Of a stretch of DNA of 64,000 nucleotides, positions 1-64,000 are shown piece after piece. A program made the position numbers and the translations under genes. A model generated the notes under the pieces. The model was not told the origin of the DNA. It was given only the letters and a program-made list of their open reading frames with translations, and searched no databases. This stretch comes from an uncultured Isosphaeraceae bacterium. Its GTDB lineage: Bacteria > Planctomycetota > Planctomycetia > Isosphaerales > Isosphaeraceae. The DNA lies in NCBI GenBank assembly GCA_945957605.1, contig CAMFLR010000002.1, forward strand, positions 232,197 to 296,196, in the 5' to 3' direction. The number at the start of each line of letters is the position of its first letter. The stretch's first letter is position 1.

Positions 1-1137
1 CCCCAAACTCGCCCCGGCCCAGCCGACGCTATTGATCAACCCCGCCGCCGATCCACGCAGCCGCGGCGCGATCACATCAAACAACGCTGCAAAAATATTC
101 GACTCATAAATACCTTTGGCAATCCCAACTCCAAGCAGCCCAGCAATCAACCACATCTGTGAATAAGTCGCGCCAATAAGATAGACGCACGGTGCGCCAC
201 AAATCAGGCCGAACGCCTGCACAAGAGTTCGCCCGCCGCGTGTGTACCGAGAGAAATGATCGGCCCCGAACCCACCAAGCAAGCTGCCAAAAAAGCTGCC
301 AAGCTGCATGTAAAACGTCGCCGTGAAATTATCTTTCACAAGTCCCATCGAGAACCGCTCACCGACGTGCGTCGGCATCCAGGTCACGATCGACATCGTC
401 ACCAGATTCGCCCCGACGAACACACACATCTGCGCCGCCGCAGCGGGATTTTGCAGCAATTCGGCCGCATTGCGGAGAAAGCTCGCCCGCGGCTCGACAA
501 CTTCCGGCTTCGCCTCGAACCCGCCGCGTGGCGGTTCCTTGATCAGTCCCATAAGTGCGATCGAATAAACAATTCCAATCGCACCGAAGATATAAAACGG
601 CATGCGCCAGCCGTAATGATTGGCGATCAAACCCGCGAATACTGATCCGCCAACAACCCCGAAGTAAACGCTCGTCTGATGGATTCCCATCGCACGTGAA
701 CGCGTGCGCGGACCGTGATAATCCGAGAGAATCGACATCGACGCCGGAAAATAAGCCGATTCCCCCAGCCCCTCTGCCCCTCGAAAGAAAATGAGTTGCC
801 AGTAAGACCGCGCAAATCCCGTCCCGGCCGCAATCAGGCTCCAGAATCCGAGGCCAGTCACAATGAGCCAGCGCCTGGAAATCTTATCGACGAGAAAGCC
901 TGCAAACGGCCCAGCAATCGCATAAACAATCATAAATGCAGAGAGAATCGTTCCCGCCTGCTCATTCGTGAGTTGATAGTCCGCCTTGATCAGCGTCATG
1001 ACGGCATTGACCGCCTGACGATCGGCATAATTGAAGAAACCGCAGAACCAGAGCATGCCTACGAGCAGCCAGGGATAGCGCGACGCAAAAAACGGTTTCG
1101 GTCGATTCTCTGGCTCGCTCACCTTGGTACTCCACAT
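1..1137 (-). CDS. MFS transporter (sugar-acid/galactonate-like), partial: C-terminus lies beyond the window start
   Basis: Own translation of the minus strand from the ATG at 1137 (MWSTKVSEPENRPKPFFASRYPWLLVGMLWFCGFFNYADRQAVNAVMTLIKADYQL...). It predicts multiple TM helices and the MFS signature GxLxDRxGRR-like motif (FLVDKISRRW). The ORF runs off the window edge and so is absent from the six-frame track. Confidence 0.8.
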   Translation of the reverse strand, partial: MWSTKVSEPENRPKPFFASRYPWLLVGMLWFCGFFNYADRQAVNAVMTLIKADYQLTNEQAGTILSAFMIVYAIAGPFAGFLVDKISRRWLIVTGLGFWSLIAAGTGFARSYWQLIFFRGAEGLGESAYFPASMSILSDYHGPRTRSRAMGIHQTSVYFGVVGGSVFAGLIANHYGWRMPFYIFGAIGIVYSIALMGLIKEPPRGGFEAKPEVVEPRASFLRNAAELLQNPAAAAQMCVFVGANLVTMSIVTWMPTHVGERFSMGLVKDNFTATFYMQLGSFFGSLLGGFGADHFSRYTRGGRTLVQAFGLICGAPCVYLIGATYSQMWLIAGLLGVGIAKGIYESNIFAALFDVIAPRLRGSAAGLINSVGWAGASLG

Positions 1138-1353
1138 GGCTCAAATTCTTGGGATCAGGAGTTACTCAATTGGGACAGTGTAAGGAATTGGATGGGTGGC
1201 CTGGACAACTCGTTGTCCAGGTTGCGCAGGCACAAGAGGGAAGGCCAGAGAGATCGCGATTTCCTCTTGTCGCTTCGCGACCGGGACAAGCAAGTTGTCC
1301 CGGCCACCCAATTTGCTCTATGCCCAATTCGAAAGCCGTTCTGCAGCAGACAC

Positions 1354-2550
1354 TCAATCACCCTTGAGCACCCAAGCCTCATCGAAACTTGCGTGCATAA
1401 TCGTGCTCCCCGCAGGCACACCGCCACTGGTATAGCTGATGTGTATCCGTCCGTCGCGCGCCTGAATAATCGATGGATAATGATACGAACCCTGCCCCTG
1501 CTCATGCTTCTCGACGTGTCTCGTGGCGCTCCACGTCGCCCCCTCGTCGGTCGAGATCGACACCGCCAGCGAGTGCCGTCCTCGGCTCAGGTCATTGTAG
1601 ATCAAGGCCCAATGACCATTCGCCAACCGCGTAGCTTCGATGCCCGCGCCAGGATTGGGCAAGCTCGAATCGACCGCGTCGGACCATGTTTCGCCGTTGT
1701 CCTTCGAATAGCTCAGCCGGATCTTGTGATGAGGCCCATTGTCGCGCATGAGGGCGACGAGCGTTCCATCATTCTTGCGGACGATACTCGGCTGAATGTT
1801 GCCAAAACCGATGATCGGTCCGCTCGCTCGCCAGGTTTTGCCCTGGTCGTCGCTAATCGCCACAATCGAAATCGAATAGGTATCGCAATAGAGCGGCCAG
1901 AGCCAACGTCCTGAAGGCAACACCGTCGCATGAACTCGCGGCATCCAGCCCAGACGCTGATAGAGCAAGTCTTTCGCCCGCGCTTCGATTGCCTTCACCT
2001 CAGTCTCGTTGATCTTCACGTTCTCACCGCGAATCGCCTCAACCCCGCGCATGAGTTGCTTGGCGAAATCGGGTCCGGGAGTGATGTGCATCACCCCTTC
2101 CTTCGTCCAGTTGGGCGACTTCGGTCCGGCATCGCTGTCGGCTCGGGCGTACTTGAGCAACGCACTTTCCCAGCGATGATCCAGCACCGTCGGCCAGATC
2201 ATCCAGAGTGATTTATCGGGCGCGGCGAAGAGCGCGGGATTCATGTCGGGATAGCCTGGCGTGTCGGCCATCACGAACCATTCCGACCAAGCTTTCGCCC
2301 CCTTTTCCATCCGCGCGCCCATGATCTGCACGTCGTCGGCAGTCCGCTCGCCAGTTCCGCGATACCAGGCCACAAGCAGGCTGCCGTCTGCGCATTCGAC
2401 GATGCACGACGCGTGGTTGTGTTTCTTCTCGCGAGGGAACAGCGGCTCGCTCTGAAACGAGCCGTCTTCCGCATGAATCACAGGCACATCGGCAAACCCA
2501 GCCCAAACGATCGCGCTGGCGATCACGGCACGCAGAATCAACTTCATCAT
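1354..2550 (-). CDS. Secreted BNR/Asp-box repeat sialidase-like glycoside hydrolase (GH33-like)
   Basis: Track ORF 1354..2610. The likely start is MMKLILRAVIASAIVWAGFA (signal peptide) at 2550. Three Asp-box motifs are present (SDDQGKTW, SKDNGETW, STDEGATW), typical of sialidase/BNR beta-propellers. Confidence 0.8.
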   Translation of the reverse strand: MMKLILRAVIASAIVWAGFADVPVIHAEDGSFQSEPLFPREKKHNHASCIVECADGSLLVAWYRGTGERTADDVQIMGARMEKGAKAWSEWFVMADTPGYPDMNPALFAAPDKSLWMIWPTVLDHRWESALLKYARADSDAGPKSPNWTKEGVMHITPGPDFAKQLMRGVEAIRGENVKINETEVKAIEARAKDLLYQRLGWMPRVHATVLPSGRWLWPLYCDTYSISIVAISDDQGKTWRASGPIIGFGNIQPSIVRKNDGTLVALMRDNGPHHKIRLSYSKDNGETWSDAVDSSLPNPGAGIEATRLANGHWALIYNDLSRGRHSLAVSISTDEGATWSATRHVEKHEQGQGSYHYPSIIQARDGRIHISYTSGGVPAGSTIMHASFDEAWVLKGD

Positions 2551-2718
2551 GGTGACTCTCCCACTCTCGCCCCAGGCGCGCACGACGGCGGCGCAACTCA
2601 CGCTTCCCAAATGAGGAGCGTGAGTGTACGCCGCCGTAACTACCGTCGCAAGGGTTTAAGAAACGTATTGATGCTCAACACAATTAACGATTGAGCGTCA
2701 ATTCAAGCAAAAATCTTT

Positions 2719-5511
2719 TCACCGCCGAGTCGCGGGAACTGTCTGCCGCGCACCAGCGGTCGCTCGTGCCTCGCCTGTTGAGAATGTGACGTTTGCGTCC
2801 TTGATCGCCTGACCGTTCAAGGTCGTCATGTGTACCTTCATCGATGGAATACCACCGCCGCCAACTTGCTTGTTGCCGTGTTCATTGACGATGAATTCGC
2901 TGGGATTACCAGACGGCTTCCAACCGACCTTGATCGCCACTGGCTTTTCCCCGCGTTTCGCCTTCGCAAAAGCCGAGAGAAACGCATCGCTCCACACAAA
3001 CGTGTTGTTCTGTAGAGTGGCGGTCATGTAAACCCGTCCCCGCGTCCAGCGAATGGGTGCTTCGTTACAAATGCCCAGCAACGCGCCGGTCCAGGCATCC
3101 TCAAACGTATTGCCGTCGAAAACGAGCCCGAGCATGGGATTGTGCGACCAGCCCCAGTAAACCGGCGCCTCGCTCGCCGAAGCAAAAATCATGAACGCGT
3201 CGCTCCCACCATACGTGTGGTTGCCGGAAAGCACCGTGCCAAAATGCTGTCCGCATAACACGAACGGAATCGCGATATGACTGCCGCGAGCGTCGATCGA
3301 ATTGCGATCGAATACTGTCTTGGTAAATCCAAGCTGGACAGAAACCGCACCTCCGCCGAGTGCAACAGGCTTGTCGAGCAAGAACATGTGCGGACCAAGC
3401 GGCCAGACCACCCTGCGCCACTCGCCTGCCTGCGGCCCGCTGAGAATCGAGAACACAGAGCCAACTACAGCCGGCTCGCCCTGAATGTGCGGCACGGTCA
3501 CGACACGGCCATCGCTCGACGTGCTCAGCGTCTTGCCTTCAAACGTTAACTTGTAGGATTCCGTGAGAATCGTTTCGGGCGAGTTGGGATGATCGCGACC
3601 GTCGTCCTCGCGCGGCCCGACGCCTTCCGTCACGTTCTCACTGACCCGGATGTTCTCACCGCGATTCGTCAGCACCAGCCAGCGCCACGTTTTCGCGACC
3701 GTGTTCTTCTCGACCGTCTTCACCCGATTCCGCGCCACCAGTAAGTCGTGCGGCGCATGAAAGCTTGCGACAGTGTACGTGAAAGTCCCTTGTGGCGTGC
3801 CGTCGTGTCGGTTGCCTACGAACGTCCACGGTCCGCCGAAGAACTCCTGAATGCCTCCCTTGAAGACATTCCCTTCAACGACACCATTCGTCGCACCCAC
3901 CATTCGCAGGATTCGCGGCGTCTCTTCCCACGCCGTGCTCGCTTGCGGTCCCACCACGTCGAGCTTGGTGAAAGTAAGCCCCGCGAGCACGTTGCCGGTC
4001 GGCTTGTCGCGTGCGTCAGTTGTACCAATGATACTGGGCCCGTAGCTCACTTCCTGATCCCAGCGCACCGGACCGCTGAAACGAATTTTGAACCCGTTCA
4101 GCGTGGTTCGGCCCGCGTGGATTTTGATCGCAGTGGTCCAAATTGGCGAACTCGCTGGCTGCGTGAACAGAAGCGTCGCATCGCCGTTCGCGGTGAGCGT
4201 CACAGGTTTGTCCAGCACCAGCGGCTTGCTGAGCGGGTACTCTCCCGGGCCGAGCTCGACGGTCCCAAACTGCGAGACGAGTTGCTGCAGATCATCGCCG
4301 GGCTTCGCCTTCGTGCTGGTGGCCGCTGGGGCAGGCGCGCGAAGTGAGGGATCGCAGTTGCCGCCGGGGAATTCGCAAACGACGACGCGATTCCCTTCGA
4401 ACTGGAAGATCAGCGACATCGTCGCGCCGGTCTCGTCGCGCACAGGAGGAAACCGCAGTTCGGCAGTCGTCGCTTCGCCCGCCGGACGCAACGTCAGCGG
4501 AAGCAAGTCGCCGCTCGGCTTGTCCGACCATCCGCCCACAACACCGTCGCTCAGGCCAATCGACGACACGCGCCCAGCTTTGGGCAGCCCCTTCAAAATC
4601 ACGCGGACATCGCCGTTCGCTTCCTGGCCAATCCACTGCGACTCGATCGCTGGCTTCTCAACCGTGACCACTGGAGACGCCTGCATCTTTAGCGCGGGAT
4701 CGGTTTTGCTCGCCTTCACAACCGTGGTGTCGACGAGATTATTCATATAAGTTACGGTAACTTTCAGCTTCTGGCCGGCGAGGTCGCGCATCGGCTGGAA
4801 GTAGAGATCACCGCGTGTCGCGTCAGACGGATTTCGCAGGAATTCCGCCCCCAGATACGCCTCAGGATTGCGGGCGTATTGCCACTTGAGGTCGTGCGGG
4901 CCGACCACCAGGATCGACTTGACTTCGTCCTTGGCCGCGAGCTTGTTCAGAGCGATATGAACATCCTGAACGCCGTCGGGCCCAGGGTTTTCGGTCGGTC
5001 CGCAACGATCGTGCTTGTCCTGACCAATCCACCGTGATTCGATCCCTGTTCCTGGCATGCGCAGATTTTGATCGGCGCGACCGCCGCGGCAAGTGATGGT
5101 CAGCTTGCGGCCGTCTTCAAACGTCAGGTCGAAGATAAAAGCACGCCCAGGTTCCGCGCGATAGGGCTCCATCCAGACGTCAACTAACCCGCCGCTCGCT
5201 CGCGGAGCGAACAGCGCGAGCCACGAGTTGGGCGGCCCGTTGAACTTCCACTCGCCGTCACCTTCGCCGTGCACGATCGCCGACGCCACCTTCACGCGCG
5301 GGGGCAGACCCGACATCACGAAGTGAAGGTCTTGAATGCCGCTCTTACCCGGATTGACGCTCAGGCCGACGAGGTCGTGCTCGTCCTGGCCGATCCACCG
5401 AATCGCCAGCTCGGCCGATGCTTTTTGCGGCGCTGCCAGGACCAGCCAGCCAGCCGCTACGACGCCGATGAAGCCCAGCGGGATCGCGCGAAGACGCGTC
5501 AGAATCGACAT
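2719..5511 (-). CDS. Secreted repeat protein: three ~120-aa N-terminal repeats (RWIGQD..H..) followed by a beta-helix-like C-terminal region; function unknown
   Basis: Track ORF 2719..5586. An internal Met with a signal peptide (MSILTRLRAIPLGFIGVVAAGWLVLAAPQKASA) gives start 5511. Internal repeats are seen directly in the translation: IRWIGQDEHD.., ESRWIGQDKHD.., ESQWIGQEANGD... Confidence 0.7.
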   Translation of the reverse strand: MSILTRLRAIPLGFIGVVAAGWLVLAAPQKASAELAIRWIGQDEHDLVGLSVNPGKSGIQDLHFVMSGLPPRVKVASAIVHGEGDGEWKFNGPPNSWLALFAPRASGGLVDVWMEPYRAEPGRAFIFDLTFEDGRKLTITCRGGRADQNLRMPGTGIESRWIGQDKHDRCGPTENPGPDGVQDVHIALNKLAAKDEVKSILVVGPHDLKWQYARNPEAYLGAEFLRNPSDATRGDLYFQPMRDLAGQKLKVTVTYMNNLVDTTVVKASKTDPALKMQASPVVTVEKPAIESQWIGQEANGDVRVILKGLPKAGRVSSIGLSDGVVGGWSDKPSGDLLPLTLRPAGEATTAELRFPPVRDETGATMSLIFQFEGNRVVVCEFPGGNCDPSLRAPAPAATSTKAKPGDDLQQLVSQFGTVELGPGEYPLSKPLVLDKPVTLTANGDATLLFTQPASSPIWTTAIKIHAGRTTLNGFKIRFSGPVRWDQEVSYGPSIIGTTDARDKPTGNVLAGLTFTKLDVVGPQASTAWEETPRILRMVGATNGVVEGNVFKGGIQEFFGGPWTFVGNRHDGTPQGTFTYTVASFHAPHDLLVARNRVKTVEKNTVAKTWRWLVLTNRGENIRVSENVTEGVGPREDDGRDHPNSPETILTESYKLTFEGKTLSTSSDGRVVTVPHIQGEPAVVGSVFSILSGPQAGEWRRVVWPLGPHMFLLDKPVALGGGAVSVQLGFTKTVFDRNSIDARGSHIAIPFVLCGQHFGTVLSGNHTYGGSDAFMIFASASEAPVYWGWSHNPMLGLVFDGNTFEDAWTGALLGICNEAPIRWTRGRVYMTATLQNNTFVWSDAFLSAFAKAKRGEKPVAIKVGWKPSGNPSEFIVNEHGNKQVGGGGIPSMKVHMTTLNGQAIKDANVTFSTGEARATAGARQTVPATRR

Positions 5512-5617
5512 GATCGGCCTCCCTTGCCCAGTCGTCGCGGCGCACGCCCCTGCACCGCTTCCCTTGGTCAAAGGGAATTCTATCACATCGTCGCAGTTGA
5601 GGTATCTTGGCCGACGG

Positions 5618-5974
5618 TCAGCCGCCGGCCGGAAGAAGCATCAACGCTTCCGTCAAATCGTCCGCCAGGGTAAACAACGAGATCAACTTCATGGTCGCGA
5701 GCGTGTCTCGAATGAACGGATCGACGTCAAACAGCACCATTTTGCCGTTCTTCGTGGCGACACGACGTCTTAGCGTGATCAAAAATCCGAAATCGGCGCT
5801 CGACATGTACTCGAGCTTACCGAGATCGATCGCATACCGGTTATCCTCGCGGTTTTGCACCGTCTTATAGAGCGCTTCACGATGCGCCGAGCTATCCTCG
5901 GGCGCGTCATCGCCTGTTTCTTCTAGCGTGATGACCATAACGCCCGCGACTTCGTGGGTCGAGCAGGTCAGCAT
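5618..5974 (-). CDS. STAS-domain protein (anti-sigma-factor antagonist, SpoIIAA-like)
   Basis: Translation ...VMVITLEETGDD...YAIDLGKLEYMSSADFGFLITLRRRVATKNGKMVLFDVDPFIRDTLATMKLISLF is typical of the STAS fold. The start is ambiguous between 6049 and 5974. Confidence 0.65.
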   Translation of the reverse strand: MLTCSTHEVAGVMVITLEETGDDAPEDSSAHREALYKTVQNREDNRYAIDLGKLEYMSSADFGFLITLRRRVATKNGKMVLFDVDPFIRDTLATMKLISLFTLADDLTEALMLLPAGG

Positions 5975-6234
5975 GGCGAGTAGCCCTTTACAGTCCAAAA
6001 GATTTGCGATGCAACAATATGCAACCGGATCAGGAGCCTGAGTGCTCACATCCTATACACTCTAGAACACTGCCGTAAACACCGGCGCCCGCCAAATCCG
6101 GAACAAACCGCCCGGATGCCCCTGGACGATCTTTCGTGGGGTCGCTACGCTGGGTCCCTGTCGATTGCGCAAAGTGTAATCGGCATCGCTCTCTTACAAT
6201 TGCATTTTTTCGACCCCTCGGGCGTTCGAACGCA

Positions 6235-6440
6235 CTCTCAAGTGCGGCTCGAACAGGAAGCCGGTGCGAATCCGGCGCGGGACCGCCGCTGTAAGCGAGG
6301 AGGACTCGGGACAAAAGGCCACTTCGAGCGTGATGCTCGCGGGAAGGCGTCCCCTGTCCGACTGACTCGCGAGCCAGAAAACGGCCCGATGGGTCTGCCC
6401 TGCTGACGATGCTTCGGACTAAAGCATCCGGGAATCCCGC
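6235..6440 (+). promoter_or_regulatory. Candidate cobalamin (B12) riboswitch in the 5' leader of the DUF1559/PEP-CTERM unit
   Basis: The + strand reads GGAAgccGGTGcGAATCCggcGCgGGACcGCCGCTGTAAGcgAGGAGG...GCCACTtcg at 6257-6330. This matches the conserved cobalamin-riboswitch core (GGTGnnAAnTCC...GCnGnCCCGCCACTGTnA) plus a B12-box-like GCCACT. A downstream hairpin gatgcttcggactaaagcatc at 6407-6428 could be the expression platform. Confidence 0.7.
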
Positions 6441-6582
6441 GCCACGCGGGTCGATTCGGCCTGTGCTCGATCATTGATCGCACACACCACAGGCACCGAC
6501 CCAACTCATTGCGTCGCGCATCGCACTTTCCGGTCGTTTGTGTCGAAGCCTCGACTGACGGATCGACCGGAAGGAAAGTACG

Positions 6583-7440
6583 TTGAAATCCAATCACCCC
6601 CGCACCCGCGTTCGTCGCGCGTCTGGCGGTTTCACGCTGATTGAGTTGCTGGTCGTCATCGCGATCATCGCAGTTCTCATCGCGCTGCTGCTCCCCGCCG
6701 TTCAGGCCGCACGCGAAGCCGCGCGGCGGGTCAGTTGCACGAGCAACCTCAAGCAAATCGGCCTGGCCCTCCACGGCTATCACGATGTACACAACACCTT
6801 CCCCTCAGGTGGTTGGATCGCCGTCTTCAACCAGCCACAGACGAACAACATGAACATCGGCTGGTCGGCCGTTGTTCTTCCCTGGCTCGAACAGCGCCCG
6901 CTTTATGACAGCTTGAACCTGAGCTTCACCTACAACCACGCGACAAACAGCACGGCCGTCTACACCGTGCTGAACATCTACCTTTGCCCGTCTGAGCCGC
7001 GCCAAACCAACTGGAATAAGGCTCCCGGCGACGCATATTCCTCGGCCGATGCCGACTACGGCGGCATTTACGGCCCTCGCGGACTCGTCTCGCCCACCGA
7101 CGCCAACAATCCCCCGCGCGGGGCAATGCTCTTCAATCAGCCAATCTCGCTGCCTCAGATCATCGACGGTTCCGCGCAGACGATCATCGTCGGCGAGGCC
7201 CCCGAAGCGATCAACGCGATGTGGGCGAGCGGCCACAACCTCTTCGACCAGGCATTTCCCATAAACTCCCGCCCCGCAGTCGAGTTGGGAGAGGAATTAA
7301 CCAGCCAGCATTCCGGCGGCGTCAACGTTCTGCATGCCGATGGCTCGGTTCATTTCCTCAAAAACTCGATCGCTCCCGCACCACTCTCTGCGCTTCTGAC
7401 CCGAGCGCAGGGCGAAGTGATCTCGTCCGACTCGTATTGA
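6583..7440 (+). CDS. DUF1559 domain protein with prepilin-type N-terminal cleavage/methylation motif
   Basis: [53 protein letters not shown] at the N-terminus and ...[21 protein letters not shown].. at the C-terminus (H-X9-DG). A TTG start at 6583 is preceded by ggaaggaaag. Confidence 0.85.
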
Positions 7441-7496
7441 TTTGACGCACTCGTACCGCACTCTCCCGAAAGATTTCCCAACAGGAGGTTCCGCCC

Positions 7497-8297
7497 ATGG
7501 CGTGGCACCGTCTCAAGCTCGCCTTACTCTTCCTCGTCTGCGCCGCCGGAATGGCTCGCGCCGATATCACGATCGACTTCAGCGATCACCCGCTCCCGCC
7601 CAACTCGTTCGACAACGGTAGCTCGGGAAGCGGTGGCTTCACTTCAAACGGCGCGTTCTTGAACAACTCATACGACTCGACTTTCAGCGCGTGGAGTGGC
7701 TGGTCACTCTCCAACGTCAACAACAAGACGACGGCGGGCTTCACGAATCAATACGCTGCGATCACCGGCACATCGCCAACCGGTTCGGGCACATATGCCA
7801 TTGCCAATACGTTCTCGCCCAACGACGCATTCATCAATCTGCCGACCGGATACTCAGCCTCGTCGTTCGATGTAACGAACACCACCTACGCATACCTGTC
7901 GATGAAAACTGGCGACCAGTTCGCCAAGAAGTTCACCACGGGCGACTTCTTCCTGCTGACCGTCACCGGCTATTCCGGACTCGGCGCCACTGGCACAGCA
8001 CTGGCCTCGATTCCGATCTATCTCGCGAACTACACATCCGACGAAGATAATCCGCTAAACGTCTGGCGCAATGTCGGCCTGACTTCGCTTGCTGGGGCCA
8101 AAAGCCTCGGCTTCAGCCTGACTTCGTCCGACAACGGCCAGTTCGGCATGAACACTCCGGCCTACTTCGCGATGGACGAACTCGTCCTCACCCCAACCGC
8201 CGTCCCCGAACCCTCGAGCCTGGCGCTGGCCGGAATCGGCATCGCGGGTTTCGCGGCTGTGCGCTACCGTCGGTCGCGATTGAAAAAGAAGGCCTGA
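7497..8297 (+). CDS. PEP-CTERM-anchored secreted protein (Ser/Thr/Asn-rich, unknown function)
   Basis: Signal peptide MAWHRLKLALLFLVCAAGMARA. The C-terminus VPEPSSLALAGIGIAGFAAVRYRRSRLKKKA carries the PEP-CTERM sorting signal. Confidence 0.8.
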   Translation: MAWHRLKLALLFLVCAAGMARADITIDFSDHPLPPNSFDNGSSGSGGFTSNGAFLNNSYDSTFSAWSGWSLSNVNNKTTAGFTNQYAAITGTSPTGSGTYAIANTFSPNDAFINLPTGYSASSFDVTNTTYAYLSMKTGDQFAKKFTTGDFFLLTVTGYSGLGATGTALASIPIYLANYTSDEDNPLNVWRNVGLTSLAGAKSLGFSLTSSDNGQFGMNTPAYFAMDELVLTPTAVPEPSSLALAGIGIAGFAAVRYRRSRLKKKA

Positions 8298-8330
8298 TCG
8301 TTCAAGCCAATCATAAAGCTCGTCGATCAA

Positions 8331-8374
8331 ACTGGGCTCGGTCGCATCACCGCGATCGGGCCCAGTTCGTTTCT
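8331..8374 (+). terminator. Putative intrinsic terminator after the PEP-CTERM gene
   Basis: Imperfect GC-rich hairpin ctgggctcggtcg...cgatcgggcccag followed by ttcgtttctc. Confidence 0.35.
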
Positions 8375-8683
8375 CAAGTGAAGAACAACCCGCTCTCATC
8401 AGTTGTGATTCAAATACGACGACACAACGCGACGATTCCACATCAAATCTACACCTCTTTTACATTCATGAATCCATCTCGAATCGAATTCTTCGCCTCC
8501 GGCGCTTTCTTCTGTTCAAAACTCTTCCAAAACAGCACTCAACGCACCTGACATTTTTTCCCAACAACAAACCGAATTCCTTGGAATTGCCCTTCGGTTC
8601 GAAGTATTTTGTGAGGCGTCCACGCTTCCCGAGCGTGCGGAAGTACCCTCTCTCGCGGCAAGTCGATCAAAAGGGGATGCACC

Positions 8684-11167
8684 ATGATGCCTTTGAAGGG
8701 GTTAAGGATAACCGTCGCCGTCGTCGCTCTCGGCGCTCTGCTCATCACGCCTGCATTCGGTCAGAAAGAGACCAGCAATTCACTCGCGCGTTACGTTCCA
8801 TCCGACGGGCTGAGCATCCTGCTCGAACACGATGGCCTCCACTCGCAGCCCAAGGTCTGGGAAGCGAGCGCGACGTACAAGATGCTCAACGAAACCAAGC
8901 TGGGGATCATGCTTGAGGATATCCTCACGCAATTGATCGACCACGGCCTTCGTTCGGTTCCACAGCCGCCGCTCAAGGGCAAGGAAATTGTCGGTCTCGT
9001 CGAACACCTGATCGACAAAGGCTTCGCCATCGGCTACTGCGGCCCGCTCAACGCGCCAACGCCAAAGGCCGCCGTGGTAGTCATTCGCGACGCCAATAAG
9101 AGTGACACGTTCAAGAAACTGATGAAGATGATCCCCCAGGCCCAGGAACCGGCTGCCAAGCAGATTGACGCCCCTGGCGGCCGCAAAGTCTGGACGATGG
9201 AAGGTGCCCCGGTCCGCTGGTGGTTCGAGAAGGATGACTTCGTCTTCTCCTTCGCTCCTCCCGGCGCTCCCGATCCTGTCGTTGCCGTCCTCGAAGGCAC
9301 CGCTCCCAGCGCACTCAAATCGCCCCTGCGCAACACGCTTTGGAAAGGGACCTCGTCCGACTACACCCCTATCGGCGTCCTCTTCGTCGATCTCTCAACC
9401 CTTCCCCAGCTCCCGCCTCAAGCGGTTCAGCTTGGACTCGACGGCGTGAAGGCGGTCGAGGCAAGTTGGGGTCTGCAAGGTAAGGCGACGGTCACGATGA
9501 TCGGCATTCAGGCGCCCAAACCGCGCCGGGGGATCATCGCCCTGTTCGACCAGCCCGCGATCGGCACAGCGACTCGCTACACCCCAGCCGACGGCGGAAA
9601 CGACTACACCGTCATGTCGATCGAGCCCGGCAAATTCGTCGATGGCATCTTCGCGCTGATGAAGCAAGCCGACGCGAACTCCGCCGCCAATGCCCAGAAA
9701 TTTGCAGCCGAATTCGAGCGCCGAACGCAGGTCAACTTGCGTAAGGATCTCCTCGGCAAGGTCGGACCGCGTATCGCTTTCTCAAGTGGAGGCGGTCTCG
9801 GCCTGAGCAACATCTTCGGCATGTGGTTCCACCCGCCGGATTTCGGAATCGTCGCCGAGTTGAAAGACCCCGAAGCATTCCAGGCCACGCTCGACAAATT
9901 GATCGCCTCGCTCAATCGCGAGTTGCGAAGTGCAGGCGCAATGGTCCCGCCGCAGCCGGGCCAGCCGGTGCGCAAAGGAACGGCCTACGCGGAATTCCGC
10001 AAACTCCCCGCGCCTGATAACGGCTACATTCTGTCGATTCCTCCTTCGGTACTCACTTTGCCGAGCGGGTTCCGGCCAACGGTGATGATCGACGCCAAGC
10101 GCAACTTGATCGCCCTCGGCGGCACAGCGAAATCGGCCGCCAAGGCTCTCACTTCGCTCGACCTTAACGCCAAGGGTGGCGAGCCAATCGCTGAAAAGGA
10201 CGCGGTCGTTTTCTCGAAGTCAGACCAGGCTCAAATCTTGCCCGAACTCCTCACGAACGTGCCCGCGATCGTGCAGTTCTTCGGTTTCGCCGCAGCACAG
10301 CCCGGCCCTGGGCGTCCCGGCGGGCCTCCGTTCCGCCTCGAAATGGATCCCGACTCGATCCCCGATCCCGACTCGATGCGTAAATTCATGTTCCCGTCGA
10401 CATACACAATGTCGGTCGACAACGATTCGATTCGCTTCACTGGCTACCAGCCGTTCCCGCTCGCAATTCCGCAGATCAGCGGAGGCATGGAAGCCCCGGT
10501 GCTCGTCGCCCTGCTGCTGCCGGCCGTTCAGGCGGCACGTGAAGCGGCCCGACGCGCCCAGTGCGTCAACAATCTCAAGCAGATTGGTCTGGCAATGCAC
10601 AACCATCACGCCGCGCTCGACGGCTTGCCGCCCCGAGCCATCACGAACGCTGCCGGCAAGCCACTACTGAGCTGGCGCGTGGCGATTTTGCCCTACATCG
10701 AACAGCAGGCGCTTTACGAAAAGTTCAAGCTCGATGAACCCTGGGATAGCCCCCATAACAGCGAACTGATCAAGTACATGCCACAGATTTATATGTGCCC
10801 GTCTCGCACAGGCGACGCAAAGGACGGCCAAACCAACTACCAGGCATTCGCTGGCGAAGGTGCCCTGTTCGACTCGCGTCGCAAGGTTTCGTTCGCCCGA
10901 GTGACCGACGGGCTCTCGAACACCCTCATGGTGGTTGAAGCCTCAACGCCAGTCACCTGGACCAAGCCCGATGACCTGCCGTTCGACGCAGCCGCAGCCA
11001 ATCCCGCGAAGCCGCTCTTCGGCGCGGGCTCCAGCCACGCCGGCGGGTTCAACGCACTCATGGGAGACGGTTCCGTTCGCTTCATCAAGTCATTGGTCTC
11101 GCCGCAAGTGATGCGTGCATTGATCACCCGCGCCGGCGGCGAAATCCTCGGTGCCGACTCGTTCTGA
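8684..11167 (+). CDS. Large secreted fusion protein: ~590-aa novel N-terminal domain plus C-terminal DUF1559 domain without the pilin-like leader
   Basis: Signal peptide [27 protein letters not shown]. The internal ...[33 protein letters not shown]... and C-terminal ...[46 protein letters not shown] are DUF1559-like. Confidence 0.8.
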
Positions 11168-11434
11168 CACCCGCAAATTCTTGCCACATTTCCCAGACCG
11201 CCGTTCCGCGCACTTAGGATGAGAGTGCGGGGCGGCGGTTTGGTTTTGCCCCAAAACGTCCTGAATGATCGCTGCAACCGTCAAGGTTGACGCAATAAAC
11301 ACTGAATTTATCGTTACTTCCCGCATTTGCGGCACCCTCGGTGGAAATGTTGCAGGCTGGTGAAACGTCATCCGATTTTGTCGCTGTTGGGTGAAGCCTG
11401 CCCACGCGAGTAACTCCGTGCCTCGGAGCGATGG

Positions 11435-13141
11435 ATGACCATAAGGATGCGGCAATCGGTGTCAGGATGGCGCAGAAAGGTGATCGCGATCGGCGTCGTT
11501 GCCGGTCTCGTGGGCTCGTGTGGATTAAATCGAAGCGCCGTCGCGCAATCGCCGTCTGATTCCGTTGTTGCAAGCAGTGTCATCCGACCCGGATCGGGAA
11601 ATCGAGCCGACGAAGTAAATTCAATCCCGGCCGAGGTCGATTTGCAACGCGCCGTGTTGGCCTACAAGAGCGGCCAATTCGAAGAGGCAATCAGCCGGCT
11701 CGACGGCATCAGCGCGAAGTCTCCCAGCGCGTCGTATTATCGCGGCCTCTCGTTGCTCGGTTTGAAACGGCCGGACGACGCTCTCAAAGTCTTCGAATCC
11801 CTCGATCAATCACCCGAATCACCAATCGAAGCCAAGCTCGGCATCGGTGCCAGCCGGCTCGAACGCGGCGACGTCAAGGAAGCGGCCGAAGCACTCGACG
11901 GCTATCTTAAAGCGAAGCCCAACGACCTCTACGCGCATTACCTGCTCGGCGTCGCACTCTTCAAACAAGGCCGTGCCGACGAATCAAAGATTCACCTCGC
12001 GCGAGCGAATACCGACACCGCACTCTCGCCATTTCTCGACGAATACAAAGCTCTCATCGAATCGGCCGAAGCCGCCGAGCCGCTTCCTCCCCTACCCGCC
12101 TCGGCGGGAGGAACCGGCTCGATCGTCCCGCCCGAGAACAACTACATCCGCGGCAATTTCATCAATCGCATGAACGCACCACCCGGCGGCCCCGGCACAA
12201 TCCCAGGCCCCGGAACAACCGGAGTGGGTGGAGCAACAACCGGCGCCGCCAATCCCGACCGTCGTTGGAACCTCGCGACGGTTAACGGCTACGAATACGA
12301 CACGAACGTCGCCCTCGCGCCCGGTTTCCTCATCACCGGCCTGGGCGCAGCCGCGCATCGGCCCGACTCGCGGTACACGTTCGCCAACTTCGGCGAATAT
12401 CGTTTTATTCAGCAGCAAGATCTCGTCGCCGGCTTCATCGGTTCAACCTACGACACCTTCCAGTTCCACCTGCCGCAGTACAACATTCAAGATTACATGG
12501 GCGGCATTTACGCCAACCAGGCGTTCGGCGACAAGATTCTCGGCGGACGCTACGAGTTCCACGAAAGCCTGCTCGGCGGCAAGCAATTCACGACGGATCA
12601 CCGCGTCACGCCCAACTTCACCTTCCGCGAGGGAAGCTTCGGCCACGTCACAGCGTTCTACGAATTCGAAGCCCTCACGGTTAACGGCCTCGCTCTCACT
12701 CCCGCACAGAGGCGAACCGGCAACATCAACGCAGTCGGTGTCACGCAGGCAATCTATCTCGCCAACGGCAACGGCCGCCTGTTCCTCAACTATCGCTACG
12801 AAAACGCTGCGACACAGGGGACCGACTTCGACCGCAACACGAATCAAATCAGCGCACGCGTCGAATATCCCTTGCCCGGCAAGATGGTATTCAACGCCGA
12901 ATTCCGCCAGTTTTTCGACAATTACATGCACGCGAACAGCCTCGATTTCCTCGGCCATCGCCGGTTCGACAATCGCATCGAATTCCGCACCGGCGTGCAG
13001 AAGTTCCTGACCGACCACTGGAGCCTGCGCGTCGACTACGTCTACATCAACAACACGTCAAACGTCGCCAATCTCTTCGGCACGAGTTTCTACAGCTACC
13101 ATCGCAACGTCATCGGCGCCCAAATGATTTACGACTTCTAA
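11435..13141 (+). CDS. TPR-repeat protein fused to a predicted outer-membrane beta-barrel (C-terminal ...MIYDF)
   Basis: Signal peptide, then TPR-like helices (LQRAVLAYKSGQFEEAISRL.., YYRGLSLLGLKRPDDALKVF.., AHYLLGVALFKQGRADES). The C-terminal half has alternating aromatic strands and ends in an aromatic residue, typical of OM beta-barrels. Confidence 0.7.
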   Translation: MTIRMRQSVSGWRRKVIAIGVVAGLVGSCGLNRSAVAQSPSDSVVASSVIRPGSGNRADEVNSIPAEVDLQRAVLAYKSGQFEEAISRLDGISAKSPSASYYRGLSLLGLKRPDDALKVFESLDQSPESPIEAKLGIGASRLERGDVKEAAEALDGYLKAKPNDLYAHYLLGVALFKQGRADESKIHLARANTDTALSPFLDEYKALIESAEAAEPLPPLPASAGGTGSIVPPENNYIRGNFINRMNAPPGGPGTIPGPGTTGVGGATTGAANPDRRWNLATVNGYEYDTNVALAPGFLITGLGAAAHRPDSRYTFANFGEYRFIQQQDLVAGFIGSTYDTFQFHLPQYNIQDYMGGIYANQAFGDKILGGRYEFHESLLGGKQFTTDHRVTPNFTFREGSFGHVTAFYEFEALTVNGLALTPAQRRTGNINAVGVTQAIYLANGNGRLFLNYRYENAATQGTDFDRNTNQISARVEYPLPGKMVFNAEFRQFFDNYMHANSLDFLGHRRFDNRIEFRTGVQKFLTDHWSLRVDYVYINNTSNVANLFGTSFYSYHRNVIGAQMIYDF

Positions 13142-13207
13142 TGCTTACGTCACGCGCCGCCGGCGAATCGTAATCATTCACAGACAATCGCAGAAAAGGT
13201 TAAACCG

Positions 13208-13549
13208 ATGTTCGCTCGCCTTCTTCAATATAGTTTGCTCGCCCTGCTGGGGACGCTCATCCTTAGCCACGGCACAGCGTCAGCTCAGTCCCCCGCGCCC
13301 GTCACCGTTCCAGCGGGCACGCCCGTCTGCAACTGCGGCGTTTACACCGGCCCGCACTATCACCTCACCGCGCAGTCAACGACTACCCCCCGGCTCTTCG
13401 GCCGCTCGGCGGGACTCAACAATCGCACCAACAACAGCGGACTGACCCCGAACGAACAGGGACTGCCGCGCGGTCGTCGTTACTACGGCGGACGTTACTT
13501 CGGCAGCTTCAACGATCGCTTCTACGGTCCGCAGTACGGCTATTTCTGA
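13208..13549 (+). CDS. Small secreted protein (113 aa), unknown
   Basis: Signal peptide MFARLLQYSLLALLGTLILSHGTASA; Gly/Tyr/Arg-rich C-terminus ending YGYF. Confidence 0.5.
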   Translation: MFARLLQYSLLALLGTLILSHGTASAQSPAPVTVPAGTPVCNCGVYTGPHYHLTAQSTTTPRLFGRSAGLNNRTNNSGLTPNEQGLPRGRRYYGGRYFGSFNDRFYGPQYGYF

Positions 13550-13620
13550 TCCGAATGTTTACAGTGGATGGGTCTGATTGCAATCCGTTCCACCGATCTC
13601 CGCGCCGGAGAGGTTATCTC

Positions 13621-16254
13621 ATGTCTGCTAACTCCTCTGAAAATATGAGAAAACCTCGCCGACGCGCAACGACTGCGCGCATCGAACCACTCGAGTCGCG
13701 CATCGTCCTCGACGCCACGTTCACCCAGATGTTCGGCCTCAACAACGCCACCAACACCGTCGTCTACGGCCCCAACCTGAACAGCAACAACGTCTCATAC
13801 ATCCACACGTTTCACATCACGTTTCTCAAAGACGCCGGCACCGCGAACCTGACATACAACACAGCGCAGCTCCACAACGACAACCTTGTTCATATTCCCA
13901 TCAGCGGAACCGTCACCGGTCCGCAGCCGACCGGATTCCACGGCGCCGAGCTCGACATCATCGTTAACGGCAACACGGCAAATCCCGCAGGCGTGATCAC
14001 AAGCTTCACCGACCTCGGCACCAGTCAACCCGGCGCGAACGGCAATGACACGATCTTCTTCATGCAAGGGATTCTGCTACCAGCCGGCGAAACCGTGAAT
14101 TCGATCGGCCTGGTCTTCAAAAACCAGTCCGTCGGCGAAATGACGCCGCTCATCCCACTCACATCGCTGACGATCGACACCATCGCCCCCAGCATCAAGT
14201 CGATCGGCCCAATTCCGTCGTCGAATCCCACTTCGGTCGACACGATCCCCGTCACGCTTACCGACGCAATCACACCTAGCTCCTTCACACTCAACGCGCT
14301 AAGCCTGACACGCGACGGCGCCAACGTGCCGCTCTCAAGCTCCGCAACAATTGCCCCAACCGATGGCACCAACACCAAGTTTCTCATCTCGGGTCTGAGC
14401 GGCTTCACGAACGTCAGCGGGAACTACAAGCTTACGATCAACGCCGCAAACCTCGTCGACCCCGCGCTGAATTCCGGCGCCGGACTCGTCTCCGCATCAT
14501 TCGGCGTCGGCACCGCGGCCCGCGCGATCCCCACCGTAACCGCCCCCGTCACTCCGCGCAACTCACCCGTTAGTTCGCTCACCGTCGACTTCTCCGCGCC
14601 CGTCGATGCAACCTCGTTCGGCCTCAGCGCACTCAGCTTATTGCGAAACAACGTGAATGTACCTCTGACGAACGCAGTGACGATTTCTCCCTCAAGCGGC
14701 AACGCCACGTCATTCACGATTAGCGGTTTGGGCGGATTCACATCGACCGACGGTTCTTACGTCTTCTCAGTCGACGGCACCAAGGTCTCCGACAGCGCGC
14801 ACACTCCGGGAACCGGGACGAGCGACGTCGGATTCGTCATCGACACCGTCGCACCCACGATCATCGGCGATAAGCTCACTTTCGCCGCACCAGGCGGAGC
14901 CCTCAACGCGGTCACGGTGAATCTGTCGAAGGACATCAACCCCACTTCGTTCACACCAGCATTACTCACACTCACCCGCGCGGGCGTACCCATCGATCTT
15001 AGCCATTTAACGATCACGTCGAATAACGGTTCGCGCTCAAGCTTCATCGTCTCTGGCCTTGGACCCTTCACGACCGAATCAGGAAGCTACATCCTCTCGA
15101 TCGACCCGAGCGGTCTTCGAGACGATGCCGGCAATTCGGGCACCGGTGCACCACTCGCCATTCCGTTCACGGTAAACGGTCCCAAAGTCACAGTCGTGGG
15201 ACCAATCGCCACGCCTCGGCTCGCCCCGCTCGACCCCGTTGCCATCACGTTCTCAGGTCCGATTGACGCCAGCACATTCAATGGCTCGAACATCCTCCTC
15301 TCGCGCGACGGCGTGCCCGTACCACTCACTGGGCTCACCACGTCGCCTTCTTCCGGCGATGTCAGCAGCATCACTGTAAGCGGTCTTGCACCATTCACCA
15401 GCACGCCTGGTGTGTACGTTTTGAGTGCGATCGTCGGCAATTCGACCGACCCGTTCGGCAGCCCGCTCGCGGCTGGCGGCTATGCGACGTTCGTTGTGAA
15501 GGGCCAGCCCTCGGTTCTCGCGAGCGTTACACCCACAACCGACTTCCCGCAGTTCCCGAATCCGAACCCATATTTCCCGTTAAATTCGGCGATCGTCACC
15601 TTCACAGCTCCCATCAACCCTGGCTCATTTTCGCTTGATTCGATTCATCTCACGAACGGCAGCACGAACGTACCAATCATAAGCACCGTCACGATTACGC
15701 GAATCTCGGCCACGCAGTATCAAATCGGCAATCTCGCATCTGTCGCCGGCCGCGCGGGGCTGTATACCCTCACAATCACGCCCGGCACAATTGTCGATCT
15801 CTACAATCAATCCGTTCAAGGCACAGTTTCGACCACATACAATCACATCGTCAGCGCAAAAAATGGCGGACCTGCCGTGAAACGCGTCCAGCGCACGGCG
15901 AATCCGCACCAGCCGACGAACATTGTCATCACGTTCAATCACGCGCTCGACCAAACCTCCGCACTCAACCTCGCGAACTACGCCCTGTTCACCAAGCCGG
16001 CTCGTGGCATCGGTCAACCGGTTGTCATCGGCTACGCCAGCTACAAGGCCGCCACGAATCAGGTTACGCTCTACACCAGCTTCCCGATTCCCATCAAAAC
16101 AAAGCTTCAGCTTTTTGTGTATGGCACTGTCAGCACCGGCGTAACCGACACCCTCGGCCGGCCGCTCACGGGTAGCGTGCTCAATCCGAACGGTGGCGGC
16201 ACGTATGCGACCGTCTTCGGCGGTGCGAGCAGCGTGATCGGTCCCAAAAAGTAA
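13621..16254 (+). CDS. Giant secreted protein with about six tandem Ig-like/Big-like repeats; N-terminal planctomycete-type 'EPLESRIVLDA' motif
   Basis: Repeat units ...FTLNALSLTRDGANVPLSSSATIAPTDGTNTKFLISGLSGFTNVSGNYKLTI.. recur about every 100 aa. The track ORF starts at 13555; an internal Met at 13621 or 13645 is more likely. Confidence 0.75.
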   Translation: MSANSSENMRKPRRRATTARIEPLESRIVLDATFTQMFGLNNATNTVVYGPNLNSNNVSYIHTFHITFLKDAGTANLTYNTAQLHNDNLVHIPISGTVTGPQPTGFHGAELDIIVNGNTANPAGVITSFTDLGTSQPGANGNDTIFFMQGILLPAGETVNSIGLVFKNQSVGEMTPLIPLTSLTIDTIAPSIKSIGPIPSSNPTSVDTIPVTLTDAITPSSFTLNALSLTRDGANVPLSSSATIAPTDGTNTKFLISGLSGFTNVSGNYKLTINAANLVDPALNSGAGLVSASFGVGTAARAIPTVTAPVTPRNSPVSSLTVDFSAPVDATSFGLSALSLLRNNVNVPLTNAVTISPSSGNATSFTISGLGGFTSTDGSYVFSVDGTKVSDSAHTPGTGTSDVGFVIDTVAPTIIGDKLTFAAPGGALNAVTVNLSKDINPTSFTPALLTLTRAGVPIDLSHLTITSNNGSRSSFIVSGLGPFTTESGSYILSIDPSGLRDDAGNSGTGAPLAIPFTVNGPKVTVVGPIATPRLAPLDPVAITFSGPIDASTFNGSNILLSRDGVPVPLTGLTTSPSSGDVSSITVSGLAPFTSTPGVYVLSAIVGNSTDPFGSPLAAGGYATFVVKGQPSVLASVTPTTDFPQFPNPNPYFPLNSAIVTFTAPINPGSFSLDSIHLTNGSTNVPIISTVTITRISATQYQIGNLASVAGRAGLYTLTITPGTIVDLYNQSVQGTVSTTYNHIVSAKNGGPAVKRVQRTANPHQPTNIVITFNHALDQTSALNLANYALFTKPARGIGQPVVIGYASYKAATNQVTLYTSFPIPIKTKLQLFVYGTVSTGVTDTLGRPLTGSVLNPNGGGTYATVFGGASSVIGPKK

Positions 16255-16416
16255 TCGCCGACCGCGAATTTGTTGGCCACAATGCAATGCTTTTCGCACT
16301 GCAACTCTGAAGTGCGCCGCACCCCAACTGCGCGGCACCGGTTTTGGTATGATCAAAAGTCGCACCAAAAGGTTTGGACCGTGGTGAATCATTGTTTGGA
16401 TGTTTGAGACGCTGTA

Positions 16417-19400
16417 ATGGCCGCGTTGATCGACGTCATTGCCTCATATGTACCCACCATATTGCGTCGACGGCTCGCTGCGGGAGCGGGTATTCGAACG
16501 CTCCTCGACATCGAGCATCACGATGCGGCCGTACTCTTCGCCGACATCTCCGGCTTCACGCGTCTGAGTGAACGCCTCGCCGAGCATGGCGCCGAAGGGC
16601 TCGAAGAATTAACGAATGCACTAAACACTTATTTTGATCGCCTCATCGAACTCATCGCCGAACATGGCGGGGACGTCGTGAAAATGGCCGGCGATGCCCT
16701 CATCGCCGTTTGGCCTTGCCGATCTGAAACCGACACACTCGCCGATCAAACCGCACGAGTCGCCCGCTGCTCGCTCCAGTTGCAAGAGTCTTTTCAAGAC
16801 TATCGCGTTGCCGAAGGGATCAACCTCACATCAAAAGTCGCGATTGCCGCGGGCCGCGTGCTCATCATGCACGTCGGTGGCGTGCGCGGGCGCTGGGAGA
16901 TGGCGATCGCCGGCGTGCCGCTCGCGGACATGGGATACGCCGAGAAAAAGGCCGGTCCCGGCGAAGTTGTGATGGCCCCCGCCGCCTGGGAATTGCTTAA
17001 ATCCGAATGCGTCGGCAAGGATCTCGGCGACAATTACTTTCTGCTGCAAGCGCTGAACACGTCCCCCTCGCCGAGCCCGCTCGACTCCCCCGCGCCGACG
17101 GTCGAAGTCGAGGATTCGCTCCGCTCCTATCTCCCGGGCGCGATCCGTGCGCGAATCGCCGCCGGTCAGACCGACTGGCTTGCCGAACTTCGTCGCCTGA
17201 CGGTCCTCTTCGTCCAGTTCCCCGCGATCGAGCTCGACCGGACCGACCTGCTGGAATGGACCCAGCGCACGATGGAAGCGCTTCAGGTCGCGATTTATCG
17301 CTTCGAAGGTAGTGTCAACAAGATCAGCATCGACGAGAAAGGCGCAACTCTCGTCGCCGCATTCGGCCTCCCGCCGCTCGCACATCCCGACGACGCACGC
17401 CTTGGTATCGAAGCCGCGAGCGCAGTGCGTGCCAGTCTCGGACGGCTAGGTCTCACCTGTGCCATCGGAATCGCGACGGGTCGCGTTTATTGCGGCGAAG
17501 TCGGTAACTCCAGACGCCGCGAATACACGATCATCGGCCGCACGGTCAATCTCGCCGCCCGACTCATGCAGGCCGCACATGATGGCAACCACATTTTCTG
17601 TGATGAAGAAACGTTTCACGCCGCTCAATCTTCGTTCGAATTCGACTCCCTGCCGGCGATCCGGCTCAAGAACATCGAGCAACCCGTCGCGATCTACCGC
17701 CCGATCCGCGCAAACGCCACGTCAACGCGATCGCACGATTCGATTGGCCGGTTCCGCGAACGCGCGCTCATCGCCGCCAAGCTCGACGCCGTAAAACAAG
17801 AGCGCGGCGGCGTTCTGGTGATCGAAGGCGAGCCGGGAATCGGCAAGTCGCGACTGATCGCCGACCTCTTCAATCAGGCCGAGGCAAACGGAATCGCCCT
17901 ATGGATCGGCGGCGGCGACGCCATCGAGCGCTCCACCGCATATCACGCCTGGCGTCCACTCATGATCAAAGTTCTTGGCATTGATGAAAATGCCGAGACC
18001 GAAATCCGCAACCGCCAGGCACTTTTGGGAATCGGCGAAGATCCTGAACTAAGCCGCCTCGCCGCGCTCCTCAACGACATCGTCCCCGTCGATCTCCCCG
18101 AGCTCGACCTCACGCGTCATATGGCCGGTCAGGTTCGTGCCGATAACACGAGCGTGCTCTTGCTCGGCCTGCTGAACAAGGCCGTGCGCAACGGCCCTTC
18201 GGTCGTGATTCTCGAAGATGCCCACTGGTTTGACTCATCATCGTGGGGACTGCTGCAACGCGCCGCACGATCGCTTCCCAACACACTTTTCGTGATCACA
18301 ACCCGCCCATCAGCCGGCGCATTTCCCGAAGAGCAAGCCGCGCTGCTTCAAATTCCCGGCGCCGAATTTCTCCGCCTCAAACCGCTCGACGCCGATGAAA
18401 CCCTCACGCTTGCGTGCCACCGAATGGGCGTCGCCCGGCTCCCCACAGCCGTATCAGAGCAAATCCTCGAAAAATCGCAGGGCAATCCGTTCTTCTGCGA
18501 AGAGCTGACCTACGCCCTTCGAGACTCGGGATTGCTCGTCATTAGCAACGGTCATTGCGAGCTCGCCCCTGGTGTCGATCTCAACGCGCTCAGCATGCCG
18601 AACCATGTCGAAGGCGTCGTTACCGGACGCATCGACCGACTCAACCCGTCGCAACAACTCACGCTCAAGGTCGCAAGCATCATCGGCCGGCTCTTCGCTG
18701 TGCGGCTTCTGCACGACGTCTACCCGATCGAGCCCGATCGTCTCGAACTGGCCGACCGCCTTGAATCACTCTCACAACTCGAACTGATTCAGCCCGACGA
18801 GCTCGAGTCGGAGTTCGCCTACCTGTTCCGCCACGTCATCACGCGCGACGTCGTTTACGACCTGATGCCAACATCACAGCGCAGGCAAATTCACCGCCGC
18901 GTGGCCGAGTGGTACGAATCGAAACAAGACGGCGACATCGCCACGTTTTACCCCTTGCTCGCCTATCACTGGACCCACGCGCAAGACGATGCCCGCGCGA
19001 TCGAATACCTCGAAAGGTCGGGCGAACAGGCCCTGCGTGTGGGCGCCTATCAAGAAGTTGTCGGCTTCCTCAACGAAGCGATTCGGCTCGTCAATCAATC
19101 AGGCGGCGTTCACGGCGATTTGACGAGGCTCGCTCGCTGGGAGTACTGGCTGGGCGAAGCACAGCTCGGGCTCGGCAACCTCGTGAAAAGCCAGGAACAC
19201 GCCTTTCGCGCGGTTGAATATCTCGGCTGCCAGGTCCCCAGCGGCGGGCGTCTGATCAGTAGCTTCATCGCCCAGCTCATTCAGCAAACCGCCAGGCGCA
19301 TGCGTGGCAAGCGAGGCACGACGACCGCAATGGGCGCCATGCCCGTCGAACTCCGTCTAGCATCATCAGCGTATGGACTCATCGGCGAGCTTTGCTATTT

Positions 19401-20505
19401 CAATCAAAACCGAACGCTAGGAATATATGCCGCCGTTCGCGCCCTCAACCTCGCCGAGAGCGAGGGTGGCAACTCGGTCGAGCTCGCGCGCAGCCTCGCC
19501 GTGATGTGCGTCGCCAGCGGACTGGTTCCGCTTCACTCGCAGGCGGAAGCGTATGGCAAGCGTGCGTTCGAAGTCGCATCGGCACTCGACGACTTGACGA
19601 CTCGTGCCTGGGTTCTGCAACTCACCGGCATGTACTACCTCGGCGTCGGCCGATGGGATGAAAGCCGGAAAAACCTCGAGCAGGCCGTCGAGCTCAACAA
19701 AAAGCTCGGCGATTGGCGGCGCTGGGAGGAATCGTCGGGCGAGCTGGCGCGGCTCGAGTATTACGCTGGCGAGTTCCATCACGGCGCCGATCGCTTTCGC
19801 GGGATTGGCGAAGTCGGCCGAGCGCGCGGCCACGTTCAAGCGATCGCCTGGGGTTTCAACGGCGGAGCCAAGCTCATGCTCCGGCTGGGACGTCTCGACG
19901 AGGCCCGGGCGATGCTCGAACAATCGCGACTGTTGCCAAGTGATGCTAGCGGCGTTGGCGACGCCATTCTCCGCGAAGGCCTTTTCGCCCTCGTCGAATT
20001 GGCTCGCGACGATTGGGACGGCGTACGTCAGGCCGCGCAGGAAACGCTGCGGCTTGCACAGCTTTCGCCGCCAATCGTTTCTTACACACTCGAAGGCTAC
20101 TCAGGAGCGGCTGCAGGATTCCTTGGCTTGTGGGAACGCTCAGACGTTCACGAGCGGCCGAAGTACGCGAAACTCGCCTGGACCGCCGTTCGTGAGTTGA
20201 GAAACATCGCGCGGGTTTTCCCCGTGGGACGTCCCCGAGCCTATCTCTGCCTCGGCGGCGCGTATTTGATGAACGGCCGAAAGCATCGCGCTTTCGCCGC
20301 CTGGACAAAATCACTCAACGCCGCCGAGAGCCTCAAGATGCCTTTCGAACGCGGACTGGCTCTGTACGAGATGGGCCGTCACAGCGATCCTCACGACCCT
20401 CGCGCCCGCGAGCTTCTCATCAGGGCAAAGGAAATCTTCGACGGACTCAGCGCGGGCCTCTATAGCGAACGAAGCCAGGTTGCTCTCGATAGACTCTCCC
20501 GCTAA
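16417..20505 (+). CDS. Class III adenylate/guanylate cyclase (two cyclase homology domains) fused to P-loop NTPase (STAND/AAA) and TPR region
   Basis: FADISGFTRLSE...MAGDALIAVW and a second cyclase domain (LTVLFVQFPAIEL..FEGSVNKISIDEKGATLVAAFG). Walker A GEPGIGKS at about residue 470, followed by a helical TPR-like C-terminus. Confidence 0.85.
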   Translation: MAALIDVIASYVPTILRRRLAAGAGIRTLLDIEHHDAAVLFADISGFTRLSERLAEHGAEGLEELTNALNTYFDRLIELIAEHGGDVVKMAGDALIAVWPCRSETDTLADQTARVARCSLQLQESFQDYRVAEGINLTSKVAIAAGRVLIMHVGGVRGRWEMAIAGVPLADMGYAEKKAGPGEVVMAPAAWELLKSECVGKDLGDNYFLLQALNTSPSPSPLDSPAPTVEVEDSLRSYLPGAIRARIAAGQTDWLAELRRLTVLFVQFPAIELDRTDLLEWTQRTMEALQVAIYRFEGSVNKISIDEKGATLVAAFGLPPLAHPDDARLGIEAASAVRASLGRLGLTCAIGIATGRVYCGEVGNSRRREYTIIGRTVNLAARLMQAAHDGNHIFCDEETFHAAQSSFEFDSLPAIRLKNIEQPVAIYRPIRANATSTRSHDSIGRFRERALIAAKLDAVKQERGGVLVIEGEPGIGKSRLIADLFNQAEANGIALWIGGGDAIERSTAYHAWRPLMIKVLGIDENAETEIRNRQALLGIGEDPELSRLAALLNDIVPVDLPELDLTRHMAGQVRADNTSVLLLGLLNKAVRNGPSVVILEDAHWFDSSSWGLLQRAARSLPNTLFVITTRPSAGAFPEEQAALLQIPGAEFLRLKPLDADETLTLACHRMGVARLPTAVSEQILEKSQGNPFFCEELTYALRDSGLLVISNGHCELAPGVDLNALSMPNHVEGVVTGRIDRLNPSQQLTLKVASIIGRLFAVRLLHDVYPIEPDRLELADRLESLSQLELIQPDELESEFAYLFRHVITRDVVYDLMPTSQRRQIHRRVAEWYESKQDGDIATFYPLLAYHWTHAQDDARAIEYLERSGEQALRVGAYQEVVGFLNEAIRLVNQSGGVHGDLTRLARWEYWLGEAQLGLGNLVKSQEHAFRAVEYLGCQVPSGGRLISSFIAQLIQQTARRMRGKRGTTTAMGAMPVELRLASSAYGLIGELCYFNQNRTLGIYAAVRALNLAESEGGNSVELARSLAVMCVASGLVPLHSQAEAYGKRAFEVASALDDLTTRAWVLQLTGMYYLGVGRWDESRKNLEQAVELNKKLGDWRRWEESSGELARLEYYAGEFHHGADRFRGIGEVGRARGHVQAIAWGFNGGAKLMLRLGRLDEARAMLEQSRLLPSDASGVGDAILREGLFALVELARDDWDGVRQAAQETLRLAQLSPPIVSYTLEGYSGAAAGFLGLWERSDVHERPKYAKLAWTAVRELRNIARVFPVGRPRAYLCLGGAYLMNGRKHRAFAAWTKSLNAAESLKMPFERGLALYEMGRHSDPHDPRARELLIRAKEIFDGLSAGLYSERSQVALDRLSR

Positions 20506-20720
20506 TCGATCCCCTGTCCCACAAGATTCCGACAATTGAACAATCGCTGCCGAATTCAAGTGTTCGCGCCATTCGAACCCATGGCCCATTTATTGTGTCT
20601 AAAATGACGAACAATTGACACTTTCGCCAACCCCTTTCTCCGCTTAAACTTCGGGCAAACAATGGCGCCAGTTTTTCCTCGAGCATCTTCGGTTTTCGCT
20701 CCGAAATCTCTCTGCCGGGG

Positions 20721-20748
20721 TTGACTTCATTCAATTCGCAACTAAGAT
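20721..20748 (+). promoter_or_regulatory. Possible sigma70-like promoter for the efflux operon
   Basis: TTGACT at 20721-20726, a 16-nt spacer, then TAAGAT at 20743-20748. Planctomycete promoters are poorly defined. Confidence 0.3.
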
Positions 20749-20925
20749 GGTTTCAATTCAAAAGGGCGGCGACCCGAGGTGTGTTTAACACCTTGCGAGC
20801 TGGTTCCTGATATGGCTTGGCCTGGATTTGCGACCAGGCATTCGTTTGGCGCGTTCATCGTTTCGAGCTGGGTAAGTGTGCCCAGCGACGGAGACGGTGT
20901 GCGCTGGTTTCCTGAGGAATCTGCA

Positions 20926-22287
20926 ATGATTCATCTTCTGGATACGATGGCTGGTCGGCCGACGCGGGTGATGGCCGCGGGAATTGTCACCACGCTCGCC
21001 CTGCTGATTTCGGGATGCCAGCATCAGGTCGAAAAAGCCGCGCCCCCTGCTCCAACGGTCGGCGTGTATGAATCAAAGCGAATGAGCTTGCCGATCGAAG
21101 TGGCACCGAACGGCACCACGCGATCGCTTGAAAACGTAACGATTCGCGCCCGTGTCCGCGGCTTCTTGACCGAACGCCACTTTGTCGAAGGGGCGATGGT
21201 CAAGAAGGGACAGCTTCTGCTCGTGATCGACGAAGAGCCGTACCAGGTGGCGTTGCAGTCAGCCAAGGCTCGTCATGCCGAGGCACTCGCATCGCTCAAA
21301 AAAGCCGAAGAATCAAAGGGACGCGAAGTTTCAGCGGCGACGCTCGAACTCGATCGTGCCCAGCTCTTGCTCGCTCAGATTCAGGAAAAACGTAATCGCT
21401 CGCTCGTCACACGGCACGCAGCGCCCGTCGAAGACCTCGATAAAACCGAGGCCGACCGCAAGCGCTGGGAGTCGCAACTCGACGCAGACCGTGCCAACCT
21501 CGAACAGGCCAAGGCCGATTACGACGTCGGACTCGCTTCAGCCCGTGCCCAGGTATCCGCCGCGGCCGCGGCCGTTCGCGACGCCGAACTGAACCTGGGC
21601 TACTGCCGGATGCACGCCCCCATCTCTGGTCGCATTGGCGAGGCCCGCATGAAAGTCGGCAATCTGGTAGGCCCCGACAGTGGCGGCGGTGGTAACTTCT
21701 CCGAACTGGCGACGATTCAACAGCTCGACCCGATGGGCGTTGATATCAAGCTCAGCTCACGGGAACTCGAACGTACCACGACCTTGATGGCGAGCGGCCT
21801 CAAGGTGCAGCTCGTGCGCATGGGACCAACCGGCCTCGTTGAACATCCGCAATCCGGCTCAGGTTACTTCATCGATAACTCAGTCGACGAAACGACCTCG
21901 ACGTTCCTTCTCAAGGCCAGCATTCCCAACCCGGGCGGCAAGCTGCTGCCGGGCGAGTACGTCAAGGTGAGGATGGTCATCGATCACCTGCAAGACGCAG
22001 TGGTTGTGCCTGTCCCCTCGGTTGTTGAGTCGGACGCCGGCACAGTCGTTCACGTTGTTGATAACGACGGGAAAGTGGCCGTGCGCAAGGTTGTGGCAGG
22101 CCAGTCGCACGAAGGCTTGCGAGTGATCACAAAAGGTCTCGACGCCGGTGCCCATGTGATTGTCGACGGCCTGCAGATGATCCGTCCCGGCCTGTCGGTG
22201 AAAACCGTCCCTGCCGAACTGACTCGTAAGGAAACGGCCGGCACAACAATCACCACAGCCGAAGCGTCAACCTCGCCGCGATCCTAA
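20926..22287 (+). CDS. Efflux RND transporter periplasmic adaptor subunit (membrane fusion protein)
   Basis: Lipoprotein-like start MIHLLDTMAGRPTRVMAAGIVTTLALLISGC with GAGGAA upstream. Coiled-coil and lipoyl/beta-barrel regions are typical of HlyD/AcrA-family proteins. Confidence 0.85.
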   Translation: MIHLLDTMAGRPTRVMAAGIVTTLALLISGCQHQVEKAAPPAPTVGVYESKRMSLPIEVAPNGTTRSLENVTIRARVRGFLTERHFVEGAMVKKGQLLLVIDEEPYQVALQSAKARHAEALASLKKAEESKGREVSAATLELDRAQLLLAQIQEKRNRSLVTRHAAPVEDLDKTEADRKRWESQLDADRANLEQAKADYDVGLASARAQVSAAAAAVRDAELNLGYCRMHAPISGRIGEARMKVGNLVGPDSGGGGNFSELATIQQLDPMGVDIKLSSRELERTTTLMASGLKVQLVRMGPTGLVEHPQSGSGYFIDNSVDETTSTFLLKASIPNPGGKLLPGEYVKVRMVIDHLQDAVVVPVPSVVESDAGTVVHVVDNDGKVAVRKVVAGQSHEGLRVITKGLDAGAHVIVDGLQMIRPGLSVKTVPAELTRKETAGTTITTAEASTSPRS

Positions 22288-22311
22288 CCGCGGCGACATT
22301 TCCTGAGTGCC

Positions 22312-22390
22312 ATGCTTCCGCGAATGCGTAAGCATGCAAACCACCTTCGATTCGTCTGAGGCGAACATGCTTACGCATTTGCGTAAGCAT
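22312..22390. promoter_or_regulatory. Pair of palindromic sites in the adaptor-pump intergenic region
   Basis: Site B at 22367-22390 is atgcttacgcattTGCGTAAGCAT, a perfect 11-2-11 palindrome. Site A at 22312-22335 is the related atgcttccgcgaATGCGTAAGCAT. Confidence 0.5.
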
Positions 22391-22480
22391 AACGCTCGCA
22401 CTGCGTAACCACTCCAGCTCTGTCTCTTCGCGGCTGGTCGTTCTCGGTTCACAATCGTTCCTACCTGGGACACAGCGGCC

Positions 22481-25400
22481 ATGGTTGACTTTTTCATTCG
22501 CAGACCCATTTTCGCGACCGTCTCCGCGCTGCTGATGCTCCTCATCGGCGGCCTTTGCGCGTTCCAACTGCCGGTCGCACAGTACCCGCAAATCGTGCCG
22601 CCCCAGGTGCAAGTCACCACGACCTACACCGGTGCCGATGCGTTGAGCGTCGCGCGTACGGTGACAACGCCGATCGAACAGCAGATCAACGGCACGAAGG
22701 GGATGATCTATTACAGTTCCGACAGCACGAGCAACGGTGTCTCGAACATCGTCGCAACGTTCGACGTCGGCTACTCGCAGGATATGGCTGCGGTCGACAT
22801 CCAGAATCGCGTGCAGACCGCCCAGGCGCAGCTTCCGCCCGAAGTAAAACAGTACGGTGTGTCGATCAAAAAGACCTCGACCGACATGGTCTGCGTCGTC
22901 AACTTGATCTCTCCCGACGGCCGTTACGACGCCACATTTCTCGACAACTTCGGCCAGATTCACGTTGCCGACGTGCTGAAACGCGTGAACGGTGTCAGCG
23001 AAGCGACAGTGCTCGGCCGCAAGTACGCCATGCGTATCTGGATCGACCCCGACCGCATGGCCAACATGAAGATCGCCCCGACCGAGGTGATCCAGGCGAT
23101 TCAGCAGGAAAACGTCCAGGCCGCGGCCGGTAAGATTGGTGCTCGTCCCGTCCCCACCGGCCAGGACCTCGAACTTCCAATCACGCTTAAAGGACGACTC
23201 GAAAAGGCGACCGAGTTCGAGGAAATCATTGTTCGCCGCGGCGACGACGGCTCGATCGTCCGCGTGAAGGATGTTGCCCGCGTCGAACTCTCGTCCGAAA
23301 ACTTCGAGTCGGCCTCGTACATCGACGGCAAGCCGGCCGGCGGTATCCTGATCTTCCAGTATGCCGATGCCAACGCGCTCGACATCATCCACACCGTTCG
23401 GCGGGAGATGGATCAGCTCAAAAAGACCTTTCCCGAAGGTCTCGACTACACGATCGTCTACAACACGACCGATTATGTCGACGAGAACATCAAGGAAGTC
23501 GAACATACGCTCATTGAGTCGTTTGTGCTCGTTATGATCGTCGTGTTCGTGTTCTTGCAAGGCTTCCGCGCCACGATCATCCCGATGCTGGCGATTCCCG
23601 TGTCGCTCGTGGCGACGTTCGCGGTCATGCTCGTCTTCGGCTTCTCGATCAACTCACTCACGTTATGCGGACTTGTACTCGCGATTGGCCTCGTCGTCGA
23701 CGACGCAATCATCGTCGTCGAAAACGTCGAAAAATTCCTGCATCGCGGCTTCAAACCAATCGACGCCACGCGCTCGGCCATGCGTGAAATCACCACGCCG
23801 ATCGTCACTATCACCTTCGTGCTGGCTGCGGTGTTCGTCCCCGTCGCGTTCATGCCGGGTATGACGGGCAAGCTCTACAACCAGTTTGCGATGACGATCG
23901 TCATCTCGTTCGTCTTCTCCGCGTTCAACTCACTCACGTTCAGCCCGGCGATGTCGCGTCTCTTCCTCCGTGAAAAACACGGCGAAACCCGCTTTTTCCT
24001 CTTCCGCTGGTTCAACGCTCTTTTGAGCTGGATTGAGAACTCATACGACTCCGTGCTCGAATGGACGGCGAAGCGGTGGTGGACGATCGTCGTGCCCTCG
24101 CTTGCCCTGCTCGTGCTCACGGGTTGGATGATTTCCACGCGGCCGAAAGCGTTCATTCCCACGGAAGACCAAGGCTACGTCATCTGCGTGATTCAAACGC
24201 CGGATGGCACCAGCGGTGAAAAAACCGCAGCGGTGATCCAGCGTGTCGAAAAAATCTGCCGCGAACAGGAAGGCGTGGAACACACGGTTGCGATCGAAGG
24301 TTTGAACGTCATCACCTCGACCAACCAAACGAATTGCGGCGTGGTTTTCGCACGGCTTGAAGACTGGCAAAAACGTCGCACGCCAGCCCTGCGTGCCAGA
24401 GGCCTCGCACAAAGCCTTCAGGGCAAAGTTGGTGCGGTCCGTGAAGCGGTGGTCATGGTGATCGAGCCACCGGCCATTCGCGGTTTGAGCCCGACGGGTG
24501 GCTTCGAGCTGATGGTTGAAGACCGCGCCGGCAAGGGTGTCGATGCCTTGCAAAAAGCGGTCGACCGCTTCCAGGATGAAGCTCGCAAGCGACCTGAACT
24601 CGCGGGCGTGTTCTCAACATTCTCGGCACGCGTACCGCAGCTCAAGTTCGACGTCGATCGCACTAAGGCACGCCGCCTCGACGTGCCGATTTCCGACCTC
24701 TTCGCCACGTTGCAAGCGAACCTGGGCGGTTACTACATCAACGACTTCGACCTATACGGCAAGGTCTGGAAGGTCATGCTCCAGGCCGAAGGCAGCGTGC
24801 GCACCCGTCCTGAAGATATTCAGAATCTCTACGTGCTCAACCGTAAGGGCGAACGCGTTCCGCTCAGTTCGCTGGGTGATGTTCGCTATGCCCTCGGCCC
24901 CATCGACGTGCCGCACTATAACCTTTATGCATCAGCGAAGGTGAACGGCGGCCCCGCGCCGGGTTTCAGCTCGGGCCAGGCGCTCGAAGCGATGAAGGAA
25001 GTCGCCGAAGAGGTGTTGCCCGACGGCTTCAGCACCGAATGGACCGGCACGACGTTCCAGGAACAAAAAACCGGCAATCAGGCCATCTATATCTTCGCAC
25101 TCTCCGTTGTGTGCGTGTTCCTCTTCATGGCCGCGCTCTACGAAAGCTGGATCCGGCCGACGGTCATCATTCTCACCGTCCCCCTGGCCATGTTCGGCGC
25201 AATCGTGGGGCTCTGGCTCTACGACATGCCGCTCGACGTCTTCGGTCAGATCGGCCTCGTCATGCTCATCGGCCTCGAAACCAAGAACGCGATTCTTATC
25301 GTCGAGTTCGGCGTCGAGATGAGACACAAGGGAGTCGGCATCCTCGAATCGGCAAAGGCCGCGTCACGCGAACGGTTGCGACCGATTTTGATGACGTCGT

Positions 25401-25675
25401 TCGCGTTCGTGATGGGCGTGCTGCCGATGGCCCGCGCCACTGGTGCCGGTGCTTACAGCCGAAACTCGCTGGGTATCGTGATCGCCTTCGGTATCGCCGT
25501 CAGTACGATCCTCGGTCGATTCGTAATTCCCATCTACTACGTGCTCGGCGAACGACTGATTGATTACTTTGCCAAGGGCAAGGGCGATTCGACCGCCACG
25601 GAAACGCCGCACGTCGATCACCACAACGGTCACGTCACGCCCGAACACGAACCCGTGCCTATCGGGGCACACTAG
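22481..25675 (+). CDS. Efflux RND transporter permease subunit (AcrB/HAE1 family)
   Basis: MVDFFIRRPIFATVSALLMLLIGGLCAFQLPVAQYPQIVPP... at 1064 aa with the 12-TM / two-periplasmic-loop architecture. Confidence 0.9.
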   Translation: MVDFFIRRPIFATVSALLMLLIGGLCAFQLPVAQYPQIVPPQVQVTTTYTGADALSVARTVTTPIEQQINGTKGMIYYSSDSTSNGVSNIVATFDVGYSQDMAAVDIQNRVQTAQAQLPPEVKQYGVSIKKTSTDMVCVVNLISPDGRYDATFLDNFGQIHVADVLKRVNGVSEATVLGRKYAMRIWIDPDRMANMKIAPTEVIQAIQQENVQAAAGKIGARPVPTGQDLELPITLKGRLEKATEFEEIIVRRGDDGSIVRVKDVARVELSSENFESASYIDGKPAGGILIFQYADANALDIIHTVRREMDQLKKTFPEGLDYTIVYNTTDYVDENIKEVEHTLIESFVLVMIVVFVFLQGFRATIIPMLAIPVSLVATFAVMLVFGFSINSLTLCGLVLAIGLVVDDAIIVVENVEKFLHRGFKPIDATRSAMREITTPIVTITFVLAAVFVPVAFMPGMTGKLYNQFAMTIVISFVFSAFNSLTFSPAMSRLFLREKHGETRFFLFRWFNALLSWIENSYDSVLEWTAKRWWTIVVPSLALLVLTGWMISTRPKAFIPTEDQGYVICVIQTPDGTSGEKTAAVIQRVEKICREQEGVEHTVAIEGLNVITSTNQTNCGVVFARLEDWQKRRTPALRARGLAQSLQGKVGAVREAVVMVIEPPAIRGLSPTGGFELMVEDRAGKGVDALQKAVDRFQDEARKRPELAGVFSTFSARVPQLKFDVDRTKARRLDVPISDLFATLQANLGGYYINDFDLYGKVWKVMLQAEGSVRTRPEDIQNLYVLNRKGERVPLSSLGDVRYALGPIDVPHYNLYASAKVNGGPAPGFSSGQALEAMKEVAEEVLPDGFSTEWTGTTFQEQKTGNQAIYIFALSVVCVFLFMAALYESWIRPTVIILTVPLAMFGAIVGLWLYDMPLDVFGQIGLVMLIGLETKNAILIVEFGVEMRHKGVGILESAKAASRERLRPILMTSFAFVMGVLPMARATGAGAYSRNSLGIVIAFGIAVSTILGRFVIPIYYVLGERLIDYFAKGKGDSTATETPHVDHHNGHVTPEHEPVPIGAH

Positions 25676-25762
25676 GTCTCGCGTGGAACGGCGGAGGCCA
25701 CTCACTCCGCCGTTCTATTCTCGGTGCAATCTACTCTCCAGCGGTTGTAAGGGAGCGGTGTC

Positions 25763-26236
25763 GTGTTGAGTTCGAAGCTGAGTGTGGGCACACACATCAT
25801 GACGATCTTCGCCCTTAAACCGGGCGAACCGCTTACGTCGGAGTTCATCGCGTGTAGCGTGAACACCAATCCCGTCGTCATCCGCCGCCTTCTCGGCTCG
25901 TTGCGCGAAGCGGGAATCGTCGACTCGAAAATCGGCGTCGGCGGCGGCTGGTCGCTCCTGGTTGATCCTGAAAATCTCACGCTACTCGACATCCTCCGCG
26001 CCGTCGAACCACAGAACGCAATCTTCACCCTCCCACGTAGCGTCCCCAACCCCGAATGTCCCTGCGGCCTGTATATTTCGGGTGTTTTGACCGAAGTTTA
26101 CGACAAGGTACAGGCAGGAATGGCCCAGCAACTCGCCGAGATTTCGATCGCGTGGATTGCGGAACAAATCAGCAACCGAATTCACTGCGACGAAGAGGCG
26201 CTGGCTGCCTTCACGAACTGCGAAGTTCCAAGATAG
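25763..26236 (+). CDS. Rrf2 family transcriptional regulator (copy 1)
   Basis: GTG start; LSSKLSVGTHIMTIFALKPGEPLTSEFIACSVNTNPVVIRRLLGSLREAGIVDSKIGVGGGWSLL shows a winged helix typical of the Rrf2 family. Confidence 0.8.
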   Translation: MLSSKLSVGTHIMTIFALKPGEPLTSEFIACSVNTNPVVIRRLLGSLREAGIVDSKIGVGGGWSLLVDPENLTLLDILRAVEPQNAIFTLPRSVPNPECPCGLYISGVLTEVYDKVQAGMAQQLAEISIAWIAEQISNRIHCDEEALAAFTNCEVPR

Positions 26237-26390
26237 ATTGCACAATCGGCAACGCGTGCTGATCTTTTCGCATTTTTTCCGCGCGTTGCGACGGAAAGAC
26301 AATAGAATGGTGTCGCGCAAAGTTGGCTGATTCTTGGCGTCCCCTTTTCAATTGCCGCCGAAACACAGGCGATCTCACAGAGGAGTTGGC

Positions 26391-27398
26391 ATGAGCGCAA
26401 AGGCATGGGTTGCGAAGGGGCCGAAACAGAAAATGGCCCTCGAATCGATCGATCTCGGACCGCTCGGACACGAAGACGTCGAGGTCGCAGTCGAGCATTG
26501 CGGCGTCTGTCACTCCGACCTCTCGGTGTTAAATAACGACTGGGGGATTTCGCAATATCCCGCAGTCCTCGGTCACGAAGTGATCGGCCGCGTAAGCGCA
26601 CTCGGTCCGGGCGCAAAGGGACTGAAAGTCGGCCAGCACGTCGGCGTCGGCTGGACGGCCAATAGCTGCCAGCACTGCCGCCAATGTCTCTCCGGCGATC
26701 AGCATCTTTGCAATAAAGCTCAACCCACAATCGTCGGCCGCCGCGGTGGTTTCGCGTCTCACATCCGCGCTCACTGGTCGTGGACCATCCCCCTGCCCGA
26801 CGCGCTCAATTGTGCGGAAGCCGGCCCGCTGCTTTGCGGCGGCATCACCGTCTTCAACCCGCTCGCCATGTTCGCCAAGCCGACCGACCGTGTCGGAATC
26901 GTCGGCATCGGCGGTCTCGGCCACATGGCAGTGAAATTCGCTCATGCCTACGGCTGCGACGTCACCGCATTCACGTCGAGCGAGAGCAAGTTCGACGAAG
27001 CGCGAGGATTTGGTGCCGATCACGTCGTCTCAAGCCGCGACTCGGCCGCGATTAAATCGCTCGCGGGATCGATCGACATGCTCATCGTCACCGTTAACGT
27101 TCCGCTCGATTGGGACGCGATGCTCGGCACCCTCGCCCCAAACGGTCGTATGCATATGGTCGGCGCGGTGACCGAGCCAGTTCCCGTCGCCGTCTTCCCG
27201 CTCATCCTGAAACAAGGAAGCATCTCGGCTTCACCGACCGGTTCACCCGTCGACATCGCCACGATGCTCGACTTCTCCGCGCGACATAAAATCACGCCGC
27301 AAACCGAACATATGCCGATGAGCCAGATCAACGAAGCATTCGAACGACTCGAAGCCGGTAAGGCCCGCTACCGGATCATCCTCGACGCCGATTTCTAA
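26391..27398 (+). CDS. Zn-dependent alcohol dehydrogenase (cinnamyl-alcohol/aldehyde reductase-like, MDR family)
   Basis: MSAKAWVAKGPKQKMALESIDLGPLGHEDVEVAVEHCGVCHSDLS; GHEVIGRV; GIGGLGHMAVKFA. The ATG at 26391 is preceded by ggagttgg. Confidence 0.85.
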   Translation: MSAKAWVAKGPKQKMALESIDLGPLGHEDVEVAVEHCGVCHSDLSVLNNDWGISQYPAVLGHEVIGRVSALGPGAKGLKVGQHVGVGWTANSCQHCRQCLSGDQHLCNKAQPTIVGRRGGFASHIRAHWSWTIPLPDALNCAEAGPLLCGGITVFNPLAMFAKPTDRVGIVGIGGLGHMAVKFAHAYGCDVTAFTSSESKFDEARGFGADHVVSSRDSAAIKSLAGSIDMLIVTVNVPLDWDAMLGTLAPNGRMHMVGAVTEPVPVAVFPLILKQGSISASPTGSPVDIATMLDFSARHKITPQTEHMPMSQINEAFERLEAGKARYRIILDADF

Positions 27399-27588
27399 CG
27401 CCTGATCAAACCTCGAGACGGCGGGTCTGGTTGCTTCGTGCAGCCATCGCCCGCCGTTTTCTTGCGCCCAATTTGTATGCCCCGGTCGGATCGAAGCATG
27501 ACCAGATTTAACGCGCCGTCTATTCCCTCGAAGTAGGGAGTCATGTACCATGCGGCTGTCGAGTCGTGGCTGATGACCGGGAGGCGCA

Positions 27589-28419
27589 ATGTCGAGGTCG
27601 GGTTCACTGCGCTCGGACGACATCCGCGCGATTTTTCAGCTCGTCGGTGAATGCCGTGAACTGGGCGACGACCGCCTGCTCTGGCGAAATCACCTCCTCG
27701 CCTCACTCGCCAATCTCGTCGATGCCGACCTCGGCTCGTCCGGGGAAATGAGCGGCTGCCGGAGGCTCGAAGTTGCCGACCTCGGCGTAACGCACTGGAT
27801 GCGCCCTGGCCTGTTCGACCCTGCCGTCATCGACGCGGCAATGGAAAATTTTCGAAGCGACCCCGCCCGAACGCCGATTCTGCTCAAATATCTTCGCCAA
27901 GACCCACTCGACCACGGCACGTGCATCGCGCGCCCGGCGTTGCTCGACGACCGACGTTGGTACGCCTCCGACGATTACCAGGTGATCTTTCGCCCCTGCG
28001 GGCTTGACCAGGTTCTGTGGTGCTTCCGCGATCTCGGACATCCATCGACTGGTGAAAGCGCAGGACTAGTCCTCACGCGTTCTCACGGACGACCAAAATT
28101 CTCTCCACGCGAATTGCTGATCGTCCAGGAAACGCATAACGCAATTGCGTCGCTGATCGGTGGCCCACTCGCGCGATTCAACGAGCCCTCACCGCTCGAT
28201 CTGGGACCGCGCGTCCGCCAAGTCTTGATGTGTCTGCTCGAAGGCGACGGCGACAAGCAAATCGCCGCGAGGCTCGCAATGAGCCCGCACACCGTCAATC
28301 AGTACACCAAGGCGATCTTCCGCCATTTTGGCTGTCAGAGCCGTGCAGAACTACTTGCCCGCTGGATTCGTCGCCATTCACACAAAAACAACGGTCAGAC
28401 CGGGATCGATCCGGCCTGA
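27589..28419 (+). CDS. LuxR-family transcriptional regulator (C-terminal HTH)
   Basis: C-terminal ...RQVLMCLLEGDGDKQIAARLAMSPHTVNQYTKAIFRHFGCQSRAELL is a GerE/LuxR-type HTH. Confidence 0.7.
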   Translation: MSRSGSLRSDDIRAIFQLVGECRELGDDRLLWRNHLLASLANLVDADLGSSGEMSGCRRLEVADLGVTHWMRPGLFDPAVIDAAMENFRSDPARTPILLKYLRQDPLDHGTCIARPALLDDRRWYASDDYQVIFRPCGLDQVLWCFRDLGHPSTGESAGLVLTRSHGRPKFSPRELLIVQETHNAIASLIGGPLARFNEPSPLDLGPRVRQVLMCLLEGDGDKQIAARLAMSPHTVNQYTKAIFRHFGCQSRAELLARWIRRHSHKNNGQTGIDPA

Positions 28420-28437
28420 CCGTTTTCTGCCTGCGAC

Positions 28438-28914
28438 TCAATTCGCAGCCTTGGCCTTCACGTCGAAATCAAGCACTCCGCCGCCTGAGGGAACCTCAGC
28501 GGGGAAGGCCCCAGATGCACCTTCCGTCGGATCGGCCTTCTTCTTGGCCTTGGGCGCGGCCGTGGACTCAGCAAGAAGTTGGCCTGCGTCGTTCTTGGGC
28601 GTGGGAGGTTCGTCGCCCGCCGTCGCCACGCTGGCAGGCGCCTTGGAAACTCTTACCTGATATTTCCCAGGCGTAAGACCCGCCCGCCCCGCGGCGGTAT
28701 GCGCCATGTAATTGCCTTCAGGACCAGTCGTGTCGGCGCCGAGCGTGCCTTCGCGATTCGACGCGTCGGGCATGAACTCAACAAGCGCACCGCCGTACGG
28801 CTTGCCGTTGAGCGTGATCGTCCCGGTGACCCTCACAAGCTTGGGCTCGCCACCACCGCAGCCAACAAGGCCGACCGAAACCAAACCGACAAAGAACGCT
28901 GTCGCGTATTTCAT
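28438..28914 (-). CDS. Lipoprotein with carboxypeptidase-regulatory-like beta-sandwich; usual DUF1559 partner
   Basis: MKYATAFFVGLVSVGLVGCGG lipobox, then ...RVTGTITLNGKPYGGALVEF.., immediately downstream of a DUF1559 gene on the same strand. Confidence 0.65.
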   Translation of the reverse strand: MKYATAFFVGLVSVGLVGCGGGEPKLVRVTGTITLNGKPYGGALVEFMPDASNREGTLGADTTGPEGNYMAHTAAGRAGLTPGKYQVRVSKAPASVATAGDEPPTPKNDAGQLLAESTAAPKAKKKADPTEGASGAFPAEVPSGGGVLDFDVKAKAAN

Positions 28915-29049
28915 GAGGTTGTTGAACTCGAAATCCGGGTGTCAAAGTGAACCGCATTTCCAGCGCAATGCGCGTATTCCGCCGTCACGCGAGACGATGC
29001 ATGGCGAAACGCGGCAAAAGCAATTCACCATGCATCGGACAATCACACA

Positions 29050-30039
29050 TCAAAACGAATCAGCACTAATCACTTCACCACCTTGAATCGTGCTCAGCGC
29101 GAACCAGGTGTAAGGGCTGATCGAGTTCTTGATGAACCTCACGCTGCCATCGCCGAACAGCATGTTCACGCCGCCGGGATGCTTGCTGCTGAAGTTCCAG
29201 GCATACGGCTTCTGCGGCGTCCCCGGCGGTGTCGCATTCGGCTGCGAGTACTGTTGCAAGGTCAGAGCGCTCTGGCTCGGGTCGAGAATTCGCCCGTGCA
29301 CGGCAGTGTGCGTACCCGCAGCCCAGTATGGGCCATATGCCGTCGCCTGTTTGATCTGGACCGATTCACCTAGCAGCATCGTGTTGCTCAAACCATCGCG
29401 AATTTCAGAAATCCGCGTCGCGTAATCGGTCCAGAACGGAGCCTTGAACTGAGTTGCAATGCTGCCGTAGGTGTAGCCGCAGTTGTAGTCGGTATAGCTA
29501 CCGGTATTGAACAGGTGGTTACTCCGCGCGACGTTGTTCCGTTCGTAAAAGTCCGTCGTGGAAAGCGCGTTCGACGTGACGGTTTGCGGAGGATCATCCG
29601 ACGGGCAAAGGAATGAGTTGATAATAAGACCGGTCACCGTGGTGTTCACCGCATCGGTGCCAATGACAGCCACACCGTACGGACTCGACATACTCGAAGC
29701 ATGGCTGAAGTTGAATGAGTTAAACGTCTGCTGCTGTTCCATCTGGCCGAGAATCAGCGAAAAACCGGTCGTGTTTTTCACACCGTAGCCAACGGGAGGA
29801 GTGGGCGTTGTTGGTGCATTACAGCGACCGCTACCAATCATCGGCGGCGGAAATGCAGTGTTTGCACTCTCATAATTGTGAAGCGCAAGGCCGACCTGTT
29901 TCAAATTGTTCACGCACTGGGCGCGTCTGGCAGCCTCACGCGCGGCCTGCACGGCCGGCAAAAGCAGCGCAATCAACACGGCGATAATCGCGATGACAAC
30001 GAGAAGTTCAATGAGCGTGAACCCACGGCGCAAGCGCAT
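29050..30039 (-). CDS. DUF1559 domain protein with prepilin-type N-terminal motif
   Basis: [56 protein letters not shown]...[21 protein letters not shown]. The ATG at 30039 is preceded by AGGAGAT. Confidence 0.85.
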
Positions 30040-30851
30040 AAGAATCTCCTGACGTGATGAATGACGTGAAATCACGAAACGAGAAACGGCGACCTGTCAG
30101 CTCAGAAAAAGCCGACGCGTCACAATCGAAAGGGAGAGAGAATCCAGCGGCGAAAGAGGCATGCCTGAAAGGTCTTCGGAAGAGACGAAGACTCAATCAG
30201 AAGATTTGGTGAAATGGTTTCCTGATGAATTACCAATGATTTTATATATCGTGAATTCAACACGACGCAAGTAAAAAAAGTCGCTGTTGTCTAATTTCTC
30301 CACTGAAGAGAAACTCAACGCATTCTCGGGCCGGCGCACTCCGTTCTGTCGCTTATTTATGAGCAGTTTATCAAACTCCGCGATCAGACTTCCGCATCGA
30401 CCGTAACCTCCCGCCTTGACGTCATGAATTCGTCTTGCGCAATTTAAACCGAATACTTGTTTTCTTCTATTAAATGAGCCAAACCGCGAATATCTATATT
30501 CGTTCCCATGAGCGATTCAAACATTTCTAGAAGACTATGAACTGCGTTAACTGACTCTTGCGCACTTTGAACCAAAGAGCATCACAACTGCTACCACGCT
30601 TATGAGCGGAGCAAATCGAAACGTACGGACTCGCCCCACATGTGAACCCGTTGCGAGTCTTCGACGTAGAAATAGGAGCCCGAGGCCGGGCCGAGCCGTG
30701 ACCATCTGAACACCGAGGCCGGGCGATTTTCGGATCCTGGTGTGGTGCCCCTGGCCTTCCCGCGCTAAACTGGTAGGCGGCAACGTTCCTGTGCCGACCT
30801 ACCTGACCATTGCCGGGCGTTCTCTCCATCCGTCGCGAACGGAGCCGAGCT

Positions 30852-31325
30852 GTGTTGAGTTCGAAGCTAAGTGTGGGCACACACATCATGACGATCTTCG
30901 CCCTTAAACCAGGCGAAGGGCTCACGTCGGAGTTCATCGCTTCGAGCGTAAACACCAACCCCGTCGTCATCCGTCGCCTTCTCGGCTCTTTGCGCGAAGC
31001 GGGAATCGTCGATTCGAAAACCGGCGTCGGCGGCGGTTGGTCCCTGCTGGTCGATCCCGCAAAGTTGACGCTGCTCGACATCCTTCGCGCCGTCGAGCCG
31101 CAAAGCGAGATTTTCATGCTGCATCGCAGCACGCCAAATCCCGAATGCCCGTGCGGCCTGCACATTCAAGGTGTGCTGACCGAAGTGTACGACAAGGTTC
31201 AGGAAGGCATGGCGCAGCAGCTTGCCGGTGTGACGATCGCGTGCATTGCGAGCAAGATCACGACGCGAATTCAAAGCGATGAACGCGCGCGAATCGCGTT
31301 TGCAGAATGCAATGGGACCCGCTAA
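30852..31325 (+). CDS. Rrf2 family transcriptional regulator (copy 2, paralog of 25763..26236)
   Basis: The N-terminal ~100 codons are near-identical to copy 1 at DNA level (gtgttgagttcgaagct.agtgtgggcacacacatcatgacgatcttcgcccttaaacc...). The C-terminus diverges. GTG start at 30852; the track ORF starts at 30810. Confidence 0.75.
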   Translation: MLSSKLSVGTHIMTIFALKPGEGLTSEFIASSVNTNPVVIRRLLGSLREAGIVDSKTGVGGGWSLLVDPAKLTLLDILRAVEPQSEIFMLHRSTPNPECPCGLHIQGVLTEVYDKVQEGMAQQLAGVTIACIASKITTRIQSDERARIAFAECNGTR

Positions 31326-31447
31326 GCAACTCGCCGATATCGGCAAATTCTGCCCAATCAAACCAGAACACCCAATTGGCTTATTTCCGATGCGCATAAA
31401 AAAATCCGCCCGGCAAACCGGACGGATTCTTGCGTCTCAGCAGCAAA

Positions 31448-32554
31448 TCAGAGCAAGTTAACAACGCGCTCGGCCAATCCCTTTTCGCCAAGCACGACGT
31501 TCAAATGTCCTGCTGCCGCGATCTTCTCGAGAGCTTCCAGCTCGCGCAGCTTCATAAGCGCAGGGTTGTCGGTAAGCAGCTTCGCCGTATTTGCCTGGCT
31601 GCGCATCGCAGCCGTTTCTTCGCGACGGAAAATCAAGTTTGCCTCGGCCGTCTTGCGGGCCTCGGTCACCTTGTTGAACAGATCCTTCATGTCGCCAGGA
31701 AGAATCACGTCGCGAATGCCGGTTGAAAGCACGAGCAAACCGAGATCGGCTGCACGAGCGCGAAGCGTTTCCTCGGTTTCTCGAGCAACCGCATCCTTGT
31801 CTGCGAGCAACGCGTCAAGATCGCGCACGCCCACAACCGCACGGAACGCAAGCTGAGCTTCGCGATAGAGCGCCTGCTTGGCATCTTCCGTAACGCACGC
31901 AGCACGCTTGGCATCGCCGACACGATACGTCACCTGCGCATTGAGCCGAAGCGTGACCTTGTCCGACGTCATGATCTCCTGACCGCTGATATCGAGCGTC
32001 AATTCGCGCAGGTCGATTTCGACAACGCGTGTATCAGCCACACCACGCCAAAAAGCATAGCGCCCCGGTGCAAGCGTATTCGTGTAATCACCATCGACAA
32101 AAAGAGCCCCGACGCAACCGCGGTTCACCGAGACCAGTTCAAGCGTCGAGTAGACCTGAGGCGCTCGCGCGATCACTTTGAACTGTGGGTGATCGAACCG
32201 AGGCTGCGTCGCGTTGAGGATCTCGATTCGCACGTCGCGCGGATTCGTCCAATACGCGTAGAGGCCAGGCGACAAAATGCCGCTGAAGCGACCATCAATC
32301 CAGACAAGCGCGCGCTGATCGTCCTTGAGGTCGACCATCACGGCAAGCCCCTTGAGTACGCCCGACTTGACGATGAGGTCAAGCTTCTCGTGCACAAGCT
32401 GAGGCGCACGCTGCGAGACCACTTCTACGACGTGGCGTCGGAGTGGGTCGAAAATCCAGTGCGTCCCCTCGTTGAGCAGGCCCTGGAATTCTCCTTCGCG
32501 AAAATGTAGACCTACTTCATAGCTGCGAATCTTGATACGGCGAAGCCGCAACAT
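31448..32554 (-). CDS. SPFH/Band-7 (stomatin/prohibitin-like) domain protein
   Basis: ...DVILPGDMKDLFNKVTEARKTAEANLIFRREETAAMRSQANTAKLL.. is a typical SPFH C-terminal region. Confidence 0.7.
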   Translation of the reverse strand: MLRLRRIKIRSYEVGLHFREGEFQGLLNEGTHWIFDPLRRHVVEVVSQRAPQLVHEKLDLIVKSGVLKGLAVMVDLKDDQRALVWIDGRFSGILSPGLYAYWTNPRDVRIEILNATQPRFDHPQFKVIARAPQVYSTLELVSVNRGCVGALFVDGDYTNTLAPGRYAFWRGVADTRVVEIDLRELTLDISGQEIMTSDKVTLRLNAQVTYRVGDAKRAACVTEDAKQALYREAQLAFRAVVGVRDLDALLADKDAVARETEETLRARAADLGLLVLSTGIRDVILPGDMKDLFNKVTEARKTAEANLIFRREETAAMRSQANTAKLLTDNPALMKLRELEALEKIAAAGHLNVVLGEKGLAERVVNLL

Positions 32555-32933
32555 GGGAGCCTCCTCGCCCCCGGACAGAGTCCATTGGGCAATTATGAAA
32601 AAGACATCGGCAATTGGGTGGTTAAGGAAAAGCCGTCGGGAGACGAATCGCCGAACCGATCACACGAACGGAACGCGGAGAAGGTTTGAGCTACTTCACT
32701 GATTGACGATTGGCCCAGCGCCGGAATACCGAAGCCGAAGCTTTGGGGGATTACCGGACTTTCGGCTGTCATCCAATCAGATGGAGCAGCGGAATCCACT
32801 TTCTACAGGGCGATCATTCGTGGTGCCGAGGATGATATTAAACCATCTTCCACGGTGGATCGAATCGTTCGCTCGTCTCCCTCGGGCCAGAGTAGAGACG
32901 TTTCACGGTCTCGTGAGTCGGTGTTAAGCCGAC

Positions 32934-33007
32934 GGTTGTGGACGGGAGTCGAACCCGCTACCTACAGATTCTAAGTCTGTCGCTCTATCCAGGTGAGCTA
33001 CCACGCC
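32934..33007 (-). tRNA. tRNA-like gene with anticodon UAG but a class-I (short variable loop) shape; acceptor stem has two mismatches, so possibly a pseudo-tRNA
   Basis: Sense strand: GGCGTGG TA GCTC ACCTGGATA GAGC G ACAGA CTTAGAA TCTGT AGGTA GCGGG TTCGACT CCCGT CCACAAC. Confidence 0.5.
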
Positions 33008-33147
33008 TACGACATCGCCCCGGTTTTCATTCCATTCACGGAACGCCCTGCGCCAATCGCCAAAAGCGAGGCCGGTACGCCGCTGGCCCGACGATGCCAT
33101 ATGCTCTCTTGCAAAGTTGAGTATGAGAATTCTGATCCTCATACAAG

Positions 33148-33218
33148 AGACGCTGGTGGGAGTCGAACCCACTTCCACCGGGTTGCAGCCGGTTGCCTGG
33201 CCGTCTGGCTCCAGCGTC
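33148..33218 (-). tRNA. tRNA-Cys (GCA)
   Basis: Sense strand: GACGCTG...ACCGG CTGCAAC CCGGT...TGGG TTCGACT CCCA CAGCGTC; perfect acceptor stem. Confidence 0.8.
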
Positions 33219-33234
33219 ATGTTTACGATTTCAA

Positions 33235-33306
33235 TGTCCTCGCCGGGAGTTGAACCCGGTCCTCGACCTTCGCAGAGTCGTGTGCCATCCATCACACCCC
33301 GAGGAC
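33235..33306 (-). tRNA. tRNA-Arg (GCG), an unusual anticodon for bacteria
   Basis: Sense strand: GTCCTCG GG GTGT GATGGATG GCAC A CGACT CTGCGAA GGTCG AGGA CCGGG TTCAACT CCCGG CGAGGAC. Confidence 0.6.
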
Positions 33307-33328
33307 GTGTTTACCCAAACAACGAAAA

Positions 33329-33399
33329 TCCCCCGCCCGGGAGTCGAACCCGGCCTTGCGGCTTCGAACACCGCCGTGCACCCAACACACTCACAGGGA
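33329..33399 (-). tRNA. tRNA-Arg (UCG)-like; G at position 32 and a wobble-rich acceptor stem
   Basis: Anticodon arm GCGGT GTTCGAA GCCGC; T-arm CCGGG TTCGACT CCCGG; acceptor TCCCTGT/GCGGGGG with three G-U pairs. Confidence 0.5.
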
Positions 33400-33400
33400 G

Positions 33401-33472
33401 TACGCCCGCCAGGAGTCGAACCTGGTCCACAACTTGAGAAAAGTCGTGTGCCGTTCGTAACACTCCAAGGGC
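33401..33472 (-). tRNA. tRNA-Arg (UCU)-like; C at position 37 is non-canonical
   Basis: Anticodon arm CGACT TTTCTCA AGTTG; T-arm CCAGG TTCGACT CCTGG; acceptor GCCCTTG/CGGGCGT with one mismatch. Confidence 0.5.
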
Positions 33473-33481
33473 AAAAAACAG

Positions 33482-33551
33482 CAGGAGCGCAAGGATTTGA
33501 ACCCTGTCCGTCCGGGTTGGAGCCGGAGTCCTCTCCCAGGAGGACGCTCCT
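33482..33551 (-). tRNA. tRNA-Trp (CCA) with an irregular D-arm
   Basis: Anticodon arm TCCGG CTCCAAC CCGGA (anticodon CCA); perfect acceptor AGGAGCG/CGCTCCT. The D region forms a 6-bp hairpin GTCCTC-CTGGGA-GAGGAC instead of a canonical 4-bp stem. Confidence 0.6.
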
Positions 33552-33559
33552 GTCATGAA

Positions 33560-34150
33560 TCACGCAAGTGCGAGACTCGGTGCATCATTTACGAATCGCG
33601 ACCAGCTTGCGATCGCACCGTCATGAATTGCGTGGAATGGCTTCCAGTCGGGCCGAGTCGGCCGGCGACGCAAATGCATTCCCGCCTGCTCGGGCGTGCG
33701 GTCTGCCTTGATCGCATTGCACTCCGGGCAAGCCGCCACGCAGTTCAACCAGCTTGATGTACCACCGCGCGATCGCGGAATGATGTGGTCGATGGTGATT
33801 CGATCCCACCCCGGCTGTACGCCGCAATACTGACACGTGTGATGATCGCGCTTGGCGACGTTGCGGCGGCTGAAAGCAACCGCCTTCGAGGGCACACGGT
33901 CATAATGTGTCAAGCATACAACTTCGGGGACTCGCAGACGCCTGTGAGCCGTGCGAATACAAGGAGCATCGAGCGGAGGAGTGAGTTCCGACCATTCGTG
34001 CCAGCCGTAGAGCCGATACTCATCCGGCTCAACGACCTGGGCCGCCTCGTTCCAGAGCATCGTCAGAGCACGAACCACGCTCGTCACGTGGATCGGTTGC
34101 CAATGTCGGTTGAGAACTAGCGTTTGTCGAGCAAGCACATCGGTCGTCAT
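33560..34150 (-). CDS. HNH endonuclease embedded in the tRNA array
   Basis: Track ORF 33560..34387; its first 79 codons merely overlap tRNA-His and tRNA-Ser. The real start is M80 (MTTDVLARQTLVLNRHWQPIHV) at 34150, preceded by GGAGG. The HNH motif is ...HHTCQYCGVQPGWDRITIDHIIPRSRGGTSSWLNCVAACPECNAIK. Confidence 0.75.
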   Translation of the reverse strand: MTTDVLARQTLVLNRHWQPIHVTSVVRALTMLWNEAAQVVEPDEYRLYGWHEWSELTPPLDAPCIRTAHRRLRVPEVVCLTHYDRVPSKAVAFSRRNVAKRDHHTCQYCGVQPGWDRITIDHIIPRSRGGTSSWLNCVAACPECNAIKADRTPEQAGMHLRRRPTRPDWKPFHAIHDGAIASWSRFVNDAPSLALA

Positions 34151-34176
34151 CGAAACCTCCGAGAAACGAAAACCAG

Positions 34177-34249
34177 GGTGCCCGGCGGGAGTTGAACCCA
34201 GCGCCTTGAGATCCACAATCTCATGTGCTTCCGTTACACCACGGGCACC
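34177..34249 (-). tRNA. tRNA-His (GUG) with genomically encoded G-1:C73
   Basis: Sense strand: G-GTGCCCG TG GTGT AACGGAA GCAC A TGAGA TTGTGGA TCTCA AGGCG CTGGG TTCAACT CCCGC CGGGCAC C. Confidence 0.85.
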
Positions 34250-34334
34250 ATCAATACTGAAACGTGTCGAAACCGTAACTCCTTCTACTCTCCACTCTCT
34301 CCGTTCTCCTCTCTCTTCGCCGCAGGCGAAGAAG

Positions 34335-34420
34335 CGGAAGGCAAGGGATTCGAACCCCCATGCCCTTTCGAGCGCACTCTTTAGCAAAGAGGCCCGGCAA
34401 ACCGTATCCGGCTACCTTCC
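34335..34420 (-). tRNA. tRNA-Ser (GCU), class II with a long variable arm
   Basis: Sense strand: GGAAGGT AG CCGG ... CCTCT TTGCTAA AGAGT GCGCTCGAAAGGGCAT GGGGG TTCGAAT CCCTT GCCTTCC G. Confidence 0.8.
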
Positions 34421-34431
34421 GTAAAAACCAG

Positions 34432-34502
34432 TGGACAGCCGGGGAATTGAACCCCGATCTCCTGGGTGCAAACCAGGTGTCTTCCCATTGGACCAGCCGC
34501 CC
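34432..34502 (-). tRNA. tRNA-Ala (UGC) with the G3:U70 identity pair
   Basis: Sense strand: GGGCGGC TG GTCC AATGGGA AGAC A CCTGG TTTGCAC CCAGG AGAT CGGGG TTCAATT CCCCG GCTGTCC A. Confidence 0.85.
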
Positions 34503-34531
34503 ATCCTCATACGATCACACAAACAACCGAA

Positions 34532-34604
34532 TCATCCCGGCAGGACTCGAACCTGCGGTATCCTGCTTGTAGGGCAGGCGTCTTGGCCGCTAGACGACGG
34601 GACG
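34532..34604 (-). tRNA. tRNA-Val (UAC)
   Basis: Sense strand: CGTCCCG TC GTCT AGCGGCCA AGAC G CCTGC CCTACAA GCAGG ATACC GCAGG TTCGAGT CCTGC CGGGATG A. Confidence 0.75.
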
Positions 34605-34697
34605 ATCATTCGCGAGTTGCGGGTTCAGGAGTTGCACCTGAGGACCAGGTTTATGAGACCCAGTTGAGCGCTGGCCCACCCGCAAATTGTATAACAG

Positions 34698-34772
34698 CGC
34701 CCCCGATGGGATTTGAACCCACGGCCTCTACCTTGACAGGGTAGCGAGCACTCCAGACTGCTCCACGAGGGC
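34698..34772 (-). tRNA. tRNA-Asp (GUC)
   Basis: Anticodon arm CTACC CTGTCAA GGTAG; T-arm GTGGG TTCAAAT CCCAT; acceptor GCCCTCG/CGGGGGC; discriminator G. Confidence 0.85.
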
Positions 34773-34801
34773 GAATGATCGATTGACATAGAGTGAGAGA
34801 G

Positions 34802-34875
34802 TAGCCCGAGAGGGATTCGAACCCCCAATGCCCTGCTTCTAAGGCAGGTGGCTTTGCCAGTTAGCCTACCGGGCC
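34802..34875 (-). tRNA. Well-formed class-I tRNA with anticodon UAG (Leu by anticodon, but a short variable loop); atypical
   Basis: Sense strand: GGCCCGG TA GGCT AACTGGCAA AGCC A CCTGC CTTAGAA GCAGG GCATT GGGGG TTCGAAT CCCTC TCGGGCT A. Confidence 0.6.
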
Positions 34876-34887
34876 ATGTTTCGAGAG

Positions 34888-34962
34888 TTCCGGGTGCTGG
34901 AATCGAACCAGCGGCCTCCGCGTTCAGAGCGCGGTGTCACTACCAACAGCAACTGCCCCGGA
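34888..34962 (-). tRNA. tRNA-Gln (CUG)
   Basis: Anticodon arm CCGCG CTCTGAA CGCGG; T-arm GCTGG TTCGATT CCAGC; U1-A72. Confidence 0.8.
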
Positions 34963-35008
34963 TCAAATTTGATAATTCGTGCTTACGCTACTTGAACACT
35001 TCTCAATG

Positions 35009-35084
35009 TTCGGGGAGCAGGAATCGAACCTGCGAACTCCTGATTCAAATTCAGGGATTTCTTACCAACAGAAACTACCCCCGA
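35009..35084 (-). tRNA. tRNA-Gln (UUG)
   Basis: Anticodon arm CCTGA ATTTGAA TCAGG; T-arm GCAGG TTCGATT CCTGC; acceptor TCGGGGG/TCCCCGA. Confidence 0.8.
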
Positions 35085-35085
35085 G

Positions 35086-35158
35086 AGTGCCCTGCGGGAG
35101 TTGAACCCGCCTGTCCGGTTTGGAAGACCGGTGCCTCAAGCCGCTCGGCCAAGGGCAC
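35086..35158 (-). tRNA. tRNA-Gly (UCC)
   Basis: Anticodon arm CCGGT CTTCCAA ACCGG; T-arm GCGGG TTCAACT CCCGC; acceptor GTGCCCT/AGGGCAC; discriminator U. Confidence 0.8.
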
Positions 35159-35177
35159 TTTTTCAATTCAAACAAAG

Positions 35178-35252
35178 CACCGGGGGCAGGAATCGAACCT
35201 ACGAACTCCTCATTAACAGTGAGGCGCATAAACCAGCTTATGCGACCCCGGT
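35178..35252 (-). tRNA. tRNA-Asn (GUU)
   Basis: Anticodon arm CCTCA CTGTTAA TGAGG; T-arm GTAGG TTCGATT CCTGC; acceptor ACCGGGG/CCCCGGT. Confidence 0.85.
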
Positions 35253-35276
35253 ATGGATCGATCTGGCTGAAAGCCA

Positions 35277-35347
35277 AGTGCCCAGCGGGAGTCGAACCCG
35301 CACATCCGCCATGGCAAGACGGTAGGCTACCGCTACATCATGGGCAC
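35277..35347 (-). tRNA. tRNA-Gly (GCC)
   Basis: Anticodon arm CCGTC TTGCCAT GGCGG; T-arm GCGGG TTCGACT CCCGC; acceptor GTGCCCA/TGGGCAC. The D-arm pairing is ambiguous. Confidence 0.7.
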
Positions 35348-35382
35348 GAACGTATTGCAACCTGATTGTCAAAGAAGCCGAG

Positions 35383-35454
35383 AGCACCGGGTGGGACTCG
35401 AACCCACGTTGCCGCATTACGAATGCGGAGTCTTCGCCGCTAGACGACCAGTGC
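35383..35454 (-). tRNA. tRNA-Thr (CGU)
   Basis: Anticodon arm CCGCA TTCGTAA TGCGG; T-arm GTGGG TTCGAGT CCCAC; acceptor GCACTGG/CCGGTGC. Confidence 0.75.
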
Positions 35455-35462
35455 AAGCCGAA

Positions 35463-35534
35463 TGAGACCGGAGGGATTTGAACCCTCACCCCCTGGTTAA
35501 GAGCCAGGCATGCTGCCAGTAACACTTCAGTCCC
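35463..35534 (-). tRNA. tRNA-Lys (CUU)
   Basis: Anticodon arm CCTGG CTCTTAA CCAGG; T-arm GAGGG TTCAAAT CCCTC; D-stem GTGT/GCAT, shared with the other Lys tRNA. Confidence 0.8.
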
Positions 35535-35551
35535 GAACCTATGTGCGTGAG

Positions 35552-35622
35552 TCGGCTCAGGAGGAGTTGAACCTCCGTCTCGCGGTTATCAGCCGCGTGT
35601 TCTGCCGTTGAACTACAAGCCG
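35552..35622 (-). tRNA. tRNA-Ile (GAU)
   Basis: Anticodon arm CGCGG CTGATAA CCGCG; D-arm GTTC AACGGCA GAAC; T-arm GGAGG TTCAACT CCTCC. Confidence 0.85.
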
Positions 35623-35650
35623 GCAGTGCGTCTTTTCGTTGGCCTATAGA

Positions 35651-35722
35651 TGGGGCCGGAGGGATTCGGACCCTCACCAACCGGCTTAAAAGGCCGATAT
35701 GCCGCCGTTACACCACAGCCCC
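35651..35722 (-). tRNA. tRNA-Lys (UUU)
   Basis: Anticodon arm TCGGC CTTTTAA GCCGG; T-loop TCCGAAT; acceptor GGGGCTG/CGGCCCC. Confidence 0.85.
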
Positions 35723-35845
35723 GCATAAGTCTGCATGAGGGCCGCGCGTTTATACCTAATCATGTTCCGCTCCGAATCTGAACTCTTTCTACTCTCCACT
35801 CTCTTCATTCAACTCTCTATTTTTTGACGCAAAAGCGGCAAAAAA

Positions 35846-35919
35846 TCGGGATGGCCGGATTCGAACCGGCGCTCTCCTGCTCCCAAGGCAGGCGGATTAC
35901 CAGACTTTCCTACATCCCG
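35846..35919 (-). tRNA. tRNA-Pro (UGG)
   Basis: Anticodon arm CCTGC CTTGGGA GCAGG; T-arm GCCGG TTCGAAT CCGGC; perfect acceptor CGGGATG/CATCCCG. Confidence 0.85.
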
Positions 35920-35932
35920 TGCAATGAGCGAG

Positions 35933-36006
35933 CAGCCCGTGAGGGAATCGAACCCTGCCTCTCCGCCTTGAAAGAGCGGTGTCCTGAACCGATAGACGAA
36001 CGGGCC
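35933..36006 (-). tRNA. tRNA-Glu (UUC)
   Basis: Anticodon arm CCGCT CTTTCAA GGCGG; T-arm CAGGG TTCGATT CCCTC; acceptor GGCCCGT/ACGGGCT. Confidence 0.8.
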
Positions 36007-36028
36007 ATAGAACCTTCAACGAGCCGAG

Positions 36029-36100
36029 TGGACTGGGTGGCGCTCGAATCCACGTCTGCGGTGCTTCAAACCGCCGCTATACCGTCTCAGCTACCAGTCC
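36029..36100 (-). tRNA. tRNA-Phe (GAA)
   Basis: Anticodon arm GCGGT TTGAAGC ACCGC; D-arm GCTG AGACGGTA TAGC; perfect acceptor GGACTGG/CCAGTCC. Confidence 0.75.
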
Positions 36101-36108
36101 ATTCAAAC

Positions 36109-36142
36109 GAAAAAGGCCCGGCAGTCGCTGTGACGCCGGGCC
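36109..36142 (-). terminator. Rho-independent-type terminator (minus strand) just upstream of the tRNA array
   Basis: On the + strand: aaaaa GGCCCGGC agtcgctgtgac GCCGGGCC, an 8-bp GC stem. On the minus strand it is followed by a U-run. Confidence 0.45.
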
Positions 36143-36175
36143 CGGTCGAACCATTCAAGGTTGATGAGCTGGCAA

Positions 36176-36436
36176 TCACAATCGCAGATTAAACGCGCAC
36201 TCGGGACCCGTCGGTTGACCGTTCAGTCGACCCGCATCATTATGATCTCGGAGGTAACTGGAACGATTCGTTAACACGGCGGCCTCGGTGGTCTTGTAAG
36301 TGATGACTTCGCGTCTGTGCTCAGTGTAGACGCACATCCCTCGCAAGATGTTCGCGCTTTCTCGGCGATTTTTCGCGAATTGTTCGCTCATCGGCTTTTC
36401 GGACTCCTTATGAGGTGAGGAGCCCGAATTCGCCAA
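36176..36436 (-). CDS. Hypothetical small protein (86 aa)
   Basis: ORF only; a co-directional terminator lies downstream; no recognisable domain. Confidence 0.25.
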   Translation of the reverse strand: MANSGSSPHKESEKPMSEQFAKNRRESANILRGMCVYTEHRREVITYKTTEAAVLTNRSSYLRDHNDAGRLNGQPTGPECAFNLRL

Positions 36437-36607
36437 CTGACCGAATGTGAGCCAGTTCGTCGCAAAGTTTTGATGATCGCTTCAGCCGGTGCCCTAGTTC
36501 TTGGACTCCTTGTCCTTGGATTCTTCGGGCAACGCTTTCTCAATGCGTTCGAGTTTGCGGAGAACTCCTTCAAGCATAATCTCGGTACGTCTCAACCTCT
36601 CCTCCAG

Positions 36608-39469
36608 TTACCGAATGGATTCATCCGTTTGCGTCTTGGGCGCAGTTACCGCTATTCTCGGCTGCATTGCATTGGGAGCAGGCGCCCGCGTATCGACCGC
36701 CTCCTCACGAGGCACAAGCACGATCGTCGAAAGCTCGAAACTACCCTGTTGTCCTTCATCATCACGAGCGAGTGCGGTCAGCCTCATCTCGTACGGAAAC
36801 GTACCCGCCGGAAGCGGTTTACCCGTCAAATCCCGAAACGTCCTGCGCAGCGAAGGTAGATTTCGTTCGGCAGTCGCACTGTCGGTTCGTACTGGAACCT
36901 GGCGAACCTTCCATGCATCAAGCGGCGAAATGCGCAACGTGCCCGACGTACGATCGACGCTCACACCGGGTATGTCTCGCGCCAATGCGTAGGTCAAAGC
37001 ACCTTTACCGCCAGACGCCTTGAGTTTGACTTCGATTTGATCATGCAGCCTGGTTACCAACGGCATTCGCGGGGTATCGAAATGCACGGGCACGGGAGCG
37101 GTTGTAACGGCCACCAGCGGAATGGGCGCGAGATATAATTGATGGTAACGAACGACCGCCATGGTGCCTTGAACGGCGGCGATGAGCGGCGAATCGCTTG
37201 AATGGATGAACTGGTTATAGGGGGTACTCGCCGGCAACTCGCCAATGACTTGACTGTTCAGTACGTTTCCCTGGATCAAGTCGCGATATTCCATAACCTC
37301 GCGCAATGTTCGTGTCGTGCCCGGGGCTTCCATGTGCGAGACGACAACCACCGGGAACTCCGTCAAAATTGTCGCCCGCGCATTATTCCAGCGCGTCACC
37401 TGGTTTCCACGCCAGTCGACCAAAGACTCTCCATTGATGCGCCGGCTCCAGCAGTCGTGGCCTTGCATCACAAAACCGACCATCGGTGCCCCATCGCCTA
37501 TGATCGTCGGGAGATTCAGCGATCCGCTAAGGCAAATCGGCTCGCCACCCTCGGGCGGCAAGCATTGCGCATCGACCCAGACCGTGCCACCGGGTTGCTT
37601 GCTGGCGCGGACAGCCGTCCGCGGAAATAGGCTTGAATCACTGGACGAGCCGTCTGCGCTTTGGTCGATCGGCTGCAGTGTTTTCGGGTTGTACGATCGC
37701 CGCTTGCCGTTCTGTGAGACTACCGACAATACCGACCCCGGCAGTTCCTCAATAAACGTCGCCGGCGAATCGAGGAATACGCGTTCAGCGTCATCAGGCT
37801 CGTTTGGAGATAGTCGATAGAGAAACGCACCTTCTGTAGGTGTGTAGAAAATCGTTCCATCAATCGACACCAAACCGCGCACTTGGCGATGCAGCAGACG
37901 ACGTGTGATGATTCGCCCCTGCTCGGTGTCAACGACGACCACCACACTAGGTGTTCCCTGTCCCAAGCCTTCGACGGCTTGCCCGTCCGTCGATGGCTTC
38001 TGCCCCCAAAGCACAACGCGAGGCCGACGCGCATCGACCGCCATTCCCAGCGCAATCATTCCGAGATCGACCGTTTTGACACCAACGCGAACCTCAATGG
38101 TCGCCCGATCGGTCACATCACCGGACTTCGCGCCGACGACAATCTTGTGCAACCCCGCTTCGACCGCCGTCGGCGACCATACCAACTCGTTGTCCCGCAC
38201 CGCCGCTCCGTCTGGTCCCGAGACAACTTCAAGCGTCGTCTTCGCCTTCAACTCCGGGTTGGTCAACGCCAGCGGCACCTTGATCGTGGTTCCGACGGCG
38301 GCCGTCACTTGCGACGGCACTTCAAGCACCAACGCCGGCGCTGCTTCGACTCCCGCCTTCTTGAGGTCGACGATGTATCCGATCTGACGCCAGGTGACGA
38401 CAAGTCGCTCACGTTTGGCGTCGAACCGAATGTACGGATCTGATCCACCACGGACGCCTTGCACATTGCCACTGTCACGGGGTTCTGCGAAGGCGTCAAC
38501 AAGTGGTCCCAGAACCAGATTCTTCAGCGTGCGGGCTTGTGAGTGCGTTTGAAAAACGACAGACACAGTGCTATTCGTAACTGGCGCGCCCGTCGGCTGA
38601 ACCAGAGGCTTTTGAGCCGAATCAACAAGCGATGCGACGAGGTCGAGCCTGGGATGCACAGCAACCGGTGCTCCCGCAAAAGTCCGGATCGGCCCAGTCA
38701 AGTCGATAGCGTACAGCGTGCTCCCTAAAACCCATCCCCGATTCTGAGGCGCAGCAATGGTCGGCCCAAAGCTCTCGTGAAGGTGCTGCCGACCGCGAAA
38801 CTCCAGAGTTGACTCATCAACTTCCATGAGATCACCACCGCTCGGGCTCGACGCGCCACGAGCATCGGGAGAGATCCAGCGGCCATTGTCCGACATCACC
38901 ACGTGAACCGGATGCGACTGATTCCAGCGCTGCACGCGCACACGTCCTCTGATCGAGCGTGCCGCGACGTCTACCTGAAACACCTCACCATCCCACCAGG
39001 CCGATCCTGTATTGCAAATCGCATAAACATAAGGATTGTCGGCCTTCGAGCCGAAAAGGGCATACGGCCCCTTGCCCGTTAACTGCACATTCCCAAGAAC
39101 CTTGTTGGTATCAAGGTCGATCACATAGAGCGATGATGTCGACTGGCAGGCCGCGACGAGCCGTCTCCCCTTGATAAACAATTCGGTCGGCCTTGCAGCG
39201 ACCGTGAACTGCGTTTTTGGTTCGCTCGACGCAGGATCGATTTCGACGACGCGATTACTTCCAACCAGCGCCGCGAAGATACGCCCGGAAGCCTCGTCAA
39301 GCGCCCACGCCGAGACTTCGTCTTTCACTCGAAACGATTTGATACCCGCAACGGTTTCATCGGCATAAATGCGGGAACTAGTTCCGCACAGAATCCAGAA
39401 CGCGAGACCAATCGGAATTGCGATAGCGAACCCAAATCGACGACATGGCAACAAAGCGAGATTCGACAT
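36608..39469 (-). CDS. Large secreted protein (953 aa) with beta-propeller/Ig-like regions; unknown function
   Basis: Signal peptide MSNLALLPCRRFGFAIAIPIGLAFWILCGTSSRIYA. Long uninterrupted ORF with beta-rich repeat composition (..YVYAICNTGSAWW.., ..LYVIDLDTNKVLGNVQL..). Confidence 0.7.
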   Translation of the reverse strand: MSNLALLPCRRFGFAIAIPIGLAFWILCGTSSRIYADETVAGIKSFRVKDEVSAWALDEASGRIFAALVGSNRVVEIDPASSEPKTQFTVAARPTELFIKGRRLVAACQSTSSLYVIDLDTNKVLGNVQLTGKGPYALFGSKADNPYVYAICNTGSAWWDGEVFQVDVAARSIRGRVRVQRWNQSHPVHVVMSDNGRWISPDARGASSPSGGDLMEVDESTLEFRGRQHLHESFGPTIAAPQNRGWVLGSTLYAIDLTGPIRTFAGAPVAVHPRLDLVASLVDSAQKPLVQPTGAPVTNSTVSVVFQTHSQARTLKNLVLGPLVDAFAEPRDSGNVQGVRGGSDPYIRFDAKRERLVVTWRQIGYIVDLKKAGVEAAPALVLEVPSQVTAAVGTTIKVPLALTNPELKAKTTLEVVSGPDGAAVRDNELVWSPTAVEAGLHKIVVGAKSGDVTDRATIEVRVGVKTVDLGMIALGMAVDARRPRVVLWGQKPSTDGQAVEGLGQGTPSVVVVVDTEQGRIITRRLLHRQVRGLVSIDGTIFYTPTEGAFLYRLSPNEPDDAERVFLDSPATFIEELPGSVLSVVSQNGKRRSYNPKTLQPIDQSADGSSSDSSLFPRTAVRASKQPGGTVWVDAQCLPPEGGEPICLSGSLNLPTIIGDGAPMVGFVMQGHDCWSRRINGESLVDWRGNQVTRWNNARATILTEFPVVVVSHMEAPGTTRTLREVMEYRDLIQGNVLNSQVIGELPASTPYNQFIHSSDSPLIAAVQGTMAVVRYHQLYLAPIPLVAVTTAPVPVHFDTPRMPLVTRLHDQIEVKLKASGGKGALTYALARDIPGVSVDRTSGTLRISPLDAWKVRQVPVRTDSATAERNLPSLRRTFRDLTGKPLPAGTFPYEMRLTALARDDEGQQGSFELSTIVLVPREEAVDTRAPAPNAMQPRIAVTAPKTQTDESIR

Positions 39470-39587
39470 GGATGCCTCGATGTGTTAGGGGCGAGACGGC
39501 AATCCGCCTAGCAACATCATCAACGGCAACGCGACTCGCCTCAAGCAAAAACTCGCCAGCGCGAGGATCAGGCCAGAGACGAGAGAT

Positions 39588-39815
39588 TCACTCCAAAGCT
39601 GCGACCTCCTTGAGAAGGCTCGCTGCAATCGCGATTTCTTCGGCCGCAAAATCTGGGTACTGCGAGCGAAACAATTCGGCGACTAAAACCTCAACCGCCT
39701 CAGCATTCGAAAACGTTAATGACTCCAGTTCCCGAAACATTATCCCAGCGAGCAACCTGAGCAATCTAAACTTGGTCCCTACTTTATCGTTCTCCGCTTG
39801 CACCACTTCCTCCAA
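39588..39815 (-). CDS. Hypothetical small protein (75 aa)
   Basis: ORF only, lying at the boundary of a GC drop. Confidence 0.2.
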   Translation of the reverse strand: MEEVVQAENDKVGTKFRLLRLLAGIMFRELESLTFSNAEAVEVLVAELFRSQYPDFAAEEIAIAASLLKEVAALE

Positions 39816-39869
39816 TGTCAGTTCTTTCGCTGAAAGTCGCTGTACGAAAATGGCAATCGGCTGAATACG

Positions 39870-41065
39870 AACGTCACGGGAACCAACCAGCTTAGATCAG
39901 AGCGCTCCGCGGAATTCCAACGGCTCTCATGCGTTCGACGGAGAGAGCGGCCACAGCTAAGATCCCCATGTCAGTGAATTCTGATCACCGGCGCCAGACC
40001 AGAGTCAACATAAAATCGGCCTCATAATGAATTCTGCAAGTCATAAGGCCTGACCAATTCGACTCGGCACTCAACGACATAGAATCATAAAAGGACTCTA
40101 CGACTAGTTCGTCCTGTTCGTTGAGTCAGTCGGCGGTACTTATCTAAACCATAACAAGGAAAACTTCGAGCCCCAGAACCGCCGAAAGAGAAAACGTTGA
40201 CATTCTTCAACATTATTATAAATACGCTTATCTCTGGCAATTTACCCGGTACACCACACAATTCCCATTTGTTCAACTTCCCATTCTTGCCGAACTCTCA
40301 ACTCATACGTGTTAGAACCAAATAGCGATCGGCCGAAAACAGAGTCTCGTGCAACCGGGCATCGCACCTTTCTATGAGCCGATTTTGATGGCACCGAGAA
40401 TCACGGCAGCCCCGAGAGATTTGATGATCGTCGCTCATTAGCTGAAACGGATCCCCGGCTTGCGAATTGGAAGGAAGCTCACTCGCAGAAGGACCTCAAA
40501 GCGACAAGCCTTCGAAAACGAAGTAGTCACAGCGCTGCCTCAACGTCGAGACAGCGCGTGACCAGGGGGGGATTCAATCACCACGAACGGAGCCGGTGCG
40601 CCGGAACGATTAGCCGGGGATCTAATCAGGCGCGACGGTTGGAGAGTTCCGTTTTACGAGCGGGTCCCATGCACGCATAAAGTGCAGAAAAGACTCCAAT
40701 CGCAAAATCGATCTTTCCACTGTCTCATTGGGACGCACAATCGATCTTCGTAACCAAAGAACGACAGATTTAAGAAACGTTCCGAAAAAGCAACATTCCC
40801 AGCCCGCACCCGGCGAACGTCCGTGCTTTTCAAACATCTCAATTCACATTCGACGCCCACAATGCAGTGGGCACACGCGTCTTTTTGCTCGGTTCCATTC
40901 TGAAAAAAACGCCCATTACAACCGACGGTCGAGTGGCGTTCTGAATTGAAAACGCAGGGAGTGAGTAGATATGCAAGGTTGCTTCTAGGTGCTAAGATCA
41001 CCTATTCTCATTGGGACGATATGCGAGAACCCGTAACCTCTTTCTGAGAATTCCGTTCGGAGAAC
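39870..41065. other. About 1.2-kb AT-rich non-coding region (compositional island boundary)
   Basis: GC content is visibly far below the window average (for example ttcttcaacattattataaatacgcttatctctggcaattt). It contains only short, unconvincing ORFs. Confidence 0.5.
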
Positions 41066-41611
41066 TTGGAAATGGGCTCTCTGATTGCCCCGAAATCGCT
41101 TTCGCCAGCTGAAATTGAAATCGTCGAGAAGGTAATCAGCTCGTACCGCCCTTTTTTGTTGTTCATAGCGCATCGCGTTCGAGGGGACCACAAACGCGGC
41201 CTCGAGCATCCTTCCGACGTGGTTCAACGTGCACTTCTGCGTGCGTTCGTCAAAGCGAAGGGCGGCGAGTCGCCCAGGGTAGACGGTGCGGAATTCAAAA
41301 AATGGATTCGCCGATGTCTCTTCAAATCGACAAAGAAAAGCCGGCCGAAGCGATTCGTGCCGATTGACGCAAGTATTATCGACCCAGGTAGTTCTGTTGG
41401 CACCAAGGCTTCACGGCAGGATGAGGTTCTGCGACTCAGCAAGTGTCTGACAAAAATGGATCCAGCCGATCGCCAGCTTTTGCTCTGGCGTTACCAGGAA
41501 GGCTTAACCTGCGAAGAAATCGGCCGACGACGTGGGCACTCGGCGGCATTCGCTAGTAGAGCGACGCGATCCGCACTGATCCGGCTTAAGCATGCGTTCG
41601 CAAACGAGTAA
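41066..41611 (+). CDS. RNA polymerase ECF-type sigma-70 factor
   Basis: Region 2 (..DVVQRALLRAFVKA..) and region 4 HTH (..DRQLLLWRYQEGLTCEEIGRRRGHSAAFASRATRSALIRLK). Confidence 0.8.
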   Translation: MEMGSLIAPKSLSPAEIEIVEKVISSYRPFLLFIAHRVRGDHKRGLEHPSDVVQRALLRAFVKAKGGESPRVDGAEFKKWIRRCLFKSTKKSRPKRFVPIDASIIDPGSSVGTKASRQDEVLRLSKCLTKMDPADRQLLLWRYQEGLTCEEIGRRRGHSAAFASRATRSALIRLKHAFANE

Positions 41612-41827
41612 TCCAATCACGAATTCATAATCGCGCATACCTTATGTGCCGAGCACTTTGGTTCTAGAGTTTTGACATTTCATCGCTGATGTTTAAAGAT
41701 TGAATCGTTAGATTCAATTCGTCGCTACGCGCCTATCGCATTGTCTGATTTCGACTCTGAACGCCTGCCACTCTGCAGGCAATCGCCGAAACTGCGCGGC
41801 CAAGATTAACCAAAACTTATCGTTCAT

Positions 41828-44800
41828 GTGAGCGCATGGTCGGCCCGACATGCGGTTAAGGTCATGGGTGAAGCAAAATCATTCCCGGATGATGAGAGGC
41901 AGCCAACGTCCACACAACGGGATAAGAAAGCAGATACCATGGCTGACCCGTCAAACGGTGGTGACGAAGGCGAGAGCAATGACAAATCCAACTTTGAAGA
42001 ATATGCACAATTTCTCTCACTATTCCGAGAAGCCGCCGGCCGCCCTAGCAGCAGTCCGATTCCAGCCACTCCAGCAGCCTCATCGAGCATCAATGGATCT
42101 TCGCGATTCGAATCGCTTGGCTTGGTAGGATATGGATCATTCGGCGTCGTCTATCGTGTGCGAGACACCGTGCTAGGCGTCGAGCGAGCAATAAAAATCC
42201 CCAGAAACGATCCTCCTCCTAATGCTAAGACACTCGCAACTTTCTTGAATGAAGCGCGAATCGGCTCCAGAATTCATCATCAAAACATCGTCCAAGTTTA
42301 TTGGGCTGATGAAGTCGATTCGCTGCCATTGATTGTGATGGAGTATTGCCCAGACGGCTCGCTGGCAACATGGCTAAAAACGTGGTCCAAGGATGAACCA
42401 CTTCCCGCCCGATGGGTTGCAGAACTCGTCGAATCGATAGCCGCCGGGTTGCAAGAAGCTCATAATAAGAACATATTGCATCGCGACCTGAAGCCCGGAA
42501 ACATCATGCTGGTCCAACAGGCCGGCGACCATAATGGTCTTCCGCGGTTCATCCCCAAAGTCGGCGATTTTGGTTTGGCCAAAGCGCTTGAGACAAACGA
42601 CGATCGCAGCCAAAGCACTTCGCCGATTGGAACGCTTGCCTACATGAGCCCGGAGCAACTCGCTCCGGGTGCGAAAGCGACCACTGCCGCGGACGTTTAT
42701 GCCCTCGGCGTGATCCTTTATGAATTACTGACGCGCCGATTGCCTTATGAAGGAGTCAGCGGCGCACAGCTCGTTTCCAGGATTCAGGACCTGAGTCCGC
42801 CGGTTCGCCCACGCGTTCTACGTTCAATGGACCTGCCCAAAGATCTCGAAACGATCTGCCTTGTCTGCCTCAGACGAGATCCTGAAGCTCGTTATCCATC
42901 CGCGGATTCGCTCCGGCAAGATCTGCAAAACTTTCGGCTGGGCAAGCCAATCAAGCGCCGGCACTACTCTGTGATCAGGCGTCTCTTGCACTGGTCAAGA
43001 GCGCGGCCGTCTCAGTTGTTATCAGTCCTTCTCACGATTCTTTTCATAACGACAGTGATCGCAAGCTGGTCGATCTACATCGCGCAAAGAATCGGTGTCG
43101 AGAGAGAGTCGGCTTCAAGAGCCGATACCGCACGCAAGCTTGAAGAGGCGAGCTCGCAACTAAGACTGCATGACGATATCGCCTCGATACACAACGCAGA
43201 TACCCAAATGCATCTGTCGAATTTTTCACCAGCCCATGCCTTTTTGTCTCAAGTGAACACCAATCGCCTCATTCACGGTTTTCCCTTTCGCTTCGTGGCG
43301 AACAAAACCAAGCCAGACATGGAGTTTCTCTTTCGACTGGATGCAAAACCGACGAACGCGGCATTTTCTCGCGCAGGTGACAAGATCGCCTGGGCAGATC
43401 AAGCCGGAAACATCTACGTGTTAACCGGACTCAAACACAAACGATTGCTCCTCTCGGATCCATCGGTTCAGCCGATCCACTCACTCGTGTTTTCAAATAA
43501 AGGCGAATTGCTAGCGATCCATCGTGGTGACGAACTGTTGCTCGTTGAATTAGCCACTGGAACTTCGCTACCAATTCCCTACACCCAAGATCCTAAATCT
43601 CGCCCCATCTTCCTCGACAGTGATCGAACTCTTGCGGTTTCCGCGCCCCTTAAACAAAGAGTCGGAACTCTTCAACTTATCGATCTCAATCACACTACCT
43701 CGCCTTCACTTGATCGCAAGCTCACTTATCGCGATTGCTTCGCTACATCGCCGGATGGGCGTTACATCGCATATGGGGCTGCAACAGGAAATGACGTTGA
43801 ATTCTTTGAAATGCGGTCAACGCGAACGGGAGTTCGACTCAAAGAAACGGATGGTCAGATCCTCAACATGGCCTTCTCGCCAAATTCATTGAGACTCGCC
43901 GTGAGCCTCAATGAGCCGCGACGAGTCACAATGTTCAACATTGCCGAAGGTAATCCGCGACTCGATTATGTCTCAACGAGCAAATGCTTCTCGAATACTG
44001 ATCGCGAGCTATTCTCGTTCAGCCCTGACTCGGCGGCATGGTTCTTTTTGAATTGTGCGAACGAAATCATCGCGGAATTCTCAGTGCATCACGGCGACGA
44101 ATTGGCTAACCGCGGAGAGCACAGCCGATTGCAATATCGTACATACAACGACAAATGGTTGTCACCACAAACATTTGCACAGAGCAAAACGACGCTCTGC
44201 GCATTCGACCGATCCGGCAGCATCCTCATGGCCTGGGATTCGAATCCACCTGCATTATGCGGCAACCTGATTCGAGACGAGCCGATACCACAGCAAGAAA
44301 AGCCGGTTGCAGGAATTCCATGCTTCTGCCCCAACGGAGGCGACGACACACTTGTATACTTCAGCGAAACCAACATCATTCGCTGGCACTTGAGGCCAGG
44401 TATCCCTCGCCCTGACGTGATTGATGGCGACTCGGAAGAATGGGTGTGGTCCGTAGCAGCATCATCTGACGGAACCTCTTTCGCAAGCGGCGGCGAAGGT
44501 GCGAAACTTAACATATGGGACCTCGCGACGGGCGAACAAACACATACACTTACCGGTCATAACGCATCGGTTGGCGCCATTGATTACAGCCCCGATGGCC
44601 GATTCATCGCCTCGGGAAGTTTTGAGAACAACAATAATCTGAAGCTCTGGAATACCACGACAGGCCACTTCATTCGCGATTTTGTTGGACACACCGACAA
44701 GGTGCGTTCCGTCCATTTCGATCCGTCCGGCCGGTATCTTGCATCAGCCTCGTGGGACCGCTCGGTTCGAGTATGGAACGTTGAAACCGGTAAATGCGTG

Positions 44801-45289
44801 AACGTTCTCGACGGTATGGATTCCAAGGCGATGAACGCCCGATACTTTCCCGACGGCAAGCGCATTCTCGTCTGCAATCAATACGCATTCATATGGGATC
44901 CTTCAACGGGCACACAGATTCCCCTGCTCCCCCGCGAAAAGCACGACGCCTCAGCAATCGCCGTCGGCCCCGATGGAAACACTGTTGCGGTTGGTGACGA
45001 CCAGGGAAATATTGTCCTGTGGGATGCGGATTCCAGAGAGATCATCAACACCATTGGAGGCGCACCAGGAGAATGTCACGCATTGACCTTCACACCAGAT
45101 GGCCAAACGCTTGCCTCCGCATCCATCAATGGGCAGATTGAACTTTGGGACGTTCCCAAGGCAACGCTACTAACCTACTTGAAGGGCCATAAGAACTGGG
45201 CAAATTCGTTGGTGTTTACGCATGACGCGAAGGCGCTTCTCTCTGGTAGCCACGACGGCACGATCCGCATCTGGCGTGCAAGCCGATAG
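41828..45289 (+). CDS. Serine/threonine protein kinase fused to a TM segment and a C-terminal WD40 beta-propeller
   Basis: Kinase motifs GYGSFGVVYRV, AIKIP, HRDLKPGNIML, DFGLAK, GTLAYMSPE. WD40 repeats GHNASVGAIDYSPDGRFIASGS, WDRSVRVWNV, GSHDGTIRIWRA. The start may be internal (MGEAK or MADPS). Confidence 0.85.
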   Translation: MSAWSARHAVKVMGEAKSFPDDERQPTSTQRDKKADTMADPSNGGDEGESNDKSNFEEYAQFLSLFREAAGRPSSSPIPATPAASSSINGSSRFESLGLVGYGSFGVVYRVRDTVLGVERAIKIPRNDPPPNAKTLATFLNEARIGSRIHHQNIVQVYWADEVDSLPLIVMEYCPDGSLATWLKTWSKDEPLPARWVAELVESIAAGLQEAHNKNILHRDLKPGNIMLVQQAGDHNGLPRFIPKVGDFGLAKALETNDDRSQSTSPIGTLAYMSPEQLAPGAKATTAADVYALGVILYELLTRRLPYEGVSGAQLVSRIQDLSPPVRPRVLRSMDLPKDLETICLVCLRRDPEARYPSADSLRQDLQNFRLGKPIKRRHYSVIRRLLHWSRARPSQLLSVLLTILFITTVIASWSIYIAQRIGVERESASRADTARKLEEASSQLRLHDDIASIHNADTQMHLSNFSPAHAFLSQVNTNRLIHGFPFRFVANKTKPDMEFLFRLDAKPTNAAFSRAGDKIAWADQAGNIYVLTGLKHKRLLLSDPSVQPIHSLVFSNKGELLAIHRGDELLLVELATGTSLPIPYTQDPKSRPIFLDSDRTLAVSAPLKQRVGTLQLIDLNHTTSPSLDRKLTYRDCFATSPDGRYIAYGAATGNDVEFFEMRSTRTGVRLKETDGQILNMAFSPNSLRLAVSLNEPRRVTMFNIAEGNPRLDYVSTSKCFSNTDRELFSFSPDSAAWFFLNCANEIIAEFSVHHGDELANRGEHSRLQYRTYNDKWLSPQTFAQSKTTLCAFDRSGSILMAWDSNPPALCGNLIRDEPIPQQEKPVAGIPCFCPNGGDDTLVYFSETNIIRWHLRPGIPRPDVIDGDSEEWVWSVAASSDGTSFASGGEGAKLNIWDLATGEQTHTLTGHNASVGAIDYSPDGRFIASGSFENNNNLKLWNTTTGHFIRDFVGHTDKVRSVHFDPSGRYLASASWDRSVRVWNVETGKCVNVLDGMDSKAMNARYFPDGKRILVCNQYAFIWDPSTGTQIPLLPREKHDASAIAVGPDGNTVAVGDDQGNIVLWDADSREIINTIGGAPGECHALTFTPDGQTLASASINGQIELWDVPKATLLTYLKGHKNWANSLVFTHDAKALLSGSHDGTIRIWRASR

Positions 45290-45378
45290 ACTCTTTGCGT
45301 GTGCCTGGCGACATCAGGATGCTCGGTAGAACGAGCGATTTCATTGCCGCGACTCACGCTTGTCGCTTTCGACGATCG

Positions 45379-46404
45379 TCAGAAAGTAGCCAAAGTGGGA
45401 GTAAACTCCGCCCAGGTCTCTGCGATCACGCGCTGAGCAATTTGGTTAATTCCTCTGAGATCGGTTCGCTCGAGCGCCGCTTTGATTTCCATAGGATCGG
45501 AGAAAAGAGTCATCTTCTCGATCTGATGATTCTCTTTCATATGCAAAAGCTTCGCGAGCGGCATTTCCGGGCCGTGCAACGCTTCGAGCATGGGGTGATT
45601 TGGAAAATTGTACCGGACAGGAAGTGATGCCGCAGGAATTCCAAGCTTGATAATTGCAATCGTAAGGGCCATCTGAGCCACTAAGTCGGAATCAGTAAGT
45701 TCGCGCAGTTTCAGCAGATAAGAGAAATAGCAAGTCGCAAGTTGCTTCATCACCGTCGCAGGAGCACAGACCACGCCAAAGTTGTAGTAGATCGGCGAAT
45801 ACTGGTAAGCCGCATCGCTGGAAAAGTAATAAGGCCATCCAGGATGTTCGTAGCGAAGTTCCGGAGTCTGTTCGAGCTCGCAGAACTTATAAATATCATG
45901 CCACGTTGTGGGTGATTTACAGAACTGAAGCGGACTGGCGGGAGCAATCATCCCGGCGACGACGCCACGCTCATGCACATCGTGGATCATCTCGTCGAAC
46001 GGCGCGGCGACCAGAATGTCGGCATCCAGAAACAGAACCACATCCGATTTGAAGGCGTGATTGAATCGCGTGTCGCCAGTAGCGTAGTACGAATATCGCC
46101 GGAACGCTTCCTCAGGCACCCAACGAATCTCAACGCCAAGACGAGGGAGCCACGGATAGCGATCGGCAACACCGTGATCAATGTTCACGTCGCCAATCGT
46201 CAAGATTACTGGCGCATCTTTGTATGAACCGCCAAAATGCCTGAGCGACAGTACGAAGCACTGAACCATGTTGAAGAACGTCGGTGTAGGACTGATCGGT
46301 ATATGGATTTCCAGGGACGGCTTTCTCCCCATCGACCTGGTGATCCGCTTCGTAATTCCTGAAAACATCGTCGTGCTCATGTCTATTCGTGTTGCGAGGC
46401 TCAT
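45379..46404 (-). CDS. Nucleotide-diphospho-sugar (GT-A-like) glycosyltransferase-like protein
   Basis: ..VVLFLDADILVAAPFDEM.. is a DxD-type motif. The start is chosen at M36 of the track ORF, giving the common ATGA start/stop overlap with the upstream DegT gene. Confidence 0.55.
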   Translation of the reverse strand: MSLATRIDMSTTMFSGITKRITRSMGRKPSLEIHIPISPTPTFFNMVQCFVLSLRHFGGSYKDAPVILTIGDVNIDHGVADRYPWLPRLGVEIRWVPEEAFRRYSYYATGDTRFNHAFKSDVVLFLDADILVAAPFDEMIHDVHERGVVAGMIAPASPLQFCKSPTTWHDIYKFCELEQTPELRYEHPGWPYYFSSDAAYQYSPIYYNFGVVCAPATVMKQLATCYFSYLLKLRELTDSDLVAQMALTIAIIKLGIPAASLPVRYNFPNHPMLEALHGPEMPLAKLLHMKENHQIEKMTLFSDPMEIKAALERTDLRGINQIAQRVIAETWAEFTPTLATF

Positions 46405-47654
46405 GCCACGCGATGTCGATACCCGGCAGTTGTGCCCGCGATCATCCGTTTGTCCAGGCGCTGGCCCAGCGCATCGCTGTGCTTCACCGCTGTCGCCACA
46501 ATCCTGCAAACCTTTTCAATTTCTTCCTCGCCAACCGCCGTGCCCGTCGGTAGCGAGAAGATCCGGCCGCTCTGGCGCTCAGTTACGGGCAATAGCAGGC
46601 CTGCGTGTGGGAAGTAGGATCGGTACGGTTCCATGCGGTGGCAGCCGGGATAGAAGTACCGTCTTGCCAGGACGCGTTCTGCAGCAAGAATCTGAACGAT
46701 CCGGTCGCGGTCAATTCCTGCCTCGTCCTCATCAACCTCAACAACGACATATTGATAGTTACATTCTTCACGTTCGTCGTACGAAATCACGCTAAGTCCA
46801 GGGATATCTGCCAGACCTTTGCGATACGACCAATAGTTGGCACGATTGGTTTCGATGAAGTGGGGCATATGGTCGAGCGACGTGAGTCCCATCGCTGCGG
46901 AAAGCTCGTTCATCTTTCCGTTCGTGCCGACATGCGTCACGTTATCGTAAGTGACGAAGCCGAAGTTGCGCATGAGTCGCGCTTTCTCGGCCAGTTCGTC
47001 GTTCTTCGTCAGAATCGCCCCGCCTTCAATCGTGTTGATGAACTTGGTCGCATGGAAGCTGAAGACCTCAGCGTCTCCAAAGCTACCAATCGCACGGCCG
47101 CGATGAGTGCAACCGAAGGCGTGGCTCGCGTCGTAGAGTAGTTTGAGATTACGTTCGCGCGCGACTTCGACAAGCATCTGTGTGTTGCACGGCCGTCCCC
47201 ACAAATGAACGCCAAGAATCCCTGTAGTGCGCGGGGTAATCATCTCGGCGACGCGGTTCGGGTCGATGTTGAAGGTGTCGGGATCGATGTCGCAAAACAC
47301 CGGAGTGATTTCTTGCCACTGAAGCGCATGAGCCGTCGCAACGAACGTAAACGACGGCACAATCACCTCGCCCGACAATCCCAGCGCTTTGATCGCGATC
47401 TCGAGAGCGAGCGTCCCATTGCACGTGGCGATGCAATGAGGAACACCGGCAATCTTGGCGACGCGCTCCTCGAATTCCTGCACGTACGGGCCGCCGTTCG
47501 TCAGGCAGCGGCGGTCGAAAATATCATCGAAGCGCTCGCGCAACCGGTCCCGATCCCCAATGTTCGGCGCCCCAACGTGCAACGGCGTTTCAAACGCGGG
47601 CGTGCCACCGCAGATTGCAAGGTCTTCGAGTTGGTCCTTCAGTCCGTCTTGCAT
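46401..47654 (-). CDS. DegT/DnrJ/EryC1/StrS-family PLP-dependent sugar aminotransferase
   Basis: ..GGTPAFETPLHVGAPNIGDRDRLRERFDDIFDRRCLTNGGPYVQEFEERVAKIAG..NGTLALEIAIKALGL..; the catalytic-lysine region ..FSFHATKFINTIEGGAI... Confidence 0.85.
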   Translation of the reverse strand: MQDGLKDQLEDLAICGGTPAFETPLHVGAPNIGDRDRLRERFDDIFDRRCLTNGGPYVQEFEERVAKIAGVPHCIATCNGTLALEIAIKALGLSGEVIVPSFTFVATAHALQWQEITPVFCDIDPDTFNIDPNRVAEMITPRTTGILGVHLWGRPCNTQMLVEVARERNLKLLYDASHAFGCTHRGRAIGSFGDAEVFSFHATKFINTIEGGAILTKNDELAEKARLMRNFGFVTYDNVTHVGTNGKMNELSAAMGLTSLDHMPHFIETNRANYWSYRKGLADIPGLSVISYDEREECNYQYVVVEVDEDEAGIDRDRIVQILAAERVLARRYFYPGCHRMEPYRSYFPHAGLLLPVTERQSGRIFSLPTGTAVGEEEIEKVCRIVATAVKHSDALGQRLDKRMIAGTTAGYRHRVA

Positions 47655-47684
47655 GGGATCCCTCCCGAAAATCCTGGTCGAAGC

Positions 47685-48683
47685 TCAATGCACGCGAAGC
47701 GCAACACCAATTCCCGTCGCGCCAAAGCCGTTGCCGTTGTAGAAGAGATGGTTTCCGTGAAATGCTGCATAAGTCATCATTACGGAATCCCAACCGCTAC
47801 TCGCGCGCTCGAGACCAATCTCATCGTTGCGAATTTCCCACGACAATCCGTCCGCAGAATCCGCAAATCCAAACCGATAAGCATGGTTCGCGTCATCGCG
47901 ATAACCCGCGCGGCCGCGGAACGAGAAAATCATGCGATATTGCGCTCCTTCGCGCCAGACCATCGGCCACGCAATCGCATCGCCACCAGCGAACGTGTCG
48001 ATACAAACATGTGGCGTTCGCCGCCACGAAAGGCCATCACGCGACTCGGCGTGATGAATTCGATAAAGCGGTTCAAGTCGTCCCTCGAAGCTCTGCCACC
48101 CCAGGCCGCCGCAATACCACATTCGGTAACGATCGCCATCGCGAATGACACATGGCGAAGTGCAAAGATATGGTTCATCGATGGATCTATCCATCACCGG
48201 CCCTGCCAGTTTGGTCCAGGTCCGACCGTCTTCAGATCGTGCGCAACCAATTGAGAGATGATATGGGACTGAGTGCAACCGATTCCAACCGATGAGGTAC
48301 ATTAGCTTGCCGTTATCAGTATCAACAACGCAGCGTGCGGCGTGACCATCGGCATCGAACGTTCCAGGCAGCCCTGCTTCAAGCAACGGCTGATCAAAGG
48401 TCGCGATGACATTGAGAGGATCGCCCGAATTGAGGGTTACATAGGAAGTATAAGATTTCCCCTGCTCATTGCGCCGCGAAAAGTAGAGTCGCACCTTACC
48501 GTCAACCTCATCCACGGTGGGATAGGCGGCATGTTCGGTGATGACGCGACCCAGCTTCCGCCACTGCATTCGAAACATTCCTCCTAATCGAGCAAGAGTC
48601 CAATCAGAAATCGAGTGCGTGACTCGGGACATCACTCTTGCGAGCGGGATTACCCTTGTAGACGCCCCACTCCTCTGTATCAC
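47685..48683 (-). CDS. Beta-propeller glycosidase/glycosylase-like protein (GH43/GH130-like), putative
   Basis: ..CTSPCVIRDGDRYRMWYCG.., ..WPMVWREGAQYRMIFSF.. is a repeated hydrophobic-x-x-D/E-G pattern typical of 5-bladed propellers. Tentative. Confidence 0.5.
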   Translation of the reverse strand: MIQRSGASTRVIPLARVMSRVTHSISDWTLARLGGMFRMQWRKLGRVITEHAAYPTVDEVDGKVRLYFSRRNEQGKSYTSYVTLNSGDPLNVIATFDQPLLEAGLPGTFDADGHAARCVVDTDNGKLMYLIGWNRLHSVPYHLSIGCARSEDGRTWTKLAGPVMDRSIDEPYLCTSPCVIRDGDRYRMWYCGGLGWQSFEGRLEPLYRIHHAESRDGLSWRRTPHVCIDTFAGGDAIAWPMVWREGAQYRMIFSFRGRAGYRDDANHAYRFGFADSADGLSWEIRNDEIGLERASSGWDSVMMTYAAFHGNHLFYNGNGFGATGIGVALRVH

Positions 48684-49266
48684 GTGTCACACACGCCGCC
48701 ATCGCGACCAGCGAACCGGTTGAAATGGTGAGGCCATCGCGAATCGTCGCATTCACCCCAAAGAATGAATGCGAACCAACTGTGCAGTGTCCCGAGAGCA
48801 CGACATGTGACGTGAAGAACACATGGTCGCCAATGACACTATGATGGCCGATGTGATTGCCGCTCCAAAGCACAACGTTGTTGCCGATCTTTACGAATGG
48901 CTGAATTGTGTTGTCTTCGAGAATGAAGCAGTTCTCACCAACTTCCAGCCCGGGAAACGTGGTCGCCTTACTGCTAACATAGCTGATGAATTCGAACCCC
49001 TTCGCCCTGGCCCGGTTCACCGTTTCCTCGCGCACCCGATTCATTTTCCTGTGCGACATCGGAGCGAAAAAGCGATGATCGCTTGGCGAGAACCGGTCAG
49101 CAAGATCGTCGAAGGCGACCACCGGCAATCCTTCGAATTGCCCGCTTTCCGGCAAGAATTCACGATCGACGGTGAATGCCACGACCTCGTGGGGGCTATC
49201 GTGCCGAAGGTAAAAGTGGGCGAGGGACGCGAAGTCCTTCACACCGAAGATCACGACCTTGGCCAT
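48604..49266 (-). CDS. Sugar N/O-acetyltransferase, NeuD/PglD-like (left-handed beta-helix, hexapeptide repeats)
   Basis: An N-terminal Rossmann-like region is followed by a hexapeptide-repeat beta-helix (..VGENCFILEDNTIQPFVKIGNNVVLWSGNHIGHHSVIGDHVFFTSHVVLSGHCTVGSHSFFGVNATI..). Confidence 0.8.
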   Translation of the reverse strand: MAKVVIFGVKDFASLAHFYLRHDSPHEVVAFTVDREFLPESGQFEGLPVVAFDDLADRFSPSDHRFFAPMSHRKMNRVREETVNRARAKGFEFISYVSSKATTFPGLEVGENCFILEDNTIQPFVKIGNNVVLWSGNHIGHHSVIGDHVFFTSHVVLSGHCTVGSHSFFGVNATIRDGLTISTGSLVAMAACVTRDTEEWGVYKGNPARKSDVPSHALDF

Positions 49267-49994
49267 CGCGTGGGCTCCCGATAGACATAGGTGGTGTACT
49301 CGTATAGGCCGTAATCGTTTCGGATCACGTAATGGCGCGAAAGCCGAGAGGTAAGAATCCCTGCAAGTGTATCGAGCGGAACATGAAACAGGTCGCTGCG
49401 CTCCCAGTCGACGTGCTTGGACATCACATTGAAGGCAATTCCAACCTTCGCCATCGCGAAGATCTTTTCAAGCATCGCCTCAAAGTATGAAAGCATCGCC
49501 TCGTACGGCATCTCGCGCTTTTCGGTGAATACCCCGTTTGCAACAACATAGTCAAATTGCGGGATAGCTGTTTGGCGGTCTTCAAGGACATCCGTGCAAT
49601 GAAACTCGACATCAGGATGCTTGGTACGGCAAAGAGCGACGAACTTGTCCGATGCATCAAGTCCTGTATATTGAATATGATCTAATCCGCCGCGCTGTAT
49701 GTAGTCCAGGAGATGACCTGCTCCACAGCCGAAGTCGAGCAGACTAACGGGACTGCTGCTTGCATCATGACCGGTGTTGATCACGTCGAGCATCACCGAG
49801 TAGCGTACCTTGGCATCTTCAGGCCGTGGCCAGTCGACGCCGCGGTGTGTATCTCCGTGAAGCGCGAGGCACGATTCATAGTGCTCGACAATGTGCCGAT
49901 AAGTGGTGTCAGCCATCGCGTGATATCCCCTGAGCTGACGAGGCAATCGTCGAGAGCTCGACGGATCGATAGGCGGGGAAATATGAAGCCCCAC
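49251..49994 (-). CDS. Class I SAM-dependent methyltransferase
   Basis: Motif I LLDFGCGAGHLLDY; motif post-I TGLDASDKF. Confidence 0.75.
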   Translation of the reverse strand: MGLHISPPIDPSSSRRLPRQLRGYHAMADTTYRHIVEHYESCLALHGDTHRGVDWPRPEDAKVRYSVMLDVINTGHDASSSPVSLLDFGCGAGHLLDYIQRGGLDHIQYTGLDASDKFVALCRTKHPDVEFHCTDVLEDRQTAIPQFDYVVANGVFTEKREMPYEAMLSYFEAMLEKIFAMAKVGIAFNVMSKHVDWERSDLFHVPLDTLAGILTSRLSRHYVIRNDYGLYEYTTYVYREPTRWPRS

Positions 49995-50877
49995 GCGTCC
50001 CCGTCTCCTTCACGATCTGCTCGTAGGCATCACGCTGGAAGATATGGCGGCAGAGGTAGGCTGTTCGAGATCCGGTTGCCCAGCCCTCTTTGAACCGATC
50101 AAGCCCCCCTGCTCCAGAGCCGATGCCCGCTCCCGCCCCCAGATCAAGCCAGCCCACTTTACCCCTAAACCAGGAGATAGCTTCCCAGAAGAGAGCGAAG
50201 GACACTTTGAGCTCATATCCCTTAGTGCTATAGGCGCCCAAATGATAATAAGCTATGTTGTTCTGGACATACCAAAGCAACATACCAGTGGTTACTCCAT
50301 CAACTTCCGCGCGAAATGCAATGAGACCTGGAACTCTAAACTGGCGCTCAAACGATTGCCTCGAGAATGCGGCGATCCCTTGAATATCGTGGCGAATCCT
50401 GAGCACGTCGTACATTTCTTCCCAGTCGTCGAGGAAGAGTTCGGGCTCGCCTATCTGCTCAACGGTAACCGACTCAAGGGCCTTGAACGCATTCCGCTTG
50501 TGGTGGCGAGAAACGAATTCGTCGATAGAGTGGCCGAGCTCAACAATGTGATGACGCTTGAACGCCGTAACACCCGCGTTGAAGAGCTGGTCCAGGTGTC
50601 CAAAATCAGGCGAGCTAAACGGATCGGTCACGAGCACCAAGCTGACGAGGCCGTCTTGCAGATCTTCAAGGTCTGCCGCGAAGCCTTTCCAGCTTGAACA
50701 GACGAACAGTGGATAAAGCCCCGCCGCATCGTGTTGAGCGAATCCGGGGATCGAACGATCGAGAATCCAGCCCTCGCAATGCTGTAATTGCCGAGGCTGA
50801 CCGAATTCCGATAGCGCTTGAGCGTATTCGCGGCTGAAATAACCCGTCATGAGGCGAAGGCTTATCGCATTCCACAA
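49909..50877 (-). CDS. GNAT/FemAB-like acyl- or aminoacyl-transferase family protein
   Basis: A 322-aa protein at the head of the minus-strand operon. The family assignment rests on overall architecture and is tentative. Confidence 0.5.
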   Translation of the reverse strand: MWNAISLRLMTGYFSREYAQALSEFGQPRQLQHCEGWILDRSIPGFAQHDAAGLYPLFVCSSWKGFAADLEDLQDGLVSLVLVTDPFSSPDFGHLDQLFNAGVTAFKRHHIVELGHSIDEFVSRHHKRNAFKALESVTVEQIGEPELFLDDWEEMYDVLRIRHDIQGIAAFSRQSFERQFRVPGLIAFRAEVDGVTTGMLLWYVQNNIAYYHLGAYSTKGYELKVSFALFWEAISWFRGKVGWLDLGAGAGIGSGAGGLDRFKEGWATGSRTAYLCRHIFQRDAYEQIVKETGTRGASYFPAYRSVELSTIASSAQGISRDG

Positions 50878-51501
50878 TATTCAGCAACCGCAAATTGTCG
50901 ACGGAGCAAAACTGCGAAGCCTGGGAGCTTTGCGAAGTTTGGCCACGATTTCTACAACATCTCATGCTATGAACGCTTTTCTGTCGCAATCTAACACCGA
51001 CACTTGAGAAATTCTTGCGATCGAATCAAGTTGTTGAAACCGCCTCAACCGAGCGAAGCGTCGTAGACCTATTACACGCGGCACCAATAAAGGTGATTGA
51101 GGTTTCAGTTTGGAAGAGACGGATATGTCCCAAGCAACCACTGCGTCCACTCCTGACAAATCGGCGATCTCGGATACGACATTTGCTGTGTGGATGCGAA
51201 CTGGACATAATCTGGCATTCCTGCAGGCTAGTTCGCCCTCGATCGCGCAACAGTTAGGGCTTAATGTCGAGTTTGAGCATTCGTCGCCGGCGGATGCCAA
51301 ATTGCTCGCGAATGTCGCCACCGCGAAGAAGGCCTCATCACGACCCGGTATTTAAGAATTGCCCCAGGCGCACGAATCGATTGGGTGGGCGGGTTGATGG
51401 GTTGGCGGTGGTACGATGAACTGTCTAGATCGGCGCGAGGGAACAAACGCGATTCTCTTCAGTGCGCTCGACGATCATCTGGAAATCGAGGACCTGGCGT
51501 C

Positions 51502-53229
51502 ATGCACGCGATAATTCGCCCGCCGGCCATTTTCGCTGCACTTGCTTGGATTATGGTCCTGCTGTTCGATACTGCCGCGGCTGAAGCGGCTGAGGATCCA
51601 TTCCGCGAGTTCGACACGTATGCCTCGGCGGCGATGAAGGACTGGCACGCGCCGGCGATGGCGGTGTCGGTCGTCAAGGACGGACGCGTGGTTTTCTCGC
51701 GTGGATACGGCATCCGCAAGTTGGGCACGAAAGCCGCTGTCGACGCTGACACCATGTTTCCGATTGCGTCGTGCACCAAGGCATTCAACGCCACTGCCCT
51801 GGCAATCTTGGTAGATGAAGGACGGCTGCGCTGGACCGACCGGGTCATCACCCACCTGCCGGAGTTCCAGCTTCACGATGACTGGATGACGCGTGAAGTA
51901 AGCATCGCGGATCTTCTCGCGCATCGCACGGGACTCGCCGATACCGACAATTTTTATGCCGATTTCACGCGTGCTGAACTGATTCAACGCATGCGATTCG
52001 TTCCGCAGGTTTCGCCGTTCCGGGTGGGCGTCCGGTACAACAACATGGGGACGATCCTGGCGGGCGAAATTGTGGAACGCGTGTCCGGAAAATCGTGGTC
52101 GGAATTTGTTCGAGACCGCGTGCTGAAGCCGCTCGAGATGACCGCGACGGTTCCGGACGTGCTCGAAATGGCCGGCGTTGAGAATGTCGCGACGCAATAT
52201 GTCGACGCTGACGACCGATTGTTGGTCGACGGTCCATTGCAAGAGGACCGCACATGGGCACTCCCGCTTACAGCCAGTGCGCGGCGCTATCGAGAAGCGA
52301 TCCGCCCTGCCGGCGCGATTTGCTCATCGGCGAACGACATGGCAAAGTTTGCAATCTTTCAGTTGGCTGAGGGCGAATTCCGCGGTCGGCGCCTCGTTAA
52401 AGCCGAGACCATTCGCGAGATGCAGACGCTTCACGCGGTCGATCCAATCAAAAACGCTCCGAAGTCTCCCATCGCTCATTGCCAAATCGCAATGGGCGCA
52501 GGGTTTGGCTGGCTCATTCGGGACTACCACGGGAAGAAGCTTGTGTCGCACTCCGGATCGACCGGCGCGATCATCGCGCTCGTGCCCGAAGAGAAATTGG
52601 GGGTGGTGGTGCTGACGAACCTGGCATCCGGCGTGCACTCGATGGTGATGTATGACATCATCGACCGCATGATCGGAGCCCCGCGTGCCTGGACCAATCG
52701 TGAGTTCATCGAGGCTGTGCTCGACGAATACGAAAAGCCGCGTGATGCTGAGAACGCTCGTCTCGACCGCGAACGTGATGTGCAGGTAAAACCGCGCGGT
52801 CCTTTGAGCCAGTACACTGGGATTTACGCGTCAGATCTCGTGGGAAAGCTGATCGTCACAGAGGTGAACGGAAGTTTGCAATTTCAGCTAGGACCGAACT
52901 GCCAGGCCACGCTTCAGCACTGGTCCGGCGATCGTTTCCGCGCGAAGTTCGTCCTTCGGTTTCCTGAAGATTGGTTCCTCTCATTCGAACGCGAACGCGA
53001 CAGCGTTGTTAAAGTGACTATTGAAAGCGTTTTTCCAAAGAGTAACGTGGGCACATTTACTCGAGTCGAGCGACATTCTTTACGCTTTATGTGCATTCAT
53101 GCTAGGTTGTGTGTCAAAGTGGCAGTGGTCGACGGATTTCTTCTTTGCCCCCTTCGTATGACTTCAACCAATCCGAAATCTCGCCGTCGCGATAATCGAT
53201 TTAACAGACGGGAGCCCGCTACGCCTTAA
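51502..53229 (+). CDS. Serine hydrolase, beta-lactamase/transpeptidase-like family (class C-like), secreted
   Basis: Internal start MHAIIRPPAIFAALAWIMVLLF at 51502. S-x-x-K motif in FPIASCTKAFNATALAIL; YxN-like region. The last ~60 residues look like low-complexity read-through (..CIHARLCVKVAVVDGFLLCPLRMTSTNPKSRRRDNRFNRREPATP); the 3' end is uncertain. Confidence 0.7.
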   Translation: MHAIIRPPAIFAALAWIMVLLFDTAAAEAAEDPFREFDTYASAAMKDWHAPAMAVSVVKDGRVVFSRGYGIRKLGTKAAVDADTMFPIASCTKAFNATALAILVDEGRLRWTDRVITHLPEFQLHDDWMTREVSIADLLAHRTGLADTDNFYADFTRAELIQRMRFVPQVSPFRVGVRYNNMGTILAGEIVERVSGKSWSEFVRDRVLKPLEMTATVPDVLEMAGVENVATQYVDADDRLLVDGPLQEDRTWALPLTASARRYREAIRPAGAICSSANDMAKFAIFQLAEGEFRGRRLVKAETIREMQTLHAVDPIKNAPKSPIAHCQIAMGAGFGWLIRDYHGKKLVSHSGSTGAIIALVPEEKLGVVVLTNLASGVHSMVMYDIIDRMIGAPRAWTNREFIEAVLDEYEKPRDAENARLDRERDVQVKPRGPLSQYTGIYASDLVGKLIVTEVNGSLQFQLGPNCQATLQHWSGDRFRAKFVLRFPEDWFLSFERERDSVVKVTIESVFPKSNVGTFTRVERHSLRFMCIHARLCVKVAVVDGFLLCPLRMTSTNPKSRRRDNRFNRREPATP

Positions 53230-53560
53230 TGTCTCGCGTCAAAGCTCGCGAGACTTATCTCACCGCCTACTCATCTGCCAAGCTCGGGCGCCCCCTGTGC
53301 GAACCGTCGCAGTCAGCACGCAGCCGGCAACCAGAGTCCTATCGGTGTTTGGATCAGTCCGTTCACTCATTTTGGCTCGTTCGGTTCACAGCGGTTAAGG
53401 TAGATCAAAAACGAGAATACCTTTGTTACAATGCCGCGGAGAATTGGTGCAGTCGACAAGCGCCGCGCCCCTCTATTCGTTCTCGATCTGACGCTTTCGA
53501 GACACACAATTCAGTCCGACTTGGCTGCATCCGGCAGCAACAACGCGTTAGAGACCATTT

Positions 53561-54481
53561 ATGGACTCGATCCACCCCGAAGGCGTGACGGCGGACTTGG
53601 CGGCACTTGATGACAAGGTGAACGCCCTTCTGCCGCCGCGCTATCAGCATTGCTACACATCGGTCTCCCCCAATTCGATGGGTTCGGCGGGGCTGAAATA
53701 CGCGTGGGACGGAAGCGTTGCGTGGGACCAAATTTGGACGACATTTTGCGATCTCGCATTGGCCGGGGGACCACCACATCGTGGACGCTTGCTCGAACCC
53801 GCGTCTGAAGCAGAGGTCGAAGCGAACTCTAAACGATGCGCTGAGGTGATCGCGGAGATTGCACGCGGTATCGCGCTGACTACCGGATTGCAACACTGTG
53901 AAGGGTACTCGCCAGGTTGGATGGGCGTGCAATGCGAATCGCCGGAACAGGCGGCCTGGTTCCAGTTCGCGGTCACGGCGGAAAATGTTTCTGCTCGGCG
54001 GCGAGACTCCGTCCTTCAACTTCCCATCGGCCCCAAGTTTTACGTTGAAAAAGAGATCAAGAACGTCATCGTCGCGTTAGCCAAGTCCAATCATTATTGG
54101 GACGGCCACCTGACCGACTCTCAGCAAACCTTGGCCGGATTGACCGTCTGGGAACCCGCAACCCCCCACGAGGCTGTCTCGGCTCGACCAGACTACGATG
54201 CGGCGATTGACGAAGTTGAAGCCGCCTTCCGATCAAAAGGGGTGCATGTTTTGCCTCGTCGATACGTCGGCTGGGTCGGCATTCGCGCGACCAGCGACGA
54301 AGATGCAGTATGGCTCTTGCGGGCGGTACTCGCCGAGCGAGTGCTCGCGCGTCGCGAGGAGAATGTCGTCTTTCTGCCGGTCGGTGCGAAGCCAGACCCA
54401 AACCAGGCGGCCAAAGTCGCGCATGCGGCCAGCGAGGCGTTGCGTTTGTGGAAGGCTTCCGTATCGGCGAAGACACTATAA
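53561..54481 (+). CDS. Hypothetical protein (306 aa)
   Basis: A long ORF with coding-like composition and no recognisable motif. Confidence 0.45.
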   Translation: MDSIHPEGVTADLAALDDKVNALLPPRYQHCYTSVSPNSMGSAGLKYAWDGSVAWDQIWTTFCDLALAGGPPHRGRLLEPASEAEVEANSKRCAEVIAEIARGIALTTGLQHCEGYSPGWMGVQCESPEQAAWFQFAVTAENVSARRRDSVLQLPIGPKFYVEKEIKNVIVALAKSNHYWDGHLTDSQQTLAGLTVWEPATPHEAVSARPDYDAAIDEVEAAFRSKGVHVLPRRYVGWVGIRATSDEDAVWLLRAVLAERVLARREENVVFLPVGAKPDPNQAAKVAHAASEALRLWKASVSAKTL

Positions 54482-54521
54482 AAAGCCCACCGCCGCGCTG
54501 GCTTCGCGCCTGATTTCGTTC

Positions 54522-55967
54522 TCAGAACGACCCGAAGATTGATCCCAAAATAATCACGGCGACGAACGAGACGATCACGCTAACGATCACCGTCATCACC
54601 ATATCGAAATAGCTCTCACGATGCGTCAGCCTGCTCACTTGCAGCACGGTCAGCACTGTACCGTTGTGGGGAAGAGCGTCGAGCGTACCCGAGCTGATCG
54701 TGGCGATGCGATGCATCAGCGAAGGGTCAATCCCGTGCTCTTGGGCCAGGCGAAGGTAAGTCTCGCCAAGGGCGTCGAGTGCGATCGCCATCCCTCCTGA
54801 GGCTGAACCAGTAAGCCCCGCGAGCAGATTCATCGCGGCGGTGAGCGATACGAGCGGCCCACCTTGAATCGACAGCACTGCATCTCGGACCCACGCGAAC
54901 GCAGGCATCGCCGCCACCACTGCGCCGAAACCGACGAGACTGCCGACCGTCAGCACCGGCAAGACTGAAGAATTTGCGCCGGCGTCCATACTCTTGCGCA
55001 GAGCGGGCAAACGACGGTAGTTCACGATCACGACCGTCAACGTTCCAAGAGCAAGTGCCACCGCAACCGACCAGATTCCTGCAACGGCGCGGATCGATGT
55101 ACTACCCCATGCCTCCTCTGCCAGGAAAGAGAAATTAAGGCGTGGGAGCACGACGAGGGACATCACGAAGTTCATGACGATCACCATCGCGAGCGGCAAG
55201 ACAGCGAGGCCGAAGGAAGGCAGGCCGTCGCCATGTTTGCCGTTCTTGATTTCCGCGGGGTCGAATTCGCCCGTGGACGAGGCGTGCTCGCGAATCTTCT
55301 CGTCGACCACCGGAGTATCGTCCGGATCGATGCCATATCCTTCCCCTGCCTTGCGTGCGGCGGCTTCGGCTCGAGCGAGCCACCACATCCCAAACGCGAG
55401 AGTGACGATCGACGCGATGATGCCGAGCCCCGGAGCTGCGAATGGCGTGGTGCCGAAATAAGGCATCGGAATCGCATTATTGATCGATGGCGATCCCGGC
55501 AGTGCAGACATCGTGAACGTGAACGCTCCCAGGCAAATCGTCGCGGGCATCAGCCGACGCGGAATGTCGGCCGCCTTGAACATTTGCTGAGCCATCGGCA
55601 CCAGCACGAAGAAGGCGACGAATACACTGACGCCACCGTAAGTCACCACGGCCGAAGCGAGCACCACCGAAAGCATGGCACGACGCGTTCCCAACCGTTC
55701 GGTGAGATAGTTCGCGATGGAGTTGATGGATCCGCTATCGTCCATGAGCTTGCCGAACAACCCGCCGAGCAGAAACAGCGGAAACCACTGCGCGACGAAT
55801 CGGGCGGCACTGCCCATGAAGGTTTGGGTCCAGTGTGCCAAAAGCGGCTGGCCCGACATCAGGGCTGCCAAGATCGCCGCCGCAGGCGCCACCAGGAGCA
55901 CGCTCCACCCTCGGAAGGCGAGCCACATGAGTAGTCCGAGCGCAAGGAAAATCCCCAGAAGCCCCAT
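54522..55967 (-). CDS. GntP-family permease (gluconate/H+ symporter-like)
   Basis: A 481-aa protein with 12-14 TMs and a central hydrophilic loop, of GntP/DsdX-like organisation (MGLLGIFLALGLLMWLAFRGWSVLLVAPAAAILAAL...). Confidence 0.7.
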   Translation of the reverse strand: MGLLGIFLALGLLMWLAFRGWSVLLVAPAAAILAALMSGQPLLAHWTQTFMGSAARFVAQWFPLFLLGGLFGKLMDDSGSINSIANYLTERLGTRRAMLSVVLASAVVTYGGVSVFVAFFVLVPMAQQMFKAADIPRRLMPATICLGAFTFTMSALPGSPSINNAIPMPYFGTTPFAAPGLGIIASIVTLAFGMWWLARAEAAARKAGEGYGIDPDDTPVVDEKIREHASSTGEFDPAEIKNGKHGDGLPSFGLAVLPLAMVIVMNFVMSLVVLPRLNFSFLAEEAWGSTSIRAVAGIWSVAVALALGTLTVVIVNYRRLPALRKSMDAGANSSVLPVLTVGSLVGFGAVVAAMPAFAWVRDAVLSIQGGPLVSLTAAMNLLAGLTGSASGGMAIALDALGETYLRLAQEHGIDPSLMHRIATISSGTLDALPHNGTVLTVLQVSRLTHRESYFDMVMTVIVSVIVSFVAVIILGSIFGSF

Positions 55968-56386
55968 GGATGCGCCCTCTATTTAAGTGGAACAAAATCG
56001 CGGTCGCAGACCAGCTTTTGCTAATGTTTCAAAACGCGACAGGCGAAAGTTTACCGCAAAGTCGATGCGTCATGTACAGCCGACAACAGATTTCCTGACC
56101 GAGATTGCAATTGACGGTATCTCGAATCGAGGTACACTTCCGCTCACCGCGCGGTGTGCACCAATGACGATGGCGTCTTGAGCGAAAAGCTGCATCCGAT
56201 CGTTGCAAACCAAGTCTCACTCCGTCTGTGCGGGACAAGAATCTGCCTGCTGATCTCACCTTTGGATTTCACAATTTCATCCATTGATACGCATTCTGAA
56301 ATTTGTCTGGTTCGCCTGTTTGATCTGAAAGAATGACTGACAACGCGAGATCGTCGTCGACGCGACTCTCGCGCGGAGAAGCGTTT

Positions 56387-58099
56387 ATGCAATTCTTCAA
56401 ACACGTATCGAAATGCTGGGCATTTTGCCTCGCATCATCGCTCGCGTGTTTGATGATTTGTTCGACGGCACACTCGCAGGCCGTCGCGCCTGGTATTCCG
56501 CCGGCCGCAGTCCCACCAGCGCCTGCACCAAAACCGCCGTCGGTCACGATCGAGCAACTCGCCGAACGACTGAATGCGATGGAGGCGGCGAATCGGCGGC
56601 TCGAAGAAGAACTGGCATCGACCAAGCGACAACATAGCGAGCAGATGAAGGAACTCCTTGACCGATTTGGAGGTCCGTCAGCGTCCCCACTTCCGGCCCC
56701 GAGTACGGATCCGCCGATCGAAAACGCGTCGAGAGCCACGCCTGCGTCCTATCGCGAGGCCTTCGATGTGCCCGAGATCGAAACGCCTGTCCCCGACTAC
56801 ACAGAAGGCCAGTTCGCCCCCAACCTTCCGCCACCTGGATTTCCACTCCCCGGCACCGGCGGTTCGAGGCCCTCGAGATCGCCGCTGAATCCCACGTTTG
56901 GACCGGGATTCGATTTTCATACAGAAGGTGGTGACTACCGTTTTCGCATTCACTATGAGTCGCAGATCGAGTCGCGCATCTGGGCGCAGCACGACCAGTT
57001 GCCGGCGAATAGCGGCATTTTCCTGCCTCGACAACGAATCTTCTTCGAAGGCAACATCACCAAGCCAATCGAGTACGAACTTGCCATCAACCGTGGCTTT
57101 GGCGCGCTCAACATTCTGAATGCCTTTATCAATTTCCACTTCGACGATCGCTTTCAATTCCGAATCGGCCGCTTTTTCACGCCCTTTGACTATGACCAGT
57201 ACGCCATTTCGAATTACTGGATGCCAACCCCGGAACGATCCATCTATACAACAAATGTCGGCCTGAATCGTCAGTTCGGCATGATGGGCTGGGGCTACCT
57301 GTTCGACAAGCGTCTCGACTATGCCGCAGGCATTTTCAACGGCTCGCGGAATTCGTTCGAGAGCCTCAACAATAATGTCGACTTCGTCACATACTTGAAT
57401 ACAAGGCCTTTCCAGAATTCCGATACTCATCCGTTTTTGCGGTTCTTGAATATCGGAACGAGTTTCGCCTACGGCTATCAGAATCAGGCGCCGGTTCCGG
57501 TGTCGTTCCGGATCGCCGGTGGTTCGCCGAGTGCCGATAATCCGGGCCCAGGCACGACTCCGTTCCTTATTCTCAATCGCGACGTCGTTGAAAGAGGCGA
57601 GCGATTGCTGGGGTCGGTCCACGCGGCATACTTCTACAAGAGTTTGTCGCTCATCAGCGAGTGGCAATACGGTTATGGTGGCTATTCCAGAACCGGCCAG
57701 CCGTTGTCGTCGCAAGTTCCCTTCTCGGGTTTTTATGTGACTGCCGGCTATTTCCTGACAGGCGAACACATCGAGCGCCGAACGCGGCTCGAACCACTTC
57801 GCCCGCTGATCCCAACGAGCCCCGACGAGAAGCGAGGCATCGGCGCCGTGGAATCAGTGGCTCGAGTCAGCCAACTGAGGCTGGGTGAAGAAATCTTCCG
57901 AGGCGGATTTGCTGACGCCAGCCTCTGGTCGAACTCGGCAACAACAACAGAACTTGGCCTGAATTGGTACTGGAATAAATACGTGAAAGTTTATACATTC
58001 TGGTTGCATGGCGATTTTGGCGATCCTGTGACATATCGACCCGGCGAACGGCAAAAAAGTGCGGATATGTTCTGGAGCCGATTCCAAATTTACTTCTAA
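56387..58099 (+). CDS. Outer-membrane porin, phosphate-selective porin O/P (OprO/OprP)-like
   Basis: Signal peptide MQFFKHVSKCWAFCLASSLACLMICSTAHSQA, a coiled-coil/Pro-rich linker, and a beta-barrel ending ..FWSRFQIYF. Confidence 0.7.
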   Translation: MQFFKHVSKCWAFCLASSLACLMICSTAHSQAVAPGIPPAAVPPAPAPKPPSVTIEQLAERLNAMEAANRRLEEELASTKRQHSEQMKELLDRFGGPSASPLPAPSTDPPIENASRATPASYREAFDVPEIETPVPDYTEGQFAPNLPPPGFPLPGTGGSRPSRSPLNPTFGPGFDFHTEGGDYRFRIHYESQIESRIWAQHDQLPANSGIFLPRQRIFFEGNITKPIEYELAINRGFGALNILNAFINFHFDDRFQFRIGRFFTPFDYDQYAISNYWMPTPERSIYTTNVGLNRQFGMMGWGYLFDKRLDYAAGIFNGSRNSFESLNNNVDFVTYLNTRPFQNSDTHPFLRFLNIGTSFAYGYQNQAPVPVSFRIAGGSPSADNPGPGTTPFLILNRDVVERGERLLGSVHAAYFYKSLSLISEWQYGYGGYSRTGQPLSSQVPFSGFYVTAGYFLTGEHIERRTRLEPLRPLIPTSPDEKRGIGAVESVARVSQLRLGEEIFRGGFADASLWSNSATTTELGLNWYWNKYVKVYTFWLHGDFGDPVTYRPGERQKSADMFWSRFQIYF

Positions 58100-58246
58100 A
58101 ACAATTGCTGAACTTTTGGCGGGCTATTCACGGGGCGTCTCGGCCTAGGTAGGCTGTGGGGGTATACGCCAAAGAAGTGCTGTGCGCCGAAGTCGGCATA
58201 ATCGCTTCAAATTGATCTCGCGCTTGCGACCATTGGAGAGTTTGAT

Positions 58247-58990
58247 ATGAGCAACGATTCGAACTTCTCGCAGGAAAACTCATCGTCGCGACGCGACTTC
58301 ATGAAGCTTTCGGGACTGGCCATCGGCGCGACGGGACTGACACTCTCCGCGTCGTCCGCAAATTCCGCGACACCGGCGCCGACCAACGCAGCACTCGATC
58401 CCGACGCTGTTTTGAAGAAGCTGCTCGAAGGAAACAAGCGTTTCGCGAATGGCGAGGCCGCCCAGCCGCGCCGAAAGCCAGCGGACTTTGTACCTCTGGC
58501 CGAAGGTCAGGCTCCGATGGCGATCATCGTCGGATGTGCTGACTCCCGCGTGTCACCGGAATTGATTTTCGACCAGGGTGTAGGCGACCTGTTCGTGGTG
58601 CGTGTCGCTGGGAATGTCGTCAGCAGCGCGGGCGCGGCGATCAAGGGAAGCATCGAGTTCGCCGTGGCCGAACTTGGTGCCCGCCTGATCATCGTGCTGG
58701 GCCACACAGCCTGCGGCGCGGTGAAGGCGGCAATCGCTCACATCGACGCGAATGACACCCTACCTGGGGCCATTCGCGAACTCGTCGATATCATCCGGCC
58801 GGCAGCCGCTTCGGTGCGTGGCAAGCCTGGCGACAAGCTGGAAAACGCGACCAAGGCGAACGTCAAGCAAGGGATCGAACGCATCAAGACGCTCGATCCC
58901 ATCTTGTCGGAGTTCGTCAAGAAGGGCGAGCTCAAAGTTGTAGGCGGCGTCTACGACCTCGCGACAGGCGTCGTGAACATGGTTGATTAA
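58247..58990 (+). CDS. Beta-class carbonic anhydrase with Tat signal peptide
   Basis: SRRDFMKLSGLAIGATG twin-arginine motif; zinc ligands in ..IIVGCADSRVSPE.. and ..LGHTACGAV... Confidence 0.85.
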   Translation: MSNDSNFSQENSSSRRDFMKLSGLAIGATGLTLSASSANSATPAPTNAALDPDAVLKKLLEGNKRFANGEAAQPRRKPADFVPLAEGQAPMAIIVGCADSRVSPELIFDQGVGDLFVVRVAGNVVSSAGAAIKGSIEFAVAELGARLIIVLGHTACGAVKAAIAHIDANDTLPGAIRELVDIIRPAAASVRGKPGDKLENATKANVKQGIERIKTLDPILSEFVKKGELKVVGGVYDLATGVVNMVD

Positions 58991-59080
58991 AAACATTCAC
59001 ATGGATTGGCATCGCGCTTTTGAGAGCGGCAAAGGTTTGCGCTCTGTAAAGATTTGCGCGCGATTTGTGTCGAGTCTGCG

Positions 59081-59119
59081 AAATTGTCCGGAGGGACTCA
59101 ATTTCCCCCCGGACAATTT
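59081..59119. promoter_or_regulatory. Perfect 11-bp inverted repeat upstream of the urea transporter/urease genes
   Basis: AAATTGTCCGG-agggactcaatttcccc-CCGGACAATTT. Confidence 0.4.
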
Positions 59120-59217
59120 ATCGTTAATCGCTTGACTGCCGAGTCGGAGAATTTAGACTCAGCTTATCTCAAGACTCCAGGTCATTTTCGGCTCCCGATA
59201 ACGCGAGGCTTCCCCCC

Positions 59218-60183
59218 ATGAGTGATGCCAAAGGAGCAGCGCAACTTGCCGCGCTCAAGAGCATTCACCCTGAAGCACCTGATCTTGTTATGTCCATATT
59301 TCGTGGCGTTGGTCAGGTATTTTTTCAGGAGAACGCCATTTCTGGCATTTGCTTTCTTGTGGGGATTGCAATCAGTTCGCCGCTCGTTGCGATCGGTGGA
59401 TTGGTCGGCTCGATCATAGGCACGTTAACCGCGCGACTGCTTAAATTCGATCAAGCTGAGTTGATCGCGGGGATCTTCGGCTTCAATGCGACGCTCGTCG
59501 GCATTGCTACGCTCGTCTTCTTTTCGCCTGGCTTGGGATCGATCGCGTTTCTGATCGTCGGCTGTGTTCTATCCACGATCTTAACGCGAATTATGCGCAA
59601 GTTTGTGCCGTTTCCTACATACACCACTCCGTTCATCGTGACGACGTGGGTGATCTTCGTACTCGGCACGAGCATGGGGTTGGCGCAAACTTCCGCGGGC
59701 GGTCCATCGACCGGTTCAAGCCTCGCAGTGGCGGCCGCAAACGGCATTGGCCAGGTGATGTTTCAGGCGAACGTGTGGACCGCTGCCCTGTTCGTGCTGG
59801 GAATTGCGATCGGCGACTGGCAGCATGCGCTCTGGGTTGTTGCGGGATCGATCATCGGTACGCTGCTATCGAATTATCACGTGACCGTTGGTGCGAGAGC
59901 GATCGATCCCGAGCGGCTGGTCGAGCGGGCGCTCACCGAGAACATCGCGCTTGGGCTTTACGGCTATAACGCTACGCTCGTCGCCGTTTCGCTCTCGTTG
60001 TGGCGGCGATCACTGATTCCGCCGATTCTTGGAATCTTGCTTTCGGTGCTGTTGACCGACCTCTTCCCGCTCGTGGGTTTGCCGGCCCTCACCGCGCCGT
60101 TCGTCCTGGCGAGTTGGTTGGTCATCGGGCTAGGCAAGCTCGAAGCCAGGATTTTCCCCGCGCGAACCTCTACGCCCGGGTGA
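59218..60183 (+). CDS. Urea transporter (UT family)
   Basis: ..FRGVGQVFFQENAISGICFLVGIAISSP.., a repeated two-halves topology typical of the bacterial UT family. Confidence 0.8.
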   Translation: MSDAKGAAQLAALKSIHPEAPDLVMSIFRGVGQVFFQENAISGICFLVGIAISSPLVAIGGLVGSIIGTLTARLLKFDQAELIAGIFGFNATLVGIATLVFFSPGLGSIAFLIVGCVLSTILTRIMRKFVPFPTYTTPFIVTTWVIFVLGTSMGLAQTSAGGPSTGSSLAVAAANGIGQVMFQANVWTAALFVLGIAIGDWQHALWVVAGSIIGTLLSNYHVTVGARAIDPERLVERALTENIALGLYGYNATLVAVSLSLWRRSLIPPILGILLSVLLTDLFPLVGLPALTAPFVLASWLVIGLGKLEARIFPARTSTPG

Positions 60184-60238
60184 TACCGTATCGCCGTTTC
60201 ACCTCTCTCAACGTTGAGTTCTCGCTGGAGATTCTTCC

Positions 60239-60541
60239 ATGCATTTGACGCCTCAAGAACGCGACAAATTGATGATATTCACCGCCGCGCAGGTGGCGCG
60301 AGCGCGCAAGGATCGCGGCCTGAAACTTAACGTCCCCGAATCCATCGCACTGATCACAGCCGAGCTGATGGAAATGGCGCGAGACGGAAAATCAGTCGCC
60401 GAAATCATGAGCCTGGGGCGAGAAATCCTGAGCCGCGCGGATGTGATGGAGGGGATTCCCGAAATGATCCCCATGATCCAGGTTGAGCCGACGTTTCCCG
60501 ACGGCTCGAAGCTGATCACAATCCACGACCCGATTCGCTAA
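60239..60541 (+). CDS. ureA: Urease gamma subunit
   Basis: [40 protein letters not shown]... Confidence 0.9.
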
Positions 60542-60592
60542 TACAACTCGCAGGTGTTTACCGGCCTGTCACTGTTCTATCGGAGCTTGGCT

Positions 60593-60967
60593 ATGATTCC
60601 GGGTGAATATATGTTTGACGGCCCAGACCTCGAGCTCAACGCCGGTCGGCCAGTGGTAACGCTCAAGGTCAATAATACGGGAGACCGGCCGATTCAGATC
60701 GGCTCGCATTACCATTTCTTCGAGACGAATCGCGCGTTGATCTTCGATCGCGAAAAAGCGTACGGCACGCGCCTCGACCTTCCCAGCGGAACATCGGTTC
60801 GCTTCGAGCCTGGGGATATCAAGGAAGTCCGCCTGATTCCCTACGGCGGCCATCGCATTGTGTACGGTTTCTGCGGACTCGTGATGGGCCGGCTTGACGA
60901 TCCCTACACAAAGCAAGCGAGCCTCCAGCGCTGCACCGATGGCGAATTCGGCAACAAGCCCGCCTGA
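60593..60967 (+). CDS. ureB: Urease beta subunit
   Basis: [46 protein letters not shown]... from the internal ATG at 60593. Confidence 0.9.
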
Positions 60968-61076
60968 GGTTTCGGCCGTCGCAGTCTGACGGACCAAACA
61001 CTGATCACAAAATCATATCTCGCGATGCTCGTTGTCGTGACACAAACCACTCCGATCCGGCTGGGGGCATAGTTCA

Positions 61077-62798
61077 ATGAGTGTTCGACTCTCCCGTGCA
61101 GCGTATGCCAAGAAATATGGCCCGACGACCGGGGACCGAATCCGGTTAGCCGACAGCGAACTCATTATTGAGATCGAAAAAGATTACACCGACTACGGCG
61201 AAGAATCGATCTTCGGCGGCGGAAAGTCGGTTCGCGACGGGCAGGCTCAGTGCTCGTTTGAAGAGCCAATGAGCCCTGCGCACTGCGACCTTGTCATCAC
61301 CAATGCGGTCATCATCGACCATTGGGGGATCGTCAAGGGCGACATCGGAATCAAGCACGGCCGGATCGTGGCGGTCGGCAAGTCCGGCAACCCCAACACA
61401 CAGCAAGGTATCGACCCGCGTCTCGTCATCGGGCCGGGTACCGAGATCATCGCGGCTGAAGGGCGGATTGTCACGGCAGGTGGTGTCGACACGCACATTC
61501 ACTTCATTTGCCCACAGCAAATCGAAACGGCGATTGCTTCGGGCATCACCACGCTGATCGGTGGCGGCACTGGCTCGGCTACGGGCACGTGGGCCACAAC
61601 TTGTACGCCAGGCCCCTGGAACATCATGCGGATGCTTCAGGCATTCGAGGGCCTGCCGATCAACGTAGGCATCCTGGGTAAAGGTAACGGCAGCGTTCAG
61701 AAGCCGCTGATCGACCAGATCGAAGCCGGGGCCTGCGGCCTGAAATTGCACGAAGACTGGGGCACGACGCCGGCCGTCATCGACACCAGCCTGACGGTCG
61801 CGGATGAGTACGATATTCAGATCGCCATCCATACCGACACGCTGAATGAGTCAGGCTTTCTCGCTGACTCAGTGGCAGCGATGAAGGGCCGCACGATCCA
61901 TAGCTTCCACACGGAAGGTGCAGGCGGCGGTCACGCCCCCGACATCATCAGCATCGCTGCGCTGCCCAACGTCTTGCCATCGAGCACGAATCCAACGCGC
62001 CCGTTCACGGTCAACACGATCGATGAACATCTTGACATGCTGATGGTTTGCCATCACCTGTCACGAAATATCCCCGAAGACGTGGCATTCGCCGAAAGCC
62101 GAATCCGCGCCGAGACGATTGGCGCGGAAGACGTCTTCCACGACCGCGGCATCATCAGCATGATGAGCTCTGACTCGCAGGCGATGGGTCGAATCGGCGA
62201 GGCGATCGTTCGTTGCTGGCAGACCGCCCACAAGATGAAAGTTCAGCTCGGCGCACTGGCAACGGATTCTTCACGCAACGATAACGAACGCGTGAAACGG
62301 TACGTCGCCAAATACACAATCAACCCCGCGATTGCTCACGGTATTGGCGACTACGTGGGCAGTATCGAAGGTGGCAAGCTGGCCGACCTCGTGGTCTACA
62401 AGCCCGAGTATTTCGGCGTGAAGCCCGAGTTGATTCTCAAGGGCGGCTTGCTCGTGTCGGCGCAAATGGGCGACCCGAACGCCAGCATTGCCACGCCGCA
62501 ACCGGTCTACCCGCGTCCACAGTTCGCATCTTACGGCCGGGCACTTTCCAAGTCGTGCCTGTCGTTCGTCTCGAAGGCTTCGCTGTCGAAGGGGATCATC
62601 GAAGGGTATGGCCTGCAGCGCGAAGTTGTCGCAGTCGAAAACTGTCGCAAGATCGGTAAGAAAGACATGCGGCGCAACGAGGCAACTCCCGAAATCCGCG
62701 TCGACGCCGACACCTATCAGGTGTTCGTCGATGGGGAAAAGGTGGGCAGCGAGCCGCTTGAGACGTTGCCGATGACCCAGCGTTACTTCCTGTTCTGA
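61077..62798 (+). CDS. ureC: Urease alpha subunit
   Basis: ..[16 protein letters not shown].., ..MVCHHL.. are nickel-binding His motifs. Confidence 0.95.
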
Positions 62799-62883
62799 TC
62801 GAATCAAGAATCATGCAACAATTCACGTCGTGGGCTGGGTAAACGCTCAGCCTGCGACGATTTGTTCTCGGACTCCGGCATTC

Positions 62884-63564
62884 ATGAATCTTCGCCTCCT
62901 GCAGATTGCCGACTCTGCTCTGCCGATTAGCGGCTACACTCACTCGTGGGGGCTCGAAGCAGCCATCGCACGCCGAAGGGTCCATGACGCCGAGACCCTC
63001 GAGCGCTGGACGCGGCTCTGGCTGCGGAATTCTCTGGGGCCGCTGGAAGGTGTGCTGGTCGCGTCGTCTTGCCGCTACGCTCAAGAGAAGCGGCACGATG
63101 ATCTTTACGAATTGAACCGGCAGGCTGCCGCCGCGATCGTACCTCCCTCGATAAGACGAGCCAGTCGCGAGATGGGCGACCAGTTGATGGCCCTGGCTTC
63201 AACCTGGTCGTGGTCGTCGCACGCGCTGCTGCCGTTTCAGGCCCCGTTCATCAACGAATCAACTGGTTGGCATCACTCCGTCGTGTTTGGCCTTCTCGGC
63301 GCAATCGCCGGCGGCACGATCGAAGACGTCCTGCTGACCTACACGCATCAGGCGGCGCTCGGAATGGTCAGCGCGGGGGTGCGTGCGATCCCCGTCGGCC
63401 ATACGCACGGCCAGCAAATCCTGGCATATCTTCAGGACGACATTTCCGCAGTTGTCGCCCTTCACGGCAATAGCGATCCTGCAACATCCGGGGCTGGCTG
63501 CCCTTTCTACGAGGTTATGTGCGATGAGCAAACTCAGCTTTACGCTCGGATGTTCCGTTCTTGA
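62884..63564 (+). CDS. ureF: Urease accessory protein UreF
   Basis: [28 protein letters not shown]... There is no ureE between ureC and ureF. Confidence 0.8.
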
Positions 63565-63652
63565 CGACCAGGTCGACACGATGGGCCGCCCCTTGCGGAG
63601 CCGCGGTCGCCGCGTCCGATTCTGCGGCGCCTTTCACAACGATCCCAGCAAT

Positions 63653-64000
63653 ATGGGAGATCATATGGGGCGTCCCGGCCCAGCGCGATACGCCGGCCCG
63701 TCGCGAAACGTGTTCACTCTCGGGGTCGCAGGTCCCGTCGGCTCGGGCAAGACTGCGCTTGTGGAAACGCTTTGCCGCGAGCTATGGCCCGAGATCAATC
63801 TTGCGGTCATCACAAACGACATCTACACCCACGAAGATGCCGAGTTTCTCTCTCGGCGCGACGTGTTGCCGGTCGAACGAATCACAGGCGTGCAGACCGG
63901 TGGATGTCCTCATACTGCCATTCGCGACGACGCCAGCGCCAATCTTAGCGCGGTGGCGAACTTCCAGCGGCAGTATCCCGCGCTCGAGATGGTGATCGTC
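63653..64000 (+). CDS. ureG: Urease accessory GTPase UreG (partial, continues past the window end)
   Basis: Own translation: [67 protein letters not shown]..., with a P-loop. The track shows only an out-of-frame ORF here. Confidence 0.8.

Follow-up and report, generated by a model that had tools for sequence, protein, structure and literature searches.

A cobalamin riboswitch precedes the genes of a prepilin-type DUF1559 protein and a BtuJ-family protein in a planctomycete: a likely B12-scavenging operon

In a stretch of planctomycete DNA comprising 64 kb (64,000 nucleotides, referred to as the window), which probably derives from Isosphaeraceae or a related group, a unit of two genes was identified downstream of a cobalamin riboswitch, and we think it likely that this unit is a B12-repressed operon for the scavenging of cobalamin. 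The first gene (gene 1; 6583-7440, + strand) starts with TTG and encodes a prepilin-type DUF1559 protein of 285 amino acids, as assigned by Pfam and NCBIfam. The second gene (gene 2; 7497-8297, + strand) encodes a putatively secreted protein of 266 amino acids, which according to Pfam, PDB and AF2 comparisons is a predicted cobalamin-binding protein of the BtuJ family (DUF4465). The comparative data given below suggest that the DUF1559 protein probably has some dedicated part in B12 acquisition.

The Rfam scan of the window disclosed only one cobalamin match, which is located at positions 6203-6403 on the + strand and scored 84.8 bits (RF00174; E 1.8e-19; gathering score 31.5 bits). It covers the full length of the model (1-189 of 189, not truncated) including the P6 extension and the B12 box. 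In the original prediction, a riboswitch had been postulated in the leader on the basis of motifs, and these motifs indeed reside within the match, the core strings GGAAGCC...CTGTAAG at 6256-6295 and the B12 box GCCACT at 6318-6323. The start given for the region at that time, position 6235, lies 32 nt inside the aptamer. The putative ligand is AdoCbl or another cobalamin. The aptamer is situated 180 nt upstream of the TTG at 6583 and shares the strand with both genes, and homologous aptamers occupy the equivalent position in orthologous operons. The lack of an RF00174 match, or a match on the opposite strand, had been named as evidence against the riboswitch or for another target, namely the divergent gene of a STAS protein (anti-sigma antagonist) at 5618-5974. 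Apart from the proximity of this gene, which lies on the other strand at a distance of approximately 230 nt, nothing speaks for its regulation by the riboswitch. Since the two lie on opposite strands (aptamer +, STAS gene -) with the STAS gene upstream of the aptamer, and since other loci do not contain a conserved STAS gene beside the riboswitch, the STAS gene was dismissed as a target and can hardly be one. Thus, it is almost certain that the riboswitch controls the DUF1559/DUF4465 pair. A sigma-70 promoter scan gave no matches. The sequence TACAAT at 6195-6200 is well placed for a -10 element, a matching -35 element being absent.

Directly 3' of the aptamer, the hairpin GAUGCUUCGGACUAAAGCAUC (6408-6428, +) was found, a candidate for the P13 kissing-loop hairpin. 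The CGG in its loop is the complement of the CCG within the aptamer loop GACCG, and the stem together with the beginning of the loop (GAUGCUUCGG...GCAUC) was invariant in all nine aligned leaders. From this complementarity and the known architecture of cobalamin riboswitches, we infer a kissing interaction of the hairpin with the aptamer loop. Farther downstream, both the MFE and the centroid fold contained a helix sequestering the ribosome-binding site of gene 1 (6526-6578, +), in which the anti-SD sequence CUUUCC(GGUCG) at 6526-6536 pairs with (CGACC)GGAAGGAAAG at 6564-6578, 4 nt 5' of the TTG codon. The SD:anti-SD pairing amounted to 5.9 expected base pairs in the window and to at least 2.4 in seven of the nine leaders, and compensatory variants of the helix were detected in relatives (CCUUUCC/GGAAAGG; CCUUCC/GGAAGG in locus L090; CCGUC/GACGG in L088). 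Because this conserved helix occludes the ribosome-binding site of gene 1 and because the scan did not reveal an intrinsic terminator between the aptamer and the start codon on the + strand, control of gene 1 is most likely translational, expression being switched off by cobalamin. In equilibrium folding of the leaders the SD was sequestered even without ligand, and an alternative structure representing the ON state did not emerge. A three-way switch, in which the invariant aptamer-core sequence GGGAAGGC and the SD would compete for the anti-SD sequence GCCUUUCC, was also considered. The respective duplexes had comparable energies (-10 to -19 kcal/mol), but the equilibrium pairing probability was 0 in nine out of nine leaders, and we regard this scheme as speculative.

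The two genes are separated by 56 nt lacking a terminator, and an AGGAGG ribosome-binding site of gene 2 was read from the sequence at 7483-7488 (+). In relatives, the spacing of the two genes varies between an overlap of 4 nt and a gap of 83 nt, in keeping with co-transcription. A terminator-like hairpin (8330-8375, +) closes the unit, in agreement with the terminator that had been proposed at about 8331-8374. The hairpin proper (8330-8367) consists of a perfect 16-bp stem with a 6-nt loop and is followed by CGUUUCUC. With a folding energy of -41 kcal/mol, it was more stable than all 200 shuffled sequences (z -6.6). The simple terminator scan did not flag this hairpin, as its U-tract is weak. 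It is strongly supported that both genes share one transcript ending at this hairpin. Paludisphaera borealis PX4, a cultured strain, carries the same operon (CP019082.1, ~3,620,842-3,622,890; locus L117, 7682-9730).

The product of gene 2 contains a DUF4465 domain (PF14717; 1.7e-46, 159.2 bits against a cut-off of 25) at amino acids 62-229, which aligned with positions 2-176 of the 176 profile positions. The N-terminus harbors a Sec signal peptide with a cleavage site near ARA/DIT (amino acids 20-25) and, unlike Bacteroides BtuJ, no lipobox. At the C-terminus (amino acids 235-259; VPEPSSLALAGIGIAGFAAVRYRRSRLKKKA), a PEP motif, a transmembrane helix and a basic tail form a PEP-CTERM anchor (PF07589, 30.6 bits against a cut-off of 20.7; TIGR02595, 16.8 against 16), suggesting a fixed attachment to the envelope rather than a pilus-borne protein. 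By sequence, PDB matches included a B12 complex (9hmu, 2.7e-17) and BtuJ1 (9fct, 1.1e-15). The AF2 model (pLDDT 92.3) showed an augmented beta-jellyroll domain at amino acids 62-229, and its nine best Foldseek matches in the PDB were all DUF4465/BtuJ structures (TM 0.57-0.84), among them 4jqr with a TM of 0.84 and the B12 complexes 9hmu and 9qpm with 0.78. The HI loop NTPAYF (amino acids 219-224) and the stretch TNTTYAYLSM (127-136) with the Tyr of the DE helix align with the loops of BtuJ1 and D5EK51. Judged by the B12-contacting residues reported for the family (PMC13398666, PMC13616437), N219 and Y223 of the HI loop have been kept. BtuJ2 contacts B12 through Asn-291 and Tyr-295 (PMC13616437), and the Tyr of the NTPAY loop is conserved in 97% of the DUF4465 homologs (PMC13398666). 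Eight divergent DUF4465 proteins including a member from Mucisphaera calidilacus bind B12 (PMC13398666), with nanomolar or tighter affinity (PMC13398666; bioRxiv 10.1101/2025.07.01.662609). Thus, the gene 2 product very probably binds B12. As the fold and the B12-contacting loop are retained, it should serve to trap cobalamin or other corrinoids, either outside the cell or in the envelope.

These data modify the original prediction, which described the genes as a pair of DUF1559 and PEP-CTERM. Both domains were recovered, but the DUF4465 domain of gene 2 had been overlooked. The statement that neither downstream family has an assigned function is therefore not tenable, since gene 2 belongs to a family whose B12 binding has been demonstrated experimentally, also for a planctomycete member. 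Nor does the unit depart from the normal targets of cobalamin riboswitches. As usual, the riboswitch controls a gene for B12 acquisition, and it is solely the DUF1559 gene which is unusual.

Gene 1 begins with a 16-residue leader peptide followed by FTLIELLVV, and matched N_methyl (PF07963; 31.8 bits against 21.2), DUF1559 (PF07596; 1.1e-48, 167.1 bits against 23.3) and the H-X9-DG C-terminal motif (TIGR04294; 37.3 bits against 19). Amino acids 16-123 resemble GspG (TIGR01710; E 2.7e-11), the score of 43.6 bits lying below the equivalog cut-off of 88.85; the protein is a homolog of GspG and not its equivalog. Sequence matches in the PDB were confined to the N-terminal helices of pilins. The AF2 model of gene 1 (mean pLDDT 55.5) was unusable and set aside, its poor quality being due to the fact that the admissible homologs are all 67-78% identical. 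DUF1559 genes are abundant, numbering at least 41 and up to about 100 per genome with 91 in Tuwongella, where the proteins were detected in inner-membrane-type and in SDS-soluble envelope fractions (PMC8567305). Three DUF1559 domains are encoded in the window. Unlinked paralogs therein, as well as in locus L093, are followed by genes of small lipoproteins, in which CarboxypepD_reg was detected below threshold (E 0.027). Literature searches yielded neither work on the function of DUF1559 nor a link of this family to B12 or cobalamin, nothing relevant on cobalamin riboswitches in Planctomycetes and no report tying TonB-dependent uptake in Planctomycetes to crateriform structures or pili. In the searchable literature, a B12-regulated pilin or pseudopilin is not known.

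To assess the association of the two families, 80 DUF4465 loci from other genomes were inspected and grouped by their record labels only into 19 planctomycete and 61 other loci. With this grouping, a TonB-dependent receptor (TBDR) was encoded at none of the 19 planctomycete loci and at 49 of the 61 others (p 1.2e-10), whereas a prepilin-type neighbor, usually DUF1559, occurred at 13 of 19 and 2 of 61 loci, respectively (p 7.6e-9). Sixty-seven of the 80 DUF4465 genes possess an upstream riboswitch. Pairs with reversed gene order (L012, L027, L003) were recovered as well, and in Novipirellula the DUF1559 gene is followed by that of a protein of 2013 aa containing three DUF4465 domains. The pairing with prepilin-type DUF1559 is restricted to Planctomycetota and one locus of Verrucomicrobiota, in line with the proposed specificity for organisms with a planctomycete-type envelope. 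In four Pirellula-type loci (L009, L014, L015, L023) the riboswitch is followed by DUF4465 alone, indicating that DUF4465 can work without an adjacent DUF1559 gene.

The forward comparison also bears on the question whether the pair imports anything. It might constitute a reservoir or a device for competition, sequestering corrinoids at the envelope with DUF1559 as a mere scaffold or anchor. BtuJ1 has been described as an extracellular B12 reservoir, which passes B12 to other surface proteins (bioRxiv 10.1101/2025.07.01.662609), and a PEP-CTERM anchor fits a static surface layer. Even so, a downstream acceptor is still needed. While in non-planctomycete loci a co-operonic TBDR is available (49/61), DUF1559 is the sole conserved co-operonic candidate for this task in planctomycete loci. 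We therefore regard a mere reservoir as quite improbable.

In the reverse comparison, loci were retrieved by DUF1559 first and thus independently of DUF4465. Close relatives of gene 1 had DUF4465 downstream in 13 of 13 cases and a riboswitch upstream in 11 of 11, which also answers the question of whether homologous pairs in other genomes carry the riboswitch. For distant DUF1559 paralogs the values were 0/24 and 1/24. One close relative (L001) lacks a riboswitch at gathering level and contains an aptamer remnant of 15 bits, which we treated as a decayed or variant element. In the NJ tree all 21 B12-linked DUF1559 sequences formed one clade that did not include any of 22 unlinked paralogs, two of which stem from the window; the deep node of the clade had a weak bootstrap of 19/50. 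Twelve residues are specific for this clade, among them an aromatic and charged cluster (Y163, R166, N219, F221, D222). Among relatives, gene 1 is 67-78% identical, compared to 46-62% for the B12 binder gene 2. Given the high number of DUF1559 genes (41 to about 100 per genome, PMC8567305; three domains in the window alone), one of them could by chance have come to lie between a riboswitch and a B12-binding gene. This is contradicted by the reverse comparison, as one orthologous subfamily was linked in all independently retrieved relatives and the unlinked paralogs never were. Moreover, the linkage exists in Pirellulales as well as in Isosphaeraceae-type genomes and, for prepilin-type genes, also in reverse order (L012, L027), the subfamily has its own residue signature, and gene 1 is more conserved than the binder. 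We rejected a chance neighborhood, which is very improbable. The data strongly support that gene 1 is a member of a dedicated prepilin-type DUF1559 subfamily, co-inherited and co-regulated with DUF4465 in at least two planctomycete orders. The comparative evidence thus backs the earlier guess of a B12-regulated module for capture or uptake at the cell surface.

Pfam analysis of the called genes did not reveal a TBDR in the operon or within ~10 kb, nor were secretin, ATPase and platform domains present among the neighboring genes within ~10 kb or T2SS/T4P assembly genes identified adjoining the operon. Tentatively, we propose that the DUF1559 protein has a specific role in import or hand-over as part of a pseudopilus. 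It would be cleaved by prepilin peptidase and become part of, or be attached to, a short T2SS/T4P-like pseudopilus spanning the periplasm, where it would serve as the acceptor taking cobalamin, or the loaded binder, inward from the surface. This step would correspond to the one performed by the TonB-dependent transporter BtuB in Bacteroidota. Transfer across the inner membrane would be accomplished by a transporter encoded elsewhere. A candidate is the membrane protein DUF6580, which is encoded in the same operon in several relatives (L090, L091, L092, L118, L119) and for which neither a PDB sequence match nor an NCBIfam match nor literature was found.

An unlikely alternative to this acceptor role is that the globular domain of DUF1559 itself binds cobalamin like BtuF, tethered to the inner membrane by the pilin-like helix. 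B12 would then cross the outer membrane through another pore and be delivered to, e.g., DUF6580, whose co-operonic genes fit this scheme. The Pfam short name of the family, SBP_bac_10, points in the same direction, as do the aromatic and charged cluster of clade-specific residues and the 40-100 paralogs per genome (PMC8567305), which resemble the expansion of substrate-binding protein families. On the other hand, the PDB sequence search detected no similarity of gene 1 to solved periplasmic binding proteins, the canonical G/FTLIELL motif, including E5, is typical of filament-forming proteins, and DUF1559 proteins are also found in the SDS-soluble outer envelope fraction (PMC8567305).

The kinship to GspG allows another explanation, according to which DUF1559 is an export helper only, i.e., a cargo-specific T2SS-like pseudopilin whose sole task is to move the DUF4465 protein across the outer membrane, perhaps along with further PEP-CTERM proteins, B12 itself taking an unrelated route of entry. 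Genes of signal-peptide proteins reportedly often flank DUF1559 genes (PMC8567305). The lipoprotein genes following the unlinked paralogs of the window and L093 would agree with such a function, and so would the extra PEP-CTERM gene located between the DUF1559 and DUF4465 genes in L118. But in the T2SS machines known so far, a single fixed set of pseudopilins serves many different cargos instead of there being one for each, and the sorting of PEP-CTERM proteins is generally ascribed to exosortase rather than to the T2SS. In addition, the Pirellula-type loci harbor DUF4465/PEP-CTERM behind a riboswitch without DUF1559 next to it. We consider a pure export function to have little likelihood, and retain the pseudopilus-borne acceptor as our working model.

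In a wider and rather doubtful reading, prepilin-type DUF1559 proteins may do in planctomycetes what TonB-dependent transporters do elsewhere. The 40-100 paralogs would then be pseudopilus or pilus subunits with one ligand each, and every one of them, together with its cognate secreted binder, would draw its own nutrient across the outer membrane. If true, the operon would be the first DUF1559 case in which the ligand, cobalamin, is readable from the genome, and it would explain both the expansion of the family and the uptake of substrates into the periplasm of planctomycetes. Irrespective of this reading, the operon provides a first functional clue to DUF1559 (SBP_bac_10), which ranks among the most extensive protein expansions in Planctomycetes. 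One of its subfamilies is connected with a specific small molecule through a ligand-sensing RNA, through a partner from a family with proven B12 binding and through strict co-inheritance, and it holds the operon position that BtuB has in other phyla. Therefore, the DUF1559 family becomes experimentally approachable, there now being a phenotype (growth at limiting B12), an effector (B12), mutable residues and a cultured host with a complete genome, P. borealis PX4. The regulatory handle on the family that had been envisaged is thus given, and a functional one besides. The findings also bear on the passage of nutrients across the outer membrane of planctomycetes, a question raised with Reintjes et al., they extend the BtuJ story to a transporter context unreported in the BtuJ papers of 2025-26, and they flag DUF6580 as a candidate inner-membrane corrinoid transporter.

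Compared with known systems, gene 1 shares with GspG and type IV pilins the prepilin leader, the G/F cleavage site, E5 and the hydrophobic alpha1 helix, the weak homology to GspG extending up to about residue 123. It differs from GspG by its 285-aa body with DUF1559 and H-X9-DG modules (43.6 versus 88.85 bits), by the tens to about 100 paralogs of its family per genome and by its location outside a gsp or pil gene cluster, judging by the neighboring genes within ~10 kb. The leader resembles that of E. coli btuB, whose cobalamin riboswitch acts on translation. The latter likewise contains a structure occluding the ribosome-binding site downstream of the aptamer, and the loop of a 3' hairpin is complementary to one of the aptamer in the manner of a kissing loop. 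In the planctomycete leader, by contrast, the candidate kissing hairpin and the RBS helix are separate elements, approximately 100 nt apart.

By lineage, the nearest tested relatives of gene 2 are the B12-binding proteins D5EK51 of Coraliomargarita akajimensis and 'Pan' of Mucisphaera calidilacus, both members of the PVC bacteria (PMC13398666), whose group is represented by the structure 9HMU (E 2.7e-17 by sequence, TM 0.78 by structure). The neighborhood analysis of that study names ABC transporters, TonB-dependent barrels and plugs, and beta-propellers, while DUF1559, pilins, PEP-CTERM and Planctomycetes-specific contexts are absent from its text. The BtuJ1/BtuJ2 loci of Bacteroides thetaiotaomicron are alike in that a cobalamin riboswitch precedes an operon containing a DUF4465 jellyroll protein for B12 scavenging, secreted to the cell surface in Bacteroides and putatively so in the planctomycete, and the BtuJ2 operon is repressed by B12 under riboswitch control (PMC13616437). 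Gene 2 has the Pfam family, the NTPAY loop and the fold (TM 0.57-0.78; 9qpm, 9fct, 9i2l) in common with BtuJ1 and BtuJ2 at an identity of just 16-28%, and probably relies on PEP-CTERM/exosortase anchoring instead of the lipoprotein export signal of Bacteroides BtuJ. Unlike the Btu loci of B. thetaiotaomicron, the planctomycete operon does not include BtuB, BtuG, BtuH, BtuK or BtuFCD, the co-regulated partner of its BtuJ-family protein being a prepilin-type DUF1559 protein.

A scan of the entire 64 kb window with Rfam revealed a single cobalamin riboswitch (RF00174), residing on the forward strand at 6203-6403. At 84.8 bits (gathering score 31.5; E 1.8e-19), the match covered model positions 1-189 without truncation, indicating a complete aptamer. 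The strings cited in the original prediction were located at 6256-6295 and 6318-6323, its start coordinate (6235) lying 32 nt within the aptamer. On the same strand follow gene 1 (6583-7440, 285 aa), whose TTG start was chosen by comparison with relatives, and gene 2 (7497-8297, 266 aa), which is preceded by AGGAGG at 7483-7488. At the end of this two-gene unit, folding disclosed a perfect 16-bp hairpin followed by CGUUUCUC (8330-8367, forward strand; -41 kcal/mol, z -6.6). Thus, both the riboswitch postulated in front of a DUF1559/PEP-CTERM pair and the terminator claimed to close the unit were recovered. The STAS gene at 5618-5974, which had been considered as target in case of a riboswitch on the opposite strand, was ruled out because it lies on the reverse strand and upstream of the aptamer. 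Elsewhere on the reverse strand, the window harbors 25 tRNA genes within 3.2 kb (32934-36100; Rfam, ARAGORN) for 19 amino acids with several isoacceptors; such dense arrays are unusual and sometimes tied to mobile elements or phages. An Rfam match to 5_ureB_sRNA (61254-61530, reverse strand, 81.5 bits) most probably stems from a conserved urease gene and not from an sRNA, since this family is antisense to the coding sequence of Helicobacter ureB.

The expression platform was examined in nine leaders by alignment and folding. All of them contain an invariant hairpin (GAUGCUUCGG-CU…GCAUC; window 6408-6428) directly 3′ of the aptamer; the hairpin loop CGG complements the CCG of the aptamer loop GACCG. 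Cobalamin riboswitches possess an L5-L13 kissing loop, and the complementarity would fit this logic. Farther downstream, an anti-SD sequence pairs with the ribosome-binding site (SD) immediately before the start codon. The common pair is CCUUUCC(G) with (C)GGAAAGG, and compensatory variants occur in the homologous loci L090 (CCUUCC/GGAAGG) and L088 (CCGUC/GACGG) as well as in the window (CUUUCCGGUCG/CGACCGGAAGGAAAG, 6526-6578). The helix was found in the MFE or centroid fold, and 2.4 or more of its base pairs are expected in seven of the nine full leaders. Between aptamer and start codon, no terminator-like element was detected on the forward strand. Because of this and of the helix with its compensatory variants, we favor a translational OFF switch as the probable mode of control. 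Energies would allow the aptamer-core GGGAAGGC to compete for the anti-SD, yet this pairing was not populated at equilibrium.

The original prediction had stated that neither downstream protein family has an assigned function. While this holds for DUF1559 (PMC8567305), it does not for gene 2, which encodes, alongside a PEP-CTERM motif, the DUF4465 domain in full length (PF14717, E 1.7e-46, aa 62-229). Its sequence matched the solved DUF4465 structures 4jqr (E 1.4e-20) and 9hmu (E 2.7e-17) and also those of BtuJ1 (9fct, 9qpm) and BtuJ2 (9i2l). With a confident AlphaFold2 model (pLDDT 92.3, 60 homologs) as query, the top nine PDB structures returned by Foldseek all belonged to DUF4465/BtuJ (TM 0.57-0.84). 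Bacteroides thetaiotaomicron has two surface lipoproteins of this family, BtuJ1 and BtuJ2, from riboswitch-regulated loci; their affinity for B12 and cobinamide is nanomolar to sub-nanomolar, and the bound ligand is relayed to further proteins of the Btu system (bioRxiv 10.1101/2025.07.01.662609; PMC13616437). B12 binding has moreover been reported for eight divergent DUF4465 members, one of them from the planctomycete Mucisphaera calidilacus (PMC13398666), and together these three studies establish the family as B12 binders. The conserved HI loop (G/N)TPAY(F), whose Tyr is kept in 97% of homologs (PMC13398666), is present in gene 2 as NTPAYF (aa 219-224), besides the DE-helix TNTTYAYLSM (aa 127-136). 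N219 and Y223 are the counterparts of the BtuJ2 contacts Asn-291 and Tyr-295 (PMC13616437). The protein carries a Sec-type signal peptide (…ARA/DIT) but no lipobox and is, judged by its motif, anchored by PEP-CTERM.

Gene 1 encodes a prepilin leader followed by FTLIELLVV (N_methyl, PF07963), a DUF1559/SBP_bac_10 domain (PF07596, 1.1e-48) and the C-terminal H-X9-DG motif (TIGR04294). Over aa 16-123, homology with GspG, the major T2SS pseudopilin, was recorded at a sub-threshold score, and in the PDB, sequence matches were confined to the alpha1 helix of pilins. Planctomycetales genomes hold a vast number of DUF1559 genes, no fewer than 41 each and 91 in the case of Tuwongella (PMC8567305). Two further DUF1559 domains are present in the window. 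An 827-aa protein (8684-11167, forward strand), encoded 387 nt downstream of the operon past the terminator hairpin, bears DUF1559 and H-X9-DG in its C-terminal third (aa 616-802), but is an atypical fusion with an internal pilin-like helix and no N_methyl motif; its position is conserved in contigs of the same species. The region 28438-30036 (reverse strand) contains an unlinked paralog (29053-30036), followed by a 158-aa lipoprotein gene (28438-28914) with a weak CarboxypepD_reg-like match (E 0.027). A DUF1559 paralog likewise precedes a similar small lipoprotein in L093 (1017-2685), and DUF1559 genes may generally be paired with a small secreted beta-sandwich partner.

Orthologs of gene 1 were found in more than 120 clusters and are more conserved (67-78% identity) than the B12 binder (46-62%). 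With gene 1 as query, DUF4465 was encoded downstream in 13/13 close relatives (L084-L092, metagenomic; L117-L120, by protein look-up) versus none of 24 distant paralogs of about 30% identity (L093-L116). A riboswitch preceded all 11 close relatives having upstream sequence, versus one of the 24 paralogs. This effectively excludes chance adjacency. The operon also exists in a cultured organism, the type strain Paludisphaera borealis PX4 (L117; RF00174, 105 bits); 200 nt behind its DUF4465 gene, the same strand bears a gene for a TolC-like outer-membrane efflux protein (OEP, PF02321; 9932-11551). In L118, one additional PEP-CTERM gene lies between the two genes. A neighbor-joining tree of 43 DUF1559 sequences placed all 21 DUF4465-linked genes, from Isosphaeraceae-type and Pirellulales genomes, in one clade and all 22 unlinked paralogs, including the window's two other domains, outside it; the exact split appeared in 19/50 bootstraps, the deep node being weakly supported. 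Twelve signature positions (S95, A96, A125, G160, Y163, R166, N175, P177, N219, F221, D222, L259) set the linked clade apart, with conservation of 90% or more inside it and of no more than 15% in other DUF1559 sequences. The one distant paralog behind a cobalamin riboswitch (L094, 1-1345; 82 bits, 31% identity to gene 1), directly adjoining it and outside the linked clade, may represent a second, independent B12-regulated lineage; its contig stops before any downstream gene. In the Isosphaeraceae locus L001, an intact pair is preceded by only a 15-bit partial aptamer-like remnant (1337-1482; GGGAAUUGGGUGAGAAGCCCAGC…), which may be a decayed riboswitch or a divergent variant.

Starting from DUF4465, 80 loci were obtained by scanning one genome per species, genes being called by a simple ORF rule. 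At gathering level, Rfam found a coding-strand cobalamin riboswitch ahead of DUF4465 in two sets of loci (14/15 and 12/16). An nhmmer model built from these matches raised this to 67 of the 80, calls beyond the Rfam-verified sets being sequence-only and misses mostly contigs ending upstream. Loci were grouped solely by record label, which can be wrong for metagenome bins, into 19 Planctomycetota and 61 others, mostly Bacteroidota, also Pseudomonadota and Kiritimatiellota. A TonB-dependent receptor (TBDR) was encoded in 49/61 loci without the Planctomycetota label versus 0/19 with it (Fisher exact p 1.2e-10), counted within the loci themselves; Pfam Plug and beta-barrel matches backed its identity in L004, L031 and L036. 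Conversely, a same-strand adjoining prepilin-type gene occurred in 2/61 versus 13/19 (p 7.6e-9). The two exceptions are L027 (Verrucomicrobiota) and L008, binned as Alcaligenaceae with genes of planctomycetal appearance. Among the Planctomycetota-labelled loci and these two, the order riboswitch, DUF1559, DUF4465/PEP-CTERM is shared by the window, L002, L008, L022, L024, L038 and L043. In Novipirellula/Rhodopirellula (L007, L013, L017, L018, L021), the riboswitch and DUF1559 are followed by a secreted protein of 2013 aa that combines three DUF4465 domains with a dockerin. Behind the riboswitch, the order is reversed in L012 and L027, where DUF4465, in some cases after a dockerin protein, precedes an N_methyl prepilin-type protein, and in Pirellula-type loci (L009, L014, L015, L023) the riboswitch is followed by DUF4465/PEP-CTERM alone. 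Because the linkage persists through changed gene order and partner format, it is evidence for functional coupling. The 2013-aa protein (L018, Novipirellula sp. SH528, 3877-9918; also L007, L013), encoded directly after the riboswitch-controlled DUF1559 gene, carries a Planctomycete extracellular signal besides its tandem domains and resembles a multivalent B12 binder.

The data strongly support control of a bicistronic unit by a B12-sensing RNA, and equally that the first product of this unit belongs to a DUF1559 subfamily dedicated to the riboswitch/DUF4465 context. The second product is predicted to be a BtuJ-type corrinoid binder that is secreted and anchored in the envelope. Cleaved by prepilin peptidase, the DUF1559 protein might be built into a pseudopilus-like structure, which would take cobalamin or the loaded binder and move the cargo inward in place of the step performed elsewhere by BtuB, the outer-membrane B12 transporter. 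An inner-membrane transporter encoded elsewhere would complete the import. A candidate is the membrane protein DUF6580 (PF20221), encoded directly after DUF4465 in L090 (4857-5402), L091 (1241-1777), L092 (1250-1417), L118 (7697-8287) and L119 (6827-7411). In L084 (2441-4051) it resides behind its own second RF00174 riboswitch, with a Dph6-like ATP pyrophosphatase (PF01902). The window contains no copy, and searches of PDB, NCBIfam and the literature gave no match for DUF6580. Alternatively, the DUF1559 protein could be an export helper for the DUF4465 binder, a membrane-tethered periplasmic B12 binder or a reservoir scaffold; these readings share the same regulatory logic, and our computation does not separate them.

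Compared with known systems, the riboswitch shows the defining features of RF00174 in score, position and conservation, and gene 2 those of the BtuJ-type binders in domain, predicted fold and HI-loop motif, but the locus is not a canonical BtuB-centered Btu locus because it lacks the TBDR that defines the latter. A search of the accessible literature yielded no paper mentioning DUF1559 together with cobalamin, and a September 2026 review does not mention a DUF1559 partner. In the DUF4465 family paper, the terms planctomyc-, DUF1559, pilin and PEP-CTERM do not occur, and the only gene neighbors that it reports are ABC transporters, TonB barrels and plugs, and beta-propellers (PMC13398666). The locus thus appears to be a riboswitch-controlled BtuJ-type scavenging operon, with a pilin-like DUF1559 protein in place of the TBDR and a PEP-CTERM instead of a lipoprotein anchor.

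Follow-up and report, generated by a model that had tools for sequence, protein, structure and literature searches.

Genes and features of the interval

Within the window, by which we mean the whole 64-kb stretch of DNA that was analysed, four adjacent open reading frames (g1 to g4) lie on the + strand, separated by gaps of 267 bp (g1/g2), 66 bp (g2/g3) and 71 bp (g3/g4). The earlier note had described four co-directional genes here, and their coordinates and common orientation were confirmed with only minor numerical corrections. For g4 the ATG at 13621 is taken as the start; GGAGAGG stands 8 nt upstream and public gene calls use the same codon. The g1-g4 protein sequences are identical on all three contigs examined, which come from three separate assemblies. 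The features are as follows.

8684-11167, + strand: g1, 827 aa
g1 aa 1-26, + strand: Sec signal peptide at the N-terminus
8771-10453, + strand: g1 aa 30-590, alpha/beta N-domain, a confident ~560-aa fold, partly TP0453-like
g1 aa 595-611, + strand: disordered linker (domain architecture)
g1 aa 603-645, + strand: long helix (structure model)
10490-10618, + strand: what g1 keeps of the pilin alpha1 helix, its C-terminal half (junction conservation, model, hydropathy)
g1 to aa ~815, + strand: DUF1559/H-X9-DG pilin-like head (Pfam)
11194-11242, + strand: terminator-like hairpin past g1; ~22-bp stem, then UUUGGUUUUG (U-run)
11287-11314, + strand: sigma-70-like promoter match upstream of g2, TTGACG-16-TATCGT (weak evidence)
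11435-13141, + strand: g2, 568 aa
g2 N-terminus, + strand: signal peptide (domain architecture)
g2 aa 63-210, + strand: TPR domain (AF2 helices; Pfam TPR matches at aa ~67-200)
g2 aa 213-273, + strand: disordered Gly/Pro-rich linker (AF2)
g2 aa 278-567, + strand: 14-strand beta-barrel (AF2)
13208-13549, + strand: g3, 113 aa
13463-13546, + strand: near-invariant 28-aa C-terminus of g3, LPRGRRYYGGRYFGSFNDRFYGPQYGYF (comparison of module loci)
13621-16254, + strand: g4, 877 aa (899 aa from an alternative start at 13555)
13681-13716, + strand: g4 aa 21-32, LExRxLL-type motif RIEPLESRIVLDA in a basic N-terminus
14236-15849, + strand: g4 aa 206-743, five clear tandem Ig-like (Big_5-type) repeats of ~100 aa

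The g1 fusion protein and its genomic context

The C-terminal region of g1 (aa 616 to ~810) matches Pfam DUF1559/SBP_bac_10 with an E value of 7e-50 and carries the H-X9-DG motif at aa 781-802, while aa 1-600 gave no Pfam match. A search of g1 for an N_methyl/prepilin motif found none, in agreement with its earlier description as a DUF1559 fusion without the pilin-like leader, and unlike the canonical DUF1559 protein encoded at 6583-7440, where matches to PF07963 and TIGR02532 mark the prepilin motif; a second canonical copy is located at 29050-30075 on the - strand. g1 lacks the GFTLIE leader as well as the membrane-spanning half of the pilin helix; hydropathy at the junction peaks at 1.48 (19-aa window), compared with 3.35 for a canonical pilin transmembrane segment. 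The junction is invariant across 44 full-length homologues, and the fusion is kept full-length in ~50 Isosphaeraceae protein clusters at 37-60% identity.

The sole significant solved-fold match of the g1 N-domain was TP0453, a membrane-associated lipoprotein of Treponema; similarity to DUF3352 was weak and sub-threshold. No enzyme family could be assigned. In this reading g1 consists of a pilin-like DUF1559 head, shorn of prepilin leader and transmembrane half-helix, flexibly linked to a Sec-exported domain. Such a protein is predicted to be soluble or membrane-peripheral in the periplasm and incapable of pseudopilin-type processing or assembly; as a guess, it might act as an envelope adaptor or bind lipid.

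The hairpin downstream lies 27 nt past the g1 stop codon, and a 96-nt segment spanning it has a minimum free energy of -43.6 kcal/mol (z = -4.15; 0 of 200 shuffles folded equally well). Analogous hairpins lie 3' of g1 at two related loci, L005 (z = -3.37) and L052 (seen by eye in the sequence). A simple terminator scan did not call the g1 hairpin, and sigma-70-like matches in the region were no more numerous than expected from shuffles; promoter and terminator calls are consensus-based predictions, and the consensus may not fit Planctomycetes.

Neither g2, g3 nor X610 (a protein usually encoded between them, described below) was found near g1 orthologues at L004, L022, L023, L024, L025 and L035 (at least 6 informative contexts), nor at 23 metagenome loci with g1 homologues, nor beside N-domain-only relatives with long flanks. 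Beyond one narrow Isosphaeraceae clade, g2 homologues were likewise without g1. Adjacency of g1 and g2 is confined to a single syntenic clade (the window, L005/L006 and L052-54). Because the window, L005 and L052-54 have in common a much longer syntenic block, comprising a 955-aa gene, STAS, DUF1559, DUF4465, g1 and g2, this adjacency reflects shared ancestry and not independent retention. At L022, where the module is absent, ~2 kb separate the g1 orthologue from that of the window's cyclase gene (16417-20505), which suggests that g2-g4 forms a block situated between g1 and the cyclase gene.

The gene set around g2

The previous view of g2 as TPR repeats joined to an outer-membrane beta-barrel was borne out by the Pfam TPR matches and the AF2 14-strand barrel, and the protein ends, as reported, in IYDF. 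A profile built from the barrel only found 1222 relatives. Among the remote relatives, 6/55 matched PF04575 SlipAM and 18/55 matched TPR_Slam; P0243 (30.3 bits) and P0216 (25.0 bits) passed the SlipAM cut-off of 22, and hhalign paired the g2 barrel profile with P0243 at 99.1% (E 7e-19, 283 columns). The link from g2 to Slam is transitive, running through these intermediates: g2 itself has no direct match to PF04575, its TPR_Slam match is sub-threshold, and the same remote relatives also weakly match the BBP2_2, EpsL and TIGR03016 barrel families. Sequence comparison relates g2 distantly to the barrels of the Slam/T11SS group (SlipAM/DUF560), with homology at the superfamily level. In three remote relatives a FecR gene directly follows the barrel, accompanied by large beta-rich or lipobox proteins (FG-GAP; Big_5 with LAGC/LVAC lipoboxes). 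Remote relatives also occur beside CHASE2 cyclases, an arrangement that fits signalling as well as secretion.

Homologues of g2 were located at 14 genome loci, and g2 and g3 recur together with a large Ig/cadherin-type protein in 12 non-redundant loci of three planctomycete families. The full set, shared by Isosphaeraceae, Pirellulaceae and Planctomycetaceae, has four parts: a g2-type protein, X610, a g3-type protein and a variable large LExRxLL repeat protein without a Sec signal. X610 is a protein of ~610 aa with a FecR domain (9/11 members), to which planctomycete members add a conserved C-terminal domain of ~300 aa. It directly follows g2 in every intact locus having downstream flank, and 12/12 of these loci have a g3-type ORF no more than ~3.5 kb away. 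In L005 and L052, the two closest relatives, X610 separates g2 from g3; at that position the window has only the 66-bp gap, and X610 is absent from all of its 64 kb. The window's g2-g3-g4 is a reduced copy of the set, from which X610 is missing. Because the usual FecR-domain partner has been deleted here, this copy would be either reduced or served in trans, and it may be defective.

A signal-peptide-like N-terminus, a variable linker and a Gly/Tyr/Phe-rich C-terminus make up g3, as expected of the 113-aa secreted Gly/Tyr-rich protein described earlier. Members of its family (~100 aa) share a near-invariant C-terminus, ...RYFGxFNxRFYGPQYGYF, and g3 and g2 matches were found on shared contigs. 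This aromatic-glycine peptide, which ends in Phe, likely docks to the barrel or to the barrel's partner.

The product of g4 has 877 aa, not the 878 first given, and five of the six Ig-like repeats attributed to it are clear (Pfam Big_5); the C-terminal ~120 aa form a probable sixth, recognised by eye and missed by the seed search. Its planctomycete N-terminal motif ('EPLESRIVLDA') was confirmed as the LExRxLL-type motif listed above. Neither g4 nor its giant counterparts at other loci carry a Sec or lipoprotein signal, and no g4 orthologue was detectable in the closest relatives. We counted 11 large ORFs led by LExRxLL in the module loci (213 kb), each of them beside the module, compared with 2 in 220 kb of control planctomycete loci. 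We found no described function for the LEPR-XLL motif in the literature. Position and leader motif together suggest that g4 is likely a displayed cargo or adhesin.

Interpretation and comparison with known systems

We favour, with a probability of about 0.55, a reading in which the interval comprises two unrelated units: g1, a monocistronic, independent gene outside the downstream module, and g2-g3-g4, a divergent T11SS-like surface-display module. In T11SS the cargo gene adjoins the gene for the outer-membrane protein (PMC8406197, PMC12282271). By this analogy g2 would be an outer-membrane translocon or anchor that puts neighbour-encoded proteins on the cell surface, with g4, which bears the basic/LExRxLL leader, as the likely cargo or adhesin, the g3 peptide serving as a docking part, and X610 deleted from its normal place right after the barrel. 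Points that weigh against this reading are the transitive nature of the Slam link, the lack of a Sec or lipoprotein signal in g4 and the giants, and the absence of X610 from the window.

The earlier note had instead combined all four genes into one dedicated envelope or secretion machine, with the g1 DUF1559 domain as a pseudopilin-like component alongside the g2 channel and the g4 adhesin. The genes are indeed adjacent and co-directional, and two related lineages (L005 and L052-54) have g1 next to g2 as well, but this adjacency lies inside the longer syntenic block, a hairpin with a U-run intervenes, other g1 orthologues lack the module and other modules lack g1, and g1 has neither the leader nor the transmembrane segment that assembly into a pseudopilus requires. 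This model is highly improbable and already largely refuted; the idea of a module survives for g2, g3 and the large Ig/cadherin-type protein, not for g1, which differs from them in distribution and, as predicted, in transcription. That the locus is not a T2SS or T4P locus was upheld. It is highly improbable that g2 is a solute/oligosaccharide channel or polysaccharide-export porin with a TPR scaffold (CymA/OmpG- or PgaA/BcsC-like) and that its neighbours are coincidental: the barrel has 14 strands as against 16 in PgaA and BcsC, the conserved neighbourhood holds no glycosyltransferase or synthase, the neighbours are kept across three families, and profile comparison of the sequences leads to SlipAM instead of CymA/KdgM or PgaA.

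Loss of the FecR-domain gene, present in every other intact locus, could also mean that g2-g3-g4 is a decaying, non-functional remnant. We consider this improbable, as all three ORFs are intact and their products identical in three assemblies, the excision of X610 is clean and without pseudogene debris, and another part of the genome could carry X610. Rather unlikely is a trans-envelope signalling device in which the barrel and a periplasmic FecR protein pass a signal from the cell surface on to a sensor in the inner membrane or cytoplasm. The FecA-FecR relay works in this way and FecR-CHASE2 operons may too; operons pairing FecR-domain proteins with CHASE2 kinases are documented in Burkholderia (PMC5192318). 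The frequency of FecR domains in X610 is in keeping with such a device, as are a CHASE2-guanylate cyclase adjoining the barrel and FecR pair in 3/3 remote relatives examined, a cyclase-STAND gene just downstream in the window, and a Ser/Thr kinase and CHAT protease flanking the Pirellulaceae modules. However, CHASE2 proteins are absent from the surroundings of every planctomycete module, the cyclase orthologue occurs at L022 without the module, the window has no FecR partner, and the tight tie to huge, variable LExRxLL repeat proteins and a secreted peptide-like protein is more cargo-like than signalling.

Turning to known systems with the two-unit reading, the C-terminal domain of g1 resembles the DUF1559/H-X9-DG prepilin-type proteins (PF07596, TIGR04294) and keeps their invariant helix segment. 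Canonical members are stand-alone proteins of ~285-340 aa, whereas in g1 the head comes after a Sec signal peptide and 560 aa of periplasmic domain, and there is no prepilin cleavage/methylation motif. Treponema pallidum TP0453 (PDB 3k8g-3k8j), an outer-membrane-associated protein, shares 9-11% identity with g1 and is a lipoprotein, which g1 is not. TP0453 reportedly inserts into membranes.

Like proteins with the LEPR-XLL N-terminal domain (NF012209), g4 and all giant neighbours open with basic residues and then LE-x-R-x-LL; the g4 match to NF012209 is weak, its 11.9 bits falling short of the cut-off of 17, and none of the other giants tested matched. As in FecR-domain/CHASE2 operons and FecA-FecR signalling, module relatives pair a barrel with a periplasmic FecR-domain protein, and those outside Planctomycetes carry a CHASE2 cyclase, whereas the window has no FecR-domain gene, CHASE2 protein or TonB-dependent transducer.

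The Slam/T11SS proteins (PF04575 SlipAM = DUF560; for example Neisseria Slam1/2, Xenorhabdus NilB and Acinetobacter HsmA) have the same architecture as g2, an N-terminal periplasmic TPR domain and a C-terminal 14-strand barrel, and candidate clients are encoded beside g2-type barrels too, lipobox proteins being among them in remote relatives. The T11SS cargo hallmark, a C-terminal 8-strand TbpBBD/lipoprotein C barrel, was not found by Pfam among g2 neighbours, and the g2 partners (a FecR-domain protein, a small GY-rich protein and LExRxLL-led giants) are not known from T11SS. The T11SS literature covers Proteobacteria only, whereas the host of g2 belongs to the Planctomycetota; the g2 family would thus place a distant relative of the Slam/type 11 barrel outside the sole phylum in which it has been described so far.

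The four genes and the boundary after g1

Four open reading frames occupy the plus strand where an earlier note had placed them, and its description needed only small corrections. We refer to them as g1 to g4:

8684-11167, +, g1, DUF1559 fusion protein, 827 aa
11435-13141, +, g2, TPR repeats and a 14-strand barrel, 568 aa
13208-13549, +, g3, signal peptide and Gly/Tyr/Phe-rich tail, 113 aa
ATG at 13621, +, g4, Ig-repeat giant, 877 aa; good Shine-Dalgarno sequence, start used by public gene calls

The note had read these genes as one dedicated envelope or secretion module. Half of this interpretation held: g2 belongs to a recurring gene set, while neither local structure nor gene distribution supports a single four-gene machine that includes g1. 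A hairpin lies 27 nt past the g1 stop codon (a stem of ~22 bp, then UUUGGUUUUG). It was missed by a simple terminator scan and recovered by folding, the 96-nt segment having an MFE of -43.6 kcal/mol (z = -4.15), a stability that 0 of 200 shuffles reached. At the corresponding place after g1, two of the loci (L numbers) retrieved with homologues of g1 or g2, L005 (z = -3.37) and L052, have hairpins that differ in sequence. A promoter-like site, which is weak evidence, follows 3' of the hairpin at 11287-11314, and no significant terminator structure was found after g4.

Elsewhere, four long contigs (L004, L022, L023, L024) have the g1 orthologue by itself, with unrelated genes around it. Neither g2, g3 nor X610 (a ~610-aa FecR-domain protein usual in the g2 gene set) occurs near g1-type genes in any of 23 metagenome loci retrieved with the g1 N-domain, where flanking sequence exists. 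Adjacency of g1 and g2 was found only in the window, L005/L006 and L052-54; because these loci have a longer syntenic block in common (955-aa gene, STAS, DUF1559, DUF4465-PEP-CTERM, g1, g2), they represent one clade. Moreover, ~2 kb separates the L022 orthologue of g1 (59% identity) from that of the window's cyclase-STAND gene (54% identity), so that g2-g4 resembles a block between old neighbours. Taken together, these results place g1 outside the downstream g2-g4 unit, and they caution that shared direction and adjacency of genes need not mean one system. The note's statement that this is not a recognisable T2SS or T4P locus was borne out, as secretin, GspE/PilB ATPase, GspF/PilC platform and prepilin peptidase families matched neither the four proteins nor their immediate neighbours.

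The surrounding genes are as follows:

2719-5586, -, 955-aa secreted protein; three internal ~140-aa N-terminal repeats (WIGQD..H..G motif) and a weak NosD/beta-helix-like region
5618-6049, -, STAS-domain gene (anti-sigma antagonist-like), adjoining the 955-aa gene
6583-7440, +, canonical DUF1559 prepilin-type gene, 285 aa, with prepilin N-methylation motif
16417-20505, +, class III adenylate/guanylate cyclase with AAA_16 (STAND) and TPR, 1362 aa, no CHASE2

No confident family was found for the 955-aa protein; both its gene and the STAS gene are conserved in L005. At 6583-8297 (+) the canonical DUF1559 gene is followed after 56 bp by a 266-aa DUF4465 protein with a PEP-CTERM sorting signal, which may be a pairing of pseudopilin and exosortase substrate; this pair is syntenic, together with the upstream STAS and 955-aa genes, in L005 and L052-54. 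The cyclase was considered as a module member and rejected, since it has no CHASE2 domain and its L022 orthologue sits beside g1 without g2-g4. There it lies on the strand opposite the g1 orthologue, with no g2-g4 between.

A DUF1559 fusion family without a prepilin leader

The C-terminus of g1 is a DUF1559/SBP_bac_10 domain (PF07596, E 7e-50, from aa 616) with an H-X9-DG motif (TIGR04294, E 5.6e-9, aa 781-802), and its first 600 residues have no match in Pfam or NCBIfam. These C-terminal features are common to g1 and DUF1559/H-X9-DG prepilin-type proteins, but g1 is without their leader and hydrophobic alpha1-N segment. As the note had described, the domain is leaderless: Pfam/NCBIfam searches detected the prepilin N-methylation motif in the canonical gene at 6583-7440 and no N_methyl match (G|FTLIE, PF07963/TIGR02532) in g1. 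The best 19-aa hydropathy at the g1 junction is 1.48, versus 3.35 for the transmembrane segment of the neighbouring canonical protein.

Searching 5.8 billion proteins returned 62 relatives, the named ones all Isosphaeraceae or Singulisphaera. About 50 of the 62 are full-length (37-60% identity), and all of these carry the DUF1559 domain. The junction is nearly invariant across 44 aligned full-length members, which keep the C-terminal half of the pilin alpha1 helix and have lost the cleavage site and ~10 hydrophobic residues; an AxA-type Sec signal peptide is conserved in the family. A frameshifted or merged gene was rejected, since the other frames hold no leader remnant and the junction is common to the 44 homologues. 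We conclude that g1 is the lone member in the window of a new leaderless DUF1559 fusion family. Because the domain ahead of the pilin-like segment is Sec-exported and the hydrophobic segment is too short for a membrane, neither processing by prepilin peptidase nor pseudopilus assembly would be expected, and g1 is most likely a periplasmic or membrane-peripheral protein.

In the AF2 model of g1, which was good (pLDDT 83.9, pTM 0.72), the N-domain (aa 30-590) is compact and alpha/beta; after it come a linker that is disordered (595-611), a helix of 43 residues (603-645) and a head resembling a pilin. Fold comparison of the N-domain ranked the Treponema pallidum lipoprotein TP0453 ahead of weak PsbP/Mog1-, LpqN-, DcrB-, RseB/MucB-, LolB- and START-like matches. 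None was an enzyme fold; the note had named assignment to a known enzyme family as a result that would refute its module. DUF3352 (PF11832) matched sub-threshold in 8 of 49 family members (best E 0.012, 14.7 bits vs a gathering score of 26.8), with no match in the g1 protein of the window itself. Among more distant relatives the N-domain occurs alone (proteins P0061 and P0062; loci L032, L034, L040, L041, L045). Three further 'N-domain-only' relatives (P0052, P0057, P0058) have Arg/Pro/Ser-rich tails resembling out-of-frame translation; they probably stem from frameshifts or faulty assembly and are no genuine short forms, and were left out of this evidence. Another distant relative, P0059 (882 aa), retains the N-domain along with a vestige of the pilin helix (GLLMPALQAARQAALKA), its DUF1559 head being replaced by long Gly/Pro-rich low-complexity sequence.

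Planctomycetes carry up to hundreds of DUF1559 pilin-like proteins per bacterium, plus dozens of giant repeat proteins. The g1 family indicates that a pilus context is not needed for the DUF1559 head and its invariant helix segment to work, which limits ideas on the role of DUF1559 proteins.

A recurring planctomycete gene set

When one genome per GTDB species was scanned, g2 homologues (30-63% identity) turned up in 14 loci of Isosphaeraceae, Pirellulaceae (Novipirellula, Rhodopirellula, Rubripirellula) and Planctomycetaceae, whose gene content was read by tblastn and ORF inspection. The recurring set consists of g2, X610 directly downstream (0-75 bp; ~570-640 aa), a g3-type ORF no more than ~3.5 kb away on either strand, and a large cadherin/Ig/HYR/FG-GAP-type protein of 600 to >1900 aa. 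X610 always directly follows the g2-type barrel gene, for example at:

L005, 10417-12324
L007, 11875-13707
L052, 8227-10146

X610 carries a signal peptide, and 9 of 11 members have an N-terminal FecR domain. The protein is weakly similar to the LapA retention module (E 0.004), and its N-terminus matches PDB 5ix9, annotated as an antifreeze protein, marginally (E 0.002). The C-terminal half (~300 aa) is strongly conserved, with invariant RRSDQDR and TGQTRF motifs, and has no family in Pfam/NCBIfam. No X610 gene was found across the 64 kb of the window, where g2 and g3 are just 66 bp apart; it is kept in both of the window's closest relatives, and has been cleanly lost in the window's lineage.

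Members of the g3 family have a signal peptide (type I in g3) joined by a variable linker to a tail that is near-invariant (LP-x-GR-x-YY-x-x-RY[FY]G[NS][FY]N[ND]R[FY][FY]GPQYGYF) and ~79% identical between orders. The family comprises 44 protein clusters, all annotated 'hypothetical' and without a Pfam family; g3 itself matched neither Pfam nor NCBIfam, and the tail motif is absent from the searchable literature.

The fourth gene encodes a protein with the RIEPLESRIVLDA motif, a Big_5 match and five clear tandem repeats of ~100 aa. The note had counted six: the C-terminal ~120 aa is a probable sixth repeat by eye, though the seed search gave no match there. No hydrophobic signal peptide is present in g4, whose best 12-aa hydropathy window is 1.08 vs 2.2-2.7 for g1-g3. 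Every large neighbour of the module likewise starts with a basic stretch followed by LE-x-R-x-LL (hereafter LExRxLL), and none has a hydrophobic signal. Large ORFs led by this motif number 11 across 213 kb of module loci, all module-adjacent, and 2 across 220 kb of control planctomycete loci; the window has one, g4. With the LEPR-XLL family (NF012209, a 24-aa N-terminal domain) g4 scores 11.9 bits (E 0.13), below the 17-bit cut-off; the LE-x-R-x-[LVI]L motif is visible in its sequence. Our search of the literature on LEPR-XLL and on planctomycete outer-membrane secretion returned nothing relevant. No orthologue of g4 was found, even in the closest relatives, as expected if it is a variable cargo. 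Taken together, g2-g3-g4 represents, in reduced form, a planctomycete gene set that had not been described before and has a Slam-like barrel at its centre.

Several further features accompany these loci. Between 12001 and 16000 of the window, GC skew is -0.22 to -0.24, about twice as negative as in the flanks (-0.08 to -0.12), with GC content unchanged. This is where g2-g4 lie, and the skew could stem from their Thr/Ser/Pro/Asn-rich composition or from an origin of the block apart from its flanks. In the closely related L052, the HYR-domain LExRxLL protein of the module has an RVT_1 (reverse-transcriptase) ORF (11659-12318) immediately downstream, which may be a retroelement or diversity-generating element beside a variable surface protein. 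Five Pirellulaceae loci (L012, L015, L017, L018, L021) have a conserved opposite-strand triad downstream of the module, encoding a TPR-CHAT protein (caspase-like, ~1030 aa), a protein without a family (~370 aa) and a TPR-bearing Ser/Thr kinase (~810 aa); in L007 a Peptidase_C14 caspase lies upstream of the module in place of this triad.

The g2 barrel and the Slam/T11SS superfamily

An AF2 model of g2 built with 32 homologues (mean pLDDT 75.9, barrel mostly >85) places TPR helices at aa 63-210 and a 14-strand barrel at 278-567, with a Gly/Pro linker between them that is disordered (213-273). Direct Pfam/NCBIfam searches matched the TPR part only (TPR_16 at E 4e-17; TPR_Slam sub-threshold, 19.4 vs 35.2 bits), leaving the barrel unmatched, with no PF04575 (SlipAM, the DUF560 barrel) match even at E<=10. 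PDB profile searches with g2, its barrel alone and X610 gave TPR matches only, plus the marginal 5ix9. A barrel-only profile retrieved 1222 relatives at E <= 1e-3 from 1.84 billion representatives. Among 55 remote relatives, 6 matched SlipAM and 18 TPR_Slam. The g2-family barrel profile matched two database proteins, P0243 (E 5e-20) and P0216 (E 2e-23), which score 30.3 and 25.0 bits vs the PF04575 gathering score of 22, and hhalign of the g2 profile with P0243 gave 99.1% probability (E 7e-19, 283 columns). The same intermediates also match BBP2_2, EpsL and TIGR03016 barrels weakly. Since the intermediates pass the SlipAM cut-off and the hhalign result agrees, g2 is predicted from sequence profiles to be a divergent member of the superfamily containing the T11SS (type 11 secretion) outer-membrane proteins, a placement at superfamily level and not to a T11SS cluster.

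In T11SS, the barrel takes proteins encoded beside it through the outer membrane or onto it (PMC8406197, PMC12282271). On this analogy, g2 would be an outer-membrane translocon or anchor, g4 its cargo, displayed as an Ig-repeat adhesin, and the g3 tail, Phe-ended like a beta-signal, a docking element. Three observations weigh against a translocon: Pfam detects no T11SS-type cargo barrel, the LExRxLL proteins have no known inner-membrane route, and the FecR partner is missing in the window. The main rival is that the g2 set is a trans-envelope signalling device, for which the FecR/CHASE2 associations of g2 relatives argue. In the non-planctomycete relatives L048, L049 and L051, a ~300-aa FecR protein directly follows the barrel, so that the pairing of barrel and FecR domain appears ancient, and a CHASE2-guanylate cyclase is nearby. 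These loci also encode large beta-rich proteins (FG-GAP, cohesin, Big_5 with lipoboxes), and the lipoboxes of the two downstream proteins in L051 read LAGC and LVAC. One of these two proteins matches the NCBIfam 'signal integration modulator SinM' weakly (64.9 bits vs a cut-off of 250).

It is unlikely that g2 is a plain channel or an exopolysaccharide porin of the PgaA/BcsC type. NCBIfam does match g2 to PgaA/BcsC, through the TPR only (E~0.015), but such porins have a 16-strand barrel and long TPR, against 14 strands in g2; moreover, no synthase or glycosyltransferase genes are neighbours, and the protein neighbours of g2 are conserved.

Returning to the translocon reading, its fullest form is that Planctomycetes have their own Slam/T11SS branch, with a FecR partner and a small ...RYFGxFNxRFYGPQYGYF-tail protein, that exports or anchors LExRxLL-led giants without a classical signal. 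Alongside it, members of the g1 family would be 'soluble pilins', routed through Sec and incompetent for assembly, that join a TP0453-like lipid- or membrane-binding domain to a DUF1559 head. We give this combined proposal roughly one chance in four. If true, the LExRxLL motif would be a new secretion or sorting signal, and T11SS would reach past Proteobacteria.

Looking forward, the association of a barrel-centred set with LExRxLL giants in three families provides a testable candidate export route; with Novipirellula and Rhodopirellula, there are carriers that can be cultured and in which surface display is open to testing. The T11SS papers give the family as proteobacterial, with Planctomycetes unmentioned (PMC8406197, PMC12282271); the superfamily-level placement of g2 would extend the Slam/T11SS superfamily to another phylum. 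Cargo of T11SS has a C-terminal 8-strand barrel (TbpBBD/lipoprotein C) and is often a lipoprotein, a barrel that Pfam does not detect in g3, g4, X610 or the giants. As for the outer-membrane component itself, g2 is predicted to have the architecture of T11SS/Slam proteins, an N-terminal periplasmic TPR region followed by a 14-strand barrel.

Follow-up and report, generated by a model that had tools for sequence, protein, structure and literature searches.

A 25-gene accessory tRNA array in an Isosphaeraceae contig lies behind a conserved leader with the features of an attenuator

We analyse a 64,000-nucleotide stretch of DNA from an uncultured Isosphaeraceae bacterium (the window), which carries a long accessory, or "L-type", tRNA array, a locus of a known kind. 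Ahead of the array we find a leader whose parts, conservation and two competing predicted helices emerge from comparison with related loci (Table 1). Our preferred reading, to which we give a probability of roughly 0.6, is that the array sits behind a ribosome-dependent attenuator that would be opened by impaired translation of the leader, with the tRNAs serving as spares under stress and an HNH nuclease gene as a passenger. A conserved leader switch of this type ahead of a tRNA array seems to be new: for the combination of promoter, 33-aa ORF and competing hairpins we found no paper and no Rfam, Pfam or NCBIfam entry.

Table 1. Features of the array and its leader, listed in the direction of transcription (window coordinates; tRNAs in array order).
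Feature	Position	Strand	Remarks
ECF-sigma-like promoter motif GAAC-N17-CGTC (GAACATCTTGCGAGGGATGTGCGTC)	36329-36353	-	about 250 nt upstream of tRNA-Phe
Leader ORF, 33 codons + TGA, (GTG)VLTNRSSYLRDHNDAGRLNGQPTGPECAFNLRL	36176-36277	-	GAGG Shine-Dalgarno at 36283-36286
Putative antiterminator 5' arm (GTGATTGCCAG)	36169-36179	-	includes leader stop TGA (36176-36178)
Small hairpin AACC-TTGAAT-GGTT	36149-36162	-	between stop codon and terminator, inside the antiterminator helix
Intrinsic-terminator-like hairpin (GGGCCCGGCGTC / GACTGCCGGGCC) + T-run	36105-36143	-	ends 4 nt before tRNA-Phe
tRNA block 1, 19 genes	34176-36100	-	ARAGORN, Rfam model; Phe, Glu, Pro, Lys(UUU), Ile, Lys(CUU), Thr, Gly(GCC), Asn, Gly(UCC), Gln(UUG), Gln(CUG), Leu(UAG, 75 nt, without long variable arm), Asp, Met(CAU, 69 nt), Val (C33), Ala, Ser(GCU), His (G-1 encoded)
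Purine-rich 41-nt repeat, copy 2	35781-35821		in long Pro-Lys spacer
Non-canonical CAU-anticodon tRNA, 69 nt	34616-34684	-	3-bp D stem, 6-bp anticodon stem
Purine-rich 41-nt repeat, copy 1	34277-34317	-	in long Ser-His spacer
HNH endonuclease gene, 196 aa	33560-34150	-	between tRNA-His and tRNA-Trp
tRNA block 2, 6 genes	32934-33551	-	ARAGORN, Rfam model; Trp (71 nt, 5-bp D stem), Arg(UCU) (decayed), Arg(UCG), Arg(GCG), Cys, second Leu(UAG)
Probable pseudogene Arg(UCU)	33400-33474	-	broken acceptor stem, altered anticodon loop (C37)

ARAGORN places all 25 tRNA genes of the 64-kb window on the minus strand within 32934-36100 (7.9 genes per kb) and detects none outside this interval. The earlier note had described a dense minus-strand array of 24 genes; the density, strand and gene order hold, but the CAU tRNA was overlooked. 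With 24 different anticodons the array covers 19 amino acids by anticodon rather than the roughly 17 first counted, and tRNA-Tyr and class II Leu are absent from its 25 genes. By the Rfam tRNA model, 20 of the 25 reach the gathering score (30.7-69.1 bits); the five that miss it are Trp, the class II Ser, the CAU tRNA, Arg(UCU) and Arg(UCG). Very short spacers had also been reported, and spacers are indeed 0-45 nt except for three, of 85, 123 and 139 nt, the last of which separates Cys from the terminal Leu(UAG). The long Ser-His and Pro-Lys spacers, where relatives have extra tRNA genes, each hold one copy of the 41-nt repeat; the copies are 85% identical to each other, and the 17-mer core occurs at these two sites only in the window and is confined to this organism's contigs.

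The leader begins with a promoter motif, GAAC-N16-18-CGTC, that is present in 75 of 109 non-redundant related loci, against 0.029 expected per 340 nt as computed from the remainder of the same loci, and in all occurrences but three it lies 249-334 nt upstream of tRNA-Phe. This consensus leads us to infer recognition by an ECF sigma factor. Related loci conserve the upstream region despite differing neighbour genes. Homologues of the leader ORF occur in at least 63 related loci, with a length of exactly 33 aa in 39, and share the consensus ..AGQPAN.LP.(H/Y)PLRL-TGA (the peptide of the window ends in AFNLRL, versus HPLRL). At the codons of the conserved residues Leu26, Pro30, Leu31 and Arg32, third positions change freely, or first positions synonymously, and this variation points to translation of the ORF. 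Its codon adaptation falls in the lowest 4% of windows drawn from genes of this stretch, and it contains no run of one regulatory codon. A simple model of ribosome occupancy neither needs nor explains the conservation of the peptide.

From the stop codon of the ORF onward, sequence comparison points to two helices that would compete for the same RNA. The terminator helix is 95.8% paired in our alignment A3, with 56 cells changed on both sides, and none of 500 shuffles equals it. For the other helix, the segment around the stop codon has its best complement in the 5' arm of the terminator at 52 of 54 loci; this putative antiterminator is 85.1% paired in A3, compared with 25-51% when the register is slid, and carries 22 double changes, which again no shuffle of 500 equals, with the percentage paired rising only from 83.3 to 85.1 in that control. 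A leader stop of TAA in place of TGA goes with U in place of C in the opposite arm, a covariation that amounts to few independent events because the seven TAA sequences are closely related and there are perhaps two or three groups of G-C variants. In the window itself the antiterminator requires a one-base bulge, and its ungapped complementarity (11/16) is no better than that of controls. When the terminator 3' arm is withheld, the antiterminator is the minimum-energy fold. The small hairpin recurs with varying sequence at the same place in the related loci inspected, as judged from single-sequence folds. An nhmmer profile of the 3' part of the leader matches 88 of 113 loci, and the window's copy is the most diverged, at 35.5 bits versus 50-57 for genome-derived relatives (20 for locus L008). 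Because the loci were gathered by a tRNA-Phe pattern, they represent one related family and not independent inventions. The hairpin and T-run had been taken for an insulating terminator. Both are present, but the hairpin is conserved with arrays despite differing upstream genes and is paired with the leader ORF and antiterminator, which argues for a regulator of the array instead of an insulator.

These parts suggest the following working of the locus. The array would be expressed as one minus-strand transcript starting at the ECF-type promoter, and RNA polymerase would pass a 5' UTR of about 70 nt and the leader ORF before reaching the terminator. With prompt leader translation, a ribosome on the stop codon would cover the segment that pairs with the terminator 5' arm, the terminator would form and the array would stay silent. 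If leader translation is slow or blocked, for example by damaged or uncharged tRNAs or by ribosome inhibitors, the antiterminator would form first and RNA polymerase would enter the 25 tRNA genes and the HNH gene. RNase P and a 3' endonuclease, RNase Z for instance, would presumably process the precursor, with CCA added after cleavage since none of the 25 genes encodes it, and the same cuts would free the HNH mRNA with its own ribosome-binding site. The tRNAs so released may serve as a reserve pool of distinct structure, with its short-arm Leu and its compact Trp and CAU members, on which translation could draw under stress.

Now we consider the unusual tRNAs themselves. All the features singled out in the earlier note are there: Arg(UCG) has G32, Arg(UCU) has C37 and an acceptor stem with mismatches, and the D-arm of Trp is odd. 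The CAU tRNA falls under the Rfam threshold in the window and in every relative scanned, and an alignment of 10 homologous genes from related arrays shows compensatory changes in 12 of its 19 pairs; across related arrays the same holds for 11 of 21 pairs in the Trp tRNA, which, like Arg(UCG), is below or at threshold in relatives as well. The short-arm Leu tRNAs form a coherent family of 74-76 nt with anticodons UAA, UAG, CAA, CAG and GAG, that is, every Leu anticodon but AAG. From these alignments, the 71-nt Trp, the 69-nt CAU tRNA and the short-arm Leu are conserved forms with compensatory changes and not products of decay. Arg(UCU) looks like the sole local decay product among the odd tRNAs: it corresponds by position and sequence to a tRNA-Arg(CCG) of related arrays that scores 42-50 bits in loci L005, L006 and L030. 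The proposal that the two halves of the array differ in age does not survive comparison, since the order of the downstream block, Trp-(Thr)-Arg-Arg-Arg-Cys, is kept in other planctomycete families, the odd Trp is compensated and block 1 has non-canonical members too (the CAU tRNA, Val with C33, the short-arm Leu and Gln(CUG)).

The internal HNH gene was correctly recognised: the ORF has a GGAGG Shine-Dalgarno at 34156-34160, starts 25 nt past tRNA-His and ends 8 nt ahead of tRNA-Trp, and its product matches Pfam HNH_5 and HNH at about 1e-13. The CxxC...CxxC motifs, D121-H122, N136 and N145 are invariant in 33 homologues. At the exact His/Trp junction of related arrays the gene is present in 14 loci and absent from 5, and we suggest an optional homing-type passenger that may aid the persistence or spread of the array. 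The link between arrays of this type and horizontal transfer stands, as HNH homologues occur in or beside plasmid arrays and related arrays have 5-40 genes (up to 38 in genomes, 40 in a metagenome contig), varied genomic contexts and two copies in some genomes. Of recent acquisition here there is no sign: the G+C of the array is 0.56-0.58 versus 0.54-0.61 nearby, the flanks hold ordinary chromosomal genes with no integrase or phage genes found, and no close relative of the HNH gene was found in viral contigs.

How else might the locus be read? The leader ORF, promoter and terminator could be a self-contained gene for a 33-aa peptide that merely travels beside the array, which would then be expressed by leaky readthrough or an unrecognised promoter with no sensing of translation. 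The peptide is more conserved than simple ribosome occupancy needs, the terminator is strong (an 11-14 bp helix and a T-run) and the excess of antiterminator pairing over shuffles is small. We nevertheless consider this unlikely, given the in-register, covarying complementarity between stop-codon segment and terminator arm, and because in most loci just 4-25 nt lie between T-run and tRNA-Phe, too few for a separate promoter, and the array strand yielded no sigma-70-like promoter. In locus L012, moreover, the element sits directly ahead of a minimal Arg-Ser-His-HNH unit. That the array is what remains of an old transfer, decaying and composed of pseudogenes without present function, we hold quite unlikely. 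It does have 25 genes versus 33-38 in close relatives, with long repeat-bearing spacers in place of missing genes, a decayed Arg(UCU) and two acceptor-stem mismatches in the terminal Leu(UAG); other genomes retain only 4-12 genes, and Kim et al. chose the name 'degenerate' for such clusters (PMC4807772). Against this, the stems of the odd tRNAs stay paired through compensatory changes across families, most of the window's tRNA genes clear the Rfam threshold, the intact HNH gene has invariant catalytic and zinc-binding residues, and the window retains promoter, leader ORF and both helices.

An ordinary, vertically inherited housekeeping tRNA operon is highly improbable. The same gene order is found in Isosphaeraceae, 'Planctomycetaceae' and Thermoguttaceae genomes, and both G+C and flanks are unremarkable; but Tyr and class II Leu are missing, several members are non-canonical, none scores above about 69 bits, and related genomes have no copy, a remnant or two copies in unrelated contexts. 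In published planctomycete genomes, furthermore, the usual Trp gene belongs to a canonical cluster that is conserved and separate, and the arrays come on top of a base set of about 46-54 tRNAs (PMC4807772). That the array is supernumerary rests on this literature, on the relatives with remnants and on the non-canonical structures. Possible, if doubtful, is a main benefit other than general back-up of translation, namely a putative store of tRNAs that resist tRNA-cleaving toxins or the nucleases of phages or defence systems; being a proposal on function, it can hold together with the attenuator. The array tRNAs deviate in parts that nucleases recognise (the anticodon loops of Val, with C33, and Phe, with G37; the missing long arm of Leu; compact D-arms), similar short-arm Leu tRNAs occur elsewhere (see below), mycobacterial arrays have been discussed as a putative anti-defence system (PMC12803027) and a known defence system cleaves the variable loop of tRNA-Tyr (PMC13096335). 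On the other side, no tRNA nuclease or defence system was identified adjoining the array, and the PADLOC matches of the HNH protein span the generic HNH core only.

The general type of the array has precedents. An array with an internal protein gene had been thought new for a Planctomycetes-type genome. However, HNH and other protein genes inside tRNA arrays were already described (PMC5966550, PMC8421152), Planctomycetes are among the phyla listed with arrays (PMC4758250, PMC8421152), and 'degenerate tRNA gene clusters' of 2-28 genes were reported from Planctomycetes in 2016 by Kim et al. (PMC4807772 main text and S2 text), supernumerary and with low-scoring tRNAs (S2 text). The HNH protein of the window is a full-length homologue of those encoded beside or inside the trn operon of a Nostoc plasmid and the array of Mycolicibacterium pCBMA213_1, and both the Nostoc array and cyanophage S-CRM01 have short-arm Leu tRNAs similar to those of the window. 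In Anabaena, the L-array and its HNH gene are silent, and translation inhibitors induce both (PMC8421152).

ARAGORN places 25 tRNA genes between 32934 and 36100 of the 64-kb window, every one on the minus strand, and no tRNA gene outside that interval. The density is 7.9 genes per kb (25 in 3,167 bp), and the 24 distinct anticodons stand for 19 amino acids, without Tyr. We thus find, as the earlier note had proposed, a dense minus-strand array with an internal protein gene that Pfam assigns to HNH_5/HNH. The order and identities given there are correct, although a CAU tRNA was missed, and its broad amino-acid coverage stands at 19 counted by anticodon instead of about 17. With the Rfam tRNA model, 20 of the 25 genes score above the gathering threshold (30.7-69.1 bits), and the five that do not reach it are Trp, Arg(UCU), Arg(UCG), the CAU tRNA and a Ser of class II. 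The 3' CCA is encoded in none of the 25 genes, tRNA-His has an encoded G-1, and the spacers measure 0-139 nt. Terminator-like sites with a good T-run number five between the genes against 4.2 expected, none of them beyond chance, and neither ARAGORN nor Rfam (E up to 10) detects tRNA-like sequence in the 139 nt that separate Cys from the last Leu(UAG). A purine-rich direct repeat of 41 nt (85% identity, core GAGAGTGGAGAGTAGAA) occupies the two longest spacers of block 1, exactly where related arrays hold extra tRNA genes. It is confined to contigs of the window's organism and may be the footprint of deletions or of a small insertion.

Coordinates of features in the window and, where an L-number is given, in related or compared loci
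Feature	Position	Strand	Description
Promoter motif	36329-36353	minus	GAAC-N16-18-CGTC match
Leader ORF	GTG 36277 to TGA 36176	minus	VLTNRSSYLRDHNDAGRLNGQPTGPECAFNLRL, 33 codons; GAGG 5 nt 5' of GTG
Block 1, genes 1-7 (5' to 3')		minus	Phe(GAA), Glu(UUC), Pro(UGG), Lys(UUU), Ile(GAU), Lys(CUU), Thr(CGU)
Block 1, genes 8-14		minus	Gly(GCC), Asn(GUU), Gly(UCC), Gln(UUG), Gln(CUG), Leu(UAG), Asp(GUC)
Block 1, genes 15-19		minus	Met(CAU), Val(UAC), Ala(UGC), Ser(GCU), His(GUG); then HNH ORF
HNH ORF	34150..33560	minus	196 aa; GGAGG 5 nt 5' of ATG
Block 2, 3' of HNH ORF		minus	Trp(CCA), Arg(UCU), Arg(UCG), Arg(GCG), Cys(GCA); 139 nt; second Leu(UAG)
CAU tRNA	34616-34684	minus
tRNA-Val(UAC)	34531-34605	minus
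Arg(UCU)	33400-33474	minus
Terminal Leu(UAG)	32934-33007	minus
Short-arm Leu tRNAs	window 34801-34875; L005 4495-5179; L087 8079-8153; L089 4088-4162 and 8632-8705
41-nt direct repeat	34277-34317 and 35781-35821	minus
Band_7/SPFH genes	window 31448-32554; L017 8314-9399; L088 11475-12359	minus (window)
Paired arrays of L103	4821; 12167	opposite strands
ECF-type sigma factor gene	41066-41611	plus
Ser/Thr kinase gene	41828-45289	plus	1153 aa, WD40 repeats
Cobalamin riboswitch	6203-6403	plus	Rfam RF00174, 84.8 bits
5_ureB_sRNA match	61254-61530	minus	Rfam, full length, 81.5 bits

We use comparisons among related arrays to ask what lies ahead of the first gene. When the 330 nt 5' of tRNA-Phe are aligned for seven arrays from different families, the region is conserved even though the genes upstream of it differ. 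For a wider sample, the tRNA-Phe pattern of the window array was run against metagenome contigs, which yielded 120 loci (113 with at least 340 nt upstream; 109 non-redundant) that make up one related family. Four elements recur 5' of Phe: a promoter motif, a short ORF, a small hairpin, and a GC-rich hairpin followed by a T-run. With a profile of this leader region, 88 of the 113 loci give a match on the array strand; in L012 the match stands directly ahead of a minimal Arg-Ser-His-HNH unit. The profile has no match in the Nostoc or Mycolicibacterium arrays. No Rfam family reaches the gathering threshold on the leader region, where a search up to E = 10 returns only a chance-level 16-bit match to SorX, and our literature search found no paper that combines tRNA arrays with leader peptides. 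As far as the literature and databases searched show, a module of promoter, leader ORF and putative attenuator ahead of tRNA arrays has not been described so far.

The promoter motif, GAAC-N16-18-CGTC with the extended consensus GCGAACC...GCGTCTA, is present in 75 of the 109 loci. All occurrences except three fall 249-334 nt upstream of Phe, and the remaining sequence of these loci gives a chance expectation of 0.029 per 340 nt. An AAC in the -35 element together with a CGT in the -10 element at such spacing is the usual signature of promoters read by ECF sigma factors. Judged by a -35 with AAC, a -10 with CGT and a spacing of 16-17, we infer from the consensus a promoter of the ECF-sigma type. 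Clustering the ORFs of all loci reveals no sigma factor gene conserved next to the arrays.

Homologues of the leader ORF are found in at least 63 loci, where they start 48-113 nt past the promoter motif, are 33 codons long in 39 of 63 cases (31-37 in the others) and have a Shine-Dalgarno-like motif ahead of them in 39 of 63. The consensus peptide, M..(R)SS...ER..G.(F/L)AGQPAN(T/S)LP.(H/Y)PLRL, has TGA as its stop codon (TAA in one subgroup) and no match in Pfam or NCBIfam. Conserved residues are written with different synonymous codons: CCG, CCA, CCC and CCT for Pro30, CGC, CGG and CGA for Arg32 (whose first two bases are invariant), CTC, CTG, CTT and CTA for Leu26, and TTG and CTG for Leu31. 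This synonymous variation points to selection on the translated product or on its translation. It is important to note that the pattern is limited to the conserved codons; over the whole ORF the variability of the three codon positions is flat (0.54, 0.48, 0.54), because the N-terminal half is poorly conserved. The codon adaptation of the leader falls in the lowest 4% of windows from genes in the 64-kb window. The ORF holds no run of a single codon, and its C-terminal (H/Y)PLRL-stop is conserved.

Between the leader ORF and tRNA-Phe lies a terminator, a GC-rich hairpin of 11-14 bp with a T-run that ends 4-25 nt before tRNA-Phe in most loci, and 4 nt before it in the window. We aligned 54 sequences that extend from 15 nt 5' of the leader stop codon as far as the T-run. 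The terminator helix is 95.8% paired in this alignment (slid registers reach 32-52%) and 56 cells have changed on both sides, a number equalled in 0 of 500 shuffles. The segment around the stop codon (consensus G-TGA-CACC.GG) is in turn complementary to the 5' arm of the terminator plus two loop bases, and in the same alignment this antiterminator helix is 85.1% paired against 25-51% for slid registers, with 22 double-changed cells that 0 of 500 shuffles reach. Where the subgroup uses TAA as its stop, the partner changes from C to U (GC:38, AU:7), and a second pair reads AU:24, GU:14, GC:8; the covariation of this helix represents few independent events. We also employed an alignment-free test, which uses a single-hairpin filter and looks for the ungapped complement of a 16-nt stop-codon window. 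The best complement lies 0-3 nt from the start of the terminator in 52 of 54 loci, and the window pairs at 12.5 of 16 positions on average, compared with 9.6 for control windows inside the ORF. In folding, once the 3' arm of the terminator is made unavailable, the minimum-energy structure is the antiterminator enclosing the small hairpin (mean -24.7 kcal/mol), and in some loci the antiterminator is the global optimum even without that constraint.

Taken from sequence, the anatomy of the leader is most likely that of a ribosome-dependent transcription attenuator, with a predicted ORF that has a start and a ribosome-binding site, an intrinsic terminator and a competing antiterminator. The hairpin upstream of Phe had been read in the earlier note as an insulating terminator; we find instead that it belongs to a conserved control region, where it is paired with a leader ORF and an antiterminator. 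In the mechanism that we propose, a ribosome at the leader stop codon would cover the 5' strand of the antiterminator, the terminator would form, and transcription would end just before tRNA-Phe. If translation of the leader lags or fails, the antiterminator would form once the 5' arm of the terminator emerges, and polymerase would enter the array. The conserved C-terminal motif might, more speculatively, slow termination and so hold the ribosome until polymerase is past the terminator, and the leader peptide itself may be a sensor. An ECF-type promoter would add a second, stress-linked layer of control. Beyond the leader, the tight spacing and the missing CCA suggest, from established tRNA processing, a single precursor that RNase P and a 3' endonuclease would cut, freeing the HNH mRNA, with its own ribosome-binding site, between tRNA-His and tRNA-Trp. 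The attenuator predicts an array that is off in healthy growth and on under translational stress. To the fuller reading, in which the leader ending in (H/Y)PLRL-stop is an arrest or slow-termination peptide and, together with the antiterminator and the ECF-type promoter, forms a regulon of spare tRNAs that senses translation capacity, we give a probability of roughly 0.4. The window's own copy is the most diverged of the family: its profile score is 35.5 bits, its antiterminator is weaker and contains a bulge, and its peptide ends in AFNLRL. With a diverged leader, lost genes and at least one pseudogene, this copy may be less functional than the family.

Now we consider whether the odd tRNAs of the array are products of decay. 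Cloverleaf drawings contain each feature that had been named from the sequence: Arg(UCG) has G32, Arg(UCU) has C37 and mismatches in its acceptor stem, and the D-arm of Trp is unusual. These features had been taken to suggest that the two halves of the array differ in age or selective constraint. The drawings further reveal a C at position 33 of Val, a G at position 37 of Phe and, in the 69-nt CAU tRNA, a very small D-arm. In a ten-locus alignment, however, the 71-nt Trp keeps a 5-bp D stem abutting the acceptor stem, with compensatory two-sided changes in 11 of 21 pairs, and in the CAU tRNA a D stem of 3 bp and an anticodon stem of 6 bp persist across relatives, with 12 of 19 pairs compensated. 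When four related arrays are scored against the Rfam threshold, Arg(UCG) and the CAU tRNA fail in all of them and Trp in three (in L006 it passes barely, at 31.8 bits), and no tRNA there scores above 67 bits. We therefore read the sub-threshold scores of Arg(UCG), the CAU tRNA and Trp as family traits, and because the odd tRNAs are conserved in relatives, the idea of two ages is unsupported. Decay is probable in Arg(UCU) alone, whose counterpart by position and sequence is the Arg(CCG) of L005, L006 and L030 (42-50 bits): compared with these, the window gene has lost acceptor pairing and 4 of 7 loop bases are altered, and it is probably a pseudogene. The G32 of Arg(UCG) is specific to the window's lineage.

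Both tRNAs with a UAG anticodon are only 74-75 nt long and so are without the long variable arm of bacterial tRNA-Leu. Across the arrays, short tRNAs with Leu anticodons (74-76 nt) form a coherent family with A73, a Leu-like D-arm and the anticodons UAA, UAG, CAA, CAG and GAG; among array Leu tRNAs a long arm occurs only in some CAG genes, while Ser and Tyr retain theirs in the same planctomycete arrays. Short-arm Leu-like tRNAs are also present in the Nostoc plasmid array and in cyanophage S-CRM01. By these comparisons most of the odd tRNAs are not products of decay, and several are non-canonical designs that have been conserved. The terminal Leu(UAG) has two acceptor-stem mismatches and no counterpart 3' of Cys in other arrays. 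Its D-arm is an ordinary class I arm, unlike the array's Leu family, and the gene could be an old junction or what is left of an attachment site. A separate observation concerns position 33, which is almost universally U in tRNAs. The tRNA-Val(UAC) of the window has C33 there, yet scores 59 bits, and since the Val genes of L005, L006 and L030 have U33, this change is lineage-specific.

The HNH gene starts 25 nt 3' of tRNA-His and ends 8 nt 5' of tRNA-Trp, and its product matches HNH_5 (5.5e-14), HNH (9.3e-14) and also HNH_4 in Pfam. Eight residues of the catalytic core and the zinc-binding cysteines (C106, C109, C141, C144, D121, H122, N136 and N145) are invariant across 33 homologues. An AlphaFold2 model built from the 33 homologues has a mean pLDDT of 56.8, with 36-60 over the N-terminal 100 residues, a quality too low for a fold comparison, and matches in the PDB (IscB, Cas9, 4H9D) and in PADLOC (PtuB, Cas9) cover the HNH core only. 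Relatives in the protein collection number more than 7,900, matches among plasmids and phages lie on replicons known for tRNA arrays, and a scan of viral contigs returns no close relative. The gap between His and Trp is 4-17 nt in the 5 loci where HNH is absent and 608-1954 nt in the 14 where it is present. Presence or absence at a fixed junction, together with the invariant residues, fits a homing-type element. The HNH-less junctions of L111, an array of 35 tRNAs with His and Trp adjacent, and of four other loci would be natural empty sites. Identity among planctomycete families is 60-75%, which is above expectation for a purely selfish gene and suggests that HNH also benefits the array.

How did such an array come to stand where it does? 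The window is part of a 774-kb metagenome contig (ENA ERZ12289964), and for comparison we scanned one genome per species with the HNH protein, which gives 80 loci that were each run through ARAGORN. The order Phe-Glu-Pro-...-Ala-Ser-...-His, HNH, Trp-(Thr)-Arg-Arg-Arg-Cys is common to Isosphaeraceae, 'Planctomycetaceae', Thermoguttaceae and other Planctomycetota, with an HNH homologue of 60-70% identity again about 25 nt 3' of tRNA-His and 5' of tRNA-Trp. Sizes among genome loci range from 4 to 38 genes, and one metagenome contig reaches 40. The largest genome arrays, L005 and L006, hold 37-38 genes including Tyr, several Ser and five Leu anticodons, and L007, L009, L010, L012 and L022 hold only 4-12. 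Against this background the window's array appears to be a reduced version from which about one third of its relatives' genes are gone. One genome carries two arrays (L015 and L017, contig JAXGXG010000001.1). The two arrays of L103 lie on opposite strands, and each of such paired arrays has its own predicted attenuator.

This distribution bears on three accounts of origin. A locus universal and syntenic in the order, which the earlier note had named as the finding that would argue for an ancestral array, agrees with the recurrence of one gene order in several families, but the arrays are neither universal nor set in shared flanks: array sizes vary, some close HNH homologues stand without tRNAs around them, and no array lies near the farther planctomycete homologues (54-59%; in Schlesneria, Thermogutta and Blastopirellula) or near almost any homologue outside Planctomycetota. 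When flanks are compared, by tblastn of the window's neighbours and by all-against-all clustering of ORFs, a Band_7 gene after the L017 array is the sole shared gene, and the remaining clusters are out-of-frame translations of tRNA and HNH DNA. The patchy distribution and different contexts that we find are a mark of transferred L-arrays. We reject a prophage or integrative element for this window, and a recent import likewise: the Pfam scan of the flanking ORFs returns Band_7, Rrf2, DUF1559, an RND transporter, a sugar aminotransferase, a beta-lactamase-fold protein, a Ser/Thr kinase and an ECF sigma factor, with no integrase, transposase or phage gene; the G+C of the array region (0.56-0.58) is near that of its surroundings; and HNH has no close viral relative. 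The picture that we favour from these comparisons is of a unit that has been at home in the phylum for a long time, where it moves to new sites, is duplicated, loses genes and is itself lost. That the array is supernumerary is supported indirectly by its non-canonical structures, by relatives with remnants only and by published planctomycete counts (PMC4807772).

Several features around the array deserve mention in their own right. The Band_7/SPFH gene 3' of the array lies on the same strand, and the gene 3' of the L017 array is 65% identical to it; Arthrobacter phage Atuin has a 'band-7-like' membrane protein 5 kb from an HNH homologue. Band_7 beside arrays may be coincidence. The ECF-type sigma factor gene and the WD40-repeat kinase gene stand 5 kb upstream of the array, where G+C is lower (0.50-0.53 between 40 and 46 kb), and the kinase has strong but generic kinase matches in PADLOC (mad6, PD-T4-6). 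We considered the sigma factor as a dedicated regulator of the array, a role that is unsupported, as a homologue is absent near other arrays; for neither gene did the other loci reveal a link to the array. Farther off, the window contains a cobalamin riboswitch and a match to 5_ureB_sRNA. The latter family is antisense over the Helicobacter urease gene ureB, so the match is probably conserved ureB coding sequence read on the other strand, not an sRNA.

Long tRNA arrays are widespread, little has been established about what they are for and how they are controlled, and the only worked example is that of Anabaena. If the fuller reading with an arrest peptide is true, this would be the first leader-peptide attenuation of tRNA genes, and a second, independent route, besides Anabaena TrcR, that couples 'cryptic' tRNA arrays to translational stress. 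An array gated by translation of the leader ORF would read the state of the translation machinery directly, and the idea of a spare tRNA set for translational stress or tRNA damage would gain support in an unrelated phylum and through another mechanism. The conserved peptide ending at the stop codon is a candidate new arrest peptide, and the element, at about 250 nt, is compact and makes regulation of the array directly testable. The conserved non-canonical designs, including a whole set of short-arm Leu tRNAs, also correct the view of planctomycete cluster tRNAs as simply degraded.

Comparison with known systems begins with the definitions in use. The array, with 25 genes at 7.9 per kb, falls within the definition of a tRNA array unit, at least 20 tRNA genes and at least 2 per kb (Tran et al. 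2016, PMC4758250), and Planctomycetes are among the phyla in which arrays have been recorded (PMC4758250, PMC8421152). L-arrays are described by one orientation, operon-like closeness, supernumerary genes, patchy occurrence, an all8564-type HNH gene and induction by stress (Santamaria-Gomez et al. 2021, PMC8421152). Our array shares with them, and with the Anabaena PCC 7120 trn operon, genes on one strand at operon-like spacing (a predicted operon), a high gene density, near-complete amino-acid coverage, patchy distribution, variable content and an HNH of the same family. The HNH gene is conserved beside L-arrays and co-induced with the Anabaena array (PMC8421152). Over residues 5-167, the window's HNH is 35% identical (E = 9e-31) to a gene of Nostoc plasmid pNsp_d that stands directly 5' of a 24-gene array of the Anabaena trn-operon type. 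Both arrays have a short-arm Leu tRNA; the gene orders are unrelated, and HNH is upstream there, whereas it lies inside the window array, between His and Trp. The Anabaena array is off in healthy growth and on under translational stress or translation inhibition, through the repressor protein TrcR on direct repeats (PMC8421152, PMC10272220), while the window offers an ECF-like promoter and a putative leader-peptide attenuator.

Of the protein genes in mycobacterial arrays, none is found more widely than HNH (Morgado and Vicente 2018, PMC5966550), and on Mycolicibacterium plasmid pCBMA213_1 a full-length homologue (38% identity, E = 4e-32) sits inside a run of 29 tRNAs, so that a same-family HNH is embedded between tRNA genes here as well. 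These arrays differ in gene order, in class II Leu tRNAs, in a commonly associated XRE-type regulator and in plasmid or phage carriers, and the leader profile finds no attenuator of the planctomycete type in them. The homologues at the Nostoc and Mycolicibacterium arrays agree with the view of an accessory-type array with HNH, but the novelty claimed for an internal protein gene falls to precedents (PMC8421152, PMC5966550, PMC4807772): the association of arrays with HNH is already published in the first two, and such a gene is not unprecedented in general. In the same phylum, 'degenerate tRNA gene clusters', which hold 2-28 genes and have low scores in covariance models, were reported from many planctomycete genomes, additional to a conserved canonical cluster with the usual Trp gene, and were inferred to be dispensable and acquired (Kim et al. 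2016, PMC4807772). Size range and lower scores agree with ours; Kim et al. read the scores as degradation, whereas here the odd structures are conserved with compensatory changes, and the HNH gene is absent from their main text and leader and attenuator are unmentioned.

Genes for nucleases among phage tRNA genes (T4 SegB; mycobacteriophage HNH) resemble the window's HNH in being present or absent at one fixed junction, SegB being a GIY-YIG enzyme, and the two phage loci that we inspected (Arthrobacter phage Atuin, cyanophage S-CRM01) have distant HNH homologues in or next to tRNA gene regions. With the trp, his, pheL and antibiotic-sensing uORF attenuators, the leader shares a short ORF, a terminator before the regulated genes and an alternative helix that would depend on ribosome position. 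In the classical trp model, a ribosome that has reached the stop codon of the leader hides the strand needed for the antiterminator. The conserved C-terminal motif right before the leader stop resembles the termination-arrest peptides TnaC and SpeFL. The classical attenuators control genes of amino-acid biosynthesis or resistance, whereas tRNA genes would be controlled here, by a leader that has no run of a single codon.
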